Of a stretch of DNA of 64,000 nucleotides, positions 1-64,000 are shown piece after piece. Made by a program: the position numbers and the translations under genes. The notes under the pieces are model-generated. The model was not told the DNA's origin, did not search any database, and saw only the letters and a program-made list of their open reading frames with translations. The stretch is from contig CAWCYD010000003.1 of assembly GCA_963799775.1 (NCBI GenBank), forward strand, positions 1,600,001 through 1,664,000. The letters are read 5' to 3'. Source of the DNA: an uncultured archaeon. Its GTDB lineage: Archaea; Thermoproteota; Nitrososphaeria; Nitrososphaerales; Gagatemarchaeaceae. How positions within the stretch are numbered: the first letter of the stretch is position 1; every line of letters starts with the position of its first letter.

Positions 1-271
1 AAATATTCCTGCATATTCTTCCCGTCAAGGACCAAAAGCTCTAATCTCAGGAACGTGAAAAGGTTGAGACCGGGCTGGGCTCATTGATTCGGGATGGAGA
101 AATGGTCGGAGGGCCTGATGCCCTCGACACCACTCCCGCCACCCTACTCGCTTCGATAGCAGGCAATTACGCCTTGTCTGGCTACAAAGGCATTCTTGAT
201 GAAATTATGCCTCTGAGCATAATCCGATTGGAATTAAATTCCTGCGGTCGGAATGGAGGGAGCATCCGAAA

Positions 272-706
272 CTATCCCAGCTTGCTCTCAATCTCTTTCT
301 CTTTGGCCCGCGCCTCCTTGATTTGCCTTCCAAGCCGAGACGCGAAGAGATAGTTGACGACCCCCACGTAGAGCCACGCGAACGTCACAACAATCAGGAC
401 CGCCTCGAGGGCAAGGAGGGTCGGGTCGAGGAGGTTCACGGTGACAACTTTGGTCGCCGTCGTGAATGGGGTGAGCACCTGATAGAAGTAGGACGCTAGG
501 AGGAGAAAGGCGACGGCGATAGTGATTATCGAGAGCGTCCTCATCTTTGCCGAGCCCGCTTCGATGTGCTGGACGAACGAGCCGTGGGCCTCGATTATCT
601 CGGCCGCCGGTGCAAGTCCAATAGGTTCACTACCTTCTCGATTCTCTTTGTCCGCACTTGCCAAGTGAAATTTCGTCTCGTTTCGCGGATAAAAACTGTT
701 CCTCAT
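272..706 (-). CDS. hypothetical membrane protein (2 TM)
   Basis: ORF with two hydrophobic helices; true start may be downstream. Confidence 0.6.
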   Translation of the reverse strand: MRNSFYPRNETKFHLASADKENREGSEPIGLAPAAEIIEAHGSFVQHIEAGSAKMRTLSIITIAVAFLLLASYFYQVLTPFTTATKVVTVNLLDPTLLALEAVLIVVTFAWLYVGVVNYLFASRLGRQIKEARAKEKEIESKLG

Positions 707-970
707 CTAAGATGAGTCAGGCGATATCTTCGTCCACAATTTCTCCCAGTCTTGAAGAAGCTTGTCGCCCTCCTGGGTTAACAGGTAGACGCTCTGCCCG
801 TCCCGCATTGACTTTGCCACGAACCGCCTCGACTCCAGTAGCGGCGCGAACTCCATGAATTTGTCGAAGCTCAGCCCAGTCACTTGTGCGAGCCTCGTCG
901 GCCCCAGAGGACCGGAACGCAGCACCGAGAGTATCTCCATAAGGATGAGAGTCCTCTCGCGCTTCCTCAA
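707..970 (-). CDS. winged helix-turn-helix transcriptional regulator (archaeal HTH_45-like)
   Basis: RERTLILMEILSVL..GPTRLAQVTGLSF..YLLTQEG pattern; TATA-like element ~30 nt upstream. Confidence 0.8.
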   Translation of the reverse strand: MRKRERTLILMEILSVLRSGPLGPTRLAQVTGLSFDKFMEFAPLLESRRFVAKSMRDGQSVYLLTQEGDKLLQDWEKLWTKISPDSS

Positions 971-1141
971 TTGTCCCTTCGCATGAACGGAACCGCACTA
1001 ATTAAATCGAGGAGCGACTGAATCCAAGCTCGGTCGCACCTCAGGGTGGACTTCGCTCGACGCAACTCATCATTGGCACTCAACGTAAATGAGTGCTTAC
1101 GATGAGCAATTCTCTATAAGCTCGGTCCGTCCTTTCTCCGC

Positions 1142-2362
1142 ATGAGTTCGGCAAACCCGGTCTGGCTGGGATTCACGAGGATGGGCGGGAGGTTCGTCCT
1201 CAATTCCGAAGATCTAGCAGGGGGCATCGCGGTTCTCGGGCAGGGGTCGAACGCTCTTGCCCCTCTCCTCGCTCTGGCCTGCCACGAAGCGGGCAGGAAG
1301 GTGCTGCTGCTTGACATGGAGGGAAAGGCGGCAGATGCAATCTCTGGATACATGGGAGAATTCGACGTGTCCCACTTTCTCTACGACTCGCTCAGGATCG
1401 AGGACAATCCGGTCGTCCACGCGCAACTCCTGGCCGGCGCGTATGCGACTACACTCGACCTCTCGTTCGAGCAGGAGGCCAGTCTGAACGCCTTCGCCCA
1501 GATAATAGCCAATGAGCGAGGGGTCGCCAGCCCCTCATCGGTCGCTGACCTAATCCAATCCCCAGACGCCGCCAAGGGTCGAGCGATTGACCGGCTCAGG
1601 GCGAGGCTCGAGGCCCTACGGTCCCTGAATCTTCTGGGCGAGAAGGACGCGGTCAAACAGGTTATCCAAGAGAGCGCCGTGTTGAGCTTCAAGGGTGCAG
1701 GGTCACCCGAGGCCCAAGAGACTGCCGTGGCCCTCTTCCTCGCCAAGCTGCTTGCGATTCTTGGAGGAAGTGACGAAGTGCAGGGACCAGATGTGTTCAT
1801 AGTCACCGAGGCGAACCGGCTCTTCAAGGAGAGGCCCGTCTTTAGGAAGAGCCAGCGATTCCTCACCTCGTTCGTATCATCCTCCTTGGGGAAGGTGCTC
1901 GCTTCTGACGTGGCTTACGGATTGGACAAGGACTACATGGACACGTGCGGGGTAAGGATCCTCTCGAGCGCTGCATGGAACGACTCGGGGAGGGGCGGCC
2001 TCGTCCTCACCCCCAACATGTTCATGCTCCAGAACCCCTCCTACGGCTCGAGCGAGGTCTTCATCCCGAGGGGGTTCGAGGAGAGGAAAGGCACCGCAAA
2101 GGCCCCAGCCGGTCTCGTCCCGACGGCGGACGCCGAGCTCGACCTTCGCATACTCGAGGAAGTGGCCAGCTTCAAGGACGCGACGCGCACGTCGCTGATC
2201 TCCTTCCTTGCCTCGGAGTTCGACCCAGACGTCCTTGAGAAGGCCTTCGACAGGCTCCAAGCGGAAGGATGCATCGCCGTCACGCCGCAGGAGAGATCTG
2301 GGCGAACCATCCTCTCCGTCTCGCTCACCGACAAGGGCCGCGCGATGCTGGGGAGGCGGTAG
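1142..2362 (+). CDS. degenerate HerA/VirB4-like P-loop protein with C-terminal wHTH
   Basis: GIAVLGQGS (eroded Walker A), VLLLDMEG, FIVTEANRL (Walker B-like), C-terminal SLTDKGR wing. Confidence 0.55.
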   Translation: MSSANPVWLGFTRMGGRFVLNSEDLAGGIAVLGQGSNALAPLLALACHEAGRKVLLLDMEGKAADAISGYMGEFDVSHFLYDSLRIEDNPVVHAQLLAGAYATTLDLSFEQEASLNAFAQIIANERGVASPSSVADLIQSPDAAKGRAIDRLRARLEALRSLNLLGEKDAVKQVIQESAVLSFKGAGSPEAQETAVALFLAKLLAILGGSDEVQGPDVFIVTEANRLFKERPVFRKSQRFLTSFVSSSLGKVLASDVAYGLDKDYMDTCGVRILSSAAWNDSGRGGLVLTPNMFMLQNPSYGSSEVFIPRGFEERKGTAKAPAGLVPTADAELDLRILEEVASFKDATRTSLISFLASEFDPDVLEKAFDRLQAEGCIAVTPQERSGRTILSVSLTDKGRAMLGRR

Positions 2363-2364
2363 AG

Positions 2365-3400
2365 TTGATTCCTCAACTGGAAAGGCTGCAGACGGGATGC
2401 AACGCCCTCGACCTCCTGACCGACGGCGGCCTAGCGACCGGGACGATAACCCAGATCTTCGGTGAGAAGGCCCTTGGGAAGAGCATCCTCTCTTTGCAGG
2501 CCGCGTACGCCACCGTGGCCGCCGGCAGTAGCGCGATCATTCTCGACACAGAGCAGTCGTATTTCAGCTACCTCGTCGGCTACCGGAGGGCCGGGTTCGA
2601 GAAGAGGTTCGGCGACAAGGTCCAGGTGAAGGAGGTCAAGCTCGTGAGGACGACGCGAGCGGCGAAGAAGAAGGACATGCCCGTCTCTAGGAGCGAACTC
2701 GTCACCTCCGTCAGCAGCCTGCTCGACCGGATCGGGGTCGCGTACAACGACAACCACCTGAGCGCCATCGCCGATGTCCTGTCGCCGGATTTCACCGTAG
2801 ACCTCGGTGAGGAGAAGCAGGAGCCTTGCGTGATGATAATCCAGCTTCCGGACATCATCGACCTGCTCGCGCTCCACGGGCACGACGTCCAGAAGATAGT
2901 CTCGGAGAACGGGAGGGTGGAGCTGAGACTAAAGTCGACCCCGGTCTACGACTCGGCGCTGCACCAGATCGTGGAGCAGACAAAGGCCAAGCTTCTGGTG
3001 TACGACTCGATCTCCGCACCATTCAAGTCGTCTTTCTTCGGGACGCAGGACACTTCCGGCAAGGAGCGCCGGGATGGCGATAATGCTCGCCCACGCGCAG
3101 CGGCTCTGCATCCAGTTCGGGCTGGCGGTGGTCGTGACCAGCCACGCGTCCATCAACCCGATGGCCGCCTGGGACAGGGGCAAGCCCTACGGAGGGCTCA
3201 CGCTCGGGCACGAAGCGAAGTTCAGCTTCGAGCTGACCAAGCACACCGCCAAGAGGAACGGCGATGCCACCTCCGTCAACCCGCAAGAGAAGATAGACAA
3301 GGATAGGGATGGGAGGGCTTTCTGGGTGCACAGGCACCCAGCCCTCGAGGACTGGTCGAGGTACGGGCACACCTTCATCGACGACGAGGGGTTCCACTGA
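2365..3400 (+). CDS. RadA/RecA-family paralog (apparent frameshift near 3055)
   Basis: TGCNALDLLTDGGL, Walker A GEKALGKS, DTEQ, LVYDS; second frame continues AVVVTSH..PYGGLTLGH; GGAGG before TTG at 2365. Confidence 0.75.
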
Positions 3401-4482
3401 TGGGCTGGCTCGGCAAGGGTCTGGCCTTTCTGCTCGCGATAATCCTCTTCGGCGTGGGGGCCTGGCCGCTCTCCCTCCTCATCTTCGCTGCACTCTTCGT
3501 TCCGCCTGTCTTCAGGTTGTGGAGGCGCAGGCCCGCGTCCCAGGAACGGAAGGGGCCTAGGCAACCATTCCAGCTCAGGTACCTCTTGGGGGGCTTCCTA
3601 TTCCTGCTGGCGGTCATTGGATTCCTGGCACATGGCACCTTCTCACCGATAGTGTTCGCGTCCCTGGGCCTGCTCGTGTTGTTCTGGGGCCGGGGTCCGA
3701 AAAGGGTGTTCGGCTCGGGGTTGAAGCCTGTCAAGGAATCCGTGATTCTCAGGTCTTCCCTGTTTCCTTACTCGTGGGCCGCTGTCGCCCAGGTCAAGCT
3801 GCTCACCCGCGACGTCGGGAGAGCGCTCGCGGGTGTGACCGGCACAGTCCTCGTGTTCTCGTCCGATACCCCTTCCATCTACCTCGTGTTCGAGAGACGC
3901 GCTGCCAGCGAGAGGGCGGCCGAGGATTCGCTCCTCTCCGCCGTCAGAGAAGCCGCCATCTCTGTGTCCGCGCTTGGAGCCTATCTTCTTCCGCTCGACT
4001 CCCAGAAGGCCGACGAGCTGCTTCAGCCCTCCCTTGAGTCTGTTTGGACAAGTGATGGCGACTGGTCCACCGCGCTCGCGTCTTCACACTACGACGTCGT
4101 CTGCATCAAACAAGACAAGGGCTTCGCGAAGTCTCTTGCCTCATACAAGAGGACTGACGAAAGGAAAAGTGGCCTGGCGAAGGTTCCCACCGCCTCCAGA
4201 GAGCTCACCCATCCCCCGTTCCTCACCGAGGTCTTCAAGGTACTGGGAAGCAGGCTCACTTGGCCTCACCCAGACCAGTATACAGCGTTCCTCAGCAGCC
4301 TGCTCGCGACTAGCAACGAGCCTATCGGGACGAGGATACTCGACGCGGGCACCGCTTCGCAGTCTCAGATGGTCCTGGTCAAGTCCCAGGGAAGCCCTTC
4401 TGTCGAGCTTAGCAGGGCGCAGCTCCGCGCAGTCGTCAAAATGTACGACCCCCGGCCCAGATCGGTTGTGACTGGAATCTAG
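3400..4482 (+). CDS. membrane protein, N-terminal TM helices plus soluble domain
   Basis: start overlaps upstream stop; ~4 hydrophobic segments. Confidence 0.7.
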   Translation: MGWLGKGLAFLLAIILFGVGAWPLSLLIFAALFVPPVFRLWRRRPASQERKGPRQPFQLRYLLGGFLFLLAVIGFLAHGTFSPIVFASLGLLVLFWGRGPKRVFGSGLKPVKESVILRSSLFPYSWAAVAQVKLLTRDVGRALAGVTGTVLVFSSDTPSIYLVFERRAASERAAEDSLLSAVREAAISVSALGAYLLPLDSQKADELLQPSLESVWTSDGDWSTALASSHYDVVCIKQDKGFAKSLASYKRTDERKSGLAKVPTASRELTHPPFLTEVFKVLGSRLTWPHPDQYTAFLSSLLATSNEPIGTRILDAGTASQSQMVLVKSQGSPSVELSRAQLRAVVKMYDPRPRSVVTGI

Positions 4483-4538
4483 CCTTCGAAGACTATTATC
4501 GTCAGGGTTCGTCGACCCGCTTTCTCGAGAAGGGACTT

Positions 4539-5709
4539 TTGGATATCCTTCACAAACTATTTCCAAGCCTCTCAACGAGTTCGATTCAGTTGGGGCCTAG
4601 GAGAAGCGAGCTCGCCTTCATCATCACAGTCATGGTTGTTTTGGCATCATACGTGACGGCCTCCGAAGTACTCTCGACCGGCCCGGAATCATCTTCTGTG
4701 ATCACAACGATTAATGTCGGAGGCAGTCCAAGATATGCTGCCTTCGACCCCGCGAATGGCTACATATTCGTATGCAATGTTGGCTCCAACACGAGTCTGA
4801 AGGGAACCGTGGATGTGATCGACGGATCTTCGAATACCGTGGTGGCCAAGATCACGGTCGGAGTTTTCCCCAAATGGCTAGCTTTCGACTCGGCCAATGG
4901 AGATATCCTCGTCTCCAACTACGACTCTCATGCGATATCGGACGTAAGCGGAACATCGTGGGTCACCACTGCTACGCTCTCGCTCCCAAGCAAGGGGCCC
5001 CCGGTGCCTGAACCTGATGGAATCGCCTTCGACCCGACGAACGGGTATCTGTATGTCGTCGAGAACAACCTGGACTCTGTCATCGTGATTAACGGCGCGA
5101 ACGGCGCGGCGGTAGGTTCGCCGATACCAGTCGGCAAGGGCACCAGACGGAATAGCATTCAATCCATACACCGAGCAGATTGATGTCGCAAGTGACACAT
5201 CCCTCTCCGTGTTGAACCCGGCAAACGACTCGGTTGAGAGTTTCAAGACGCCGACCAGCTCGACCTCCCTCCCATTCACCGTCGCGGTCGACCCGTCGAC
5301 TGGGGACGTCTTTGTCGGCAATTTCGGCTCCAGTAGCGTCTACGTGTTCGGCCATTCTGGAGAGTTGGCGAACGTGACCCTAACCCAATCGCCCACCGCG
5401 ATCGCATTCGACTCGGCGACCGATGCAATGTTCGTGGCGGGCTCGAATGCCACTTTTGCGATAAATGCTCAGAACTTCGCCTTGATGGGCAAGCCGATTC
5501 CAGTCGGAAAGTCACTGCCGGATGTAAGCAATGGGGTCGCCTTCGACCTTGAGAATCACGAAATCTATGTGTCAAACGGGCTGGACGGGACCATATCAGT
5601 GATAGCCCCTGGGACGACGTCTCCTCCTCTGAGTTTTGCTCTTGTCGCCGTACCGATAATCTTCGTCGCCGTGCTGGCCGGCGTCGTGGTCTACCGACGC
5701 ATCGATTAG
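4539..5709 (+). CDS. YVTN/YncE-type beta-propeller surface protein (frameshift near 5140)
   Basis: repeated P.G.AFDP.NG.IYV / V.VIDG..N.V...I.VG motifs, N- and C-terminal TM. Confidence 0.8.
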
Positions 5710-5775
5710 AGAGCCAGGGAGCCCTGATTCGGCTAGCCTTCGACCAAGATCATCGTGAGAGTGCTCCTTCGAGAC

Positions 5776-5994
5776 TCAATCCATGAGTTCGAGGAATTGC
5801 TTCTTGGTCAGGCCCGCTTGCTCGACGATGGACAGAAGGGTCCCTCGCTTGATCTCATTCATCCGCGGTACCGCAACAAATCTTCCCTCTTGATTTTCGA
5901 CGATGATGTGGCTTCCCTTCTGTCTCACTGGCTTGAACCCAACCTTGGAGAGCGTTTTCAGCACCTCCCTCCAGTTGAGAACAGGAAGTGCCAT
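5776..5994 (-). CDS. hicA: HicA-family toxin
   Basis: LPVLNWREVLKTL..GF..RQKGSH..VP...EIKRGTL. Confidence 0.9.
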   Translation of the reverse strand: MALPVLNWREVLKTLSKVGFKPVRQKGSHIIVENQEGRFVAVPRMNEIKRGTLLSIVEQAGLTKKQFLELMD

Positions 5995-5997
5995 ACC

Positions 5998-6246
5998 TTA
6001 GACTACGACTTCGACTAGTTCCGCGTTCTTGGACACTTCCCTCTCCTTGAGGTGCTCAAGAACCAATTCGATTGCCTCCTTGATGTTGACGAGGGCTTCT
6101 TTCCTCGTCTCGCCCTGGCTGATGGCCTGGGGAAGTTCGAGGCATTGGACCGAGTAGCCGCCTTCCTCCTCCGGTTCCAATATGACGGTGAAGCGTCGAC
6201 CGCCGCGGACGGCTACTCGCTTGGACATGCGTGGAGTTCGGGCCAC
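5998..6246 (-). CDS. hicB: HicB-family antitoxin (short)
   Basis: EEEGGYSVQCLELPQAISQGETRKEALVNIKEAI. Confidence 0.9.
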   Translation of the reverse strand: MARTPRMSKRVAVRGGRRFTVILEPEEEGGYSVQCLELPQAISQGETRKEALVNIKEAIELVLEHLKEREVSKNAELVEVVV

Positions 6247-6286
6247 GCTTCACTATTAAGCCTAACGTGGTTCTATCGTGGATTGC

Positions 6287-6544
6287 TTACCCTTCGACGA
6301 CGATCATCGTCAGGGTGCTCCTGACGCGGTCGAGCCTGCGTATCTTCCAAGTGATGGTCTCCTTGACCTTCTCCATGGTGTCGGCCTCGACCCGAGCTAT
6401 GATATCATAAACGCCGTACACAACATAGACGTCCTTCACAAACTCTAATCCCCTTAGGGATTTCAGAAGCTCCTCCTCAGCGCCTAAATCAGCATTTATT
6501 AAAACGAACGCCATCGGCAATTGTCGAATCTCTGCCTCTCGCAT
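6287..6544 (-). CDS. stand-alone Lrp/AsnC ligand-binding (RAM) domain protein
   Basis: AFVLIN...VYGVYDIIARVEA...IRRLDRVRSTLTMIV. Confidence 0.85.
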   Translation of the reverse strand: MREAEIRQLPMAFVLINADLGAEEELLKSLRGLEFVKDVYVVYGVYDIIARVEADTMEKVKETITWKIRRLDRVRSTLTMIVVEG

Positions 6545-6679
6545 TACTATGGTGATGAGCGGTAATAACCATTGCTACTTGCGTTGCTAAAACGAAAGCC
6601 AAGGGCATTTTTGCGTTCGTCACCATTTAGCCGAACTCGGTATAAAGAGTTCATTTCCCACCTTACCGCGTAAGATCCG

Positions 6680-7357
6680 ATGAAGCGCGGAGAAGCAGCC
6701 TTTGCAACCATCCAGCTCATCATCTTCGCTGCCGTTCTGACCCTCGTGGCCCTGCCGGCCTTGAATGCTCCGTTCGTCCCGCGCTCTTTCGTCGCGACCA
6801 CGACAACCCCGTCAACCCAGGGTCTCGTCCTTACTCTCACCCTCAACTCGACCAGCCTGAAGAGCGGGCAGGGAATCAAGGCCACGGTCGAAGAGGTGAA
6901 TACGCTCCGCCAGACCAACAACGTGTCCGCCTCTGACAACTGGCCCTTGAAGAGCGCGACAGAGATACGGGGGACGACGCTGAACGATGGTGATTGCGGC
7001 CCAATCAACTTCCCCATGGGTTTGGAAATCGTCAGCGGATATTACACAAAAGACAACGCCTCGACGGCGCATCCACTCGAGCTCTACGGGTTTGGGTTGA
7101 CCAGTTGTCCTGCGGTCCTCAGCGAGATAGACCAATACAGCTTCCAGGCATCGAGCGAGAACGCGAGCATCATCGGAAGCTGCGACCCCAATCCGTGCTT
7201 TGCATACGGAATGACTGCCTCGGTGAGCGCCCGTGGCTCTTGGACGAGCTTCCTGGTCTTTGGTCCCAGCTTCGCGAACTTTGGCCCTGGCGTGTACACG
7301 GTTATTGCCGGAGACGAGTGGGGCGCCCTCGCCTTCACGTACTTTGACGTCGAATAG
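6680..7357 (+). CDS. secreted Cys-containing 'GDEWG' family protein
   Basis: signal/TM; GLVLTLTLNST..NNVSASDNWP..PGVYTVIAGDEWG shared with four paralogs. Confidence 0.75.
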   Translation: MKRGEAAFATIQLIIFAAVLTLVALPALNAPFVPRSFVATTTTPSTQGLVLTLTLNSTSLKSGQGIKATVEEVNTLRQTNNVSASDNWPLKSATEIRGTTLNDGDCGPINFPMGLEIVSGYYTKDNASTAHPLELYGFGLTSCPAVLSEIDQYSFQASSENASIIGSCDPNPCFAYGMTASVSARGSWTSFLVFGPSFANFGPGVYTVIAGDEWGALAFTYFDVE

Positions 7358-7406
7358 GTCGCCGCCTACGCAGTTCTTCTCATGGGGATTACCGCTGACC
7401 CGCCTA

Positions 7407-8567
7407 TTAGGGCAAGGGGCAGTTCTGTCCCGAGCCAACAAGAGCTGTGTCCACGTACCCGGGGCCAGCGGAGTCATGGAAGGCTATGAATTCCGAGGGC
7501 AGGGTCACCAACAGCTCGTTCATCAAACCATTGTAAGCCACGAACTGAGGTGTGCCCGGGAGCGAGTACATATCGAGCAGAGCCCCTGTCGCCCCGTCGT
7601 AGATGAACGTGTAGTTGAAGTCGAGAGAAATCGCTGCTATTTGGTCCGTGTTCTGAACGTAAGCCATGCTGTCGAACGGGCCGCACTCCTGCGGATTGAC
7701 CTTGAAGACCACCTGCCCATTGGTCGCGTTGATAGCGGCCAAAGTGTCGCCCGACACGTAGAAGAGGTGGTGTACCGTGTTGACGGCGACCCTGGGATAA
7801 CTCCCTCCTCCGAGCGTTACGTTGGCAACGAGGCTATTGCTCGTGCCATTAACAATGTACGCTACAGAGTCGCAGACAAAGCTGCCGACACACCCTGCCC
7901 CGATAATCATGTTCGTGCTCGGGTCGACGGCGATGGAGTCTGGCGAGTGTGGAAGGGGCACTCTCGCAACCACAGAACCCGTCTGGACGTTGATTCCCGT
8001 CAGCGTGCCATTGGCCGAACCGTAGAGGACGTGTGTGACCTGGTCGTACGCGAGGGTTCCATACCCGAGGGCCGGATGGAGCTCCCCCACAATCTGGTCA
8101 GTTGTGCCGTTGATCTCCACAACTCCGCCATCGACCGATACATAGACCATGTGGGTCTGCCAATCCGTTGCGATCCCGTTCTCGCTCCCCGCCGGGAGCT
8201 GAATGCTGGCCAGCACTTTGTGCGCGTAGCCGTTCACGACTGTGAGGTTCTTCGAGGACCACCCAGCGATGTAGATCTCGTCGGGGTTGGGATCCAGCCC
8301 GATTGTGCGGGGCTGCTGCCCTCCCAGCGTGATGTTGAAGGTCTCAAGGCTTGAAGCGGGAAACGGCGGACCTAGGGATACCGTGGCGGTAGCTGTGCTC
8401 AAAGTTGTCGTCTGTATAGACAAGACTGTAGAGACGCTCGTGAGAGTCGAAACTGAAGTCGCAGTCACGGTAGCGGTTTGGCGGGAGCCTGACCCGACGA
8501 AATAGCCAACTCCAAGGCCTGTTGCGACCAGAATCACGAGGACAATCGCAACAATATCATTTCTCAT
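7407..8567 (-). CDS. YVTN-like beta-propeller surface protein
   Basis: N-terminal TM, Thr-rich linker, P..IAVDP.TN / INGTT..IV repeats. Confidence 0.75.
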   Translation of the reverse strand: MRNDIVAIVLVILVATGLGVGYFVGSGSRQTATVTATSVSTLTSVSTVLSIQTTTLSTATATVSLGPPFPASSLETFNITLGGQQPRTIGLDPNPDEIYIAGWSSKNLTVVNGYAHKVLASIQLPAGSENGIATDWQTHMVYVSVDGGVVEINGTTDQIVGELHPALGYGTLAYDQVTHVLYGSANGTLTGINVQTGSVVARVPLPHSPDSIAVDPSTNMIIGAGCVGSFVCDSVAYIVNGTSNSLVANVTLGGGSYPRVAVNTVHHLFYVSGDTLAAINATNGQVVFKVNPQECGPFDSMAYVQNTDQIAAISLDFNYTFIYDGATGALLDMYSLPGTPQFVAYNGLMNELLVTLPSEFIAFHDSAGPGYVDTALVGSGQNCPLP

Positions 8568-8654
8568 TTTTACTGTGACATGCGGAGAAGGGGGCGCTCA
8601 CTATTGAACCTAACAACCAGCTCCTGCAGAGGAATGTTTCACCGCATATGGCGA

Positions 8655-8674
8655 GGTTCCATTGCGCCTCAGCG
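8655..8674. repeat. cassette-boundary repeat copy 1 (degenerate)
   Basis: GGTTCCATTGCGCCTCAGCG. Confidence 0.6.
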
Positions 8675-8780
8675 AGGACAATTCAAGCCGCGTCCCAGTA
8701 ATGTGGTCAGTGACGGATGCCTGTTTATCCACATTTGCAACATTTCCACGAAAGGTTTTCCGGCGACAGTGTTTTGGCAA

Positions 8781-10359
8781 TCAATGGTAAACATTGATGA
8801 TCTGGAGTTGGAACACATCTAGAAACGGCTGGCCGTTGACGCTCTCGTTCAGGACTATTGTGACACTCTCTTGCGGTGTGTTGGCAAATGTATTGATGCA
8901 CACTTGGAAGTAGTAGGGCTGGTCAGCCTGGATCACGAGCGAAGAATTGACAGGGAAGACCTGGAGCCAATTGGGGAGCGGGGACCTCCGTATCATTCTG
9001 GATTAAGCCGACCCCCGTGAAATTCACGGATAGGGTCGCATTTGAGATCATGCCAGGTGTGGGATCATAGACACCGGCTCCAATGGCGTAGTTGGTCTGA
9101 TCGGTCCCTATCTCTGCCGCCTGTGCGCCGGGAGAAAAGCCGACCGGCCCTGGTGAGCTCAATATGTGCGGGTTCCCGTCTGCATTGTTCAGCGCTATCA
9201 GGCCCTCTCCCATCAGGCCCTTGACGGAACCAGAAGCGTCGATGAAGAGAGAGTCGTTGAATGGGTTTGCGGGCGGAGGTGGGATATGGGTCTGCGGAGG
9301 AGGCGGTATTCCGACGCCGATCCCAAAGAGGAGCAGCGTAGAGGTCGCCCCCTGGGGGCCGACGTTCTCAAGGTGAGAAGGACTGAACTCCATCCAGGCG
9401 CCCTTCGGGACATCTGGAGAACTGAGATACACATCGGTCGTTGTGTTCGATGTCACAGTGACCTGGAACTTTTGTCCGCTAGCGAAGAAATCGTTCGGCC
9501 CGGCGTTCGACCCACATGAGCTCGCGTAGAGGTACACCCATGAGTAGGACGGCCCGCTGATCGTGACCTTGATTCCCTGCTGGATGGCGGTCGCATCACG
9601 CGCCATGAAGTAGACTGAGCCTATCGGCCTGACGGTGCGAAAGTCGAAGATGTACCCGCCCGGATGGGCGGAGAACTGTCCGCTGAAGCCTCCGCCTGGG
9701 AAACCACCTCCTGGGATCGAGACGCTCCTTGTCACGTTCTGGAGCGTCCCGGATAGAACCAGGGGTCGGAGGTCAGTAGAGTTGATCATCGCATCAGGCG
9801 TGAAGTAAACTGTGAGGTTCAGTTGCAATCCATTAAGGTCGGTACCTCGGAACGTGAATTGAATGGAAGCATTGTTCGAGAGTTCGAAGCCGAAGAGCTG
9901 CTCATGCAGGACTCCGCTCCATGAGGGTGGCTCGGGCTCGGAGACGTCCGTAGACATGTTGAATGTCTGAGGGACACCGACGGTGGACTCGGAAGAGGTG
10001 CACATTGGCGTGCTCCCGTTGGGGTAGGACGTCGCACAGTCTTCGTGGTACATCGTGGGAAGCCCCGAAGCGTTGAGAAGCGTGTCCTCGCTCGCAGCCA
10101 AGACCGAGCTAAAGGAAGAAGAGTTCTGAACATTGGCGCTGACGGTTGTCGAGTTCGCGCTAGAAGACGTAACGGTCGCAGGCGAGGACGTAGCGCTTTA
10201 TGGAGAGCCGGGGGTCTGCGTCGAAGCATTCGTCGTCGGCGAAAATCCTCTGGTGATCGATTGCGTGGGAGTGGAAGGGAGAGATAGAAACACAAGCAGC
10301 GAGGCTATCGCTACTGTGGCCAGAACGCCTCCCACAAGAGCTCCTTCGTTCCTCCTCAA
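8781..10359 (-). CDS. secreted protein, paralog of 23835-25415 (two apparent frameshifts)
   Basis: leader LRRNEGALVGG..; SEDTLLNASGLP..QADQPYYFQVC aligns with 23835-25415. Confidence 0.7.
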
Positions 10360-10713
10360 GGTCACCAATGGAGTTCCAAGGCATTGGTACTATTATCTCC
10401 TGTGAAGCTTCCCTCCCTCCTGAGCTAAAGGGCAGAGGTGGGTGAGGGCACCGAGATTTGCGTGGAAGAAGAGCCGCCGTCTGAGTGATAGCCAACCCTG
10501 CCGACTATCGTGAGCGCAACCAAGACGGTCACTGTCGCCGCCGCGCTCCTCATAGTCTTCAGATTTACGGAGACTCTCGTCAGCGATGGGGCGGTTCTGT
10601 GCACCACGCCGCCTTGGTGTGCTCTTTTGACAGGCGGACCGTGAGCTGAAGCCCTTCTCGACTTCACAAGAGTTTTTGACCATCCTCTGGCTATTCTTTT
10701 TCAGTCTGTCCCC

Positions 10714-11442
10714 ATGAAGAGGAAAGAAGCTAGCTTCATAGTGATACAAACAGGAATCCTAGTGGCTGTGCTTCTGCTCGTCTCCCTCCCCATACAGTCT
10801 CCATCGCCGCCGCCAAGTCCTCCAAATCCGATGGAAGAAACGTGCGCACAGACCCAGTCTTCAACCGCTCCACCTACCCTCCTAAGTCCTGTCAAAAACG
10901 AGACGACATTATCGAACGGCACGGTCGTCGACGAAACGTACTATCCCGTCCTGCTCCTTCGACCCGATACGACAGGAGCAATCTGCGTCAGGTATACCGA
11001 CCCGCTTTCGAAGGTGTCACAGAACCTTGTCGGAGCTACGTCGCTTTCCACCGGGATATTCGAGGTCAACAAGTCCTCGGGCGGAGGGGGAGAGACGATG
11101 GGGGTGGTTCCGCTCCCTCGAGGTGGCATCCTCAGCATCAGCGCGAGCCCTTCTCTGATCCAAGTCCAACCCGGCAGGAGCGAGGTCATCGCTTACACAT
11201 TGACATCGGGGAATTCGACCGGTGTGTATGAAGCAATGATGCCGCCGTGGGGCTACTGCTGGGGGCTACCGATATTTGTCGGGGGGAGCCCTTCCCAGCT
11301 CAATGCTACGGACTATTCTCAACTCGCTTTCATCACTAACCTGGCATGCTTTCCGCCTGGTGCAAGCAATCTCGTTGTGCTCTCAATCGCTTTCAGTAAC
11401 ATCGCGTTGGAATATGTGAGCCAGCCTGGCAGCAATGATTGA
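10714..11442 (+). CDS. secreted protein, MKRKEASF leader family
   Basis: TTLSNGTVVDE..PVLLLRP..ICVRY similar to 26742-27968. Confidence 0.7.
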   Translation: MKRKEASFIVIQTGILVAVLLLVSLPIQSPSPPPSPPNPMEETCAQTQSSTAPPTLLSPVKNETTLSNGTVVDETYYPVLLLRPDTTGAICVRYTDPLSKVSQNLVGATSLSTGIFEVNKSSGGGGETMGVVPLPRGGILSISASPSLIQVQPGRSEVIAYTLTSGNSTGVYEAMMPPWGYCWGLPIFVGGSPSQLNATDYSQLAFITNLACFPPGASNLVVLSIAFSNIALEYVSQPGSND

Positions 11443-11561
11443 TTCTTCGACTACCCATGGAAGTAGTGGCATCCTCGTAAGGTTCGAAATCATTCTCACG
11501 CCTTGAGCGAGACGTGTTTGATTCCCTGGGGTCAAGGTAGGCGAGGAGTTCACTGTGTTAG

Positions 11562-11573
11562 GGGTTCATTGCG
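11562..11573. repeat. cassette-boundary repeat copy 2 (partial)
   Basis: GGGTTCATTGCG. Confidence 0.55.
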
Positions 11574-11578
11574 GCAAA

Positions 11579-11589
11579 GTTTGGACAAA
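11579..11589 (+). promoter_or_regulatory. palindrome half-site upstream of TATA
   Basis: GTTTGGACAAA followed by TCTATTTAC, before TTG at 11635. Confidence 0.55.
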
Positions 11590-11634
11590 TCTATTTACCG
11601 CGCCGAGTGGAATGACCCTGCAGCGTCTTGGGCC

Positions 11635-12832
11635 TTGCCCAGTCGAAACACTTTCGGTTACGCCGCAATTCTCGCCGCTGCGATAGCGTGTGTTCTTGCC
11701 CTCGACCTTGTGGTCTTCCCCGTCTACCTGCCGCCGGTTGGCCCAAGCCAAACGTCGACGGGCGAGGCTAATGCCCAGCTCGGCTTACGCCTCACCCTCT
11801 CGCTGAACTCTACGAGGGTCGCATTCGGTGGACGCATCCAGATTGGCGTCGAGGAGCGGAACACCCTCTCGCGAGAGTGAACAACGTCACGGCCGCCGAT
11901 GACTGGCCGGCTGTGGGGCTTGACCTGGCCGCCGGGCCGAGGTCGATCTGCCCGGAGAGGGACGACATGGGGATAATCATCTACGAGGGTCCGCTAGACT
12001 TTGGAAACGTGTCCAGCGTGACCGGGGAGCAGATTGCGCCTGAAGGGGGTGCGTCATGCCCTTTTGTGCCGGGAATAATCTACTCGTACCAGTTTCAGGC
12101 CTCGAGCGACAACGCCACGGAGGCGTATGGCTGCAAGCCGGGCGCTTCTAACTCATCCGGGCCCGGCACGTCCTGTAGCTGCGTCCCTAGATCCTGTTCC
12201 CCTTTGGGCGTGAAGCCGGCGTTGACACAGAAGACCCTCGTCGTAAGAGGCTACTATGTCAATTTCACCACCCTCCACGCTTTTGCACCTGGTGAGTACT
12301 CGTGGTCGCGGGAGACGAATGGGGCGACGTCGCAATAGCTCACTTCACGGTCACGAGCCCGGGCTGCAAGACCTTGGACGATTCGCTGCCGTTTCCGGCA
12401 CTCCAGGAGAGAACCATCGGGGTCATCAACGAGCCAGGGGCCTGGGCATTCACTGCGAGTCTGGACAGCGCGGTGGGCTTTTTTGGAAGGAACGTGACAA
12501 TAAGCGCCAGCCTGGTGAACGTTGGGAACACATCTGAGAAGATCGAGCTCGTGGTTCCCATAATCGCACGTCTTCAGGTGCTCCGGAGTGATGGGAGCGC
12601 GGCTTGGACCTACGCCGCTCCATCACCCTTTCCATTACCCTTTTCGCCTAGTCTCTCCCTGGAGGATGTCACTCCCGACCAGCGGTTCAGCGATTCGGTT
12701 GGAATCCCCACCTCGCAGTTGCAACTCGGACAGAACTATACCGTGGTGGTTAGCCCGACATTCTTCGCCTCGCCGCCGTCAGCTCCCATCTCCTCCGGCT
12801 TGGGAATCACCTTCCCGCTGATGATCTGTTAA
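11635..12832 (+). CDS. secreted 'GDEWG' family protein with extra C-terminal domain (two apparent frameshifts)
   Basis: GLRLTLSLNST / NNVTAADDWP / VAGDEWG spread over three frames. Confidence 0.65.
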
Positions 12833-12851
12833 GGGTTCATTGCTCCTCCGC
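12833..12851. repeat. cassette-boundary repeat copy 3
   Basis: GGGTTCATTGCTCCTCCGC immediately after stop codon at 12832. Confidence 0.75.
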
Positions 12852-12902
12852 TTGCGCGTTTCATCCGCACGTTGGACTACAGTTATGGCTTGGGCATAAT
12901 CC

Positions 12903-13852
12903 TTAGGCGGACTTGGACACTGGCCCAACCACCCATACTACAAAGGAAGCTGAACAGTAGACCTCACCGTTCGAAGGCTCGACCATGAGTACGCCAAAGA
13001 TGTTCCCCACGATTGGATCACGAATCGTCGCGATCGGCGTGTTCGTGCTACCCGATATGACCACGATTGAAGACACAATTGTGGAGTTAGTCCGCTCGCT
13101 CGTCGATACGTAAAGATCTCCTGTGGCATTGTCGAACGCGAGGGCTGAGGGCGAGCCACCGAGTGCTATCGTCCCGTCGGCAGAATTGGTCGAACCTGAG
13201 ATGACAAAGATGCTGTCGTCATACATCGTGCTCAGGACATAGATGTTGCCGTTCGACGGATCCAGCACTGGTGTCTTGGGCGCGTACCCGACCGTAAGGT
13301 TGGCGATGACAGAGTTGGTTTGACCGGAAACCACAGAGACAAAACCGCGTGTCCAGCCGATACAACCATTGCAAGTAGGGAAGCCCGCACCATAGTCTGG
13401 CACGTAGATATCTCCGTTAAGAGGGTCGAATAATGGCGTAGCAGGATTTAGACCTACTTGCAAATCGGCAACTATCTCGTTTGTGGATCCTGATATCACT
13501 GATAGAGTGCCCCCGGGCGAAACACCGCGATTGGAACTGTTACCGAGATGAGGCACGTAGATGTCACCATTCGTCGGGTCGAGTGTAGGGGTGGCGTCTT
13601 CCTGGCCGAGCTGCATGGTTGAGACAAGTGCATTAGTCGTCCCAGATATTATTGAGATGGCATTGACGTCGGGCACATACAGGTCACCGTTGAGCGGATC
13701 AAACAACGGAGTCAAGGGCTCGATGCCAACTTCAATCCTGGCGCCGTCAACTCGTAGAGACCTGTCGCTGCGACCACGATGAGCAGAGTGCAAACGAACG
13801 CGAGAGATGCTGATTGTATGGCATGCCTGTGACGCTTCGCTAGCCAATCCAA
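12903..13852 (-). CDS. YVTN beta-propeller surface protein (frameshift near 13740)
   Basis: P.FDP.NGDIYVP repeats; signal peptide MDWLAKRHRHAIQSASLAFVCTLLIVV in another frame. Confidence 0.75.
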
Positions 13853-13928
13853 GACCCTCTACACGTTCGAGCGTAATGGTCTGCGGGTCTATTTCAAGTC
13901 GCCGAATCAATCCTTCGGGTCAGCGTCC

Positions 13929-13982
13929 GCTAGCCGGCTGAAAATGCGAGCGTTCGCCGAACAAAGGGTTCATTGCGCCTCC
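13929..13982. repeat. cassette-boundary repeat copy 4 with left arm
   Basis: GCTAG..GAAAATGCGAGCGTTCGCCGAACAAA-GGGTTCATTGCGCCTCC (core 13966-13982). Confidence 0.85.
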
Positions 13983-13996
13983 CGATTCTATTCGCC

Positions 13997-14665
13997 TTAG
14001 GGGGTGAAGGCGCCCAGGAACGCGAGACATCCGTAGTCTGTCCCATTGACGGTCTCCGTGGTGTATCCTATGCAACCATACACGCTCTGTCCCACTACCG
14101 GGGCTTTCACTCCGCCGAATTTCTGGGAGAAGATGGCCGTGAAGTTCGTGATGGTCCCAGTTGCTGTAATACTGGAGATGTAATACGAGGGAGAGCTCGT
14201 GCAGCTCGTGGCGGCACCACCACCGAAATTGTTCCCCGAACCGTAGGTCAGATCGACGCAATCCAGGCCCTTGTCGAGAGTAGTGCCGATGTCCGATGGC
14301 TGGTCTATGTTCGTGATTAGAAAGGTGCAGGTGTCGTTGCTGATACTGCACCCGGTTAGGTCAACACCCTTGGTCGGGCCGATGAACTCGTTGGAGAATT
14401 CGCCCGCGCCCGTTGGCTGCGAGGTCGTCGTTGTCACAATCGTGCTCGTCAGGTAGCTCGTCTGGAACAGGGTGGTTGTGGAGGTGGACGTCTCGGTGCG
14501 GACTGTGGAGGTGCCTGCAAAATATCCAACGCCAAGGCTCACCACTAGGAGGACTGTCACTGAAAGTGCAAGTAACTCGCGCTTCAACTCGAATCGAGAG
14601 AGGCCCGCCTTCCTATTGAAGGCTAGGGAGGAATCCTCTCGCGCGTGGGGGCAAATTGCCGCCAT
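13997..14665 (-). CDS. secreted Thr-rich, Cys-containing protein
   Basis: TM LLALSVTVLLVVSLGVGYF, Thr linker; true start probably near 14620. Confidence 0.7.
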   Translation of the reverse strand: MAAICPHAREDSSLAFNRKAGLSRFELKRELLALSVTVLLVVSLGVGYFAGTSTVRTETSTSTTTLFQTSYLTSTIVTTTTSQPTGAGEFSNEFIGPTKGVDLTGCSISNDTCTFLITNIDQPSDIGTTLDKGLDCVDLTYGSGNNFGGGAATSCTSSPSYYISSITATGTITNFTAIFSQKFGGVKAPVVGQSVYGCIGYTTETVNGTDYGCLAFLGAFTP

Positions 14666-14671
14666 GCATAT

Positions 14672-14693
14672 GGGTTCATTGCGCCTCCGTCGG
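14672..14693. repeat. cassette-boundary repeat copy 5
   Basis: GGGTTCATTGCGCCTCCGTCGG, 8 nt from stop at 14702. Confidence 0.85.
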
Positions 14694-14701
14694 GGATTGC
14701 G

Positions 14702-15781
14702 CTAGGGGCAGGTCGATGACAAGTAAGCAATCGTGACGTTCGTCCTCCCTGAAGGAAGATATAGGCTCGCGCACGTCGTCGAGAGCGGGGAAAGGCCCGC
14801 CGTCAACGTGTAGCTCTGGCCTGAGTATTTGACGAGGATTGAATATCCCCCGATGTTGTAGGTTCCCAATGAGTACCACTCTCGGCCTCCTGATGTAGTG
14901 AAGTATTGGGACTGTGGCTGACCGCATGGCTGTCCATTGACCGAGTCGGGGTGGGTGGTCGCATTCACCATCGCTCCCACCACAGGCGTCTGGTTCGAGT
15001 CCCAGATGACTCGGAGGTCGAAGCCGTCGGCCTGGCCTGTGATGACGCACTGCTCTGATGTCGAGGTCGTCTGCAGTGGAGACGTGGAGGAGGAGGATTC
15101 GGGAGTCGTACCGGGACCCAGTGTGAAGTTGGCTTCCAGCACTGAAGCCGAGCCCGTGCCGTCACCCGCGGCCAAGCTATAGTTCCCCGCTGTCACTGCG
15201 CCCATCCCCACCGTGACTACGCCTCCACTTTCGCCCGGCGCGGCAGTGTTCCAATCGGTTTCGCACGAGTCTCCAGTCGGAGACGGCGTCCCCGGCGCTC
15301 CCAGGGCGATGCATGGAGCCGTCTGGAGGACTAGGCTTCCAGTTGAGTTGGTAATCGTGAATGCCACCGTGTCGCTGTCGTAGAGTGATGCCGCCAAGCA
15401 GACGTCATCCCCGACCTTTGCGTTGGTAGAGACGTACAGCATCCCCTGCGAGTTCGAAGCCACCAGAGCGCAATCGCAGCCTGGCCATCCGGTCTCAGTG
15501 ACGGTGTAGGACGAGTTGCCTGTGTGGCCGGGGGAAGGAGCGCACTCTGACGAACTGACAGATTGAGACGAATTGGACCCAGTGAGGAACGTGCTTGTCG
15601 ACTGTGAGGTGGACGGAGAGGAGCTGATGGTGCTCGCCGGCCCGCCCGGATTAGTGTACGAGAAGTAGGAGTAAGTTGCCCCGGCGACCACGATCGCTGT
15701 AATCACCAGGAGGACCATGGCTGTCCGCTGGATTGCTACTCTTCGAGGCAACGCGCAATCGCTCTTTTCTTGAGGCGTCAT
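14702..15781 (-). CDS. secreted two-domain Ser/Thr-rich protein
   Basis: N-terminal TM, paired Cys; likely start TTG at 15751. Confidence 0.7.
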   Translation of the reverse strand: MTPQEKSDCALPRRVAIQRTAMVLLVITAIVVAGATYSYFSYTNPGGPASTISSSPSTSQSTSTFLTGSNSSQSVSSSECAPSPGHTGNSSYTVTETGWPGCDCALVASNSQGMLYVSTNAKVGDDVCLAASLYDSDTVAFTITNSTGSLVLQTAPCIALGAPGTPSPTGDSCETDWNTAAPGESGGVVTVGMGAVTAGNYSLAAGDGTGSASVLEANFTLGPGTTPESSSSTSPLQTTSTSEQCVITGQADGFDLRVIWDSNQTPVVGAMVNATTHPDSVNGQPCGQPQSQYFTTSGGREWYSLGTYNIGGYSILVKYSGQSYTLTAGLSPLSTTCASLYLPSGRTNVTIAYLSSTCP

Positions 15782-15789
15782 TCGTGATA

Positions 15790-15875
15790 TACTTTTGTCC
15801 GAACGTTACAGCTCACGCTAGCTTATCGAAAATGCGGGCATTCGCCGAGCATAGGGTTCATCGCGCCTCCGCCGG
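15790..15875. repeat. promoter half-site + left arm + repeat copy 6
   Basis: TTTGTCCGAAC 15794-15804; core GGGTTCATCGCGCCTCCGCCGG 15854-15875; block aligns with 17398-17483. Confidence 0.85.
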
Positions 15876-15879
15876 AGAT

Positions 15880-16341
15880 TCACGACGGTCTCGCAGCGAT
15901 GCCGTCTGCACAAATCTGTGAGTGAGGCGCAGGGTCGCTCGAACCCGAATGCACGCCCGACTCAGGGCTTCCCCGTCTTTGGTAGAGGAAGATGGCTCCC
16001 AGAGCAAGAGCGAAGCCAACAAGCCAGACGAGGATAATCCCAGGTCCCACAGGGACGTGGAGGAGCCCGAAGAGCTCGGGCGAGCAACGCCCACCGATCC
16101 CGGTAACGAGACTCGTGCTCGTGTAGTTGGCCGGGTAGGTACCCGAAACAGTCCCTCTGCCGACGGTGCTCGACCAAACGCAGACGTACCCGAACGAGGT
16201 CGTGACGGTGGTCGTCCCCGTGATGGTCCCGGCCACGGGAAAGAAATCGACGACCCCTCTCGGGGCGAGGCTCATCACGAAGAGCACGTAGAGCACGGCG
16301 AAGACGGCCACGACGATGCTTAGGCTGGGAAGGAGCCTCAA
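15880..16341 (-). CDS. small two-TM membrane protein
   Basis: N- and C-terminal hydrophobic helices around a Thr-rich loop. Confidence 0.65.
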   Translation of the reverse strand: MRLLPSLSIVVAVFAVLYVLFVMSLAPRGVVDFFPVAGTITGTTTVTTSFGYVCVWSSTVGRGTVSGTYPANYTSTSLVTGIGGRCSPELFGLLHVPVGPGIILVWLVGFALALGAIFLYQRRGSPESGVHSGSSDPAPHSQICADGIAARPS

Positions 16342-16422
16342 GTGTCAGCTTCTATGTTCTAGAGAACCTCCAGGGCTTTATCCCATTCGTCGCAGTCACA
16401 GTGGTAATGGTGGGCTTTCCTC

Positions 16423-17361
16423 CTATGAGAGGACGGTAATCTCGAGCAGGACATTCATGTCGCACGTGAAGAAGAACTGCAGAGTCACACTTCCGTTGAA
16501 GAGGGAGACTGGTCCCTGACCGAAGTCGGGAGGCCAGCTCTGGCCATTCCAAGCTCCAAGGTTGGTGTAATTTGCAACCTGTGTCGTTTGCCCGTTTGAG
16601 ACGTGCAGAAAGACCTGAGGCCAAAGGTAGACGACCTGAGGAGTGTTGGAGTAGGCGACCGCCCTGACCGCGTACCCTCCCACGCTTACCGACGTGCCAT
16701 TCCATTGCCAAGAGTTGAACTGGGCAGTCACGTTGAGGACTGAGACAGCCTTGGTTGTGGAACTCGAGTTGGAAGGCGCTTGGCCCGAATAGCAGGTTGA
16801 GGTTTGGACCGTGCTGCTTGGGGGAACAATCTGAACCTGCACCGTATAGGAGAACTGCGTTCCGTTCACGAGGGTTCCACTGATCGTAAGAGGATATTCG
16901 AGGCTGCTGTCAATTGAATAGCCGATCAAAGTACGCGTTTCCTGGATGCTTTGGCCAAGCAGGAGGGGATTCGACGAGTTCACGTTGAACACGAAGGATT
17001 ACGGGACGGACGGTCCTCCGGGAAGCCTTGGTAGGGTCGCGTTCAGAGAGGTGATTGGAGTCTCGCCCGTATTCTTCAAGGATATGCTGATTACCGGCCC
17101 TCCCGGATTGGGGGGCGGGATCGGACCCGTTACCGAAACGACCTGGACGGGGCCATTGGATGTAGTCACCGTCTGGGTATTGTTCTCAGAGACATTCGTG
17201 ACTGTTCCAGAAGTGGTCGTCTCACAGCAGAGAATTGTGGTCTGAGAAGTCGCGGAAGGTGATGACGTCACGGCAAGGTAACCCGCTGCAACAGCGGCCA
17301 CGATTATGACGGCCACGAAAGCGACTGCGGCCCCCGCAACTGCTTTCCGGTTCCGAGCCAT
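16423..17361 (-). CDS. secreted protein interrupted by in-frame TAA at 16999-17001
   Basis: MARNRKAVAG leader; the two ORF halves are in the same frame. Confidence 0.6.
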
Positions 17362-17397
17362 GCAAAGTCGATGATGAACACGCCAACGCGCCATTAG

Positions 17398-17483
17398 TAC
17401 TTTTGTCCGAACGCTCCAGCTCTAGCTGGATTCGAGAAAATGCGGGCTGGACCATGCATAAGGGTTCAGTGCGCCTTCGCCGG
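17398..17483. repeat. promoter half-site + left arm + repeat copy 7
   Basis: TTTGTCCGAAC 17402-17412; core GGGTTCAGTGCGCCTTCGCCGG 17462-17483. Confidence 0.85.
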
Positions 17484-17561
17484 TGAAAGTTCCAGAAGGC
17501 GTATCTATCCCGGGAGCAGGCAAAGCGGTGATGCTGATGGTAGGATCTCGACTTTCATTGG

Positions 17562-18071
17562 ATGGCTAGGGTCTCAACTTTGGAACTTACCCTTCAGGAT
17601 TACTTGGTCTGGCTGAAGAGACTCTCCGTATTGGGGATGTTCGGTGGTTACATCATCGGAAGACTGCCTCCCCCGCCCCTCACGTGCAACAATCCTCAGG
17701 TAATCAACGGACAACCTTTCTGCATGTATAGTGGGCCCGTCATCCCGCCCATAACCGCTGTCGTAGGAATCCCGATGCTCTTGCTCTCGGCTTTCGGGCT
17801 TGCCTCCTTCTTCCTGATCAGGCAGATCGCCCCCGGCGAAACGGGAGGTGCGATGAGCAGTATCTGGCTCGTGCTTGCCGTGGCTATCATGCTGCCGCTT
17901 ACGGTATTCACTTACGAGGAACAGGCGACACTCGCGTGGTTCGGGACACCGCTCACACCGCTGACTGTGGGAATCGGAGTACCAATCATTGCTTGCTCGG
18001 TCTTCAGGTTCGTCAGGCCCTACAAGGTCAAGTGGACACCCGAAGCTAACGAGAGTGAACTATTCGCCTAG
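17562..18071 (+). CDS. hypothetical multi-TM membrane protein
   Basis: about four hydrophobic segments, Cys-bounded loop. Confidence 0.6.
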   Translation: MARVSTLELTLQDYLVWLKRLSVLGMFGGYIIGRLPPPPLTCNNPQVINGQPFCMYSGPVIPPITAVVGIPMLLLSAFGLASFFLIRQIAPGETGGAMSSIWLVLAVAIMLPLTVFTYEEQATLAWFGTPLTPLTVGIGVPIIACSVFRFVRPYKVKWTPEANESELFA

Positions 18072-18113
18072 GTCTCTCTCGTCGCTTGCTTGTGGCAGCC
18101 TTCGTCGTGAAAT

Positions 18114-18135
18114 GGGTTCATTGCGCCTCCGCCGG
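18114..18135. repeat. cassette-boundary repeat copy 8 (consensus)
   Basis: GGGTTCATTGCGCCTCCGCCGG. Confidence 0.9.
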
Positions 18136-18171
18136 GCATTTCATTCACTCGTTGGGCAAACGGTTCTCCCA

Positions 18172-18402
18172 TCAATCGAGCAAGTCTAGGAATTGCTCAA
18201 CGGTAAATCCAGCCTCACTGATTATCGCTCTTAGGGTTCCTCGGGGAATCTCATCATAGTTCGGAATGGCAATCCTGCGATGGGGCGGCTCTTCGCGCCT
18301 GAGAACTATGTGGCTTCCCTTTTGATGGTCGAACCTGTAGCCAATCTTCGATAATGCTTTGACGACTTCCTTTGCCGAAAGAATCGGAAGCTTCCTAGGC
18401 AT
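18172..18402 (-). CDS. hicA: HicA-family toxin
   Basis: LPILSAKEVVKAL..GY..HQKGSH..IP...EIPRGTL. Confidence 0.9.
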   Translation of the reverse strand: MPRKLPILSAKEVVKALSKIGYRFDHQKGSHIVLRREEPPHRRIAIPNYDEIPRGTLRAIISEAGFTVEQFLDLLD

Positions 18403-18634
18403 TCATTTCAACTGTCACGATTTCCTCGTTTATCGGAGGCGGAACAGGCTCGTTATGCTTCTGCAAGCTTTCGATGTAAGCTTGGATTGCCTCTTTGATG
18501 TTCTTCAGTGCCTCGGCCCTCGTCGACCCGGAAGAGATGCAGCCTGGCAGCTCGGGGACTCTCGCAGTGAACTTGCCATCCTCGTCCTGTTCGATCAGGG
18601 TCCGATACCGCAGTTTGAGTTTCCGCGAAGCCAT
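18395..18634 (-). CDS. hicB: HicB-family antitoxin (short)
   Basis: DEDGKFTARVPELPGCISSGSTRAEALKNIKEAI. Confidence 0.9.
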   Translation of the reverse strand: MASRKLKLRYRTLIEQDEDGKFTARVPELPGCISSGSTRAEALKNIKEAIQAYIESLQKHNEPVPPPINEEIVTVEMNA

Positions 18635-18726
18635 GCGGAGGAACGGAGCTCTGTCGCTCGATATAACTATCTCGGCGGTCGGTGTGGAGTGACCAAGACG
18701 AGGGAAGCTTAGCCGCCGTGCTAAGA

Positions 18727-18748
18727 AGGTTCATTGCGCCTCCGCCGG
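18727..18748. repeat. cassette-boundary repeat copy 9
   Basis: AGGTTCATTGCGCCTCCGCCGG. Confidence 0.88.
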
Positions 18749-18786
18749 GGCGCTGATTGCTTGACCCTCACGAGTTCGAGCCTTTC

Positions 18787-19752
18787 TCATCCGCCGACCA
18801 AGCCGACGCCCGGCGGTCGCTGCACAACCGGTCCGTCGGTCCTTTCAAGATCGTCGAAGAGGTTGAGCAGCATCCTTCCCATGGGTGTCACCTCGTAGAG
18901 CCTGACCGTCCCGTAGGCCGACTGCTCCCTGACGAAGCCGTACTTGTTGAGCGTCTGCATGTGCCTGTCCACGGTCTTCCAGTCGACCCCCAGTTCCTCT
19001 GCCAATTGGAGCCTGTCCTTGGGGGTGCTCAGCGTGTTGAGGAGCCTGATCCTGGTGGCCCCGCCCTTCATCTTCATGAAGAGCTCGAAGACGTCCGACC
19101 CGAACCCCATCTCGCTGTATCGCGCCCTCACCCGGCCCCTCCAGACCCAGGCCCCGCCCACGAGGACCCACGTCACGGGGGCCACGAAGAGCGAGGCGGA
19201 TTGCACCTCCCTCAAGAGCGATGCGCCTTCGGTGGTTGAGATGGCGGCGAGAGCAGCCGAGTTCTGGGAACTGGTGGTCGCGCCGCCGAAAGTGTAGCCG
19301 GCCCCGCCGGTAGAGGTCGAGACGGCTCCTGCTGCGGAGGAAGCTGTGACCGTCGTTACCGGCCCCGCCGGGGCGTTTACAACAGCGGTGGTCGTGGATG
19401 TGGAGGTAATCGTTGACGTCGCAGTTGTCGTGATACTCGAGGTCACGACGGTCGTGGTTGACTCGGTAGCTGGGCTGGACACTGTGCTCGATAGAGCAGA
19501 GGAACCCCCGGCCGACTGCCCGGCGGCGGTCGAGGTCGCTGTCGAGACCGAAGAGCTTGCTTTGGTCGATGAAGCCTGCGCCGCGGCTGAGGATGAGATG
19601 CTTGAGGACGATGTGGGCGCTTCGGAATTCGAGGCCGCGGAATTCAGTGCCGGGACGGCGGATTGAGAAGTGACAAGACCCCACCCTGCCAGTAATGAGG
19701 TCCCTGCCGCAACGAATAGCAAAGCGGCGAAGGCGGCCGCAAACTTGTTCAA
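18787..19752 (-). CDS. membrane-tethered ArsR-like wHTH transcriptional regulator
   Basis: signal/TM, ~150 aa Ser/Thr linker, second TM, then KGGATRIRLL..QLAEELGVDWKTVDRHMQTL..YEVTPMG. Confidence 0.8.
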   Translation of the reverse strand: MNKFAAAFAALLFVAAGTSLLAGWGLVTSQSAVPALNSAASNSEAPTSSSSISSSAAAQASSTKASSSVSTATSTAAGQSAGGSSALSSTVSSPATESTTTVVTSSITTTATSTITSTSTTTAVVNAPAGPVTTVTASSAAGAVSTSTGGAGYTFGGATTSSQNSAALAAISTTEGASLLREVQSASLFVAPVTWVLVGGAWVWRGRVRARYSEMGFGSDVFELFMKMKGGATRIRLLNTLSTPKDRLQLAEELGVDWKTVDRHMQTLNKYGFVREQSAYGTVRLYEVTPMGRMLLNLFDDLERTDGPVVQRPPGVGLVGG

Positions 19753-19796
19753 TCTAACAGCAGATAGGAAAAAATCGCCTGGTCACCATAAATAGT

Positions 19797-19818
19797 TTTG
19801 TCCGAACGTTCGGACAAA
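19797..19818. promoter_or_regulatory. perfect 22-bp palindrome between divergent promoters
   Basis: TTTGTCCGAAC-GTTCGGACAAA. Confidence 0.8.
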
Positions 19819-19851
19819 CCCTCATCTCGACACAGGTCGCTATTGCCGGTC

Positions 19852-21172
19852 ATGCGTTCGAGAAGGGCACTTGCCGTCATCGTATTGCTGCTTGTCGTCG
19901 TCGGGGGAGGAGTAGTAGTGGGTCTGACCGGGGCGCCGAATGCCTTGCGGGCAGGGTCGATGTTGAACGCACCCTCCACACAGAACATCGAGGCGGGCCC
20001 GGCCCTCGCGAGCATCGGGACGAGCTTCGGCTTTGGGGCGGTGGCGAGCTCGACTTCGGCCGCAGCCAACGTCCCTATCTCTGCCGGAGCAGTCACCACT
20101 TTGACTACGACCGAGATCGCGTCTTCGACCGTATCCGCGCCCGCGAGCGGCAGCACCATTGCTATTCAGGGCAACTCGCAGGCGTTTTCGACAGGAGCGC
20201 CTCTTACGGCCGCCTCGGCTGAAGCCAACTCGAGCCGCGACATCGAGTTCTTCACCAACGTCACGCTCCAGGCCCCTTCGGCATCGGCTGCCTTCACAAA
20301 GGCGACTGCGATCGCCTACTCGCTCGGGGGATACGTCTCTGACTCCACCGAGAGCAACACCACCGCCCTCGTGGTCATCCGCGTTCCGGCGGCGAGCGAC
20401 CAGGAAGCCCTGGCGCAGGTCGAGGGTCTCGGCACGCGGGTCACCTTGAGCTCCTCGAGCAACGACGTGACCGTGCAGTACACCGACCTGAACGCGACCC
20501 TCCAGTCTCTGCAGGCCGAGCAGAGCTCCCTGCTTACGATCCTCGGCCAGTCGACCAACATCAACTCGACCCTGAACGTAGAGTCGAGGGTCCAGTCCGT
20601 CGACCAGCAGATCAATGCCGTGGAGAGCGAGATCCTGCAGACGAGGACGCTCGTCTCCTACGCCACGATTTCTACGTTCATCGAGGAGAAGGCGCCCGCA
20701 CAGCCGCTCACGATAAAGGTCACGGCGACACCGCGAACCGGTGACGCCCCGCTCAGCGTGACGTTCAACGCTGTGACGAAGGGCGGGGTCCAGCCGTACA
20801 TCGTGAACTACAACTTTGGCGACGGGCACCTCCTACGAGGGGCAGGCGCTCATACACACGTTCCAGCAGGCCGGGCGCTACAACGTGACGGTCACCGCAA
20901 CGGACGCCTCGGCCAACGTCACGGAGGCATGGACGGTGGTCAACGTCTCCCCCGCTCCGGCAGCCTCGGGCTTCGGCGGCTTCCCTAACTTCATAGGAGG
21001 GCTCTTCCTGCAGGTGGTCGAGGGGATCGCGGAGGTCGCGGTGGTCGTGCTCCCGGTCGCGGGCGCCCTCCTGTTGGTGCTCTTCCCCCTCCGGCACAGG
21101 TTGGGGATGTCCTCAGGACGGCCCAGTCACGATGAGGAAAGGAAGGCCGGGGAACCCGACAAGACTTCGTGA
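19852..21172 (+). CDS. DUF4349-family membrane protein with PKD domain (frameshift near 20830)
   Basis: GGYVS..IRVPA..DVTVQYTDLNA coiled coil, SYATI; APLSVTF..NFGDG..HTF..GRYNVTVTATD; C-terminal TM. Confidence 0.75.
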
Positions 21173-21297
21173 CGATATTGTGTTGAGGTGATCTGCGGTC
21201 CGAGACGCGAGCGCCGTGCGTTGCGAAAGCAAAGCGTTACGATAATAACCATCTCTCATATGTCCAGCTATACGATTCCACTCAGGAGGGAAGGACA

Positions 21298-21777
21298 ATG
21301 CAAGCCCGATCCGCGGCGATAGGCGCTATCACGCTAGCGCTCGTGATAGTTTCCTTCGCAGTGGGCCTAGGGTTTGCCGGAGGCCATACTACGACGTTGG
21401 TCCAGTACTCGACGAACATAGTCACGTTCTCAACAACCCAGACGATAACCTATGCCTCCTCCGCCACAGGCCCTAATACCTCAACCACTTTCACAATCAC
21501 CAAAGAAATCATAGTCCAAGACACTTACGTGAACGACATATGCGTCATTACCCCGGGGGGACTCAATGTCGTCTCTTCCAGTTTCCTCGTTCCTCCAGGA
21601 CTTGGTAATGGTCCTTCGCCAGTGACAGTAACCACCACGACAATCACTCAGCCCGAAGCTGTCACGCTATACGAAAACGCGACGATATATTCGAACACCA
21701 GCTTCGTTTGCACCTTGATCAACCCCCACTACAACGTTACACAGACGAGTACCAATCCTGATTGCTTCTGTGCTTAG
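21298..21777 (+). CDS. small secreted Thr-rich protein
   Basis: signal/TM, Thr-rich, four Cys. Confidence 0.65.
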   Translation: MQARSAAIGAITLALVIVSFAVGLGFAGGHTTTLVQYSTNIVTFSTTQTITYASSATGPNTSTTFTITKEIIVQDTYVNDICVITPGGLNVVSSSFLVPPGLGNGPSPVTVTTTTITQPEAVTLYENATIYSNTSFVCTLINPHYNVTQTSTNPDCFCA

Positions 21778-21785
21778 GCGAAGTC

Positions 21786-22010
21786 TAGGCCGACGGCTTC
21801 CGCGCCGCGGTCACCACCCGAGCCTTGGCGACCGGAATGAGACCAAGGAATAGCTTCTGCATCTCAGCGTCTGGATTTGTTCCCAGCAATTCGCCCATGC
21901 GCCCTGTCGAGCAGTTCGTTGGCCCAGCGCTCGAATTCGACCGGGTCTGCCAGCTTCGCCCTGAGAAACTCGATGCTTTCGTTGAGTTCTTGATCAGAGA
22001 TGCGCTTCAT
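21786..22010 (-). CDS. small hypothetical protein (probable frameshift)
   Basis: MKRISDQELNESIEFLRAKL.. with TTATAT box ~30 nt upstream; read manually. Confidence 0.35.
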
Positions 22011-22200
22011 CGCTGTTCGACGAAGATAAATGGCGAGGTACGATATAAGCCCCTCAAAGATTCCGGAGTCGTAACATGTCTTGTGCGAAGGGACTCGTCA
22101 TGGTTAGTGTCGCCACAGCGGTTCGTTGCTCCCCAGGGATTCATCTGACGAAATGAAGCGCTTCATCCGCGGTTAGAGATGCGAGACCACAGATCTTCTG

Positions 22201-23793
22201 TCATTGGAAGACGAATTGTGCCGAGATTATGGTTGAGTCCATAAAGTCCGCCGGATTTACCGCGCTGAGGTTTGTCGTCCAGCTGAAGTCGAACGTAGCC
22301 GTCACATTGCCTGTCCGAACAAGTTGGTAGACGAAAGCATCGTGGCACGCAGGACTGTATAGGGTGACGTTCCCGCCTGGCGCCAGGAGGATTGGTGAAG
22401 TGATGCCATAGCAGGCGTAAGATGCGACCTTCTGAAGGCCAGAGTCTTGAGCAAAGGATGCCGACAACCCCCCGCCAGACCCTGACGAAATCAAGACTTG
22501 AGTACTCCCTCTGTTCTCAATCGTTACTAAGAACTTGACATAAGACTGGCCGTCTACTGCTCCGCAACCTTGGCAGACTTCCTGTGTCGCCTGCACAGAA
22601 TCCACCTGCACCTGACTGGTCGAGTTGTAGCTGAATGACGCGCACGTCGTGCTAGACGGGCAGTTGGCGGGCGCGGCGACGTCGACGGTCGTGGCGGTCG
22701 TGTAACTCACTGAGTTCGAATATGTTTCACAGGACTCGATAGGTCCCTCGAGAATGATCGAGAAGTTATAGTTGTTCACTGTGAAACTGCCGGTCGGGTT
22801 GTAGAAGGCCCCGTTGGGCTCGGCCTCGTAGGTGTAGTTCCCGGCGGGCAAAGTGAATACCATTGTCGAGAAGTTAGCGTCGTCCGATGATGCCGCGTAG
22901 CCACCCCCGGTCGGGAGGGTGCTGTTCGCCGGCAGTTGCTGCCGCAGATTGGCCTGAGTGTCGTCCGCCTCGTTTCCCTGAATGCTCAGGCTCCATGGCG
23001 CGGTGTAGACGAGAGGAGAGCATGCTCCCACCTGCCGGAAGGTCACCATGAAGCCTTTCTGTGACGACGTGACACCCGTTGAGACCTGGGAGAGGACGAC
23101 GTGTCCCCACTCGTCTTCCGCCAACACAGTGTAGGTCCCCGACGGGAACCGCTGAAAGGTCCAGGTCTGTCCCGAAGACTTCCAGTATCCGCCAACTGAA
23201 AGGCTCGCGTAAGCCGAGAAGCGGCACTCGCTTGCATAGCAGGGCTCGGCGCCGCTATCCCTGAACGCGTCGAAGAGGAGGTAGGGTATCGGCGCACTAA
23301 CGGTCGGACAGGAGACAGGGGCCGCCGGGTCGTAGATGTCCAGCGCGGCGGCCGAGGAGTAGTTGCTTTTGTCGTAGTATCCCTGGAGGACTGCGTACCG
23401 GATGGGAAGCTGATTGTAGTCCCCGCAGGGAGAGCTGTTGGTGTCCGGAAAGGGCCAGTTGTTCGCCGTGGTCACGTTGTTCACCCTGTTCAGGAGGTTG
23501 GTTTCGTTCGTCGAGATGAAGAGGGCGCCCGTCGAGTTTGTGGAGACAGACAGGCCTAGCGCAAGCCCTAGCGATGTGCTTTGTTGTGAGCTAAGAGCTG
23601 TCGCACTGGAGCTGGCGGAGGTCGAGGAGGAGACAAGACCGGATGAGGGTGTGGGCTTCGTTGACGACGGCTTTGAAAGCATGGCGTAGGCGAAGACTGA
23701 CGCCAGCACGATTACCGCGACAAGCACGACAAGGACGGTCGTCTCCTTGCCGGTAGTCCGGAGTGGTGCCAAGTCCTTTGAAAGCGTAGCCAT
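22201..23793 (-). CDS. multi-domain secreted 'GDEWG' family protein
   Basis: NNVTTANNWP..GTYTVLAEDEWG plus two further domains. Confidence 0.75.
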   Translation of the reverse strand: MATLSKDLAPLRTTGKETTVLVVLVAVIVLASVFAYAMLSKPSSTKPTPSSGLVSSSTSASSSATALSSQQSTSLGLALGLSVSTNSTGALFISTNETNLLNRVNNVTTANNWPFPDTNSSPCGDYNQLPIRYAVLQGYYDKSNYSSAAALDIYDPAAPVSCPTVSAPIPYLLFDAFRDSGAEPCYASECRFSAYASLSVGGYWKSSGQTWTFQRFPSGTYTVLAEDEWGHVVLSQVSTGVTSSQKGFMVTFRQVGACSPLVYTAPWSLSIQGNEADDTQANLRQQLPANSTLPTGGGYAASSDDANFSTMVFTLPAGNYTYEAEPNGAFYNPTGSFTVNNYNFSIILEGPIESCETYSNSVSYTTATTVDVAAPANCPSSTTCASFSYNSTSQVQVDSVQATQEVCQGCGAVDGQSYVKFLVTIENRGSTQVLISSGSGGGLSASFAQDSGLQKVASYACYGITSPILLAPGGNVTLYSPACHDAFVYQLVRTGNVTATFDFSWTTNLSAVNPADFMDSTIISAQFVFQ

Positions 23794-23807
23794 TTTTCAT
23801 TAATACT

Positions 23808-23818
23808 TTTGTCCGAAT
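23808..23818 (-). promoter_or_regulatory. palindrome half-site upstream of TATA
   Basis: on - strand ATTCGGACAAAAG-TATTAAT. Confidence 0.65.
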
Positions 23819-23834
23819 GACTCTGTAAACAGAC

Positions 23835-25415
23835 TCAATGATTGACGTTGTTTATCCAGATCTGGAACTCATCCATGAAGGTCTGACCGTTGACACTCTC
23901 GTTCAGCGCGACGTTGAACGTCCCCTGGGGAGTGGACGTATTGATGCTCACACATATCTGGAAGTAGTAGGGCTGGTCCGCCTGGATGACGAATGACGAG
24001 TTGACTGGCGTGACTTGGAGCCAGCTCGGGAGACGGACCTCTGTGCCATTCTCGACCAGGGCGACGCCTGTTATCTTCACTGACAGCGTTGCGTTGGAGA
24101 ACGAGCCTGGGGTCGGGTCGTAGAGGCCTCCCCCGACGGCATAATTGGTCTGGTTGGTCTCGGTACTCGGAGTCACTCCCTGGCTGAAAATTACCCCCAA
24201 AGTGTCCGAGGCGAACCCCACCGGACCCGGGGACCTCAGGATGTGCATGCCACCATCCTCAGAGTTCAGAGCGATAAGGCCCTCTCCCATCAGGCCATTG
24301 GTGGAACCAGAAGCGTCGATGAAGAGCGAGGAGTTGAACTGGTACCCCGCATTCGTTGAGACGTCCCCGGCGAGGAGGAGCGTGGCATTGGCGCCTCGGG
24401 GACCGACGTTCTGCAGGTAAGACGGGCTGAACTCCGCCCACACACCGTTGGGCACGTCCGGTGAGCTCAGGTACACGCCGGTCGTCTCGTCGGAGGTGAC
24501 GGTGATTGGGAACTTCTGCTCGCTGATGCCATACTCGTGAGGCCCTGAACTCGAACCGCATACGTAGGAGTAGAGGTTCATCTCTACGTCCGTTGGAGAC
24601 CCTACGGTCACCTTGATGCCCCGCTGAAGCGCCGAAGCATCTCGCACCACGAAGTACACCGCGCCGATGTCGCGGACGGTCCGAAAGTCGAAGATGTAAC
24701 CGCCCGGATGGGCTGAGATCTGTCCGCTGAAACCTCCTCCTGAGAACCCGTTACCTCCAGGGATCGAGACACTCTTGGTCGCTATTTGGAGCGCCCCGGA
24801 CAATACCATGGGTCTAAGGTCGGTCGAGTTGATCTCATCGGGAGTGAAGTAGACCGTGAGGTTCAATTGGTCACTCCGAAGATCGGGACCGCGGAAAGTG
24901 AATTGAAGGGAAGCGTTGTTCGTTAGCTGGAAGCCGAAGAAGTGCTCGTCGAGAATTCCCGTCCAATAGCGCGAATCGTTGTGAAGTATGGATACGTCCT
25001 TCGACATGTTGAAGGTCTGAGGGACACCGACGACGGTAGACTCTGCTGAGCTGCAGCTGGTGCTAGTGCCGTTTGGGTATGACGTTGAGCAAACCTGGTG
25101 ATACATGATCGGGAGTCCCGTGACGTTGAGAAGAGTATCAGCATCCTCGCTCACTGCTGGAGTGGAGGTAGATGTGGAACTCGAGGCGCTGGTGTTGGAG
25201 GTGGTTGTCGAGGGTGTGGAATTCGCGCTCGAGGTCGGAGGCGCAGATGACGAGGTGGTGCTTGATGTAGAGCCACTCGATGCCGATGATTGGGTCGATG
25301 ATGTCGACCCGCCGCCAGAATTGGCCTGAAATTCCAGGGGCAGAGATACGAGAAGCAACACCGCCGCGATTGTTGCAACCTGTGCGGCCACGAAGGACGC
25401 TTCCTTCTTCCTCAT
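23835..25415 (-). CDS. secreted protein, MRKKEASF leader family
   Basis: intact paralog of 8781-10359. Confidence 0.75.
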   Translation of the reverse strand: MRKKEASFVAAQVATIAAVLLLVSLPLEFQANSGGGSTSSTQSSASSGSTSSTTSSSAPPTSSANSTPSTTTSNTSASSSTSTSTPAVSEDADTLLNVTGLPIMYHQVCSTSYPNGTSTSCSSAESTVVGVPQTFNMSKDVSILHNDSRYWTGILDEHFFGFQLTNNASLQFTFRGPDLRSDQLNLTVYFTPDEINSTDLRPMVLSGALQIATKSVSIPGGNGFSGGGFSGQISAHPGGYIFDFRTVRDIGAVYFVVRDASALQRGIKVTVGSPTDVEMNLYSYVCGSSSGPHEYGISEQKFPITVTSDETTGVYLSSPDVPNGVWAEFSPSYLQNVGPRGANATLLLAGDVSTNAGYQFNSSLFIDASGSTNGLMGEGLIALNSEDGGMHILRSPGPVGFASDTLGVIFSQGVTPSTETNQTNYAVGGGLYDPTPGSFSNATLSVKITGVALVENGTEVRLPSWLQVTPVNSSFVIQADQPYYFQICVSINTSTPQGTFNVALNESVNGQTFMDEFQIWINNVNH

Positions 25416-25504
25416 CGAGGGTCGAGGATTTGGCCCTCAGGTCACTTTTATCCCGTGTGGATGGCGGAGATGGGTACCTAACAAGCTCGTAGTCTACATT
25501 ATTT

Positions 25505-26692
25505 TCATTGATTCAAGTCGAAACTCATGGCGAACGATGTAGAGTTGACCAAGAAACAATACCCATAGGGGGATTCTATGTCGTCGCCCTTCACACTGAA
25601 CATGCAGTTGGCATGGCCGGGCTCGCTAGGTTGATCCGCATACGGGTACCACACGGTTATTGTGTAGCTCGTCAGCGGTGAGCCCACGTCTCCCAGTCCA
25701 GAGGGGACTTGTGTTGTGCAGCCGGTCGAAGTCGCGGCCTCCGCAGCGCAGTTGAAAATGAATGCCTGGGAAAAATCTGAAGTTTCGCACGGAGCAGGGT
25801 TAAGGTTCTCAGCGCAGGCTCCCACTGATGCTAGAAAGCTCCCCACTCTCGGGAGATTGCTGGAAGGAGCTACCACAAATTCCAATGTCACAACCTGACC
25901 CCACTCGTCCCCTGCAACCAGAGTGTATCTGGCGGGTAGAGAGGAATCGAGAGAGTTGTAAAATCCGGTGCCATTGGCAGCATAGATAGTAGCCTCGGCC
26001 TCGATTTCGCCAGGAAAGACTCCCTTGGCGAACTCCTGCGGAGTCGAGCCGGTAGGAAGAACGTAGTAACCCGAGAAATTTTCCTTGGCATTTCCGAGAT
26101 TGGCTTCGGTCATGAGGGGCAATGCGTAGCTCGTGATGTTGTGGAGCACAAAGATTTGCGTGCCGATAAACACGTTCGAAACGGGGCACTCTATCGCCGC
26201 CCAAGCTTGAACCGGTTCACCTGCACTGGTCAGGTTGTTGAGCCCGAATGAGCCTCTGAAGACAGCGAAGCCAACCGGGGAGAAAAGATCGTCGGCGTCG
26301 TGGTTTGGATCGCAGGGCCCTGAGGACAGCCCTTGAATCGCAAAGCGGTCGGTTGCTGTCAGATTATTCACGTTCGGCTCGGTGTTCAAAATTGAAGCGT
26401 TCATGCTAATGGCATCCTGGCTGGGTATCATCGTCGAGTTTACCGAAAGAATGAGTTTTAGGCCGAGCGTCGAGTTGGTTGTTTCCGAAGTCAACGTGGA
26501 ACCGCCTCCGGCACTAGCCAGAGTCTGGGTGGAATCAGAGACCGTTGTATGCAAGCCGTTGCCAGAAGACTGCGAGGCTGCTGATTGATTAGTTGACTCG
26601 CCCGGTGATAGTAAAGGCAGCGAAACTAGCACCAAGACCCCTATCATGATGGCCGCTAGCGCCACCGCGAATCCAGCCTGACTCGTCCTCAT
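25505..26692 (-). CDS. secreted 'GDEWG' + 'TITVWYPY' two-domain protein
   Basis: YTLVAGDEWG then FNCAAEAATSTGCT..TITVWYPY. Confidence 0.75.
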   Translation of the reverse strand: MRTSQAGFAVALAAIMIGVLVLVSLPLLSPGESTNQSAASQSSGNGLHTTVSDSTQTLASAGGGSTLTSETTNSTLGLKLILSVNSTMIPSQDAISMNASILNTEPNVNNLTATDRFAIQGLSSGPCDPNHDADDLFSPVGFAVFRGSFGLNNLTSAGEPVQAWAAIECPVSNVFIGTQIFVLHNITSYALPLMTEANLGNAKENFSGYYVLPTGSTPQEFAKGVFPGEIEAEATIYAANGTGFYNSLDSSLPARYTLVAGDEWGQVVTLEFVVAPSSNLPRVGSFLASVGACAENLNPAPCETSDFSQAFIFNCAAEAATSTGCTTQVPSGLGDVGSPLTSYTITVWYPYADQPSEPGHANCMFSVKGDDIESPYGYCFLVNSTSFAMSFDLNQ

Positions 26693-26741
26693 CTGGCGTC
26701 GCATCTTGGACACCAAGGTCACTCTTATCCCGTGTGGAAGT

Positions 26742-27968
26742 TCAAACGCAAGGGCCAGAGATCGTCTGAAGTTTTCCCGATATGCTCACTGGAAAATCGG
26801 TCGCGAGGCCAGCGCCCAACTGCTGATAGCCATGGACGTCGACGTACACGAAGACCTGGAGCGCTGTGTAGTTTGCAATCGGACCGGAGATGAGCAAGGA
26901 CACGCTATAGGTAGAGTTGGAGTCCGTCCCGAGATTCAGGACCGGGGCGCTCGTAATCATGTAGCCTGTCGGAAGCTTTGCGAAGGAGGTGGGAACCATT
27001 GTGCCCAAAGCGGTCTCATTGCTGCCATCCCAAGAGCAGGAATCATTCAAAGTATACCATTGTGGGTTGCCGTATGTTACGCGAACGTCGCTGTTGTTGA
27101 CATCGAGGCCTATCGTCAGCGGATAGGCGAAGCTCTGGACGTTCATCCTGAATGTGACGTTCTCTGCGCCCTGCGATGTCGCGAAGCTGGAGACCGATAT
27201 TCCTGAGATGTCGACCTTGGGGTTGGGGATGGTTCTCGTCTCGTTCGTCAGATATGCGACGTTCGCTCCTGTATAGCCGACTATCTTGGAGAAGATGGCA
27301 GGGCCACTGCTAATGCATGAGTTCCAGAACCCAGGGAAGTCACCGGATCCAATCATCGTCGTATTGGCGTCTTTGATGACAGCGAAGGGCACATACACAC
27401 ACCCGCCAATCATCTCAAGCCTGTAGAAGCCATAAGCTGTGGCATTGGGTCCGGCCTGAACTTTGTAGTCGACCACCACCGATTGTCCCCCCGATATCGA
27501 GAGGTTCGCAGGAGAAGTGGTGACCTTCAGGTAGGGCGAGACCAATGGAGTCCCGTCGGTGGTCCACAGGAAGCCTTGCCCGCCTGGAGAACCTTGGAGA
27601 TCTGTTGCCCTGTACACCACGCAGACATCCATGATTGAGTTGGGTTTCATGACTAGAACGGGAGCGACCTGGTCATCGATTACGGTGCCATTTGCGAGAG
27701 TTGTCTGATTATCGGAGGATTGCGGGAAAGTATCAGCGCAAGGCATCGACGAGTTCGCGAGGCCGGTCTGGTTGGTGCCTCTCGAGGTTGATGATGGTGA
27801 TGAACTACTTGGCCCATTTGACGAGGTTCCAATCGACGAACTCGAGTTCGTATTAGACTGGACGGTGATTTCGTTTCCTGGCGATTGGAGTGGTAGAGAA
27901 ACGAGTATCAAGACCCCTATCATGATTGCCGCTAGCGCTACGGCAAACCCTCCCTCCTTTCTTCTCAT
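26742..27968 (-). CDS. secreted protein, MRRKEGGF leader family
   Basis: leader nearly identical to that of 25505-26692; domain similar to 10714-11442. Confidence 0.75.
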   Translation of the reverse strand: MRRKEGGFAVALAAIMIGVLILVSLPLQSPGNEITVQSNTNSSSSIGTSSNGPSSSSPSSTSRGTNQTGLANSSMPCADTFPQSSDNQTTLANGTVIDDQVAPVLVMKPNSIMDVCVVYRATDLQGSPGGQGFLWTTDGTPLVSPYLKVTTSPANLSISGGQSVVVDYKVQAGPNATAYGFYRLEMIGGCVYVPFAVIKDANTTMIGSGDFPGFWNSCISSGPAIFSKIVGYTGANVAYLTNETRTIPNPKVDISGISVSSFATSQGAENVTFRMNVQSFAYPLTIGLDVNNSDVRVTYGNPQWYTLNDSCSWDGSNETALGTMVPTSFAKLPTGYMITSAPVLNLGTDSNSTYSVSLLISGPIANYTALQVFVYVDVHGYQQLGAGLATDFPVSISGKLQTISGPCV

Positions 27969-28036
27969 CTGGCGTCGAGTCGTTAAGGCCTCAGGTCCCT
28001 ATTATCCGATATGAATGGCCATGAGTCCTATCTTAG

Positions 28037-29203
28037 TTAGCGGTCGTATGCCACGGAGGTTGAATTCGACATGGCTATGCCAGCGGGGCTGGTCACGAAG
28101 ATGGAGACAGTGTAGTTACCCGGGCCAAAATCAAACCAGACAGGAAGATATGCTGAGCCAGTCTGCCCTGCATCCAGCCTCATCGTCACCACCACGTAGC
28201 CCACGGTCTGCCCGAGTTGGTTGTGGACAACCGAATACACCAGTCCAGTCGATGCGACGGCAAGGTTGTTGGCATACGTGACATTCAGATCGCCTCCAAT
28301 CTGGGCAAGCACCGGTTTGGTCGTCAGCGCCCAATCTGCACTTCCAAAGTCGCAGCTGTAGCATGGCGTCGAGCACGAAGTCGAAGATGACGATGACGAG
28401 GCCCCCGCTGGACCGGGCAGGTAAGTAAAGGTCGTCGAGGCATTGTAAAGTTGTCCTGAAATGACCGCGGACGCGGCGATGGTATAGGTTCCGGCATACC
28501 AACCGCAACTGAGGCCGGATGGGTCGATTGTGTACAGGTATCTTCCGGTGACACTATCCAGTGGAGTTGACGCGTTCGTCATGAGCCCTCCGCTGAAATT
28601 CTTGACTATGATCGTGACGTTGGTTGCGGTCGCGGGCACGGGGCTGATGTTCCCACCGGCGGTGATTGGGTTCGTGGCGTCTGTCGTAGCCTTGTTCGTG
28701 GAAATCGTCATGGAATAGTGCGTGCCAGCGGAAATCGTCGTTGATGTCGTTGTAGTGGATTCTGTGCATGTGTATCCTCCGCCTCCGGCGGCGGGGACGA
28801 TGTACTCGAAGGCTGCGTCCGCACTGGCTCCTCCCCCGGAACTTTGCCAGAAGGCCGAGACCTGATAGTTACCCGTGAACCAATCCATGTACGGGCAACC
28901 AGCGATGAAGACTGCAGAGAAGTCGCCGGTTGTGGAATCTACGGGCACTGATGCCCATGTGATGCCGTGGTCCGCGGGATTTGTTATCCAGATGGTCGCG
29001 TTGGACTGGAACGCAGGTGGTGGAGAAATGGCCCCCGTGACTGTAATTGGGTTCTTCCCCTGGTACTGAGCTTGGTCAGTTTGAATCGACATCGAAGATA
29101 CGGAGCTGCCCGACGCAGGAATGGTGAAGCCGGCGAGTAAAGCCAGTCCGATACAAATCGCGAGCGTCACAACTCCTGCAAGGACTGTCCGACGCTCTTT
29201 CAC
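28037..29203 (-). CDS. secreted protein with internally repeated Ig-like domain
   Basis: NPIT..G.ISP.P...N.TI.....P.DS.TG..W..G.Y occurs twice. Confidence 0.7.
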   Translation of the reverse strand: MKERRTVLAGVVTLAICIGLALLAGFTIPASGSSVSSMSIQTDQAQYQGKNPITVTGAISPPPAFQSNATIWITNPADHGITWASVPVDSTTGDFSAVFIAGCPYMDWFTGNYQVSAFWQSSGGGASADAAFEYIVPAAGGGGYTCTESTTTTSTTISAGTHYSMTISTNKATTDATNPITAGGNISPVPATATNVTIIVKNFSGGLMTNASTPLDSVTGRYLYTIDPSGLSCGWYAGTYTIAASAVISGQLYNASTTFTYLPGPAGASSSSSSTSCSTPCYSCDFGSADWALTTKPVLAQIGGDLNVTYANNLAVASTGLVYSVVHNQLGQTVGYVVVTMRLDAGQTGSAYLPVWFDFGPGNYTVSIFVTSPAGIAMSNSTSVAYDR

Positions 29204-29321
29204 GAGATGATTTGTGGGAAGAGAAATTTATCACTTCTGGAACGTGACCAAAGAGCTGCAGAAACCGCTATCTAACAATCTTGCAGTATCGATATATGAA
29301 ATCCAGTTTGCTTCGACTAGA

Positions 29322-30140
29322 ATGAATATTCTGGCGATAGGGGCCCACCCAGATGACATCGAGCTCGGATGCGGGGGCACCCTGATCAAGGCAGTCAGGG
29401 AAGGCCACAACGTCTTCATGTATACGCTGACCCGTGGAGAGGAGTCAGGAGACCCTGACCAAAGGACGGGCGAGCTGAAGAGGTCGGCCAAGTTCATAGG
29501 GGCCAAGGACTTGCGTATCGACAGCTTCGAGGACACGAAGCTGACTCCAGGCCCCGATCTCATCAACGCGATAGAGTCCTACGCGAACCACACGGACGCG
29601 GACATCATCTTCACGCACTGCAAGAAGGACATCCACCACGACCACAGGGCCGTCGCGATGGCGACGCTCGAGGGCGCCAGGTTCTCCTCCAACATCATGG
29701 GGTACGAGGTGCCGGTGACGAAGGACTTTGAGCCAATAGCCTACTACGACATCTCGGACGTCATCGACGAGAAGGTCCAGCTCATAGAGATGTTCTGGTC
29801 GCAGAACGCGAAGCTCTATACAAAGGCGAGGGCAATCAAGGGGCTGGCTGAGTATCGGGCGCTCCAGAGCAGGATGAACGTGGCGGTCAACTACGTCGAG
29901 GCTTTCGAGGTGGTGAAGCTTTGCCTGAACACCGACTTTAGGCTGATGAGGTTCCCTCGCCCGACGGAGTCAGGGATGACCCTTCCACAGGGGAGAAGGT
30001 GGAATCTGCGTGCGTTGGGCACGCGACTGGAATCGATACGCCCTGACTTGCAGCGACTCTCACCGATAGGTGTAATGACTCACGGGCGAGGAGCGCGGAA
30101 GGTCGATGCCCCGGGGCGGGTAGCAAGCGATTCCGAGTAG
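29322..30140 (+). CDS. PIG-L/LmbE-family deacetylase
   Basis: ILAIGAHPDDIELGCGGT, DIHHDH. Confidence 0.9.
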   Translation: MNILAIGAHPDDIELGCGGTLIKAVREGHNVFMYTLTRGEESGDPDQRTGELKRSAKFIGAKDLRIDSFEDTKLTPGPDLINAIESYANHTDADIIFTHCKKDIHHDHRAVAMATLEGARFSSNIMGYEVPVTKDFEPIAYYDISDVIDEKVQLIEMFWSQNAKLYTKARAIKGLAEYRALQSRMNVAVNYVEAFEVVKLCLNTDFRLMRFPRPTESGMTLPQGRRWNLRALGTRLESIRPDLQRLSPIGVMTHGRGARKVDAPGRVASDSE

Positions 30141-30385
30141 CGGGTATCTCCTGCACGCCCTCTCCGCTCGCCCCTCAGCTGTCGCCTGTGGGCGATGCAA
30201 TAGTAGTGATACGCGCCTGACGGTCGCTCTATCATAGGCTGCCCCTCGCGCTTGCAGCGGTCGCCGTTCTTGAGGAGGGCCTCGCACCTGATCATTACGG
30301 GCTTGTTTTTCTGGAAATCCGGAACGCCTACCGCTACGTCGAAACGCGCCGCCGAGCGCACAGAGGCGCTTCGTGCCGATGGCAT
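30080..30385 (-). CDS. small Cys/His zinc-binding-like protein
   Basis: CEALLKNGDRCKR..YYCIAH. Confidence 0.45.
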   Translation of the reverse strand: MPSARSASVRSAARFDVAVGVPDFQKNKPVMIRCEALLKNGDRCKREGQPMIERPSGAYHYYCIAHRRQLRGERRGRAGDTRYSESLATRPGASTFRAPRP

Positions 30386-30455
30386 GCCATCGGCTAGATG
30401 TTTTTACGTAAAAGCACCTATGGAGGATTAATCTGTAGCGCTGCGCTGACGCCTT

Positions 30456-30791
30456 CTACTTCCGGGGGTTGAGGCGCGGCTCGAGAGCCTCGGGGTTGCC
30501 CTCGGAGATTATCTTGCTTATCTCCTCGTAGACCTTCAGGAAACGGAGTCCCTGCTCGGTGAGCTTGTACTCGCCGTTCTTCTTCTCCAGGCTGATCAGG
30601 CCCCTCTCGATCAGGAAGTGCAGGTACTCCTGCACCTGGGAGTGGGACAGCAACGCGCCATACATCAGCCTCGTCTTCGTTGCGCCAGGGCTCGACGCCT
30701 GCAGAATCATGGCGATTATCTCTGTCCTGCTTCTATATTTCACGACTACGAAATTGACAACGTGCCTCCTCATATTCGTATGCGAAACCAT
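30456..30791 (-). CDS. winged helix-turn-helix regulator (HTH_45-like)
   Basis: YRSRTEIIAMIL..ATKTRLMYGALLS..YKLTEQG. Confidence 0.85.
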   Translation of the reverse strand: MVSHTNMRRHVVNFVVVKYRSRTEIIAMILQASSPGATKTRLMYGALLSHSQVQEYLHFLIERGLISLEKKNGEYKLTEQGLRFLKVYEEISKIISEGNPEALEPRLNPRK

Positions 30792-30876
30792 CTTCTGTAT
30801 TTCGGCCCGGGCTGATTATTCCGGATTCAAGTCCCGGGGAAGGATTAATCGGAGGCCGTGTTACGACAACCCCTCG

Positions 30877-31596
30877 ATGTCAATAAGGCGATTTGGGGTC
30901 GCAAAGACGACCATGGTGCTTGCGACAGTCCTGTTGGTCCTTGCGGCTTCGTTCGGGGCGTCATATCTCAACACAGCATCAATCCTGAACGCTCAGAGCC
31001 AGAGCGTCTCCAGGCTCCAATCAGCGTTCGACTCTCTTGCCTCTCATCCTGAGGTATCCACCGTTATTCAGACGGCCACTACGACATCGACTCGAACGCA
31101 GACCGTCACTTCTCAGTCGAACTTTACCCTTTCAGAGATTTTGACGACCACGAAAACTCTTACTGACACCACTACTCAGACTGAATTCACCTCGACCACC
31201 ACCAGAACCATAGCTAACACAACGATTCCGTGGTCAGGTCTGGATTACATGACAGCGGACTCAGGATGCACCACATACGTGCCAGGCGGCTCGCCTGTTT
31301 ACCCAGTGCCATGCTTCGGCCCGAACTCATCCGCGTACGCCTTTAACTGTGCGGCGGCGGCTGCTACTTCCCAGGGCTGCACCCAGGTCGTCAATATCAT
31401 CGGGACGAGCCCAAAGCCGAATTTCACCATAACCGTGTGGTATCCTTACAACTACCAAGGAGAACAGCTTTCGCAAAACTGCAAATGGACCGAGTCGATC
31501 CCCAATCCGCCAGGCCCTGAAAGCGAATATGCCTACTGCATATCCTTGAACTCGACCGCGTTCTTCGTCACCGAGTCGGCTCCAGGGGTCGCGTAG
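30877..31596 (+). CDS. secreted 'TITVWYPY' domain protein
   Basis: RRFGVAK leader, Thr linker, FNCAAAAATSQGCT..TITVWYPY. Confidence 0.7.
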   Translation: MSIRRFGVAKTTMVLATVLLVLAASFGASYLNTASILNAQSQSVSRLQSAFDSLASHPEVSTVIQTATTTSTRTQTVTSQSNFTLSEILTTTKTLTDTTTQTEFTSTTTRTIANTTIPWSGLDYMTADSGCTTYVPGGSPVYPVPCFGPNSSAYAFNCAAAAATSQGCTQVVNIIGTSPKPNFTITVWYPYNYQGEQLSQNCKWTESIPNPPGPESEYAYCISLNSTAFFVTESAPGVA

Positions 31597-31621
31597 CCAA
31601 TTCCGAGACTCGGGTGTTGAT

Positions 31622-32218
31622 TTGGAGACCGAGAGAAGACAAAGACGTGCGCTGACCGTCGTCGGAATACTCGTCCTTGTTGCCATAGTAGCCCTGAGCG
31701 GCTATGAGTATGGTGTGGTCGTCTCTCTTGGGAGGCAGAATTCGAGCCTCAGCTCCCAGATCTCTGAGTACGAAAACGCCGGGGCAGCGGGCTACAATAA
31801 CCTGTCAGCGGTCGTTCAGGCATTCGATTCACATCTGATGCACTTGGGCGACAGGAACGTCAGCTCGACGGGGAATGATTATGCATCGAACGCTACGATG
31901 ACTTGGGTCGGAAACACCCAAGGATATGGAGGCATCTACACTCCGAGAAACATGATCGAGCTCACATACAAGAGTTTCTTGGGGATGACGACGAACCTCA
32001 CCTACTCGGTCAGGTCCGAAGACACAACCCTCTTCCCGAACGACAGTGCAGCCATCAACGCGAATCTCTTCTTCGCGGGGAACAGCCACTTGTTAGGACG
32101 ATTCAATGGGACGGTAGCCGCGTCCTACACCTACGTCAATCAGCGTGGAACTTGGATAATCTCTAGTGAAGACTCGAATTATACAAGCTTAGATGTGCAA
32201 TACAGTTTTGAGGGCTAA
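31622..32218 (+). CDS. membrane-anchored NTF2/SnoaL-like protein
   Basis: TM then DYASNATMTW.G..G.Y..I...Y and terminal W.I..E pattern. Confidence 0.6.
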   Translation: METERRQRRALTVVGILVLVAIVALSGYEYGVVVSLGRQNSSLSSQISEYENAGAAGYNNLSAVVQAFDSHLMHLGDRNVSSTGNDYASNATMTWVGNTQGYGGIYTPRNMIELTYKSFLGMTTNLTYSVRSEDTTLFPNDSAAINANLFFAGNSHLLGRFNGTVAASYTYVNQRGTWIISSEDSNYTSLDVQYSFEG

Positions 32219-32296
32219 TCAGACGGAATCAATCCCGTCAATCAACCTCTTTCAGACGACGACGGTGAACCGACCTCTAAAGCCCACAACATCGAG

Positions 32297-32749
32297 CTAG
32301 CCAGTCGTCGTCACGTAGGTGGTCGTCGTCACCGTCGACGTATTACCTTGGCATTCCCAACTGGTTACGGTCTGGTCGAAGTGGGTCGTGGTCTCGTACT
32401 TCGTGACGGTCTTGGTGGATGCGGTCTGAGTGTTGTTGAAAGATGTGATCGTTAGGGTCGTAGTAGTGGTCGTGTAGCCAGGAGTGGTGCAGATGGTGGT
32501 TATCGTCGCGATCCCCGTTGCTGACGTGGTCAATGTCTGTGTGACATACTCGGTCTCAATCCTCTGCTGTGGGGTCGAATTGGCCAAACTCGGCAGGCTC
32601 TGGTTCGAAGCGGCGGTGAACACATACTCCTCTACCAAGTTGGGCGAAATTGCCGAAGTCGAAGGTGCTGGACTTGGGGCGAGAGCGTACCCCGCCAGCC
32701 AGGCGACGGCCAGAACGACCACAACTGCGATGACTGAAACTAGGCGCAT
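32297..32749 (-). CDS. small secreted Thr-rich protein
   Basis: signal peptide, Thr-rich. Confidence 0.6.
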   Translation of the reverse strand: MRLVSVIAVVVVLAVAWLAGYALAPSPAPSTSAISPNLVEEYVFTAASNQSLPSLANSTPQQRIETEYVTQTLTTSATGIATITTICTTPGYTTTTTTLTITSFNNTQTASTKTVTKYETTTHFDQTVTSWECQGNTSTVTTTTYVTTTG

Positions 32750-32840
32750 GAGTTCGAGTCGGAATGATCAACTGCCTCTTGGAAAACCATTGCCGAACCG
32801 AATTTGTTCGCGCTTGACTAGAAGCGCCCAGCCATTGTTG

Positions 32841-33557
32841 TCAACCATTTACCACCGTGAAATGCAGGAAGACTAGCGTGCCCCATTCATCTCCGGCTAC
32901 GACTGTGTAGACTCCAGGCGCGAAGGTTGTTACGCTGGTGTCAGTCCCGTTGTAATACCCATGGAAGCTGGCGGTGGCTGATATGGCGACGTAGTCGCAT
33001 CGGATGGTATCGCAATCGGGCAGGAAGCCCGCGATGTCGCTTGAAGGCTGGAAAAGATACCCACTGAGGGTGAGAAAGCCTGGACACCCGTAGATTCCAG
33101 GTGCGTAGAGACCAAGCCACTGCGCAGAGGAGACGTTCCCCGCAACGTAGTTTCCTTGAGCGATCGCCCACCCCATAGGATAGTCAACGGTCCCGCACGG
33201 CCCCGTTGAGAAGATGTGCGCTCCGCCAGCCTCCTTCAGGGCCCAGTTGTTTGAGGAAGTGACGTTGTTGCTCTCGGGAAGAGGATTGCTCTCGCCGACG
33301 CTGACGGAGATGCTCTCGCCGACTTGAATCGTCTTCGCGTTCAAAGATAGAGTCAGCGCCAGGCCGCTTGCGGAGCGCGACGAGACGGATGGGTAGTTCG
33401 GTGCGGAAGTCGTGGTTGAGATGGTTGTCGAGTTTAGGCTGCTTCCTGACTGCTGCGCCAATGAAATCACCCCCAGAGTCCCGACAAGGACGACGATGAC
33501 TATCGCGAATGCCCAGACAGCCTTGGCCAAGCCTGCTCTTCGAGGAGTCATGGTCAC
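32841..33557 (-). CDS. secreted 'GDEWG' family protein
   Basis: GLALTLSLN..NNVTSSNNW..PGVYTVVAGDEWG. Confidence 0.75.
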   Translation of the reverse strand: MTMTPRRAGLAKAVWAFAIVIVVLVGTLGVISLAQQSGSSLNSTTISTTTSAPNYPSVSSRSASGLALTLSLNAKTIQVGESISVSVGESNPLPESNNVTSSNNWALKEAGGAHIFSTGPCGTVDYPMGWAIAQGNYVAGNVSSAQWLGLYAPGIYGCPGFLTLSGYLFQPSSDIAGFLPDCDTIRCDYVAISATASFHGYYNGTDTSVTTFAPGVYTVVAGDEWGTLVFLHFTVVNG

Positions 33558-33583
33558 AAAGGTAACAATCCTTCTAAAAGGGA

Positions 33584-33594
33584 TTTGTCCGAAC
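33584..33594 (-). promoter_or_regulatory. palindrome half-site upstream of TATA
   Basis: on - strand GTTCGGACAAA-TCCCTTTTAG. Confidence 0.65.
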
Positions 33595-33713
33595 AGGGCT
33601 TGGCCGCAAACAGCGAGCCCGAGTCGAGCGATTTTGGCTGAGCAGAAGTTAACAATATCGCCAGCTAGGAAGTCTTATATCGTTGTCCTTCTCGTTGAAC
33701 GAGATGACCATCG

Positions 33714-33923
33714 ATGGAGACAGTGAAGGTATCGAAGAAGTACCAGGTCGTGATACCTGAGAAGCTGCGCGAGGACGCGAAGATCCGACCAGGAGACAAG
33801 ATGTTGGCGATATCGAAGCACGGCATACTCCAATACATCCCTGTGCGCCCGATTGGTAAAACGAAAGGCATGGCGACCGGCATCGATACTAAGGGCCTCC
33901 GTGACGAGCTGGAACGTGCGTGA
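33714..33923 (+). CDS. vapB: AbrB/MazE-type antitoxin (VapB)
   Basis: VKVSKKYQVVIPEKLRE..IRPGD. Confidence 0.85.
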   Translation: METVKVSKKYQVVIPEKLREDAKIRPGDKMLAISKHGILQYIPVRPIGKTKGMATGIDTKGLRDELERA

Positions 33924-34291
33924 TCTGCATAGACAGCTACGGATGGATCGAGCGGTTCACCAACGGTCCAAGGGCATCCCGTTACAACGCGATAATCGAC
34001 CGCGCGCCGGCCGAGGAGATAGTCACGTCCACGATAGTCCTCTACGAGGTCTACAAGAGGGTCAAGCAAGTGAAAGGCGAGGAGCTTGCGCTTCAGGCAG
34101 TAGCGGCACTGAGCGAAACAAAGGTAGTGGAGGTTGATCAGACCATTTCCCTGGAGGCCGCAGACTACAGCCTAGAGCATGATCTTCACATGTCTGACGC
34201 GTTGGTTTATGCGACCGCTCGCCATCATGATGCGGAGCTCTATACGAGCGATGAGGACTTGCGCGAGCTGAAATCGGTCACGTTCATCTGA
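33920..34291 (+). CDS. vapC: VapC PIN-domain toxin
   Basis: IDSYGWIE..YEVY..MSDALVYATA..TSDED. Confidence 0.9.
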   Translation: MICIDSYGWIERFTNGPRASRYNAIIDRAPAEEIVTSTIVLYEVYKRVKQVKGEELALQAVAALSETKVVEVDQTISLEAADYSLEHDLHMSDALVYATARHHDAELYTSDEDLRELKSVTFI

Positions 34292-34311
34292 AGGCCTCAC
34301 GACGGGAAGTC

Positions 34312-34983
34312 CTAGTCTCCCGTCACAAGAGCCACAGCGAAGCCGTCGTAGCCCTTGCTGCTCACGGTGGGGATAGCGGTGGCGCTCACCCGCATCTCAG
34401 ACCCGATGAACTCGAGCAGGCGGCGGTGCCCGAGGACCGCTGGATCCTTGCTCCTTGAATTGAGGACTTCGCCGTCGCGCACCACGTTGTCCACGACGAT
34501 GAGACTGCCGGGTCGGGAGAGATTGAGGGCCCAGGCAAAGTATTCCGCGTAGTTCTCCTTGTCCGCGTCGATGAAGGTAAGGTCGAAAGGACCGGCTCCC
34601 TCCGAGACAAGACGCGGTAGCGACTCTAGCGCCGGCCCGAGACGAACCTCGATATTCGAGAGCCCCGCCCTGGCGATGTTCTTCCTGGCGACTTTGGCGT
34701 GTTTCGCGTCGATTTCGAGCGTGATGAGGCTGCCCCCTGGCTGAAGCGCGCGGGCGAGCCAGATTGTGCTGTAGCCTCCAAGCGTCCCTATCTCCAGGAT
34801 GGACCTTGCCTTCACTGACCGCGCCAGAATCCAGAGCAGTTTGCCCTCGCTGGCAGTGATGTTGATTGGGGGCAGTCCTGAAGCAGAGCTTGCCTCTATT
34901 GCTGCGTCAAGGGCCTCATCGGAGCCGACGAGTTCGCCAGTGAGGAACCTCTCGACCGCGGCCCATTTCTTGACGTCCATCAA
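34312..34983 (-). CDS. SAM-dependent O-methyltransferase (YrrM/CCoAOMT-like)
   Basis: ILEIGTLGGYST, FDLTFIDADK, VVDNV. Confidence 0.9.
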   Translation of the reverse strand: MMDVKKWAAVERFLTGELVGSDEALDAAIEASSASGLPPINITASEGKLLWILARSVKARSILEIGTLGGYSTIWLARALQPGGSLITLEIDAKHAKVARKNIARAGLSNIEVRLGPALESLPRLVSEGAGPFDLTFIDADKENYAEYFAWALNLSRPGSLIVVDNVVRDGEVLNSRSKDPAVLGHRRLLEFIGSEMRVSATAIPTVSSKGYDGFAVALVTGD

Positions 34984-35025
34984 CCACCTGGATGTCGAGG
35001 TACGGGATATTAAGCTCGGGGCGCT

Positions 35026-35385
35026 CTAGACGGCGAGAATCGCATCGACCTTTCTCAATTCATTGGAGACAGGGTCAAACTCCATGCCCATGCCCTCCAG
35101 CGCATGGACGCCGAGCACCTCCTCGTCTCCTTCCTCGGCGAAAACGACGATGGCCGTGACCCTTTCGCCTCCGTAGTCCATCACCACCTCCCCGATTTGG
35201 CGTTTGAGGATTCGATGGTCAACAGTCCGAAAGTTCCTTTCCCTAGTTGGCTGGATGGAAAGGTCTGCTAGAACTCTCCTATCAATCCAGGTGTACGTCG
35301 AGCCTGTGTCAACAAGCAGTCTTACCTTCTTCTTGGCGGTTAGGTCATCTTTGTAGATTGTTGCTTCGACGAACGTGTGGCCCAA
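35026..35385 (-). CDS. clan AA (retropepsin-like) aspartic protease
   Basis: LLVDTGSTYT, VLGVHALE. Confidence 0.8.
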   Translation of the reverse strand: MGHTFVEATIYKDDLTAKKKVRLLVDTGSTYTWIDRRVLADLSIQPTRERNFRTVDHRILKRQIGEVVMDYGGERVTAIVVFAEEGDEEVLGVHALEGMGMEFDPVSNELRKVDAILAV

Positions 35386-35461
35386 ACTAATCCACTCTCT
35401 ATGCTCATGATGTATATTAGCCCCTTTCTCATCAAGCTTTGTAGGAGTCTGCTTTCCGAGC

Positions 35462-35980
35462 TTGAACGTCTTCGTCATCGACTACGGCCAGGACGACCCC
35501 GCAAAGTGCACCGCGAAGAAGATGGCGCACATCGGGCTGGCCACCGAGGTCACAAGGAAGTTCCACGCCTCCAACACCACCATCGTGCTCAACCCCTTCT
35601 CCGGCCAGCTCCTCACCCCGGAGGACGCGAGCTGCAAGTCTATCCTGGCGATTGACTGCTCGTGGAACCAGGCCCAGGAGGTCTTCTTCAGGAAGATAGG
35701 CGGGAAGCATAGGAGGCTCCCGGCGCTGCTCGCTGCGAACCCCACTAATTATTCAAGGCTGGGAATCCTCAGCTCAGTCGAGGCCGTCGCGGCGACGCTC
35801 TTCATCGTCGGGGAGCCAGAGGAGGCAAGAAGATACCTTGCGTTGTATAAATGGGGCCCGACATTTGAAACCCTGAATCACGACCCGTTGGAGGAATATG
35901 CTAGGGCGACTTCCGAGATGGAGATAGACGCAATCGAGAGGAGCTTCTTCCCCCAACTTCACATGGCCCAGGAACGCTAG
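35462..35980 (+). CDS. tsr3: Tsr3 16S rRNA aminocarboxypropyltransferase (DUF367)
   Basis: QDDPAKCT, DCSW, RRLPALLAANPTNY, LSSVEA, KWGPTF. Confidence 0.92.
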   Translation: MNVFVIDYGQDDPAKCTAKKMAHIGLATEVTRKFHASNTTIVLNPFSGQLLTPEDASCKSILAIDCSWNQAQEVFFRKIGGKHRRLPALLAANPTNYSRLGILSSVEAVAATLFIVGEPEEARRYLALYKWGPTFETLNHDPLEEYARATSEMEIDAIERSFFPQLHMAQER

Positions 35981-36141
35981 GTCCCGTCAGGCCACAGCTT
36001 CCTCTTCAGGTCGATTTTCTCTTCGAGTTGCCTCACCCATTCTGGGAACGCCTCTGGTGCCCTATACCACGAAATCAGCAACCTTTTCGTGTAGGCAGCT
36101 TCAACGTTTGCGATCAGCGCGTGCAGTTCTTCGCTTGACAT
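35977..36141 (-). CDS. small hypothetical protein (54 aa)
   Basis: MSSEELHALIANVEAAYTKRLLISWY.. read manually. Confidence 0.35.
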   Translation of the reverse strand: MSSEELHALIANVEAAYTKRLLISWYRAPEAFPEWVRQLEEKIDLKRKLWPDGT

Positions 36142-36316
36142 TCAAGCTCCCTTTCACAGCCCTCTCCGCCCTTTCCTCGTACCATTTCATCGGTTTTTTC
36201 AGCGCATCCTTGAGTAGCCTTTCGAACTCCTCATCTTGAGGTATGCTGACTACATGCTCGTCTCATGTTCCTAAATCTCGTGGAGCTAGATAAACACCCA
36301 CAAACCTGTTCCTAAG

Positions 36317-37502
36317 CAGTATCTCCGAATGAGTGCGGATTTTAGCCGTCGCTCAACAAGTTATGATTTTGGGGCGTAGGGAGTCTTCACCCCGAAGCCT
36401 CAGCTATGATCTCCAATCATCTAGCCAGAGGCTTCGATACCGTCATGATGCGATGCCTGCCCCAGCTACTGTGCTTCGAGGTGAAGCCCAGCTACTTGTA
36501 CACGAAGGCGGACTATATCCGTCTCCTTGTCAACTCGTCTGTACTCAATGCCTACGCGGAAGGAATGAGCAACGTCTCCAATAAGTTTGGAGCCGGGGTA
36601 CCGAACTCCGACACCGCGCTTATGCGCTTCAAGAGCATCGAGAGATACGAGCTCCAGAGCGTCGTCTCCATCGTCCTCGAGGAGCAGGTAGGCGAGCTGA
36701 AGAGAAAGGGGTTGCTGAAGAGACCGGTCCCGATTGCGTTTGATTGGCACGACCAGATGTTTTATGGCGATAATGAGACCGACATGGTCAACGGGACGAG
36801 GCCAAAGGCCGGCTCTTGCTACGCTTACCAGTACCTCACCGCGAGCATCCTCGCCGATGGGAGGAGGCTCACGATCGTCCTGACGCCCATCAAGAGCAGG
36901 GAGTATCTCTTGGATTACATCGAGGACGCCCTCAACCGGATAAGGAACATGGGAATCAGGGTTAGGTATCTCCTCTTCGATGGAGGGTTCTCATCGCTCG
37001 AGCTCCCCTCTTGGCTCCAGGAGAACGGATACCTGTATGCAATCCATTTCACGCCCAACCGGCTGACGAAGAGGATCGACCTCAAGGACGGTCAATCTGT
37101 CTCCTATCCTTGCGACAGACCGTTCAAGCTCGTCAGGGTCGACGACGAGGAGACGAAGATCAGCTACCTCTTCGCCACGAACATGTCGTGCAGGCCGAAG
37201 CGCCTGCTGAAGCGTTACAAGACCCGTTGGGGAGTGGAGACCGCCTACAGAGAGCACAACATCTTCCTTCCGAGGACGAAATCGAAGAGCTTCACGGTTA
37301 GGCTACTCTACTACGCGGTGGCAGTATGCCTATACAACGCATGGTGCATCCTGAACTCTTCAGAGCGCAACGACAATGGAGAGGACGGACGCGACGATGA
37401 AGAGCATATCATCGCATTGGAGGTCAAGGTCTCCCTCCTCCTCACATTCCTAATCCCATTGGCAACCTGACGGAGGTGACCCTATGTCATTCGGAGATAC
37501 TG
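36317..37502 (+). mobile_element. ISH3/IS4-superfamily insertion sequence
   Basis: 16-bp TIRs CAGTATCTCCGAATGA / TCATTCGGAGATACTG, flanking TAAG duplication. Confidence 0.9.
36406..37470 (+). CDS. DDE transposase (ISH3-like)
   Basis: AFDWH, LFDGGF, YKTRWGVETAYR. Confidence 0.9.
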   Translation: MISNHLARGFDTVMMRCLPQLLCFEVKPSYLYTKADYIRLLVNSSVLNAYAEGMSNVSNKFGAGVPNSDTALMRFKSIERYELQSVVSIVLEEQVGELKRKGLLKRPVPIAFDWHDQMFYGDNETDMVNGTRPKAGSCYAYQYLTASILADGRRLTIVLTPIKSREYLLDYIEDALNRIRNMGIRVRYLLFDGGFSSLELPSWLQENGYLYAIHFTPNRLTKRIDLKDGQSVSYPCDRPFKLVRVDDEETKISYLFATNMSCRPKRLLKRYKTRWGVETAYREHNIFLPRTKSKSFTVRLLYYAVAVCLYNAWCILNSSERNDNGEDGRDDEEHIIALEVKVSLLLTFLIPLAT

Positions 37503-37553
37503 TAAGCGCCTCTGAGCGGGAAAGTATTAATCCCCAGGCGGTTTGTGAGGAGT

Positions 37554-37850
37554 GACGCGAGCCGGTGAGCGGGCCACGGGGACCTCCTGGGGAAGTTCCT
37601 CCCTCGCTGCAGGATGCACGACGCCGAGAGACGTAGCTGGAGACGGCTGGCAACAGAACAGAAACGAGACCCGTCCCGTTTAACGCGATGATGGAGAAAT
37701 CCTGAGGTCGGCGGAGACGGGATGAAACGGCTGACCCGTGCAGAGCAAGGCCGAACATGGTCGACGACGCGCCTGCACCAATGACCAAGGTGGGCCGCAT
37801 TAGCTGAATCCCGCCTAAAACAAAAGGAGGACTACGGCCGGGGACGTGTC
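37554..37850 (+). ncRNA. rnpB: RNase P RNA
   Basis: GGGGAAGTTCCTCC pairs with ACAAAAGGAGGAC (P4); GCAACAGAA and TGAAAC conserved regions; AAAGTATTAAT promoter at 37521; ends approximate. Confidence 0.88.
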
Positions 37851-37979
37851 AACGTCGGTGGGAGGGGGCGCAAACCCCCCCTTCCTCCGTCATCCTTCCC
37901 AAGGAGGCATGCCCCCGAGCAACAATCCTACAGAGGCTTAAGAACAGGCGCCCGTATCCATCTACCCTAGCAGGACGCC

Positions 37980-38704
37980 ATGTCATCCGAAGAGCACACG
38001 GAGGTTCTCGAGGGCATCGACAGGATAATCGGCGTCCTGCTCAAGTTCTACTCCAACGCGTCGAGGGTGGACATCCTCGCGGGGTTCGACGACGTGCGCA
38101 AGTCTCCGGACAGGCGGCCCCTCCTCCGGGCCTATGGCGACCTCGGCAAGAGAAAGGTGAAGGTCAGGGCCATCACAAGGATAACCAGCGGCAACCTCCA
38201 GTACCTTGCCTACCTCACGGAGCTCATCGGCAAAGTCGAGTTCAAGCACCTGGACGACGTGAGAGGGGCGTTCGCAGTGAGCGACAAGGAATACGTCGTG
38301 AGCCCGAGCGCGGAGCTCCTCTCGACGCGCCACACGAAGGCCGTGTTCAGCAACGCGCAGGCGCTCGTCACGCAGCAGCAGCTCCTCTTCGACACGCTCT
38401 GGGGGATGGCAAAGCCGATGCAGGCCCGGCTCAAGGAGATCAATCGGGGGACGCCGGCGCAGCTGCCCTCAGCGACTCCCTGGTCATCCTGAAGCTTCTC
38501 GGGAACGACAAGCTCCCTCCCTCGACGATCTACTCGACCTCGGGCCTTGCGATGGGGGACGCGCAGGCGGCCATAGCGCGCCTGTTGCAGGACGGCCTGG
38601 TCGTGATGGGCTCCGACGGGTTCACGAGCCTCCTAGAGGCAACCCCAAAGGGGCTCGAGGTCGTCAAGCAGGGCTGGAAGTCTCTGCTCGACGTCAGGGC
38701 GTGA
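37980..38704 (+). CDS. TrmB/PLD-like sensor domain fused to wHTH (frameshift near 38465)
   Basis: ITRIT..N..HLDDVRGAFAVSDKEY..QQQLLFDTLW; other frame AIARLLQDGLV..ATPKG to TGA at 38704. Confidence 0.6.
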
Positions 38705-38710
38705 GGCGCG

Positions 38711-39502
38711 CTAGGACTCTCTGGCGGGGCGGAGCGAAGTCTTCCTCGGCCTGCAGTAGAGGCCCTCGACCCCCGTCATCATGAGCTTCCCCGCGTTCTG
38801 GGCGCCTGCCTGCTCCTGGGTCACCCCCTCGCTCTTGTGGTCCCACGAGTACTTCTCCATCCTCTCGTTGAGCACCGTGTCGACGGCTCCCAGGCGTGCG
38901 AGCTCGGACTTGACAAGCAGCGACCAGGTCGCCTCGGGGTTCTTCAGGCCCGACGATGGGAGGAGCCTCATAACCGAGACAAAGTGCGGGACGCAGAGCG
39001 CGTCCGACTTGGCATACCTGTCGGCGAGATCGTTCCCCTCGAGGAGCTTGAGGAGGCTGGCTATCCTCTCCTTGTCGGACCTCAGGAGCTTCTCGCAGAC
39101 GGGGCAGACCGACTGGCCGTAGAGCGTCCTCTCGAGCTTGCCTATCACCGAGGTCATCTGCTCCTTCCCGAACCCGCCCGAGCTCCCCTTCACTTCTGCA
39201 AGGAGCGCGGTGATGTCCCCGTCGATCTTCTTCAGGACGAGCTGGGCGCTCGACGCTCCGCCGAACGACGCGTCGCCCTTTGACGAGGTGGCCCTCTGGA
39301 TGACGTAGGTGTGCCTGTTGCAGAAGCCCGTCGACGCTATGATCTTCTCCCTCATCTCGGAGTTGGAGCGGGCGCCGTCGTTGGCTATCATGGCGACCAT
39401 CGCCTCCTCGTCGCGCGTCCAGAGGGAGCATAGGGTGCAACCGCGCTTGCCCTCGGAAATCGCTTCTGATACCTCGTTGGTGAGGCTGCTCATGCTCGCC
39501 AT
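38711..39502 (-). CDS. DUF6062-like protein
   Basis: CTLC..GFCNRH..CPVC..LCVPH. Confidence 0.7.
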   Translation of the reverse strand: MASMSSLTNEVSEAISEGKRGCTLCSLWTRDEEAMVAMIANDGARSNSEMREKIIASTGFCNRHTYVIQRATSSKGDASFGGASSAQLVLKKIDGDITALLAEVKGSSGGFGKEQMTSVIGKLERTLYGQSVCPVCEKLLRSDKERIASLLKLLEGNDLADRYAKSDALCVPHFVSVMRLLPSSGLKNPEATWSLLVKSELARLGAVDTVLNERMEKYSWDHKSEGVTQEQAGAQNAGKLMMTGVEGLYCRPRKTSLRPARES

Positions 39503-39506
39503 GTTC

Positions 39507-40290
39507 TCACTTGGCCGGGACCGGCGCGACCTCCGTCAGCGGGTTGGGCGACTTCTTGGTGACGCAATACAACCCGTCCACTCCCGCGATCATGGCCGCG
39601 GCCATCTCGGGGGAGGCCTTGCCGCCTTCGGTGAGGAGGCGGTCGACCTCCTTCATGCACCTCAGCTCCGACTCTATTAATGAAACAGCGACCTTCTGCT
39701 TGTCGACCCTCCGCGTCTGGAGCATCTGCATCGCGGTGACAAAGTGTGGGAAGCAGATCCGGCCGCTTTTCTCGAACTTGTCGCGGAACTCGTCGTCGTG
39801 CCCGAGCATGTCGATGAAGCGTCCTCGCCCTCCTTCCGTCGATGAGGAGCAGCCTGCGGCAGATCTCGCATATCCTGGAGCCCTCCATCATCTTCCTCAA
39901 CTTCGCCGGGCTCTGCTCCAGGACGGCTTGCGGACCCCGCTCCTTGGAGAGGAAGTTCAGGGACTTGCGCGAGCCTGTGAAGGAGCCTTGCATGTCGGTC
40001 AGCTTCTCCATGAACATCTGGATCGTGTCCTCGGCGTACATTGCGTACCCCAGACCGTCGGGGATCCCGCCCGAGAAGACGACATTGTAGAGGGCGTTCA
40101 TGTGGTTGTTGCAGAAACCCGCGGAGTCCACGACGTCCTTCCTGAAGGCCTGGTCCATCGAGACCTCGTTGTCCTCCACTAGCTCCATCCCCTGGAACTC
40201 GTCCTTCTTCCAGAGATAGCACATGATGCACCCCTCGTTCCTCTCTAGAGACTCGAGGATGGGGACTGTGGCGGGGCTTATCTTGACCAT
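39507..40290 (-). CDS. DUF6062-like protein (frameshift near 39815)
   Basis: CIMC..GFCNNH..CEIC..ICFPH. Confidence 0.65.
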
Positions 40291-40438
40291 GGCGAGGACG
40301 AGCGCCTTTCTCTCATGTTGCGCTGAGAGTTAAGGCTATCGCGCAGGTCGCAAGGGACATCTGCGAAGCATGAAGTTCCTCCCGATTCGTCGTGGCAAAA
40401 TTAAGTAGCCTCCCCGCGGGCAGCCTCCACAGGTTTCT

Positions 40439-41708
40439 TTGAGCAAGTTCGCCCACATGTCAGACATCCACCTCGGGGCGCACCGAGAGCCCGCGCTCAA
40501 GGAGCTCGAGCGCAAGTGCTTCGCCGAGGCGATGGACATGTGCGTCAAAGAAGGGGTCGACTTCCTCCTGATCTCTGGCGACCTGTTCCACGTGGGGATA
40601 CCCGACCTGAGCGTGGTCAACGACGCCGTCAAGAAGATGAGGGAGCTGCGGGACGCGAAGATCCCCATCTACGCCATCTACGGGAGCCACGACTACACAC
40701 CCACGGGGACGTCAATCATCGACATCCTGGACACAGCCGGGATCCTCACCAATGTGATGCGCGCCCACGCCGCAGACGGGAAGCTCCGTCTCCAGATGTT
40801 CACCGACCCTGAGACAGGCGCCAAGCTCACCGGGATAGCCGCCAGGAAGGTCGGGCTCGAGAGCAAGCAGTACGAGATTCTCGACAAGGAGTCCCTCGAG
40901 AAGGAGACCGGGTTCAAGGTCTTCGCGTTCCACAGCGGTATAACTCAGTTCAAGCCGGACTACCTCAGCGAGATGGAGACCCTCGACATCAACGCTCTTC
41001 CCAAGGGGTTCGACTACTACGCGGGGGGGCACATCCACCAGAGGGGGGAGTACCACCTCCCCGGGTACCAGAGGGTGGTCTTCCCCGGGCCGCTGTTCAC
41101 GGGATACGGGGGGAATGAACCTCGAGATGACGGCACGGGGAGAAAGAAGGGGATTCTACGTGGTGGACTTCGACGATAGGTTCCGCTCGATGAGATTCCT
41201 CCCTGTCGAGGGGTTCCTCGGGGCGTACCTAGAGTGCGAAGTCGGGGGGATGAACTCGGCCGAGGCGAACAAGGAGCTCCAGGAGAAGGCGGCGCGGCTC
41301 GAGGCCAAGGGGAAGGTCGTTGTGATCAGGGTCGCGGGGGAGCTCGCTGGCGGGAAGACGACGGAGGTCGACCTCCACGCGGCGAGGAAGGTCGTGACGG
41401 AAAGGGGCGCGGTCTGCGTCTACGTCAACCGCAACGCCCTGACCTCCAGGGAGCAGGCGCAGGTCAAGGTCGCGGGGGAGGACGCTGCCACCATCGAGAG
41501 GAACCTGTTCAAGGAGGGCGCGGGCAAGCTCAGACTCTCGGCCAAGGAGCTGACAGGAGAGGGCGGGGCTGACCGCGCGGTCGAGCTCCTGAGGTTGCTG
41601 AGGCAAGGGCAGAGGTCGAACGAGCTGAAGAAGGACTACTCCAGGCGCGTGGTCGAGGCGGGAGCCCAGGCCCTGATCGCCAAGGAGCTCCTGGAGGAGC
41701 CGGCTTGA
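40439..41708 (+). CDS. mre11: Mre11 nuclease (frameshift near 41115)
   Basis: SDIHLG, GDLFH, GSHD, FHSG, GGHIH. Confidence 0.9.
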
Positions 41709-43711
41709 TAGTCAAGCGCCTGAGGATGGAGAATTTCAGGAGCTACAGGCGCGCGGAGGTAGAGTTCCCGGGCGGGAAGACGCTGTTCGAGGGGGACATA
41801 GGTTCCGGCAAGTCGACGATCCTGATGGCTGTCGAGTTCGCCCTGTTCGGGCTTGGGAACGCGAGGGCGTCATCCCTCCTCAAGTTCGGCGAGAACAGGG
41901 GGAGCGTGGAGCTCGAGTTCGAGGCGGGCGGGAAGGAGTACTCCGTCAGGAGAGTCCTCGCCAGGAAGGGCGGGTCCATCCAGCAGGTCGAGGGGAAGCT
42001 CAGGGGGCCGGACGGCGAGGAGGACTACCCTCCGACGGAGATGAAGGAGAAAATCCTCGAGATACTCAACTTCCGAGAGTCGACGGAGCCCAGGTCGAGG
42101 AGCCTCATCTACCAGTACGCCATCTATTCGCGCCAGGAGGAGATGAAGCTGATCCTCGAGCTGGAGGCGGGGGAGAGGGTCTCCATCCTCAGGAGGGCGT
42201 TCGGGCTGGAGGAGTACAAGACCGCGATGGAGAATGCGGAGGAGCTGCTCCGCAAAATCCAGGCAAAGAGGTCGCAGTTCGAGGTGGCGTCGAGGGAGAT
42301 CCCCGCGCTCAAGAAGGAGATGGCGGACGCCGAGGAGAGCATGCGGAGGGGCGAGCACGACCTGGTCTCGCTCAGGGCCTCCGAGGCCGCGCGGGAGGAG
42401 AGCGTAGCGAGGCTGGACAAGCAGAAGGAGGAGATGCACGAGCTCGAGATGCAGCTGGCAAACGCGCTCGCGGACCAGAAGCACCTGGCGAAGGACATCG
42501 AGAGGCACAAGCAGGAGGCGGAGTCCGCCGACGAGGAGCTGGAGACCCTCGACAGGAAGAGCGCCAGGCTCAACTCAAATCAGGCGGGCGCGCCTCCCAC
42601 GGAGAAGACGGTCGAAGAGCTGAAGGCCGCGATGGCGGCGACGAGGAAAGCCATCGCCCGGCACGAGGCCTCCGAGGCCGAGATGGGGACGAAGATCAGC
42701 CAGTTCGAGTCTGTGGCCGAATGGGGGAGGTGCCCGGTCTGCGACCGCGAGGCCAAGCCAGCGGACTATGTCATGAGGGCGACCGAGCTCGCGGAGAAGA
42801 GGAAGGCCAACTCCGGGCACATCGAGTCGCTCAACCTCGAGCTGGAGAGCCTGGAGGCGGTCATCGACAAGAGGAGGGTGTACGACTCGGCCGTGGCTGC
42901 GGAGAAGGAGAGCGCGGGCCTCGCGGAGGACTACGCGAGGGAGTCTAGCAAGAGGAGCAGGCAACTGGCCACAGCCAGGGCGGGCGTCGAGGCCGGCGAG
43001 AAGAGCATGGCCGACCTGGAGAAGAGGGTCCGCGTCCTCAAGGAGGAGACGAAGGAGCTCGAGGCGATACGCAAGAGGCTCGACTCCGCGAGGCGCGAGC
43101 TCGGGCAGACGGAGGAGAAGATCGCCGGCCTGAGGAGCGACTTCAGGAAGTGGGAGGCTGACGCGAAGAGGTGCGCTGAGTCGATAGCAAGGAAGGAAAG
43201 GTCAGCGGCCAAGGCGACGGCGCTCAGGGAGAGGGAGATCTGGCTGGAGGAGTTCTTCGTCCCCACGCTGGCCGCGATAGAGAGGCACGTGATGGTCTCG
43301 ATCAACCGCGAGTTCGACGCGAGCTTCCAGAGGTGGTTCGGGATATTGATGGAAGGCGGCGGGAAGGAGGCGCGCGTCGACGAGGATTTCACCCCACTGG
43401 TCGAGCAGGAGGGCTACGAGCAGGAGGTCGAGTCGCTGAGCGGCGGGGAGAGGACGAGCGTCGCCCTGGCGTACAGGCTCGCGCTCAGCCAGATAGTCCA
43501 GAGGCACGCCGAGGCGGGGCCGAGCTCGCTCATCCTCGACGAGCCCACCGACGGCTTCAGCAAGGAGCAGCTCGGGAAGGTGCGCGAAATCCTCGACGAG
43601 ATGGCCAACCCACAGGTCATCATCGTGTCGCACGAGAGGGAGCTCGAGAGCATGGCCGACCAGATATACAGGGTAGCAAAGGTCGGGAACGAGTCCAAGA
43701 TCACACGCTGA
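41705..43711 (+). CDS. rad50: Rad50 ATPase
   Basis: GDIGSGKST, coiled coil with CPVC hook, LSGGE, LILDEPT. Confidence 0.92.
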   Translation: MIVKRLRMENFRSYRRAEVEFPGGKTLFEGDIGSGKSTILMAVEFALFGLGNARASSLLKFGENRGSVELEFEAGGKEYSVRRVLARKGGSIQQVEGKLRGPDGEEDYPPTEMKEKILEILNFRESTEPRSRSLIYQYAIYSRQEEMKLILELEAGERVSILRRAFGLEEYKTAMENAEELLRKIQAKRSQFEVASREIPALKKEMADAEESMRRGEHDLVSLRASEAAREESVARLDKQKEEMHELEMQLANALADQKHLAKDIERHKQEAESADEELETLDRKSARLNSNQAGAPPTEKTVEELKAAMAATRKAIARHEASEAEMGTKISQFESVAEWGRCPVCDREAKPADYVMRATELAEKRKANSGHIESLNLELESLEAVIDKRRVYDSAVAAEKESAGLAEDYARESSKRSRQLATARAGVEAGEKSMADLEKRVRVLKEETKELEAIRKRLDSARRELGQTEEKIAGLRSDFRKWEADAKRCAESIARKERSAAKATALREREIWLEEFFVPTLAAIERHVMVSINREFDASFQRWFGILMEGGGKEARVDEDFTPLVEQEGYEQEVESLSGGERTSVALAYRLALSQIVQRHAEAGPSSLILDEPTDGFSKEQLGKVREILDEMANPQVIIVSHERELESMADQIYRVAKVGNESKITR

Positions 43712-43815
43712 CCAGAGGCCTTTAAGAGGACCGGGCGGATATTCCGGGCGAACTGCCCCGAAGAATCACCTGGCTCTCCAACGTCATCTCCGCAGAGAAG
43801 ATCGGGTTCGACGAC

Positions 43816-45063
43816 GTGGCGCGCTCCATCGAGGTGGTGGAGGCCCCGCCCGCCTGGATGTGTTTGAAGTGCCGGGGCGCGAAGCTCCTCTGCGGCAAGC
43901 CGAGGTGCCCCATCATTGTGAAGGCCGAGGCGATCGGCAGGTCGAACTACGCCTACACCGATCACATCGCAGGGTCGTCGCCGCCCGGGGTCTTCGTGGG
44001 GAGGATCGGGTACCCGAAGGTCTCGATAGGGCCCATGGTCCCGCCGCGATACGGCGACACCTCCATACTGGACACGCCTGAGCTCTGGCTCGGCAAGCCT
44101 CTGGAGTCCATCGTCGACTACCGGTACTCGCTCGTGAGGGGGAACACGTGGGCCGACATCCACGACGCGGTTGACCCGGGGAGGACGCTCCAGCAGCTCC
44201 AGGAGTTGTCGATGGCGGCGAGGCCTGTCGACTCGGACCTCAGGCTCTCAAAGGCCCCTAGGAAAGTCCTGACGCTCAGCGAGGACACGCAGCCGTTCGG
44301 CCCCTCCGCTCCGATGGAGAAGCTCCGGACCTCGAACGTCACGGTGGAGAGGAAGATCGAGAAGCCCTACTACGACAGGGACCTGAAGGCCGCCGAGGCG
44401 ATCTTCTCGCTCTACAGGGAAGGGATCATGGTCACGCGGATCCAGAGGGCGCTCAGCATCGGGATGTTCGGGGAGGGCCCGAGGCGCAGGCTCGTCCCGA
44501 CGAGGTGGAGCATCACCGCGGTGGATAGCACGATAAGCTCCAACCTCATCGAGAAGGTCAAGGGGTTCCAGACCATCGACGAATACAGGGTCTACAGCTT
44601 CAGCGTCTACGACAACCAGTATGTTGCGATGCTCCTCCCCGAGCCCTGGAGGTTCGAGTGGATCGAGGCCTGGTTCCCCAACACCACCTGGAACCAGTTC
44701 ACGCAGGAGCCCTACATGATCGGCGACTACGAGGAGCACTTCGGCAGGCGCACCTACGCGAAGGTGGGAGGCTGCTACTACTCCACACGGCTCGCAGTCG
44801 GCGAGGCCCTCGAGAAGGAGAGGCGGCAGGCCGCCGCGATCGTATTGAGGGAGACGTATCCCGGATATCTTATGCCGCTGGGGGTCTGGAACGTGAGGGA
44901 GAGCATCAGGGAGCTGATGAAGCAGAAGCCCGAGAGGTTCGACTCGTTCAGGCCCGCCCTGGACGCGGCCCTCGCGAGGATGAAGATCCCATCGAAGACC
45001 TGGAGGGGCACTTCGGTCCTCATCTCGAGGGAGCTGACGCAGGCGAAGATAACGAGCTACTGA
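43816..45063 (+). CDS. nreA: Nre-family DNA repair protein
   Basis: CLKCRG..LCG..CP, SPPGVFVGR.GYP, LVPTRWSITAVD, C-terminal PIP-like QAKITSY. Confidence 0.92.
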   Translation: MARSIEVVEAPPAWMCLKCRGAKLLCGKPRCPIIVKAEAIGRSNYAYTDHIAGSSPPGVFVGRIGYPKVSIGPMVPPRYGDTSILDTPELWLGKPLESIVDYRYSLVRGNTWADIHDAVDPGRTLQQLQELSMAARPVDSDLRLSKAPRKVLTLSEDTQPFGPSAPMEKLRTSNVTVERKIEKPYYDRDLKAAEAIFSLYREGIMVTRIQRALSIGMFGEGPRRRLVPTRWSITAVDSTISSNLIEKVKGFQTIDEYRVYSFSVYDNQYVAMLLPEPWRFEWIEAWFPNTTWNQFTQEPYMIGDYEEHFGRRTYAKVGGCYYSTRLAVGEALEKERRQAAAIVLRETYPGYLMPLGVWNVRESIRELMKQKPERFDSFRPALDAALARMKIPSKTWRGTSVLISRELTQAKITSY

Positions 45064-45114
45064 ACGCAGAGGTCTCAATCTACGGTTATCTATCGGTCAT
45101 GAGACTTCGTTGTC

Positions 45115-45487
45115 ATGGCATCGCACCTTAGAGTGGGCTCGATAGTCACCGATAGCGTGAAGTTCGACGAGATGATGGCCTTCTGGCAGAAGGCCCTCCA
45201 CTACGAGCCGAAGTATCCCCCCGACCACGGATGGGTGATTCTCCGAGATCCGGAAGGAAGAGGCCCTGAACATCTCCCTGAACCGGGTGCGCAAGAAGAT
45301 TCCCGGCAGGAACAACCTCCACCTGGACCTTTACAGCGGCGACAGGGAGCTCGAGGTCGAGAGGCTGGTCGGGATGGGCGCCAGGCGCCACCGCCAGACA
45401 TACTCTTCAGGAGACGACTTCAGGGTCCTAGAGGACCCCGACGGCAAGCTCTTCTGCGTGGTCCAGCTACCAAAGGGAGCCACCTAG
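45115..45487 (+). CDS. VOC/glyoxalase-like protein (frameshift near 45270)
   Basis: AFWQKAL..NNLHLDL..EVERLVGMGA..VLEDPDGKLFCV. Confidence 0.8.
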
Positions 45488-45975
45488 GCGAAGGTCACGG
45501 GCGTCCCTACCTTGATGTCGTTTGCCGCGGCGAAGCCGCCCTTCGCCTCTATCACGTAGTTGGCCCTCGCGTTGGGCTCGTAGCTCGCGCAGATGACGGA
45601 GACGTGGCATGGAGGCGAGTCGAGGGCGAGGTAGACGAAGCTCCCCGTGTCGGTGCCCGGGGTGGTGTTGACCCACATTATGTCCAGGCTGGAGTTGACG
45701 CCATACATCCAGAAGGAGTAGTAGCCTGGGTTCGGGAAGACGAAGAGCTCCGTCGTACTGTTCGTCACGTCGACGCCCATCAGGCCCTTTTGGAGGGCCG
45801 TCTGGTTGGTCGCGAGGTAGGTCAGCTTGAACGTCTTTCCGTCAACTGAGAAGCTGGTGTAGTGGACGTTCGGCGAGCTCGCAATCGGCGTAGAATCATA
45901 TATGAGAACGCTGGCAGCAATCAAGAGCAGGGGGACGAGCACGACCACCAATATCAGGAGCCTGACTCTGTTCAC
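45484..45975 (-). CDS. DUF192-family protein
   Basis: QKGLM..LFVF..SFWM..LDIMW..YVIEAKGG. Confidence 0.85.
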   Translation of the reverse strand: MNRVRLLILVVVLVPLLLIAASVLIYDSTPIASSPNVHYTSFSVDGKTFKLTYLATNQTALQKGLMGVDVTNSTTELFVFPNPGYYSFWMYGVNSSLDIMWVNTTPGTDTGSFVYLALDSPPCHVSVICASYEPNARANYVIEAKGGFAAANDIKVGTPVTFA

Positions 45976-46064
45976 GAACCCGCCGACCCTCCAGCCGACT
46001 TCGAGCCTCTGCGTTCTTCCGGATATCTGTTGGGGCCTATGGTGGCCCCGAGGAGAGGCTCGCC

Positions 46065-46763
46065 ATGACTGAGAAGCTCTTCTGGCAGGACGCATACATC
46101 AGGGAGTTCGATGCGAAGGTCGAGTCTCTGGAGGAGGTAGGAGTCAGGCTTGACAAGACGGCCTTCAATCCCCGGGGAGGCGGCCTCGTCTCCGATGTGG
46201 GCAGGCTGAACGACATCAGGGTGGTCGAGGTCGTGAAGAGAGACGAGGAGGTCTACCACGTCCTGGAACCTGGGGCTTCGCTGAGGCCCGGCGACGCCGT
46301 CCACGGGGTCATCGACTGGGAGATGAGGCACAGGGTGATGAGGATGCACACCACAGCCCACATACTCAGCGCCGTCGTCAACCGCGAGACCGGCGCGCTG
46401 ATTACCGGGAACCAGATCGCCCCGATGGAGTCGCGCATCGACTTCTCGCTCGAGGCCTTCGACAGGGAGAAGTTCGGGGCCTACGTGAAGATGGCCAACG
46501 ATGCGGCGGCTAGTGGCGCACTGGTGACCTCATTCTTCATGAAGAAAGAGGAGGCGCTCAACACTCCTGGGTTCGTCAAGCTCGCCGGTGCACTGCCTCC
46601 TGATGTCGCTGAGCTCAGGATAGTCAAGATAGGGGAGATTGACACTCAGGCTGACGGGGGAGTCCACGTGAGGAACACCTCTGAGATTGGAGAGATAGTC
46701 GTGGAGAAGATTGAGAACAAGGGCAAGAGCAACAGGCGGCTCTACTTCTCGTTGCGGTCGTAG
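46065..46763 (+). CDS. alaX: AlaX-type alanyl-tRNA editing protein
   Basis: LDKTAFNPRGGG, MRMHTTAH, DGGVH. Confidence 0.9.
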   Translation: MTEKLFWQDAYIREFDAKVESLEEVGVRLDKTAFNPRGGGLVSDVGRLNDIRVVEVVKRDEEVYHVLEPGASLRPGDAVHGVIDWEMRHRVMRMHTTAHILSAVVNRETGALITGNQIAPMESRIDFSLEAFDREKFGAYVKMANDAAASGALVTSFFMKKEEALNTPGFVKLAGALPPDVAELRIVKIGEIDTQADGGVHVRNTSEIGEIVVEKIENKGKSNRRLYFSLRS

Positions 46764-46840
46764 GGTCGACATCAAAAAAGATGATCTTTGAACTTGGGCA
46801 CATCCGAGAGAAAGAGAGAGGAAGGGATAGACTCGTTTGC

Positions 46841-47857
46841 CTAAGCGCCAAAACTCCCTGCCGGCCCGATGTCTGCCACAGTCAACACGGATGTCAACGT
46901 AGGGTCTTCCACCACCAGTATCACGCGACCGTTGACCCTGAAGTAGAGGTCGACGACCAGATTGGAATTGCTGCCACCACAACCGTTAGCGTTCACGTGC
47001 ATCGCGTAATTGTGGCTTGGGAGAAGCTGAACGGGTGCAGGAGGATATGAAACAGGCAGACCCTGACTGTAGGCTTGAAAGGCAGACGAACTGTTCGCTA
47101 TGTTGATCGCCTCTGCGGTATTGAAAGCAATATTGCTGTCCACGGACTGAATGGCTTGACCTATGCAGGCTACGGTAGAAGGAGCGTTGACCGTCGGTGG
47201 TGATGATGAAGACGAGGAGAATCCACCACTAATCACGAAAACGCTTCCTGGAGCTCGCGACTGAATTGTGGCCACGATCTCGATGACCTGGCTCCCGTTC
47301 GTCGGGATTATAGTCGCCGCATCGGTGTCCGCCACAAAGTAATAGCTAGAGTACGAACGCGAGATTGAAATCCAACCTGTGCCGTTCGTTATGTAATTCT
47401 TCTGCGGACATGGTGGAAATGTGACCGAAGTCCCGTTAGCCATGAGCGTGGTGCCATTGGCAAAAGTCTCGACGGCTGGGCCATGAACACATTCGTTCAC
47501 AAACCATCCATCGGGAGTCGCTCCCATGTCGTTCACCGATGAGGCAGGGCTCAAGCTTACTCCCTCGCCAGGGATTGGGTCTCCTGTGGTTTGATTGATG
47601 ACATAAACCAGAACAGTCTGGTTGGCTGCTGTCGTTGTCGCAGGTATGGATTGAGAGGTCGAAGTTAACGACGATGATTGATTGTCAACGGTCGAAAGAG
47701 AGCTTGTGGATGACGAAGATTGGATGCCCATGCTCGACGCGGACCTCGACGTCGAGGACGTTACATTCGCCACAAAGGAGGGGAGGAACAATACAGCCAA
47801 TAATGAAACCGAGATGACAGCTGGCACAGACACGAAAGCGATTTCTTTCGTTCTCAA
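46841..47857 (-). CDS. secreted Ser/Thr-rich protein (MRTKE leader)
   Basis: same architecture as the island proteins. Confidence 0.65.
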   Translation of the reverse strand: MRTKEIAFVSVPAVISVSLLAVLFLPSFVANVTSSTSRSASSMGIQSSSSTSSLSTVDNQSSSLTSTSQSIPATTTAANQTVLVYVINQTTGDPIPGEGVSLSPASSVNDMGATPDGWFVNECVHGPAVETFANGTTLMANGTSVTFPPCPQKNYITNGTGWISISRSYSSYYFVADTDAATIIPTNGSQVIEIVATIQSRAPGSVFVISGGFSSSSSSPPTVNAPSTVACIGQAIQSVDSNIAFNTAEAINIANSSSAFQAYSQGLPVSYPPAPVQLLPSHNYAMHVNANGCGGSNSNLVVDLYFRVNGRVILVVEDPTLTSVLTVADIGPAGSFGA

Positions 47858-47942
47858 GCGTTACAGAATTCGGTTGGTGCCAAGTATTATTCCCTCTGGA
47901 GGCTGGTTCCCTAACCTTGCGTCAGGCGGCTCTACTTCTCGC

Positions 47943-48830
47943 TCAAGCCGTGAGGTAGAGCAGCGCGGCGACGCTCGCGATTACGACCACGATCCCGACG
48001 GCGTAGTTGGGCCTGACCTTCTCCTTGAGGAAGATCAACGCGAACCCGACGGTGAAGACGGCCCCCATGCCTCCGAGGGTCGTGGTTATCGGCAGAGCTG
48101 CAATCGTCGAGGAGTAGTAGAGTGCCAGATTGAAAGCTAGAAGCCCGGAGGCCTCCAGAGTCCCCATGACCAAGAGGCGGCGGAGAGGCCGGCCCGAGAC
48201 AGGCCTCAGATCCTCCTTCCAGACGACGCCCGCTAGGAACCCGACAGCCGCGGCTCCCAGTCGGGCCGAGATCGTGGGCAGAAGATATCCCATCTTCTCG
48301 TCGGCGTATCCCAGAGAGGTGAGGGCGACTGCGAACAGGAATGCGGACAATATCGCCTCCGGGATGCCAGGCGTGACGGTCCTCCTTCTCCCGTCTGAGG
48401 AATCTGCGTTCGAGACGCTCGTGGAGACGAGGATGATCGCGACTATCACGCCAGAGAGGGCGATCAGCTCGCCTTCGGAGAGCTCGATCTTCAAGATGAA
48501 GATGGAGAAGATTACGGAGAAGATAGGGAAGGAGTTCACGGTGGGGGAGATGATGGAGAGCTTGCCCCGCTGATATCCCCGATACATCAGCACGAACGCG
48601 ACGAACATGGACACGGAAATCAGGAGCAGGACCGCAGCGTCGAAGGGCGACGGCCAGGTCAATCCCCCCAGGAAGAGCGTCGGGACAATGAGGAGTGCTC
48701 CGCTCGTGGCAAGTGTGTAGACCGTCGCCCGGTAGAAGCCCACCTTGTTGCTCAGGCCCTTTGAGAGGTAGTCCGATGTCCCGAAGCAGAAGGCGAGTAG
48801 GAGGCCGAGGACCACTGCTGCAGAGATCAC
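47943..48830 (-). CDS. EamA/DMT-family transporter
   Basis: about 10 TM, LKEKV motif. Confidence 0.85.
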   Translation of the reverse strand: MISAAVVLGLLLAFCFGTSDYLSKGLSNKVGFYRATVYTLATSGALLIVPTLFLGGLTWPSPFDAAVLLLISVSMFVAFVLMYRGYQRGKLSIISPTVNSFPIFSVIFSIFILKIELSEGELIALSGVIVAIILVSTSVSNADSSDGRRRTVTPGIPEAILSAFLFAVALTSLGYADEKMGYLLPTISARLGAAAVGFLAGVVWKEDLRPVSGRPLRRLLVMGTLEASGLLAFNLALYYSSTIAALPITTTLGGMGAVFTVGFALIFLKEKVRPNYAVGIVVVIASVAALLYLTA

Positions 48831-48842
48831 TTTACGTCGCCC

Positions 48843-49520
48843 CTATGCCTTGGCAGGCCGCCTCCAATGCTCCTGGAGGGTCTCCTTGACCTCTTCGTCG
48901 CTCACCTGTTCGAAATTCTCGTAAAAGGCCCCGATCGCGTAGAAGGGCTCCGGGGTTAGCGGGCAGACGACGTAGTCCGCTTCGTGTCTCAGCTCCTCGA
49001 TCGTGCTCGGCGGGGCGACGGGAGCCGCGGCGACGACTATTCGGGCCCCGCGAGACCTCACCCACCTGAGCGAGACTATCATCGTCGCTCCTGTCGCGAT
49101 GCCGTCGTCGATGACAACCACGACCCTTCCCGAAATGGTCGGCTCAGGCCGGTCGTCCCGGTAGGCCTTGAACCTCCTTGCGGCCTCTCGCATCTCGGCG
49201 CTCTTCACGGCTTCGATGTAGCGGTCGCTCGCGCCAGTGATGCGGAGCGCCTCGGGGTTGAGGTATAGTGTGCCATCGTGCATCACCGCCCCGATGCCGT
49301 ACTCCGGGTTGCCTTCTGCGCCGAGCTTCCTTGGGACGACGAGGTCGAGGTCTGCCCCGACGGCCATCGACACCTCGTTTGCTATGGGGACGCCTCCCCT
49401 CGGGATCGCTAAGACGAGAGGCGGGCCTGAGGCGAGGACCTTCTCACCGAGCTCTTTCTTGAGTGCGGCGGCGAGCGCTCTTCCGGCTTCCTTCCTGTCC
49501 GCAAACACTGTTCGTGGCAT
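48843..49520 (-). CDS. phosphoribosyltransferase-family protein
   Basis: FADRKEAG, PRGG, VIDDGIATGAT. Confidence 0.88.
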   Translation of the reverse strand: MPRTVFADRKEAGRALAAALKKELGEKVLASGPPLVLAIPRGGVPIANEVSMAVGADLDLVVPRKLGAEGNPEYGIGAVMHDGTLYLNPEALRITGASDRYIEAVKSAEMREAARRFKAYRDDRPEPTISGRVVVVIDDGIATGATMIVSLRWVRSRGARIVVAAAPVAPPSTIEELRHEADYVVCPLTPEPFYAIGAFYENFEQVSDEEVKETLQEHWRRPAKA

Positions 49521-49577
49521 CTCGGGGGCGCGTCCGCTCTCGTGGCTCATCGAGGTTTTAAGGCCTCGAGGCCGTCC

Positions 49578-50129
49578 ATGCGTGACGTGACGCGGCGCAT
49601 CCAAGTCTCGGTCGTGGGCTACAACGAGGACTCGTGCACCAAGGTCGCGCGCGAGGCTGCTTACCAAGTCGGGATCGAGATTGCGAAGAAGGGATGGACT
49701 GTCGTCTGCGGCGGGTTGGGAGGCGTGATGGAGGCGGCCTGCAAAGGAGCTAGGGCGGGCGGAGGTCGTTCTGTGGGGATCGTCCCGTCAGCAGACCTCA
49801 CCCAGGCGAACGCCTGCTGCGACGTGGTCGTCGCATCCGGGCTGGGCAAGTCTAGGGACTTTCTGGTGGCCTACTCGGGCGATGCGATGATCGTGCTCGG
49901 AGGAGGAGCGGGGACGCTCATCGAGGTCGCAGCAGCGTATCAGGCGGGTAAGCCTATCGTCGCGGTCAGCGGGACGGGTGGCGTCGCTGACATGTGGGCT
50001 GGCAAGCACTTGGACCACCGGCGAACGACGAAGATACTTGGTGGAAAGGACGCGAAGGACGTGGTGCGGAAGATTGAGAATGAGTTGTCACGAGGGAGGA
50101 GAACGGCAGGCGGTCGAAGCAGCGACTAG
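49578..50129 (+). CDS. TIGR00725/LOG-family protein
   Basis: CGGLGGVMEAACKG, GGGAGTLIE. Confidence 0.88.
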   Translation: MRDVTRRIQVSVVGYNEDSCTKVAREAAYQVGIEIAKKGWTVVCGGLGGVMEAACKGARAGGGRSVGIVPSADLTQANACCDVVVASGLGKSRDFLVAYSGDAMIVLGGGAGTLIEVAAAYQAGKPIVAVSGTGGVADMWAGKHLDHRRTTKILGGKDAKDVVRKIENELSRGRRTAGGRSSD

Positions 50130-51166
50130 GCGCGTTGAATCAGGGAGACAAGGTAATCCGCGATTCGACGGTCCCCGGAATAGTTGGCGGGCGGATTCCT
50201 CTTCCCTAAGAGTTCAGGTATCAGCTCATCCAGCCTATCCAAGTCCCTGAATGCGAATCCCAGCTCTGCGGCGTTCCTCTCCTGCTCGACGTGGTTCTTG
50301 ATAGGGATCGCGATTATCGGCGTCCCGCTGCTCACGGCCTCGTCGATCGTGCTCTTGCCTGCGGTCGAGATGACGAGGTCGGCCGCTGCTACGAGGTCTT
50401 GGTTGTCCCGCACGACCCCTAGGTGGCGGACGTTCCCCGCTTTGTGGTTCTTCTCGACGCTCCCAGATATCGCGAACACGTCAGACCCGTCGCAGACCTT
50501 CTGGAAGGCCACGACCGCCCTGTCGAGAAGGAATCGACCTATCCCGCTCCCGCTCGAGCTGAACAGGACCAGGCGGGAGTCAAGCGGCACCCCGCGCTCC
50601 TGCCTCGTCGCCTCTCGGGACTTTGTGACCTGTCTGGTGACCGGCGTCATGTAGTGGATGTTCCCGCTGTCGGTCCCGAAGCTCGGGATGAGAAGGTTGG
50701 AGACCCGCCGCTGCAGGTCCGCGTACCACGCGCTCACGCGTGCCTCGATCCTTCGGGCGATGGCTCCCCTGGCGAAACCCAGTTGCAGCTCGTCGGATAT
50801 CATGGCGTGCGGGATCCCTCTCTCTATCGCCAGCGAGACCGAGGAGAATTCTTCGTCTCCCACGACGAGGTTCGGAGAGAGCTCTGCGATGAGGCCCGCC
50901 ATGCGTCTGCTCGTGGCCCGATAGCCTCTCCAATAGCGCAGATACCAGAGCGTGGCCATCTTCATCTCCCCGCTGGACTCGTTCGGGGTGGGCTCTGTGA
51001 CGATGTCGTGCGCCTTGAACCCGTAGGAGCGGATGAAGTCCGCCGCGGCCCCGCCCGTTGCGAACTCGGGCTCGAGAGAGCTCTCCCGCAGTCTCAGCCC
51101 GACGGCGACGGCCCTAGAGGCGTGCCCGAAACCGATGGGGCTGACGCCGTAGAGGATCTCGGCCAA
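50126..51166 (-). CDS. GT-B glycosyltransferase (GT28-like)
   Basis: GFGHASR, DLVISTAGKSTIDEA, EQERNA. Confidence 0.85.
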   Translation of the reverse strand: MAEILYGVSPIGFGHASRAVAVGLRLRESSLEPEFATGGAAADFIRSYGFKAHDIVTEPTPNESSGEMKMATLWYLRYWRGYRATSRRMAGLIAELSPNLVVGDEEFSSVSLAIERGIPHAMISDELQLGFARGAIARRIEARVSAWYADLQRRVSNLLIPSFGTDSGNIHYMTPVTRQVTKSREATRQERGVPLDSRLVLFSSSGSGIGRFLLDRAVVAFQKVCDGSDVFAISGSVEKNHKAGNVRHLGVVRDNQDLVAAADLVISTAGKSTIDEAVSSGTPIIAIPIKNHVEQERNAAELGFAFRDLDRLDELIPELLGKRNPPANYSGDRRIADYLVSLIQRA

Positions 51167-51208
51167 CGAGTTCGTTCTTCGCTGGAGCTCCCTTTTTCTA
51201 GTCTACGT

Positions 51209-54060
51209 TCACTCGAGATAGAAGGTCGGTTTGAAGGGGAGAGCGCCGTCCGCCTTGTTGGCGGGGTCATCCGTCTTCTTCTCTCCGGCCTTGAACACCC
51301 TGACCTCGATCCCTACCTCCTGCGAGAGGAAGGGGGCGGCCTGGTTGAGCACAGCGAACTCGTCCAGCTCGCCCAGTTTCATCAGCCTCGCCACAAGCTC
51401 CTCTCCGAGCTCGTGCTGGAGCTTGATGACCCGCTCGGGCTTTATCCCCGAGTTGGCGTATCTCTTGATCACCTCGCCGCGAGCTGCGCCTGACTTGTCG
51501 GCCTTGACGAGCTCCGTGAAGTAGTCGGTGGCTTTGTCCGAGGCCACGTATATCGTGAGGCGGCTCTTCTTCTCCTTGATGATGTGGAGCAGGTTCCTTG
51601 CGTCCTCTATCACCTTGGCCACCAGGATTTCCGAGAGCTCGGCCTCCTCGTCGTGAGGAAAGTCGACGGGCGAAGGCCAGTCCGCCGTCGCGATGAGGCC
51701 CTTGTTGCCCATCTTCTTGTTGAGCTCTTCAGCCGCGAAGGGGATGAAGGGGGCGACCAGGCGGATCCAGGTCTCGAAGACGGTCTTGACGGTCGCGTAT
51801 CGGGGGCTCTCTGTCCGCCTGAGATACCAGCGCACGTCGTTCCAGACGTCAAGCAGCCCGACGGAGATCGCCTTCCTGATCTTCATCTCCTCCAGGGACT
51901 TCGTCACCACCTCTATCCTCCCATGGATGACGGAGAGGAGCCAGCGGTCGGAGAGGTCGCGCTCCCTCTCGGTCGCGTTCGCGAGGCCTTTCTCGATGAA
52001 GGAGAAGAGCGAGTCTATCTTCATGCTGATGTCCTCGGCGTTCTTCGCCTTCCAGTCGGCGTCGTCCATCCCGTCCGCGGCGAGGGCGAGCGTCGCGCGG
52101 AGGCCGTCGGCCCCGTACTGCTCCAGCGCGTGCCTCCACGTGATGAAGACGTTCCTCGACTTGCTCATCTTCTGGCCCTCTATCTGGATCATCCCGTTCA
52201 CGCTGAACCCGCGCGGCCAGTGCTTCTGCTCGAAGAGAGCGCAGTGGTGGAAGGCGTAGAAGGTCAGGTGGTTGGGGATGAGCTCCTTCGCGGAGTTGCG
52301 CATGTCGACGGGGTACCAGTAGAGGAACTCGCTCCTCATCGCCTTCAGGAGCCTCAGGTCGATCCCCGAGAGCTTCGAGACGTGCGCCTCCGAGCCCTTC
52401 CCAAGGAGGAGGTAGTCGAAGACCTCGGGGAAGAGCTGGCCGAAGTTGACCTTCTCGGAGTTCACGAAGTGGGCGAGGGTGTAGAACGCCATGTAGATGG
52501 TGGAGTCGGAGAGCGTCTCGACGATCCACTCCTTGTCCCACGGGAGCTTCGTCCCCATCCCCGACTTGCGCGCGCAGGGCCAGTTGCGCAGCCAGTCGAT
52601 GGTGGAGAAGTACCACGCCAGTGACTCTGGGGGGAAGACGTTGGCGGCGCTGATCAGCGTCTTCGTCTTCTCCTTCCACGCCGGGTCCGAGTAGTTCAGG
52701 AACCACTGGTTCTCCAGGATCTTCACGTAGCATCTGGTGGCGCACTTGCACACGACCTTCTGGGGGAGCTCCTGCATCGTGGTCAGGAGCTCCTTGTCGC
52801 CCATCGCCTCGACGACCTTGGGCTTGGCCTCGCTGACCTTCATGCCCTTGTAGCCGTCGCAGTTCTCCTTCAGCACGCCTCGGTGGAACTCCGCCTTGTA
52901 GACCTCCGCGGTCGCGTCCTCGAGCTTCGGGTCGTTCGAGTCCTTGATGCCGCGCTTCTTCACCTCGTCTGCAGCGGGCACTTCTGAGTATCCTTGGACA
53001 GAGATGATCGAGATCGGCTTCAGCTTGTCCGCTAGCTGGCGGACCTTGGGGGAGACTTGACCCGGCCCTCCTGGACGTCGACGAGGCCCATGTAGTCGTA
53101 GGGGGCGTGCGCCGGGACGCTGTAGACGACCCCGGTGACCAGCTCGGTGTCGACGAACGTCGCGGGCAGGACAGGCAGGCTCTTCCCTGTGAGGGGCGCC
53201 CTGACCGTCAAGCCCAGGAGGTCGAACCCCGTGAGCTCGTCCGTGATCTTCGCGTCGTGCTGCTGCTCTGAGAGCCTGGTCACGGCGGACTTGCTAATTA
53301 TCCAGGTCTCGCCGTCCACCTGCGCCTCCACGTACTTGCCCTCGGGATGTACCCAGACGTTCGTCGCGCCGAAGATGGTCTCGGGTCGGAGGGTGCCCGC
53401 GACGAGCCACCTCTTCTTCGCGCCCTCGACCTTCTCCTCCACCTCGAACTTCACCAGGTTGAACTCCTCGGGCGAGACGCCCTCGCCTTCCATCCTGTCG
53501 TGGTCCCCCGTCGGGCTCTCGTCGTGGGGGCACCAGACCACGGGGTGCGTGCCCTGGACGACGTAGCCGAGCTCGCGGAGCTTCAGGTATTGCCACTCGA
53601 CGAACTTCTTGAAGCCCGGGTCGACGGTCCTGAACTCACGCCTCCAGTCGATGGCGAACCCCGTGTCCTTGACGGCCTCGCGGCTGACCCGTGTGTAGTA
53701 GGACGCGAGGTATTCGGGGTCGACGAACCTCTCGACCTCGCTCTCCGGGACGCCGTCGATCTCTAGGAAGGCCTTGCGCACTCCCTCGTCGCCCTCTGAG
53801 AGGCGGTAGCTCATCCCGGGGATGCTCTCCCCGGTCCAGTGCCAGGCCCACGGGAAGAGGACGTTGTTGCCCTGCATCCTCTTGAAGCGTGCGTAGATGT
53901 CGACCCTCGTCGCTGTGAAGCAGTGCCCTATGTGGAGGGGGCCGTTCATGTAGGGGAACGGGAACGTGACGAAGACCTTCTTCCTCCCGGGGACCGACTC
54001 TGACTCGAAGACCCGCCTTTCATTCCATACCTTGAGCCAGTACTTCTCGTATTGCGCCAA
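51209..54060 (-). CDS. leuS: leucyl-tRNA synthetase (frameshift near 53050)
   Basis: FPYMNGPLHIGH, KMSKS. Confidence 0.95.
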
Positions 54061-54071
54061 AGTCCCTGCCT

Positions 54072-56831
54072 CTATTTTGAGAGCGTCCCGGAGATGGATT
54101 TCGTCAGGAGCTCCTTCGCTTTCGAGACGTCCAGAGGCTTCGGCCCTCCGCCCTGCGCAAAGTCCTTCCTTCCCCCGCCGGCGCCCCCCATGGCCTTTGA
54201 GAGCTCCTTCACGAGCGAGTCCGCGGCCACGCCCGCCTGCTGCGCTTGAGGGCCGACAAAACAGACTATCCTGGTGGAACTCCCGCGCGGCGAGATGCTG
54301 ACGTCCACTATGGACGGCTCTTCTTTTACTAGCTTCTCGCCGAGGCTAACAATAAGTTCGTCGCCCATCTCTGCGTCCAGTGACACATAAAGCATTGCCT
54401 TGCCCTTCGGCCCTTTGATCGGGGTCGCCGAGGCGGCGAGCCTTGGCACGGACGCCTCGAGCAGCTTCTCCCCGAGTGCCTTCTCCCGCTTTTGCGACTC
54501 CTCGAGCTTCTGCTTCATCGCCGCGATGGACCTTGACGACGTTCTCCCTCTGGACGCCGAGGACGGAGGAGGCCTGCTCTATCGTCGAGTCCATGCTCTG
54601 GATGTAGTCCACGGCAGGGTACCCTGCGACGAAGACGAGCCTCTCTACTCCGTCCTGGATTCTCTCGGTCCGCATTATCTTGATGAAGCCAACCTGGCCC
54701 GTCGTGTCGGTGTGTGTCCCTCCGCACGCCTGTATGTCCCAGTCGTTGATGTTGACGATCCTCAGGGTACGCGAGGGAACGACCCCTCCTTGGAAGAGCC
54801 TGAAGCCGTACTTGGCCTCCGCCTCCTTCCTGGGGAGCCATGAGATCTTGACAGGGTAGTTCTTCATCACGACGTCGTTCGCGACGTCCTCGATTTTCCT
54901 CACCTCTTCGTCGGTGAGTTTCGCGAAGTGCGTGATGTCGAGCCTGCCGTAGTCTTCCTCCTTGAAGGCCGAGTGCTGCCAGACCCACGGGCCCAGGACC
55001 TGGCGCGAGGCCCCGTTCACGATGTGGGTTGCCGTGTGGATGCGGCGTATCTTCTGGCGCCTCTTGGCGTCGACCTTCCCGATGACCTTGGCGCCCTCCC
55101 TCGGCTCGAGGCCCTCCAGCTTGTGGACTATCACGCCCCCGTACTTCTCGACGTCCACGACCTTCCTCCCCTCGATGGTCCCGTGGTCGGGCTCCTGGCC
55201 GCCTCCCCTTGGGTAGAAGGCGGTCTGGTCCAGCACCACGTAGCCTCCCTTGAAGGCCTTCAGGGACCTTGGCGCTGAACTCGAACTCCTCTCCGTTCTC
55301 GTAGTAGAGGGGCCTGGTCTCAGGGAGCCCCGAGGTGTCGAACTCGGGGTGCTTCTGATCGACCTTCTGCGAGACGTGCTTCGCGACCACCCGCTGGTAG
55401 AAGTCCTCGGGGACGGCGACCTTCGCGCCTCCCTCGACGAGCTGCTCCGGGGTGATGCCGTCGGAGTCGTAGAGCTTCACTAGGTCGTCCACGCCGATCT
55501 CTTTCTTGGAGGCGGCGAGCTGGGCGACCGTCCTCGAGACCCTCTGGACCGTGGTCGAGTAGCGGGAGGACTCTATCTCGATGGACCTTCGAGACGTCGT
55601 CCCTGTGCTCGGCGAGCTCCGGATACATCTTCCCCAGCTGGTCGGTGTGCCAGCTCACGACGTCGGCGAACCTGAACTTGAACCCGTAGTAGTCGATGAA
55701 GGACTGGGCCCTCCTGAAGAGGACTCGGAGGTTGTAGCCCCCGCCCACGTTGGAGGGCGGCAGCCCATCGGTTATCGCGAAGAGGAGGGTCCGCGCATGG
55801 TCTGCGACCGCGTACATTGCCTGCATAGGGCCGAGCGCCTTGGCGAGGGCGTCGGGGTCGACGTTGAGGCTCTTCGCGATTACCTTCCTCGCCTCAGAGA
55901 GGGTCGGGTACTCGTCGAGGTTCATCGCCCCCGCGAGGCGCGAGTACCTCTCGAAGAGCCTCTTGTCGTAGTCGACCTTCGACAGCTCCTTCATCTTGGC
56001 CAGAACCGGAGCGAAGGCCGTGTCGTAGTAGGTGGGCGTTCCTGTGGTGAGCCAAGAAAGCCTCTCCAGGCCCGCGCCCATGTCCACGACCTTCTCCGGG
56101 AGTTCGGTATAGCTTGACGGATCGCCCTCGAACGCCGTGAAGACCGCGTTACCGGCCTCGACACCCCTAACGAAGAACTCGAGGCTGTAGCCAAAAGCCC
56201 CCGCCCCCACCCAGACGCTCTCCACGAACGAGACCTCCTTCTCGGGTATCCCGAATTCCTTCGTGAGGAGCTCAAAGTCGAGGTCGATGCACTTGTCCTT
56301 CCAGTAGCCGTCCTTGTTGGCTATCGCGGTCTGCCCGATCATGACGAAGGACGTCCCGTGCTTGCCGCTCACGCCGACGCTGGGGACGTCGTTGAACCTC
56401 AGGCACATCTGCGGGACGACGAGGGGGTTGGTGGGGAGCTCGAAGACAACCTTGCCGTTCTCGATTCTCTGGAAGTCGACGATCGAGGCGACCGTGAAGA
56501 AGAGGTCGGGCCGCCACCTTGCGACGACGGGATACCTCGGGATGCTCGTGTGTCCGTTCTTGACGAAGAACTTCTCGACGACGTCCCAGGACTGGGTGTA
56601 GTCCAGCCTCTTCTTAGTGGGCGGGTCGCCGATGAACGTGTAGGGAGAGCAGGTCGAGTCGTCGCAGAGCTTGCGGTCTGGGTTGAGCGTCCAAAAGTGC
56701 TTGCCGCAGTTGGGGCACTGTTTCCTCACGAACCCCTTGCGCTTGAAGAGGTCGACCATGTAGTACTTTTCGTACTCGCCCGAGAACCTCTCCTGAAGGA
56801 TCTCCTTCGGGCTCTTCTGGGTCTCCTGCAT
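54072..56831 (-). CDS. alaS: alanyl-tRNA synthetase (several apparent frameshifts)
   Basis: RYPVVARWR, DMGAGLER, ADHAR, HTATH, CGGTH, GGGRKDFAQGG. Confidence 0.95.
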
Positions 56832-57261
56832 CTCTGCCTCGCTGCCTCGCCGCGACGGTAATAAACAGATTATGGGGTTATGAGGTCAAGACTTGGCACC
56901 GGGCCTTTGGGGGCGAGGTCGCCGCAACGGCCCAGGAGCCGGAGAGGGACAAAATCCGGCTACGCTCCATCTCGGGGGGGATAGGCCTCCCCGCTCCGCT
57001 TTGGAGGATAACTAACCTTGCAAGTGCAAGCGAACGTGAAATTGTTGCAACCAACACAAATCCTCACGCCACGCCTGATGACGGCGGGTCCATTGCACGT
57101 TCTACAGAACCCGCGCTCCTCCTCCGGCTCCAAGCTACCGGCATGCTGGGGGTCGCATTTGTTAAAAATGCACCCTCGAATCCCCCCGCTTACGGAGCAG
57201 AACCCAAAATCCCAGCAAAAACTATAAATGCGGTAGGAGGACGGCGAGGTTAGAAATCAGA

Positions 57262-57576
57262 ATGACGGACTCTTACATGTATGCGGCGTTAATGCTTCAC
57301 AAGGCAGGAAAGAAGGTAGACGAGCAGGGACTGACCAGCGTTGTAAAGGCAGCTGGAGTGGAGGTCGACACGGTGAAGGTCAAGGCGCTCGCATCTGCGC
57401 TAAGCGAAGTCAACATCGATGAAGCGCTGAAGAACGCTGCTTCGATGGCAATGGCAGCGGCGGCACCCGCGGCTGTGGCGGCACCTGCAGCAGGCGCAAA
57501 GAAAGAAGAAAAGCCAAAGGAAGACGAGAAGAAGGAAGAAGAGGCGCTCGCAGGCCTGGCCTCACTCTTCGGCTAG
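57262..57576 (+). CDS. rpl12p: 50S ribosomal protein L12p (P1/P2)
   Basis: [22 protein letters not shown]. Confidence 0.95.
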
Positions 57577-57677
57577 ATCTCTTCCGAGAAGCATTCGCCA
57601 CCCCTCACTCACGGGAATTTTGCGTTCCTTGAGGCGGCGTGCCGCACCGTCTTTCTGAATCGGTTGTGATCCTAACC

Positions 57678-57803
57678 CTAGGACCGCGAACGCGCTGCCA
57701 CCCGGCGTTCTTCTCTATTCTTCTCCGCCAGGGCTACTAGAGCCTCAGAGAAGCTCTGCGAGAGTGCCTGAAGCTCTCTCTTCTTTTGATCACTCAGGGC
57801 CAT
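57678..57803 (-). CDS. 41-aa small protein
   Basis: MALSDQKKRELQALSQSFSEALVALAEKNREERRVAARSRS; CTTAAG box ~32 nt upstream. Confidence 0.4.
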   Translation of the reverse strand: MALSDQKKRELQALSQSFSEALVALAEKNREERRVAARSRS

Positions 57804-57862
57804 TTCTTCTAGCCGCTGAAGTTCTCGCCGTCTCTTAAGATCTCAGCGCAGCAGAAAGAGAA

Positions 57863-58772
57863 CTATGCCGGCTTTGCTTCTGCGGGAGCAGCGGCGCCGT
57901 ATCCCTTCTCCTTGGCCTTCGCCAAGACCGCGTTCGCCTCTGCCTCGGCCTTGCCGATGATAACCGGTGCGCTCTCCTTCGTTATCTCTCCGGACTCCAC
58001 GGCGAGCGCGAGGGCCTCTCTGTAGGCCTTCATGATTATCGCAGGAGCGGTCTCCTTTGTCACGTAGCCTATCTCGATCGAAAGGCCCCTAGCTGACGCG
58101 TAGCCCTCAAGGAGGCTAGCGCGATACTTGTCGAGGTCGATCGCCACAGCCTCTGCGCCGTAGATGAGGCCGTTCTCGTATGCTAGCGCTATGGCAAGGC
58201 CTGCGCGGATTGGCTTGATGCCGAGCCTGGACAGGAGGCTCGCTAGCTTCGGCGAGATCGGTGTGCCCGGCTTTGCGACGACCGAGTCCTCGACGACCTG
58301 GATGCTGCCGGCCTCTATCTTCGTCTTGATGCCCGCTTCCCTGAACTCGCTGAGGACGGTGCCCGCTTGCTGCCCCGTGTTCCCTGCGGGGACTACTATG
58401 TTGGTGGGCGCGGTGTCGCCTGCCCTTGCGGCTAGGTTGACCCTGTTCTTCTCCAGCAGGAGGAAGAGCTTGAACGGGTCGATCTTCGAGAATATGAGAG
58501 CGTTCTGGCCTTCGAGGTGGTTCAGCACTTCGTCTGCGTTCTTTATGCCCGATTTCTTGAGCCCGAGTATGGCGAGCTTGTTCTTGACCACGACGATCTC
58601 CGCGTTGCCTCTCAGGCACCTTCCTCACCGCCATGAGCTGGGCGGACCTCACCTTGGAGAGCCTCGTCACAGCGAGGACGGGGTAGTCCTTTGCGAGCTT
58701 CGCGATGCGCTCGACCATCGCGACCTTCTCAGCGCTGGGCTCGCGCTTGTGGACCTGGACCTGCTGGCTCAA
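57863..58772 (-). CDS. rpl10: 50S ribosomal protein L10 (P0; frameshift near 58620)
   Basis: VKNKL, ARAGDTAP..VPAGNTG. Confidence 0.93.
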
Positions 58773-59422
58773 CTCTCTTCGACCTTTGTCTTTGCGAGCT
58801 TCCCCATGCTCGTCTTCACCCCCACGGTCCTGATGTTCTTGTCCCCGTTGGGGAGCTTCTTCTGGACGGCTTGGACCACGGCAACGATGTTATCGGCAAT
58901 CTCGGCGTCGGAGAGCTTCCTGTCGCCAACCCTGCCGCTCACTCCGAGCGAGCCCCTGCTCCTGACACGGATCGCGGTCCTCGTCCTGTTGATCAGCGCC
59001 TCGATCTGGGCGTTGGGAGGGACCGCGGTGGGAATCTTGCCCCTCGGGCCCAGATACTGACCCAGGATCCTGCCGATCCTCGGCATGAGCGCTGTGTCTG
59101 CGAGGAAGAAATCGTACTGCCTGGCGAGGTTCTTCGCCTCCTTCTTGTTGCCCGCGTAGCTCTCAAGCTGAGCAGGCTCGATGGCCCCGTCGACCTTCGC
59201 GTTCTTGGCCCTGAGCAGGAGGTCGCCAGAGCCCACAAAGCAGATCGAGGCGCGGTGCGCCCCTGGATGAGGGAGATAGACCGTCTCGTTGATGTTGAGG
59301 TCAGTCTTCTTGGGGTCGACGTCCCTGAAGGTCAAGAAAGTCTCCACTGACTCGGGGAACTTCCTTTCCTTGGAGTCCTTCCCCTTCTTGACTAAATCGG
59401 CTAATTGGGAGTTCGAAAGCAA
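58769..59422 (-). CDS. rpl1: 50S ribosomal protein L1
   Basis: RKFPESVE, LGPRGKIP, KTSMG. Confidence 0.95.
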   Translation of the reverse strand: MLSNSQLADLVKKGKDSKERKFPESVETFLTFRDVDPKKTDLNINETVYLPHPGAHRASICFVGSGDLLLRAKNAKVDGAIEPAQLESYAGNKKEAKNLARQYDFFLADTALMPRIGRILGQYLGPRGKIPTAVPPNAQIEALINRTRTAIRVRSRGSLGVSGRVGDRKLSDAEIADNIVAVVQAVQKKLPNGDKNIRTVGVKTSMGKLAKTKVEES

Positions 59423-59521
59423 ACCGTGTTCCCCTGGAATCGAGACGAGCCTCAGGATTGTTCTTAAAAGAGTTTCGGGTTCGCGGCGGGATTTTTCGGC
59501 TGACTCGGAGACTGATTTCGC

Positions 59522-60019
59522 CTACTTCGCTTCAAAGGCGGCGATAGGAGAGTCCCACTTGCCGCTCTCTATCTCCTTCATGAACTGACGCGGGTCCGTG
59601 TTCTCCACCTTCACTCCCATGCTGACGCAGCTCCCGACGACCTCCTTCACCGCGGACCTGATCGACTTTGCGTACGAGTCGCCCATCTTGATCTTCGCGA
59701 TGTTGATGACCTTGTCGAATGTGACGTTCCCCACCAGGTCCGTGTTGGGCTTTCCGGAGCCCCTTGGGACTCCCGCCTCCTTGACCACCAAGGCAGAGGT
59801 GGTGGGCGTACCCACCGTGACGGAGAACTTCTTTGTCTCGGTGTCGACCTCAATCTTGACAGGGACGCGCATCCCCTTGAAGTCCCCTGTGACCTTGTTG
59901 ATCTCGTTCACTATGGCGAGCACGTTGACACCGAGCGGCCCGAGCTGTGGCCCGAGAGGCGCACCCGCGGTGGCCTCCCCGCCCATGACAAGGACCGAGA
60001 CTAACTTGTTTTCTGCCAA
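59522..60019 (-). CDS. rpl11: 50S ribosomal protein L11
   Basis: GGEATAGAPLGPQLGPLG, GSCVSMG. Confidence 0.95.
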   Translation of the reverse strand: MAENKLVSVLVMGGEATAGAPLGPQLGPLGVNVLAIVNEINKVTGDFKGMRVPVKIEVDTETKKFSVTVGTPTTSALVVKEAGVPRGSGKPNTDLVGNVTFDKVINIAKIKMGDSYAKSIRSAVKEVVGSCVSMGVKVENTDPRQFMKEIESGKWDSPIAAFEAK

Positions 60020-60080
60020 TCTGCTCTACCTTTGTTCTGACCGCCCGAGGTGCGTCCGGATTAAAGTGTTTGCCCGGCGC

Positions 60081-61119
60081 AGGTGTGTCGAATAACTTCA
60101 CGATCGGCTACTTTCGCGCATCGCTACTCCGCCCGCCTCTCGTCTAGGGGTTCGAGATCCCGACGAACAGGTTGTAGACCTGTGCCTTCAGCAGGAGCTC
60201 GTTCACCATGTTCTCCCACTTCACCGAGGTTATGTGCTCCCCGAACGTACGCTTGAACGAGGATATCGCCGACTCGACCCTCGCCCGCTGACCGTACCCG
60301 TGCCTCCTCTTCCACCGCTCCCTGTCCCTCAGCTGCTCCATCACGACGAGCTTCCTGGGCATGCACCCGAGAGAGTGCACAGAGGCGTCCTTTCGCACCT
60401 TGACCACGGGCTCTATCCCTTTCGAGTCCAGGTAGCTGAATATCTCCCTCGAGTCATACGCCCCGTCCGCTATCGCCCTCGTGACGCTCGCCTTCGACGA
60501 CGCTCCCTCCACCAGAGGGACGAGCATCCTCCTGTCGTGCACGTCGTCCTTCGTCACCTCCATCGAGAGTATCTTCCCGGTCTTGACGTCCACGGCCAGG
60601 TGGACCTTGATGAAGCCTCGCTTCACCGCCCACATCTGCCTTATCCACTCCCCTCGGTTGGAGACCTTGATCCCGGTCGAGTCAACCGCTATGGTGACGT
60701 CTTCGTCTGGGTCTACGTTCGGGTCCAGCTCTATCTTTACTCGCGATATCCGCCACCACATCGTGGTGTAGTCTGGGGCACTTGAGCCCTTCCACGTGTC
60801 CCGCGAACATCCTGAGGAACCCCTCCAGCTCCCGGTACGGGAGCAGGTAGACGTGGATGGCTGCGAGCATACTCATTAACGAGTCTGGATAGCGATATCT
60901 CGCTCCTTCCTTCTCCTCGTTGAGCTTCCCTAGTTCTGCGCTCCATCCAGATAAAAAATCGGTATCGAAGAGGAGCTCTCCCCTCCTCACCAGCGACTCG
61001 TTGTACTCCTTCCAGTTGCGCTTCTTCTTCGTGACCACGCCATCATGAGAGGATTCCCTCTCCTCTCATCCACCTGAGCGAGGGAACCTTGACCAAACGA
61101 TTAGTTATTCGACACACCT
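60081..61119 (-). mobile_element. IS5-family insertion sequence
   Basis: 17-bp TIR AGGTGTGTCGAATAACT at both ends; 8-bp TSD CCCGGCGC (60073-60080, 61120-61127). Confidence 0.93.
60144..61038 (-). CDS. IS5-family DDE transposase (frameshift near 60780)
   Basis: NWKEYNESLVRRG, VDSTG, ADGAYD, GYGQRARVES. Confidence 0.9.
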
Positions 61120-61240
61120 CCCGGCGCTTGGCCCTTCGGTGGGTCATCAAGGGACTGCAATCTGGCATTTCTGGCCAACTAACTTTCTTCTAGTTTCAAG
61201 GTCGCACATGCACTAATGGGCGGACGAAACCTAGTTCTCT

Positions 61241-61351
61241 ATGTCAGCGCAGGAATACAGCTGTGAAAGGTGCGGCCAGAACTTTCCGTCGGGGGATGAG
61301 CTGAGCAGGCACTACGAGATAGCCCATCCTGAGATGGACCCCCAAGCCTGA
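61241..61351 (+). CDS. 36-aa C2H2 zinc-finger microprotein
   Basis: MSAQEYSCERCGQNFPSGDELSRHYEIAHPEMDPQA followed by T7 run. Confidence 0.75.
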   Translation: MSAQEYSCERCGQNFPSGDELSRHYEIAHPEMDPQA

Positions 61352-61387
61352 ATTTTTTTCTAATCACCTGGGTCTCGAACGCGAGAC

Positions 61388-61879
61388 TCAGGCCTTTTCT
61401 GGATGCTTCGCCTTTTCGACTATCTTGACGTAGGCCGCCGAAAGGGTGACCGGCATAGAGTAAGGGGTGTCCACCAGGATCACCGTGATCTCCTGCTTCG
61501 ACTGCTCGATCCGCGTTATCTTGGCCCTCATCGTCTTGAAAGGCCCTGCCACTATCTCCACGGTGTCGCCCTCGCCAAGCTCAGCGACCATCGACTTTGT
61601 CACAAGGAACTTTTCGATGTCTGAGAACTGCATCATTCCGGGGATCTTGCTCCTGATGTGCTTGAACCCCTGGATGCTCTCGTCGACCACCTGAGAGTTC
61701 GGCGCCTCGAAGAGGACGTAGCCCTTCCAGGTGTCGAGAGCGAGTATCGAGTATATCGGCTTGTTCTTCTGCTTGGCCCTCTCGGCTACGAAGGTGGCGA
61801 CGGTCTTCTCCTGCCCGCCTGTGGTCTTAACGGGATAAATCGAACTCTGTCTTTGCTCTGTCGCAGTCGAGGATGACAT
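61388..61879 (-). CDS. spt5: transcription elongation factor Spt5
   Basis: KTTGGQE, GYVLFEA, KOW motif GDTVEIVAGPFK. Confidence 0.95.
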   Translation of the reverse strand: MSSSTATEQRQSSIYPVKTTGGQEKTVATFVAERAKQKNKPIYSILALDTWKGYVLFEAPNSQVVDESIQGFKHIRSKIPGMMQFSDIEKFLVTKSMVAELGEGDTVEIVAGPFKTMRAKITRIEQSKQEITVILVDTPYSMPVTLSAAYVKIVEKAKHPEKA

Positions 61880-61901
61880 GTTGATCTCTGTCTCCAGTTG
61901 A

Positions 61902-62078
61902 CTAGCCGAATATCGTCGGCAGGGCCGTCGACATGAGCTTCACGAGGAAGCCGATGACGCCCACCACCCCAAGGCCCAGCAGGACGAGCTTCAGGTAGAG
62001 GAAGAACTCGTCTCGGTCGCTCTTCCTTGAGAGTTTGATTACCGAACCCATCGAGCGAAGAAAGTCACGCCAGGCCAA
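61902..62078 (-). CDS. secE: protein translocase SecE/Sec61-gamma
   Basis: KLSRKSDRDEF..GLGVVGVIGFLV; canonical position upstream of spt5; read manually. Confidence 0.88.
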   Translation of the reverse strand: MAWRDFLRSMGSVIKLSRKSDRDEFFLYLKLVLLGLGVVGVIGFLVKLMSTALPTIFG

Positions 62079-62354
62079 ATGAAACTACTTTGACCCCAAC
62101 TCTCGGAGGTGTTTATATGGCTTGTTAGTCTCGGAGGCTTCGCGAACCAATGCCACAGAAGAGGGACGAAGTGGTGGGAGAGGCCGATGACAGCGAGGAA
62201 GAGGAAGAGGCCGACAGGACGGAGGATGTCCACGAGAAGGCCCATCGTCGCAAGAGAGGCAAGGGCGCCTAGCAACCCTCGTTCGATTGGCTGCCGCTCG
62301 GCGAATATTTTCCATCTAACCTTTATGCGCACTTGACGACCGAACGAACTTCAG

Positions 62355-63190
62355 ATGATGCCCCAGCCTGAGGCAGGCCAGCGCACCTTCGTGCTCGTGG
62401 CTTCCTCCAAGAACCCGGCATCGAAGACGATCGCCTCAGCCCTCGTCCGAAACCATGGGTTCCAATCCACGGGGATCGCGTTCCAGTCCACGCCCCTCTA
62501 CCAGAGCGGCTCGGTCATCCTGGCGACGATGGACGAGGAGATCATCGAGCCCCCCGACCTTGACGCCTACTTCCGGGCCCAGGCGTACGTCTTCCTTTCC
62601 ACGCACAGGGCCGAGTCGGGGATCCCATCGCTGACGGTCCACACCACGGGGAACTTCACAGACAAGGCGGTCCTCGGCGCCAGGCCCAGGGAAGTGGGGA
62701 TGATAGACCCCGACCTGCAGAAGAACTACCTCATCGCGCTCCAGGAGAGGCGCTCCAAGCTCGAGGGCTACGAGGTGACGATAGAGGCGACGCACCACGG
62801 CCCGACGTCGCTGAAGCGGCCGGTCTTGTTCGTCGAACTCGGCTCGAGCGAGAGGCAGTGGGGCGACTCGCACGCAGCAGAGGTCATCGCGGACGCGCTC
62901 ATGTCCTCCCTCGCCTCCAACAAGAGCTGGGAGAAGGTCGCGATAGCATTCGGCGGGCCCACTACCCGCAGAAGTTCAACGACGTGCTGCTCAACGGCGA
63001 GTACGCTCTATCTGCCGTCGTCGCCAAGCACTACCTCGAATGGCTCGACTCGGAGCTCTTCGGGCAGATCATCCAGAGGACGACGAGGTTCCCCCGCTAC
63101 GTCTTGATCGACTGGAAGGGCGCTGGACCTCACAAGGAAAAGATAATATTGCTCTCCAAACAGTTCGCACTCGAAGTGGTTCGAGTTTGA
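62355..63190 (+). CDS. dtdA: D-aminoacyl-tRNA deacylase DTD2 (frameshift near 62955)
   Basis: LSTH, LTVHTTGN, EATHHGP, FVELGS, GG.HY. Confidence 0.9.
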
Positions 63191-63504
63191 GAATCAAGAC
63201 ATTCAACGATTCTGTCTATGCGATGACCTCCCTCATCCCGATGGGGAAGGTCACAACCTATGGGGCGATCGCCAAGGCGATCGGCTCGCCGCACGCTGCG
63301 AGGGCCGTGGGAAACGCGCTGGGAGCGAACAGCAATCCCATAGTCGTGCCTTGCCACCGCGTCGTCAGGGGCGATGGCGGGCTGGGGGGCTACTCGGGCG
63401 GCGAAGGGCCGGTGACCAAGGCGAAGCTGCTCGCGCGCGAGGGTGTGAAGGTCTCAGGCGGAAAGGTCAGCCTGGGCATGTACCTATTCACAGACTTCCG
63501 CTAG
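63187..63504 (+). CDS. ogt: O6-methylguanine-DNA methyltransferase (C-terminal domain only)
   Basis: GKVTTYG, ARAVG, PCHRV. Confidence 0.85.
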   Translation: MRIKTFNDSVYAMTSLIPMGKVTTYGAIAKAIGSPHAARAVGNALGANSNPIVVPCHRVVRGDGGLGGYSGGEGPVTKAKLLAREGVKVSGGKVSLGMYLFTDFR

Positions 63505-63510
63505 AGCTCT

Positions 63511-64000
63511 TCAGCTGACGAGCGACTCGGCGAACGACTTGGCGTCGAACCGCTTCAGGTCGTCGTAGCCCTGTCCCACGCCAAGGAATAGTATGGGCCT
63601 CTTCGTGGTGAAGGCTATCGACAGGGCCGCCCCCCCTTTCGCGTCCGCGTCCACCTTTGTGAGGATCGCGCCATCGAAGCCCGTGTACTTGCTGAAGAGC
63701 TCCGCCTGTGAGACCGCGTCGTTTCCTGCCAGGGAGTCACCGATGAAGATCTTCAGGTCGGGGTTCACGACGCGGACGATCTTTGACATCTCCTCCATGA
63801 GGTTCTGATTGGTCTGCATCCTCCCGGCAGAGTCGATGATGACCACGTCGACGTGGTGGGACTTTGCATAGAGGACGCCGTCGCGGGCCACGGCTGCAGG
63901 GTCGGCTCCGTATCTCTGAGCGACGACCTTCGCCGAGATGCGTTCGGCGTGCTCGGACAGCTGCTCTATGGCTCCGGCGCGGTGGGTGTCGCCGGCGGCT
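63511..64000 (-). CDS. ftsY: SRP receptor FtsY (partial, runs off window)
   Basis: DTHRAGA, DSAGR, TKVDADAKGG, GVGQGYDDL. Confidence 0.93.
   Translation of the reverse strand, partial: AAGDTHRAGAIEQLSEHAERISAKVVAQRYGADPAAVARDGVLYAKSHHVDVVIIDSAGRMQTNQNLMEEMSKIVRVVNPDLKIFIGDSLAGNDAVSQAELFSKYTGFDGAILTKVDADAKGGAALSIAFTTKRPILFLGVGQGYDDLKRFDAKSFAESLVS

Follow-up and report, generated by a model that had tools for sequence, protein, structure and literature searches.

How do unrelated genes come to stand in a row, each set off from the next by the same short direct repeat? A 64,000-nt stretch of DNA from an uncultured archaeon of the family Gagatemarchaeaceae (hereafter, the window) raises this question: the original prediction described nine co-oriented copies of a repeat, here called R, delimiting an integron-like array of gene cassettes with no integrase. 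We searched the plus strand of the window with the 22-mer GGGTTCATTGCGCCTCCGCCGG, allowing up to 3 mismatches, and found six matches (0–3 mismatches) at 12833, 14672, 15854, 17462, 18114, and 18727, compared with 0.00 expected from 100 shuffles. The 13-nt centre of R lies at 8656 (2 mismatches), 11563 (1 mismatch), and 13967 (no mismatches), within the more degenerate copies at 8655, 11562, and 13966. Eight of the nine copies match the 17-nt core GGAGGCGCAATGAACCC (minus strand, up to 3 mismatches allowed); the copy at 11562 retains only half of the repeat, and a possible tenth at 22120 is doubtful because it offers 2 mismatches in 13 positions and little else. As predicted, the copies share one orientation (8 forward and 0 reverse in the minus-strand reading of positions 5001–26000), are positioned between the long open reading frames (ORFs) of the window, and lie near stop codons, those at 13997, 14702, and 15880 being 7–13 nt from an R copy. 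The array and its surroundings comprise the following features:

22120–22142, minus strand: possible R copy 10, doubtful
18787–20988: conserved flank, with an HTH protein (18787–19752, minus strand) and a DUF4349 protein (19798–20988, plus strand)
18727–18748, minus strand: R copy 1, one mismatch to the 22-mer; the 23S-trailer sense is the minus strand
18172–18634, minus strand: single cassette with hicB (18395–18634) and hicA (18172–18402), both exceeding the Pfam cut-off
18114–18157, minus strand: R copy 2, an exact 22-mer (18114–18135), then about 16 nt resembling the 23S end (18136–18157)
17562–18071, plus strand: cassette for a 169-aa membrane protein, gene on the opposite strand
17462–17483, minus strand: R copy 3, two mismatches
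15880–17394, minus strand: cassette with three ORFs (131, 189, and 153 aa) containing hydrophobic anchors and Ser/Thr-rich stretches
15854–15875, minus strand: R copy 4, one mismatch
14702–15781, minus strand: cassette ORF of 359 aa, N-terminal anchor, Ser/Thr-rich, without a Pfam family
14672–14693, minus strand: R copy 5, one mismatch
13997–14665, minus strand: cassette ORF of 222 aa, anchor and Thr-rich linker, no Pfam family over the cut-off
13966–13987, minus strand: R copy 6, diverged in the left 5 nt but with the 17-nt core preserved
12903–13910, minus strand: cassette ORF of 335 aa in which NGDIYVPD units recur (propeller-like by eye); the Kelch_6 match stays under the cut-off
12833–12885, minus strand: R copy 7, three mismatches, with a further 24 nt or so similar to the 3′ end of 23S (alignment −24 to +30)
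8923–12832: section of the array that is older and decayed, with ORFs at 8923–10101 (minus strand), 10714–11442 (plus strand), and 11503–12832 (plus strand, three consecutive)
11562–11583, minus strand: R copy 8, degenerate, with the right half CGCAATGAACCC alone retained
8655–8677, minus strand: R copy 9, degenerate, carrying an insertion of 1 nt

This array is a secondary one; the primary array of the genome lies behind its rRNA operon. The interval 18114–18727 holds hicB and hicA and nothing else, exactly the pair expected there, and this cassette is bounded by R in five genomes (the window genome and, as homologues, G007, G021, G009, and G014). In G018, DNA 82% identical to the 17562–18071 cassette lies within the portion of the primary array nearest 23S. 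The description of the cassette genes as surface-protein genes finds no support in Pfam, which gives most ORFs no family; their translations make it plausible by eye, showing hydrophobic anchors at the N-terminus, linkers rich in Ser/Thr, and N-x-S/T sequons. The HTH/DUF4349 pair is syntenic in four genomes (G018, G011, G007, and G009); conservation thus picks up again some 60 nt past R copy 1.

R and the 23S rRNA trailer

R reproduces the DNA directly downstream of the single 23S rRNA gene, the 3′ trailer. The first R begins 5 nt beyond the end of the gene, which lies at C3:1867442; among non-self alignments, 19 of 56 extend 16–76 nt into the 3′ end of 23S itself. In the window, R copy 2 aligns from −16 to +46 relative to the 23S end, and the region of R copy 4 aligns to trailer positions +7 to +75, with further trailer sequence repeated downstream of that copy at 15790–15853 (a hairpin plus TTTT; AGCTAGCG..; ACGTTCGGACAAA). 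A related trailer motif stands behind 23S in G032, a member of another family.

Archaeal pre-rRNA processing stems contain bulge-helix-bulge motifs that are cut by the splicing endonuclease. R forms the 3′ strand of the stem at which 23S is processed, its partner being the 5′ flank of the gene; the duplex of flank and trailer reaches −69.7 kcal/mol compared with −37.9 ± 5.2 kcal/mol for 200 shuffles. This duplex can be drawn by eye as a bulge-helix-bulge (GGGUUC/GAACCC, bulge AAU, GCGC/GCGC, bulge AAG), with the minimum-energy fold placing the loops slightly differently. The copy behind 23S corresponds to the 3′ strand of an archaeal processing stem, but about 70 further copies per genome lie between protein genes and have no 5′ partner.

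Arrays and cassettes across the genus

The 2.47-Mb genome carries about 71 R copies, all intergenic and in co-oriented clusters. The primary array, which starts with the copy behind 23S, contains 48 R copies in 54 kb at a median spacing of 808 nt, all in one orientation (48 forward and 0 reverse in C3:1855001–1935000); the corresponding counts are 39 and 0 in G007 and 62 and 0 in G021. Cassettes are 0.3–2.2 kb long, with sites less than 4 kb apart and up to about 60 cassettes in succession. R is present in 20 of 22 genomes of the genus and in the one sister-genus genome; it was found neither in the one genome of a third genus nor in any of 16 genomes of other families. An array lies directly behind 23S in all eight genus genomes with this region assembled. 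Against the reading favored below, the decay of R with distance from 23S that would be expected was absent in the window genome, G000 (rho 0.01); G007 (0.37) and G021 (0.39) showed it weakly.

Each cassette opens with a 5′ region, continues with one to three ORFs on either strand, and closes with R at its 3′ end, in some cases preceded by 16–76 nt similar to the end of 23S. By a rough ORF call, 90 of the longest cassette ORFs are co-oriented with R and 45 are opposite (n = 135). Family matches among 133 such ORFs include PIN (10), PIN_2 (4), PIN_3 (4), HicA (2), ParE (2), Fic (2), GNAT (2), methyltransferases (3), and glyoxalase (2). The cargo, with its PIN, HicA, ParE, and Fic toxins, its acetyltransferases and methyltransferases, and plausibly its surface proteins, resembles that of integron cassettes. 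TATA-like promoters can be seen by eye on some cassettes.

Comparison between relatives showed that interspecies differences in cassette content and order coincide with R, as had been anticipated for gene gain and loss. Synteny through the rRNA operon stops 21–41 nt after the 17-nt core begins. Nineteen alignments of at least 200 nt, all same-strand, join cassettes at non-collinear positions of different arrays, and homology runs from R to R over whole cassettes: cassette 32 of G007 matches cassette 47 of G021, and the hicBA cassette of the window matches cassette 23 of G007 and cassette 31 of G021.

A selfish intergenic repeat of the REP or MITE kind, unrelated to gene mobility, might be suspected from some 71 copies in 2.47 Mb, every one intergenic. 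Such dispersal, which the original prediction had named as the observation that would count against it, is contradicted by the strictly co-oriented clusters (48/0, 39/0, 62/0, and 8/0 in the window) and by non-collinear and R-to-R cassette homology bounded by R. R is also non-palindromic. We therefore rejected this explanation as having almost no credibility.

R might otherwise act at the RNA level, as a portable 3′-end, processing, or termination module selected as an expression signal, in which half a bulge-helix-bulge pairs with the abundant 23S 5′ spacer and is followed by a hairpin and U-run. R is indeed the 3′ half of the processing stem, it lies 0–40 nt past the stops of many co-oriented ORFs, and a small hairpin and TTTT follow some copies. 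However, its orientation stays constant while about one-third of the longest ORFs (45 of 135, rough call) run the other way, and neither the permutation of whole cassettes between genomes nor the 23S 3′-end fragments that they carry would be explained, making this role of R improbable as the source of the arrays.

Recombinases and known capture systems

Integrons are the textbook gene-capture device and have so far been defined by the IntI family and attC sites. A canonical integron or CALIN with attC sites too divergent for recognition by eye would account for co-oriented sites less than 4 kb apart, mainly single-ORF cassettes, and cargo of toxin-antitoxin pairs and acetyltransferases. However, a six-frame search of G000 (81.7% complete) with the IntI model TIGR02249 gave at best 33.9 bits, and a scan of four tyrosine recombinases at most 55.5 bits (for a XerA-like protein), where the cut-off is 265. 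When R elements were folded on each strand (eight folds, 91–121 nt), z-scores ranged from −1.79 to +1.25, hence no hairpin, in agreement with the expected lack of attC structure, and the site is not palindromic but a homologue of the 23S trailer. Ghaly et al. 2022 (PMC9668308) report integrons from archaeal MAGs that have IntI and attC; even so, we consider a canonical integron very improbable.

Compared with sedentary chromosomal integrons and CALINs, the archaeal examples of Ghaly et al. included, the likeness lies in architecture and cargo: long co-oriented arrays of mostly single-gene cassettes (0.3–2.2 kb) with a 3′ site and no integrase, one privileged chromosomal site at the array head, secondary arrays with no recombinase nearby, and a content in which toxin-antitoxin pairs, acetyltransferases, methyltransferases, and genes of unknown function abound. 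The parts differ, with a 23S trailer copy in place of an attC hairpin with R″/R′ boxes, IntI not found, an rRNA gene rather than an intI-attI platform at the array head, and own TATA-like promoters, identified by eye, on some cassettes. Integrative elements at the 3′ ends of stable RNA genes (Krupovic et al. 2019, PMC6563490) share an att site that overlaps the RNA-gene 3′ end and is restored by the incoming copy, and at tRNA and tmRNA genes repeated use of a site builds arrays parted by direct repeats. R has this type of position, both 5 nt after 23S and in the alignments reaching into its 3′ end. The word rRNA does not occur in that account of archaeal integrated elements (PMC6563490). Measured against the elements described there, our system differs in its target, the 23S 3′ end and processing stem, and in its units, which are 0.3–2.2 kb long, lack their own integrase, and stand up to about 60 in tandem.

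Also similar are modules bounded by copies of a host-essential site, small and recombinase-less, that a host enzyme moves in trans. Xer-dependent modules of this kind include IMEX elements at dif and the pdif modules of Acinetobacter plasmids. In contrast to these, R appears to lack the inverted recombinase-binding arms of a 28-bp dif-like site (folds showed no self-complementarity, and none was evident by eye), all R copies are direct instead of alternating, and they lie behind the rRNA operon, not at the terminus. In the literature that we searched, we found no report of this system, which appears to be integron-like but built from different parts.

Consistent with the prediction of an array without integrase, none of the five PF00589 matches in G000 lies within the primary or window array. 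Tyrosine recombinases do adjoin R copies elsewhere in the genome, where the prediction had suggested looking, and across genomes such genes stand directly upstream of co-oriented R at seven loci. The XerA-like protein scores 151 bits against a cut-off of 220. The best candidate is a tyrosine recombinase with a zinc ribbon, encoded together with a J-domain protein just ahead of R mini-arrays on plasmid-like elements, whose possible role is suggested by its surroundings: at all five loci of its clade (at least 68% identity; two in G000 and one each in G011, G017, and G020), a co-oriented R lies 0.5–1.9 kb behind the integrase and J-domain genes, and more R copies come after it. The two G000 elements have common left and right modules, the right one beginning exactly at R, with R-bounded cassettes in between. 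Against this candidate, the clade was found in only four genomes in all (3 of 22 other genus genomes), and neither a J-domain gene nor R was found near relatives at 56–57% identity (0 of 6 loci, 1.5-kb flanks) or at 62% identity (0 of 2 metagenome loci). In other MAGs, any tyrosine recombinase lies near R at only 2 of 80 loci. By folds and by eye, R has no inverted-repeat core of the type usually bound by tyrosine recombinases.

It is conceivable that no dedicated recombinase exists: R would have arisen when the 3′ end of 23S was duplicated along with its trailer, and homologous recombination alone, for example after uptake of relatives' DNA, would reorder the cassettes. R and its flanks supply 25–130 bp of homology, which would also permit such shuffling and counts against a dedicated system. 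No recombinase is conserved beside the primary arrays (the gene next upstream encodes a housekeeping oxidoreductase), and the candidate is patchy. A secondary array of G018 opens with a 23S fragment (63 nt matched, at least 163 nt implied), which points to segmental duplication. However, the roughly 25 nt conserved at most copies are very short for efficient homologous recombination, which also leaves unexplained both the presence of R at a single end and in a single orientation on unrelated genes and the recombinases upstream of R at the seven loci. We regard homologous recombination alone as unlikely.

A proposed cassette system of acid-soil archaea

The reading we favor, and judge somewhat probable, is that R marks cassette boundaries and that a trans-acting tyrosine recombinase recombines R with R, the 23S trailer being attI-like. 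Capture or shuffling by a recombinase in trans, as originally proposed, is supported by synteny that stops at R, variable cassette content, and co-oriented clusters; from these patterns, we infer recombination between R copies. In reads that gave only short contigs, no recombination product was seen, neither a cassette circle nor an empty site within one population. Cassettes without an integrase stack head to tail, strictly co-oriented, behind 23S, with secondary arrays elsewhere. Their insertion, excision, and reshuffling would proceed by conservative site-specific recombination between R sites, with the tyrosine recombinase provided in trans, the genuine 23S trailer in the role of attI, and the cassette-borne R in that of attC.

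More tentatively, and at somewhat less than even confidence, the system could be an independently evolved archaeal counterpart of integrons that captures genes at the 23S processing stem by a non-IntI tyrosine recombinase, perhaps aided by the J-domain protein, with a mobile version on plasmid-like elements. Because the array is co-oriented behind the strongest promoter of the cell and every divider amounts to half a substrate for the splicing endonuclease, expression of the cassettes or formation of their 3′ ends may also be coupled to rRNA transcription and processing.

If this is true, cassette arrays would be a convergent solution, with the same architecture and similar cargo made from other parts, and the rRNA 3′ end would join the known attachment sites. 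The R site and the candidate recombinase offer a testable basis for genetic tools in Nitrososphaerota. The hosts belong to a non-ammonia-oxidising genus of that group, abundant and uncultured archaea of acid soils, in which the arrays would amount to 45–126 kb of flexible genome per cell (about 2–4% of the genome), invisible to annotation pipelines and to tools of the IntegronFinder type.

The repeat in the genome and behind the 23S rRNA gene

On the + strand of the window, a 22-mer of the direct repeat, R, matched at 12833, 14672, 15854, 17462, 18114 and 18727 (6 matches at ≤3 mismatches; shuffle expectation 0.00, n = 100), and three further copies (8655, 11562, 13966) have diverged more yet are still recognizable. 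A 17-nt core, GGAGGCGCAATGAACCC in the minus-strand reading, recovered eight of the nine copies of the original prediction at ≤3 mismatches, all co-oriented as claimed; the copy at 11562 keeps only its right half, and a possible tenth copy at 22120 is doubtful. The copies lie between long ORFs, and the interval 18114–18727 indeed holds hicB and hicA and nothing else. The array adjoins a conserved HTH–DUF4349 gene pair, and conservation returns roughly 60 nt beyond its first R copy. A minus-strand GGAGG..ATG was rejected as a leader peptide or Shine-Dalgarno signal, since the short ORFs that it would start show no conservation. Elsewhere, the window holds a full-length archaeal RNase P RNA (37557–37847, +; 160.5 bits), which marks this DNA as archaeal.

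A search of the genome with the repeat, proposed as a check against REP/MITE-like dispersal, gave 75 core matches in the assembly under study (G000; 2.47 Mb, 3 contigs, 81.7% complete), of which four without any flanking conservation were set aside, leaving 71 R copies. These are clustered, not scattered: 48 lie in C3:1867454–1921258 on contig 3 (48 forward, 0 reverse; median spacing 808 nt), and the rest form small clusters, the window array among them. The large array, which we call the primary array, begins right behind the genome's only rRNA operon, its first R lying 5 nt past the end of 23S:

C3:1861747–1863244, + strand, 16S gene of the G000 rRNA operon
C3:1863478–1867442, + strand, 23S gene of the G000 rRNA operon

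The 5' flank of 23S is complementary to R, with a flank duplex of −69.7 kcal/mol versus −37.9 ± 5.2 for 200 shuffles. Because the two flanks pair into so strong a duplex, R makes up the 3' side of the processing stem of 23S. A bulge-helix-bulge can be drawn by eye in this duplex (GGGUUC/GAACCC, bulge AAU, GCGC/GCGC, bulge AAG); a canonical one is not proven, because the computed fold places the loops slightly differently. An RNA-level role for R is a possible explanation in part. With the 23S end and trailer as the query, BLAST returned 57 alignments in G000, one being the query's own locus, and 19 of the 56 non-self alignments include 16–76 nt of the 23S 3' end. G032, a genome of another family, has a related trailer motif behind its 23S gene; the R sequence is thus an old functional rRNA flank that has been multiplied in this lineage. 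A tRNA-fragment att site was rejected, the arrays and integrase surroundings being free of tRNA. The 23S gene heading the primary array also contains a group I intron (77.5 bits; excerpt L011:5517–5772 = G000 C3:1865517–1865772), and an intein with a LAGLIDADG domain lies in the 2-oxoacid:ferredoxin oxidoreductase beta subunit gene just upstream of the operon (L010:17454–19526 = G000 C3:1857454–1859526).

Arrays and their cassettes among relatives

A 20-nt R pattern (≤2 mismatches) occurs in 20 of 22 same-genus genomes and in the one sister-genus genome, and was found in neither the one genome of a third genus of the family nor any of 16 genomes from other families of the order; a reversed-pattern control gave 0 in every genome. 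R directly follows 23S and heads a co-oriented array in all eight genomes in which the 23S 3' end and downstream DNA are assembled (G000, G007, G014, G021, G009, G011, G017 and G018), with array lengths from ~10 kb to ~126 kb (longest in G014). The 23S end and its trailer showed no repetition within 20 kb downstream in three complete genomes from other families. Exact R copies are present in public MAGs under the names Nitrososphaerales, Thaumarchaeota and 'Candidatus Gagatemarchaeum stordalenia'. They are also found on short contigs binned to Acidimicrobiales and Acidobacteria MAGs (L050, L079), which are likely mis-binned archaeal contigs; cross-domain cassettes are possible.

We ran BLASTN between the window array and those of G000, G007 and G021, dropping matches below 200 nt. 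The rRNA operon and upstream genes are syntenic, homology stops 21–41 nt after the 17-nt core begins, and beyond that point the arrays have no common order. Nineteen alignments, all same-strand, pair non-collinear cassettes (R-bounded units) from different arrays; G000 cassettes 8, 16, 25, 28, 40 and 44, for instance, match G007 cassettes 6, 19, 18, 38, 22 and 20, respectively. Where whole cassettes are homologous, similarity begins just past one R, includes the next R and ends there, as seen for G007 cassette 32 with G021 cassette 47 and for the window hicBA cassette with G007 cassette 23 and G021 cassette 31; the hicBA cassette is bounded by R in five genomes. Differences in cassette content and order between relatives, whose comparison had been proposed as a further check, therefore coincide with R, and any crossover must fall within or just past the R core. 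The 23S-like stretch to the left of R moves with the upstream cassette, and a cassette therefore comprises a 5' region, one or more ORFs, an optional 23S-like piece and R. Integrons likewise carry their site at the cassette 3' end, where R lies in these archaeal cassettes. Together, these comparisons show R as the boundary of putatively mobile units; homologous recombination alone is a possible explanation of their exchange in part.

G018 carries a secondary array, with different cassettes, at the place syntenic with the window array. Window cassette 17562–18071 has 82% identity to DNA near the head of the G018 primary array. A 23S 3' fragment precedes the first R of the G018 secondary array (G018:C3:362896–363084; 63 nt matched, at least 163 nt implied), a hint that secondary arrays may originate as copies of the leading end of the primary one. 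R decay shows a mixed polarity along the arrays (rho 0.01 in G000, 0.37 in G007 and 0.39 in G021, from an ungapped comparison with indel noise). Sequencing reads (three runs of one study, short contigs only) gave five 'joints' at repeats with sides of just 21–39 nt, and loose read-contig ends at R in the same data come from other copies or strains.

Cassette cargo

Among 20 window ORFs scanned, only HicA, HicB, an HTH domain and DUF4349 exceeded Pfam cut-offs. The claim that the intervals mostly hold surface-protein genes finds no support in Pfam and is plausible by eye: the other window proteins have hydrophobic N-termini as anchors, Ser/Thr-rich linkers and numerous N-x-S/T sequons. One window cassette (11503–12832, +) is filled by three consecutive ORFs (125, 153 and 176 aa), perhaps one reverse-oriented gene broken by frameshifts. 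About 1.3 kb of DNA is 68% identical between a 526-aa gene outside the array (23835–25415, −) and a 392-aa ORF in the oldest cassette (8923–10101, −), so array cargo has paralogues in the flanking genome.

We scanned 133 cassette ORFs (window, 7; G000, 43; G007, 32; G021, 51): 131 cassettes each contributed their longest ORF, and hicB and hicA replaced a spurious antisense ORF in the window hicBA cassette. The commonest families are PIN (10), PIN_2 (4), PIN_3 (4) and methyltransferases (3), followed by HicA, ParE, Fic, GNAT, glyoxalase and AHSA1 with two each, and 81 families were matched in total. Of 135 cassettes, 90 have their longest ORF in the same direction as R and 45 in the opposite one, a rough call that includes at least one known antisense artefact. 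Larger R-bounded blocks carry defence-type genes. One such block, 9.3 kb long and distal in the primary array at its far end, encodes an AIPR protein and a Schlafen-like helicase of the DUF2075 type (L013:14081–18186 = G000 C3:1914081–1918186), which look like defence genes. A 3.3-kb block, 80% identical between the two genomes, occupies R-bounded position 1 in G007 (L120:12342–16744) and position 5 in G021. Its products are a 658-aa P-loop ATPase, an RNase H-fold exonuclease and two unknown proteins, making it a larger passenger without an integrase.

Candidate recombinases and a proposed mode of movement

Profile searches of G000 (81.7% complete) found no integron integrase, and neither a reverse transcriptase nor a serine recombinase was found in this genome. 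PF00589 identified five tyrosine recombinases, none within arrays, in agreement with the predicted lack of an integrase in the window array; the gene before the rRNA operon encodes a housekeeping oxidoreductase. Single-stranded DNA folds of eight R elements (91–121 nt, some on both strands) had z-scores of −1.79 to +1.25, and R is not an attC-like hairpin, in line with the original prediction.

Two of the tyrosine recombinases, P0001 and P0002, are paralogues with 70% identity; both end in a zinc ribbon at the C-terminus, and each is followed by a J-domain protein gene and then by co-oriented R copies. The two G000 integrase elements have a common left module, made up of the integrase and J-domain genes, and a common right module, which has R as its exact left border and includes 21-nt iterons. 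The space between the two modules is taken up by R-bounded cassettes in one element and by a STAND NTPase gene in the other. The right module carries two sets of 21-nt-spaced iterons (L142:8732–8851 = G000 C3:126732–126851), which suggest a candidate plasmid- or virus-like replication origin. No flanking att repeats were found around either element.

The order integrase, J-domain gene, R recurs in G011, G017 and G020, and thus at five of five loci of the clade, with more R copies downstream. Counting against the zinc-ribbon recombinase clade as the candidate is its patchiness: just 3 of the 22 other genomes of the genus have it. Neither the J-domain gene nor R accompanies relatives at 56–57% identity (0 of 6 loci, 1.5-kb flanks). 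A metagenome search for integrase–R loci returned four loci, none with R; two are 62%-identity relatives cut by contig ends, and the J-domain gene and R are absent from both. Other MAGs provided 80 loci surrounding R, and a tyrosine recombinase occurs in just two of them, both times directly upstream of and co-oriented with R. Two other integrase families fit poorly as partners of R: a 430-aa type occurs in 16 of the 22 genomes of the genus and, beyond it, in two families without R, and a 413-aa type in 8 of 22.

Ghaly et al. 2022 (PMC9668308) describe archaeal integrons defined by IntI and attC, and the main text mentions neither Thaumarchaeota, Nitrososphaer- nor rRNA. The Gagatemarchaeaceae genome paper (PMC10640624) does not mention integron, cassette, 23S, repeat, mobile or integrase, and a survey of Thaumarchaeota integrated elements (PMC6563490) does not mention rRNA; full-text literature searches found nothing relevant and no report of such an R-cassette system. 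From the architecture of the arrays, the cassette-borne 23S fragments and the adjacency of recombinase and R, we infer that site-specific recombination would move the units and that they would enter at the genuine 23S trailer.

Follow-up and report, generated by a model that had tools for sequence, protein, structure and literature searches.

The locus examined here raises a simple question: what is the short sequence that recurs between its genes, and how did it come to lie there? In the window (the whole stretch of 64,000 nucleotides that was analysed), the core of this repeat reads GGTTCATTGCGCCTCCGCCGG on the plus strand and CCGGCGGAGGCGCAATGAACC in reverse complement. It occurs six times with at most three mismatches, on a single strand, with starts at 12834, 14673, 15855, 17463, 18115 and 18728, against no copy in 100 dinucleotide-preserving shuffles of the window. 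A profile built from the array copies described below recovers seven copies, including a degenerate one at 13936–13982, and six of the seven fall within positions 13929–18748, where a repeat had been predicted; with six copies by pattern and seven by profile versus none by chance, that repeat is real. A repeat search found no inverted repeat at the window copies, and by inspection the core shows no dyad symmetry of the type common at tyrosine-recombinase sites. The features of the locus, from the head copy side to the tail, are as follows.

18787..19752, minus strand: flanking gene that is not part of a cassette; its 321-aa product has a winged helix (HVO_A0261_N) at the C-terminus
18707..18752, minus strand: head boundary repeat, core 18728–18748, no mismatches
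18175..18634, minus strand: HicA toxin cassette, with HicA at 18175–18402 and an overlapping upstream 79-aa ORF at 18395–18634
18097..18159, minus strand: boundary repeat, core 18115–18135, no mismatches, preceded by the 23S-terminus-like CAACGAGTGAATGAAATGC
17562..18071, plus strand: cassette with one antisense ORF for a 169-aa membrane protein
17428..17489, minus strand: boundary repeat, core 17463–17483, two mismatches, with the native-type trailer GCATTTTC..CTAG and then CGTTCGGACAAA
15880..17394, minus strand: two-protein cassette, with a broken 323-codon frame at 16426–17394 and a 153-aa membrane protein at 15880–16341
15810..15881, minus strand: boundary repeat and trailer, core 15855–15875, one mismatch
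14702..15781, minus strand: cassette for a 359-aa protein, membrane-anchored at the N-terminus, with a Ser/Thr-rich linker
14651..14697, minus strand: boundary repeat, core 14673–14693, one mismatch
13997..14665, minus strand: cassette for a 222-aa protein, membrane-anchored at the N-terminus, with a Thr-rich linker
13936..13982, minus strand: degenerate boundary repeat, core at about 13967–13982, with a native-type trailer
12903..13910, minus strand: cassette for a 335-aa repeat protein with only weak NCBIfam beta-propeller (YVTN-type) matches, under the curated cut-offs
12827..12881, minus strand: tail boundary repeat, core 12834–12854, three mismatches, beyond the predicted interval

Some 40 nt separate the head copy from the stop codon of the winged-helix gene upstream of it; this gene is kept beside the syntenic locus in two relatives. 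The copy at 14651–14697 begins 5 nt past the stop of its upstream gene. Regarding the cassettes themselves, the 79-aa ORF upstream of HicA has no NCBIfam match and is presumably the antitoxin, the frame at 16426–17394 (interrupted by one in-frame TAA) corresponds to a membrane-anchored, Ser/Thr-rich protein, and neither the 359-aa nor the 222-aa protein matches any family.

Read on the minus strand, the repeat can be parsed into a T-stem strand, an acceptor strand and a discriminator, and the original prediction took the copies for scars that elements had left on integrating at a tRNA gene with a GCCTCCG/CGGAGGC acceptor and G73. The observations behind it were accurate: the copies at 14673, 15855 and 18115 have an AAT a short distance 5' of the core, the trailer GCATTTTC..CTAG is shared by those at 13966, 15855 and 17463, and ARAGORN detects no tRNA in the window. 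Moreover, true tRNA-Val 3'-end fragments adjoin two cores elsewhere in the genome. Against this reading, none of the 27 tRNAs matched by Rfam RF00005 in the whole genome begins with GCCTCCG or ends with CGGAGGC. Brute-force scanning for CGGAGGC preceded by a T-loop hits two places, both outside these 27 matches. The genome being 82% complete, absence alone would not exclude a missing tRNA, and what settles the matter is that the repeat positively matches the 23S gene. Indeed, the longer copies show neither a T loop nor a 5' T-stem strand upstream of the repeat; their upstream sequence is instead the 23S terminus (..CTATAGCTCAACGTGYGRATGAAATGCC), the AAT once described as one nucleotide out of register is part of GAATGAAATG at this terminus, and the match of the copies to the 23S 3' end and its trailer is contiguous. 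A tRNA origin thus has next to no chance of being correct. What survives is the more general idea of an att-like duplicated RNA-gene 3' end, with its trailer, at the joints of inserted DNA; that every copy was left as a scar by a single integration is a fair but unproven suggestion.

The sole 23S (LSU) rRNA gene of the genome spans C3:1863478–1867442 (C3 being a contig), and the first core, which we call native, lies 7 nt downstream of it (C3:1867449–1867469). The repeat is a copy of this 3' flank, made of the last 20–70 nt of the 23S gene, the core and the trailer. In the window, the copy at 18097–18159 is 88% identical to the native 23S end over 60 nt, the copy at 15810–15881 is 88% identical to the core and trailer behind the 23S gene over 69 nt, and the tail copy has 28 nt resembling the 23S terminus ahead of its core. 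Across the genome, the 23S-end stretch before the core varies from 0 to about 70 nt (contiguous over about 70 nt in several copies); in an ungapped comparison of the 66 non-native copies, it reaches at least 20 nt in 11 (at least 50 nt in six and 20–49 nt in five) and stays below 8 nt in 49. In an alignment of 10 copies, homology reaches back to about −58 to −66, and trailers are homologous to the native flank over up to about 50 nt, with TATGCAYGGY (at most one mismatch) being retained in 20 of 67, versus 0.03% of random 22-mers. Over 133 copies, conservation is limited to about −2 to +23.

In the pre-23S processing stem, the 21–25 nt core provides the 3' strand: together with the trailer, it base-pairs with the sequence flanking the 23S gene on its 5' side (co-fold at −124.8 kcal/mol), and the corresponding duplexes range from −57 to −59 kcal/mol in three species. 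This position, together with the conservation of the core centre (GAGGCGCAATGA..TATGCATGG) behind the 23S gene in other families and the promoter-like CGTTCGGACAAA plus A/T-rich box of some trailers, might suggest that the copies are kept as an RNA-level signal, either half of a bulge-helix-bulge-like processing helix or a transcription signal for the adjacent gene, with arrays arising by ordinary duplication. However, single-strand folds are no better than those of shuffles (z from −1.9 to +1.3), an Rfam search of the copies returns no match and the promoter-like motif is present behind no more than 6 of 67 cores. Since such a signal would also leave unexplained the core-to-core units, differing first cassettes and variable platform loci reported below, we consider it very improbable.

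Genome-wide, 67 copies are found with at most four mismatches and 71 by profile. The main array comprises 44 of them (48 by profile), all on one strand, over 53.8 kb behind the 23S gene, with a median spacing of 931 bp and 42 of 43 spacings not exceeding 2.5 kb; 26 of 71 ORFs in the array are antisense. The same 23S-adjacent layout exists in three other species of the genus, and the array begins at the 23S end in four of six genomes examined (G000, G014, G007 and G017, the other two being G001 and G021). Within the family, 66 of 80 genomes have the core, versus none of 16 from other families. The number of core mismatches shows no significant rise with distance from the rRNA gene (Spearman 0.09–0.23, p > 0.15), so that an entry of new cassettes at the head is not supported. 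The window is best read as the holder of a secondary array; it is syntenic with an array of another genome (G018), the flanks being 76–84% identical and the cassette content different.

Could the units be eroded integrative elements, plasmids or proviruses that once had their own integrase targeting the 23S 3' end? Tandem integration at a single att site is documented for archaeal elements (PMC8371274, PMC6563490), and the arrays contain repeat-free stretches of 10–19 kb, one of them with defence-type genes (AIPR, Schlafen-like helicase). Yet unit size is uniformly small (medians of 927–1005 bp in three species), no integrase or fragment thereof lies in the 54 kb, and the same small units are found intact from core to core at other positions and in other genomes, all of which makes decayed insertions improbable.

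The cassettes are discrete units running from core to core. Where several species have a cassette in common, homology extends exactly between cores, as do the blocks shared by G007 and G014 and the duplicates within G014; for example, G007 32828–33707 corresponds to G014 45195–46075 at 94.8% identity, with cores at 32830/33687 and 45197/46055, respectively. In the window, the 3' part of the cassette at 17562–18071 and its adjoining core match C3:373003–373226 (91.6% over 225 bp), and the match stops at the core. Among three species, rRNA-operon homology ends 2–10 nt past the first core, after which the first cassettes differ; judging from these alignments, the site behind the 23S gene would be an insertion hot spot. 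Neither an excised circle nor a cassette-precise polymorphism was seen.

As for the enzyme, seven distinct loci (L005, L008, L024 (= L027), L025, L029, L060 and L084), hereafter platform loci, combine an integrase gene and a J-domain gene with a core at most 0.06–1.4 kb downstream, behind which lie one to three differing cassettes. Where flanks are comparable, the left one is conserved up to the core (L025, L027, L029) and the right one from the last core onward (L005, L008, L027, L029). A core lies downstream in only 1 of 28 relatives lacking the J-domain gene (those with at least 1.5 kb of downstream sequence), and the one locus with a weak J-domain match (L103) has no core within 5 kb. From this co-location in seven loci, we infer that the candidate recombinase acts on the core. 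Its alignment features a CPRC..CP[RK]C ribbon and residues that, by our own assignment, would fit the catalytic Arg, Lys, His-x-x-Arg and Tyr positions. Its best model is archaeal XerA (48.6 bits; cut-off 220) and its closest solved structure P. abyssi XerA (4A8E, E = 5e-8), while it reaches only 23.5 bits against the integron-integrase model TIGR02249 (cut-off 265) and so does not qualify as an IntI-type integrase; no bona fide XerA scores above the curated cut-off in the five genomes searched. Among 22 further genomes from the genus, most of which are incomplete, the integrase family, paralogues included, was found in only 10 (E ≤ 1e-10). In G007, a single contig that is 95% complete and bears 38 copies in its array, the sole representative is a paralogue of 54% identity, away from any core, and the two copies of G000 (the genome of the window) lack the N-terminal 50–95 residues of the 444-aa forms. 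No integrase was found in or beside the 23S-adjacent arrays, and no Phage_integrase match falls within C3:1855–1929 kb, the five matches in the genome of the window all being elsewhere. At another locus (L089), relatives of the candidate integrase adjoin tRNA T-arm direct repeats.

Homologous recombination alone has to be weighed as well: circles with 25–130 bp of 23S-flank homology would be integrated, excised and shuffled by the general recombination machinery of the host, with no dedicated integrase, the integrase/J-domain locus being a bystander mobile element that carries a copy. The variable length of flank homology on either side of the core would agree with this, as would the core's lack of dyad symmetry and the several array-bearing genomes that show no candidate integrase. 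On the other hand, conservation in the 133 copies is back at background level a few nt away from the core on both sides, and the 49 of 66 copies with less than 8 nt of 23S-like sequence retain very little homology for recombination. Moreover, junctions in platform loci and species comparisons are located at the core, which the integrase/J-domain pair adjoins in all seven loci. We therefore regard this explanation as rather unlikely.

On balance, the arrays probably represent a site-specific cassette system resembling integrons, with an attachment site that originated from the 3' flank of the 23S gene. Some observations speak against it, namely the absence of integrases from the 23S-adjacent arrays, the patchy occurrence of the candidate integrase family, the missing dyad symmetry, the variable length of the flank homology, the lack of any excised circle or cassette-precise polymorphism among the data, the flat mismatch trend along the array and the antisense orientation of 26 of 71 array ORFs. 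The core would be the crossover site at which small one- or two-gene cassettes are inserted, excised and shuffled, the native core behind the 23S gene would be the primary site, with 40–50 accumulated cassettes, and arrays elsewhere, including that of the window, would be secondary. A cassette would carry at its 3' end whatever portion of the site lies to the left of the crossover and at its 5' end the right-hand portion, i.e., the trailer, which may complete the pre-23S processing stem; hence, whichever cassette comes first would restore this stem, much as tRNA-targeting elements restore tRNAs. The enzyme would most likely be the Xer-like tyrosine recombinase, with its C-terminal zinc ribbon, encoded with the small J-domain protein directly upstream of the core; that this enzyme catalyses the reaction, that circles are the intermediates and that the trailer plays this part are inferences from the comparisons above. 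The fuller proposal, namely that Group I.1c soil Thaumarchaeota possess an independently evolved counterpart of integrons, with a site drawn from the 3' half of the 23S stem, a zinc-ribbon Xer-like recombinase and a J-domain co-factor, the rRNA operon as main dock and a helix rebuilt by each incoming cassette, is advanced more tentatively.

If this mechanism is true, it would represent a second route to integron-like gene capture, distinct in how the site works (short, linear and taken from a helix essential for RNA processing, instead of a folded attC) and in its recombinase lineage. The hosts, abundant but uncultured archaea of acid soils, would bind a hypervariable gene pool of 50–80 kb (surface proteins, toxin-antitoxin pairs, defence genes and regulators) to a locus that cells cannot lose. 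This raises the questions of how rRNA processing is protected against dozens of decoy half-helices, what the J-domain protein does beside the recombinase, and whether cassettes travel between species, given that their 23S fragments bear loop variants differing from the resident gene. In practice, rRNA-adjacent contigs of these organisms are expected to assemble badly because of the array behind the 23S gene.

Integrons, the sedentary chromosomal ones included, likewise have long same-strand arrays of ~1 kb cassettes, rich in orphan genes and toxin-antitoxin pairs and varying in content between species, as well as a Xer-related tyrosine recombinase beside the primary site, as in the platform loci. 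The combination of small-cassette array, integrase and primary site is found in these seven loci, whereas the large 23S arrays lack an adjacent integrase and in this resemble CALINs. Other differences are the zinc ribbon and J-domain partner of the candidate enzyme, whose gene points the same way as the cassettes, the anchoring of the main array at the 23S gene, and the site itself, a 21–25 bp stretch copied from an rRNA flank, in contrast to the folded hairpin of attC; no attC-like hairpin spans the element in 12 DNA folds (seven window copies on the sense strand, three on the other strand and the native site on both strands; z from −1.87 to +1.31). In its main text, the description of archaeal integrons (Ghaly et al. 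2022, PMC9668308) never mentions rRNA.

With tRNA/tmRNA-targeting elements, the system shares direct repeats that reproduce a stable-RNA gene's 3' end, a gene left intact at one boundary and incoming DNA that supplies the displaced 3' part. Such integrative elements target the 3' ends of tRNA/tmRNA genes and pile up in tandem; here, the target is the 23S rRNA flank and the units, 40–50 in number, measure ~1 kb and lack their own integrase. In a thaumarchaeal survey (PMC6563490), targets are tRNA genes, intergenic regions and 3' ends of protein genes, and rRNA is never mentioned. The arrays also resemble Xer-dependent modules in their small size, frequent toxin-antitoxin content, short repeated boundary sites and, presumably, a Xer-type recombinase acting in trans. 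Modules of this kind include the IMEX elements and the pdif modules of Acinetobacter plasmids; inspection and a repeat search of the core and its flanks revealed no dif-like site (two inverted 11-bp arms with a 6–8 bp spacer). Finally, HVR2 of Pelagibacter, a hypervariable region between rRNA genes, is likewise a strain-variable island adjoining the 23S gene; to our knowledge it is not a repeat-bounded cassette array, and the present arrangement differs from it in that the 5S and 23S genes are 300 kb apart.

The boundary repeat, whose core of 21–25 nt reads GGTTCATTGCGCCTCCGCCGG, has six + strand copies in the window when up to three mismatches are allowed (0 cores in 100 shuffled windows), and a profile built from array copies adds a seventh, degenerate copy.

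Copies of the core in the window
12834, + strand, core
13936–13982, degenerate copy, recovered by the profile
14673, + strand, core
15855, + strand, core
17463, + strand, core
18115, + strand, core
18728, + strand, core

Because the genes between the copies are mostly encoded on the − strand, the element makes most sense when read as the reverse complement, CCGGCGGAGGCGCAATGAACC. The repeat described in the original prediction is confirmed, as are two of its details: three copies are preceded at a short distance on their 5′ side by an AAT, and three are followed by a trailer (GCATTTTC..CTAG). One part of the window matches another region of the source genome (contig C3:373003–373226; 91.6% identity over 225 bp), and this match stops at a core. 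Rfam models returned no match at E ≤ 1 over positions 11000–21000, and Logan contigs from one soil study matched positions 11500–20500 in short pieces, with inter-repeat joints of 21–39 nt on their shorter side, as repeats produce. An 18-nt word of the core is also found in four viral contigs; similarity does not extend past the word and we attribute these matches to chance.

The repeat had been interpreted as the 3′ end of a tRNA followed by its trailer (an att-like remnant), for which the parent tRNA would start with GCCTCCG and end with CGGAGGC. ARAGORN detected 18 tRNAs across the genome, none of them in the window, while the Rfam tRNA model gave 27 matches genome-wide, the ends of which were all inspected: none has the expected start or end. 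An exhaustive scan for CGGAGGC behind a T loop identified two places in the genome, neither within these 27 matches. Since the genome is 82% complete, an absent tRNA alone would not settle the matter. However, the longer copies carry, upstream of the core, the 3′ end of the 23S rRNA (..GGCGACCAGTTCAGCCCGTCCACTACCTATAGCTCAACGTGYGRATGAAATGCC), and the first core of the main array begins 7 nt past the sole LSU rRNA gene of the genome (C3:1863478–1867442, Rfam), which ends at 1867442, the core starting at 1867449. The identity of the repeat as the 3′ flank of the 23S rRNA gene is near certain; the idea of an att-like remnant was right in kind and its tRNA origin wrong. Among the 66 non-native copies, the 23S end is kept over at least 50 nt in 6, 20–49 nt in 5, 8–19 nt in 6 and less than 8 nt in 49, these lengths being slightly undercounted due to one-base shifts in the ungapped comparison.

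The 5′ flank of the 23S gene (GCCGTGCATAGGGTTCGCGCAAGCATCCGCCGGGG) base-pairs with the core and the first 10–13 nt of the trailer, which makes the core the 3′ strand of the pre-23S processing stem. In archaeal pre-rRNA, the splicing endonuclease cuts at a bulge-helix-bulge motif, and we infer a resemblance to this motif for a GCGC helix with flanking AAG and AAU bulges that can be drawn in the stem, even though the minimum-energy fold differs slightly there. In other families of the order, the centre of the motif (GAGGCGCAATGA..TATGCATGG) also lies behind the 23S gene, which would fit a processing role for the native copy. The 23S fragments borne by cassettes display UUCG-type loop variants instead of the resident GCAA loop, and other species have loops of other types, which hints at exchange between lineages. 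A GGAGG-N5-ATG string within every core (e.g., window 14673–14693, − strand) opens tiny ORFs (MNP..) of variable length; the native copy being untranslated and the lengths differing, we take them as a coincidence of the rRNA flank.

At the genome scale, the source genome (G000) contains 67 core copies with up to four mismatches (71 by profile), of which 44 (48 by profile) form the main array, on one strand (C3:1867449–1921273), with a median spacing of 931 bp, 42 out of 43 spacings of 2.5 kb or less, and a G+C content of 0.547 versus 0.588 for the genome. Such arrays begin at the 23S gene. In two relatives, G014 and G007, the arrays span 83 and 62 kb with 51 and 38 copies, respectively; all of these are on the rRNA-operon strand and the first core lies directly at the 23S end, which in G007, where the Rfam match ends early, was read from the sequence. 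In a third relative (G017), a core overlaps the 23S end and more copies follow downstream, which brings the genomes with this array start to four of the six examined, G001 and G021 being the other two. Core mismatches do not rise significantly with distance from the rRNA gene in any of three arrays, where an age gradient would be expected.

Regarding taxonomic spread, a 21-mer of the core (up to two mismatches) was found in 19 of the 22 other genomes of the genus and in the one genome of a second genus, and in neither the one genome of a third genus nor the 16 genomes from other families. With a 19-mer at the same threshold, 66 of the 80 other family genomes were matched, and nine of the ten sampled genera had at least one matching genome (single hit for a reversed control pattern). 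No 22-mer of the 23S end or trailer recurs within the 4–20 kb downstream of the gene in 17 genomes from other families. The same test on three genomes of the family is invalid for G041 and G058, for which the Rfam match falls short of the true 23S 3′ end; the rRNA contig of G058 bears 14 cores.

Each cassette runs from core to core as one unit, and such units vary from one species to another and are found again at other positions. Homology between the rRNA operons of G000, G007 and G014 stops 2–10 nt past the first core, and the first cassettes are different. For cassettes common to G007 and G014, the match begins at one core and extends to the end of the following core.

Cassettes shared by G007 and G014
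G007 32828–33707 = G014 45195–46075, 94.8% identity, cores at 32830/33687 and 45197/46055
G007 59864–60572 = G014 78138–78846, 94.0% identity

Three duplicates internal to G014 are bounded by a core on at least one side (one from core to core, one ending at a core and one beginning 38 nt before a core). The locus of the window array (about 12827–18752) is also found in another relative, G018, with flanks 76–84% identical and cassettes unrelated except for the repeat and trailer. The segment bearing this array (window 1076–18752) is inverted relative to G018 (locus L021), one breakpoint being at the head copy by a winged-helix gene. In G007 and G014, paralogues of this gene are found at about 1 kb or less from cores. 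The DNA to the left of the window array (8900–12820) has no match in the five relatives searched.

In the main array, 71 ORFs of at least 70 aa (45 sense, 26 antisense) were identified, 24 of which have a Pfam family, among them those listed below.

Pfam content of the main array of the source genome
VapB/PIN and MazE/PIN pairs, Fic, thermopsin, CorA
TBP paralogue, Lrp/AsnC and ArsR regulators
GNAT, methyltransferases, aldo-keto reductase, one DDE transposase

One cassette encodes this TATA-binding-protein paralogue in full (L003:9782–10414; C3:1900782–1901414) and another an FtsZ/tubulin-family protein with a winged-helix (HTH) domain inserted between its halves (L003:18434–19891; C3:1909434–1910891), while a repeat-free region of 10 kb towards the distal array end harbours defence-type genes, namely for an AIPR abortive-infection protein and a Schlafen-group-3-like helicase (L004:5081–9186; C3:1914081–1918186). 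Among the products of the window cassettes are a HicA toxin, accompanied by a partner ORF, and a repeat protein resembling beta-propellers. Five proteins carry a membrane anchor at the N terminus, and in three of these a Ser/Thr-rich linker comes next. The window cassettes also include one gene broken by a TAA, a 323-codon frame for a membrane-anchored surface protein (16426–17394, − strand) with this single in-frame stop, which is either a decaying cassette gene or a candidate for read-through. The motif CGTTCGGACAAA, followed by a TATA-like A/T box, precedes several start codons by about 30–40 nt and occurs at 22 places in the genome; as only 6 of these follow a core, it appears to be an independent promoter or regulator site.

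CGTTCGGACAAA motif in the window
15794–15805
17402–17413
19797–19818, two copies forming a perfect palindrome between divergent genes

Regarding the enzyme involved, none of the five Phage_integrase matches of the source genome is located in or beside the 23S array. Two of them (L005 and L008) are paralogous integrases, and behind each lie a J-domain gene and, after it, a core. The same trio exists in G020 (L024 = L027), in G011 (L025), in a public MAG (L029) and on two metagenome contigs (L060 and L084), which amounts to seven distinct loci, the first core lying 0.06–1.4 kb past the J-domain gene. The integrase/J-domain pair sits at a core with variable cassettes behind it. Where flanks could be compared, the left one is conserved up to the core (L025, L027, L029) and the right one from the last core on (L005, L008, L027, L029), with one to three differing cassettes between them, which places the exchange inside the core. 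For instance, a STAND-NTPase cassette is second in L027 and fused to the platform in L008 by an ordinary deletion, while the sole cassette of L029 is shorter and starts with the same sequence.

The full-length recombinase (444 aa) is Xer-like, with scores of 48.6 bits against the archaeal XerA model and 23.5 against the integron-integrase model (both far below cut-off), XerA (4A8E) as the closest solved structure, residues that fit the catalytic positions of tyrosine recombinases in an alignment, and a C-terminal CPRC..CP[RK]C ribbon; the two copies of the source genome lack the N-terminal 50–95 residues. Of 56 metagenome integrase loci, 36 were scored (35 longer matches and L103), leaving out 20 short partial matches. 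Among the 28 loci without a J-domain gene and with at least 1.5 kb of downstream sequence, L083 alone has a core; L103, whose J-domain hit is weak, lacks one. Since one integrase relative (L089) adjoins direct repeats of a tRNA T-arm, the wider family looks like ordinary tRNA-targeting integrases. Three observations count against the assignment: the family was detected in only 10 of the 22 other genomes of the genus, the only tyrosine recombinase of G007 is a 54% paralogue without a core nearby, and a search of five genomes revealed no bona fide XerA. The integrase/J-domain enzyme is no more than a well-placed candidate for the cassette recombinase.

Altogether, we lean towards site-specific recombination as the best-supported mechanism. 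Strand exchange by the recombinase would take place within the 21–25 bp core, with a circular cassette on one side and any resident core on the other; exchange between two resident cores would amount to excision. As each cassette would begin (5′) with the trailer and end (3′) with the 23S-like part, the first cassette would complete the processing stem, while cassettes would rely on their own promoters. The trailers keep TATGCAYGGY in 20 out of 67 cases (versus 0.03% of random 22-mers), and in three species the first trailer pairs with the 23S 5′ flank of the same species.

Such a system works like an integron, but the attC hairpin folding is absent from its sites (fold z from −1.87 to +1.31) and its recombinase is not IntI; hence, it lacks both features that define integrons. 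The string GCTCAAC, which we take to fit the inverse core motif of attC sites, is the 23S terminus and is not followed by a partner GTTRRRY, and was rejected as an attC motif. The system also resembles tandem integration at tRNA genes, except that it targets the 23S flank, with tiny, integrase-free units. The finding points to an integron-like cassette system that is family-wide and has the 23S rRNA gene as its anchor, of which we found no description in the literature searched. In their available text, the archaeal integron paper (Ghaly et al. 2022, PMC9668308), a review of archaeal tyrosine recombinases (PMC8371274) and a survey of thaumarchaeal mobile elements (PMC6563490) do not mention rRNA, nor does the accessible part of the Gagatemarchaeaceae genomics paper mention integrase, mobile genetic, rRNA operon or toxin-antitoxin. 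As a caveat, the supplementary table of Ghaly et al. (PMC9668308) lists five attCs clustered on one contig of a UBA183-family MAG, which may overlap the present repeat.

Outside the window, the region C3:1355544–1355744 (L007:4544–4744) contains the 3′ end of tRNA-Val(GAC) in two copies of 15 nt, the first or second of which is exact and the other has one mismatch. They are interleaved with two cores in a tandem unit of about 110 nt, so that a tRNA-type att remnant of the classical kind adjoins the 23S-type repeat. The intact tRNA-Val(GAC) gene (C3:1362956–1363051) lies about 7.3 kb away, and this interval includes two further cores and no Pfam-recognisable integrase. Finally, the 23S gene of the source genome harbours a group I intron (L001:10517–10772; C3:1865517–1865772), that of G007 seems to bear a further insertion near its 3′ end, and a LAGLIDADG intein interrupts the beta subunit of pyruvate:ferredoxin oxidoreductase just upstream of the rRNA operon of the source genome (L001:2454–4526; C3:1857454–1859526).
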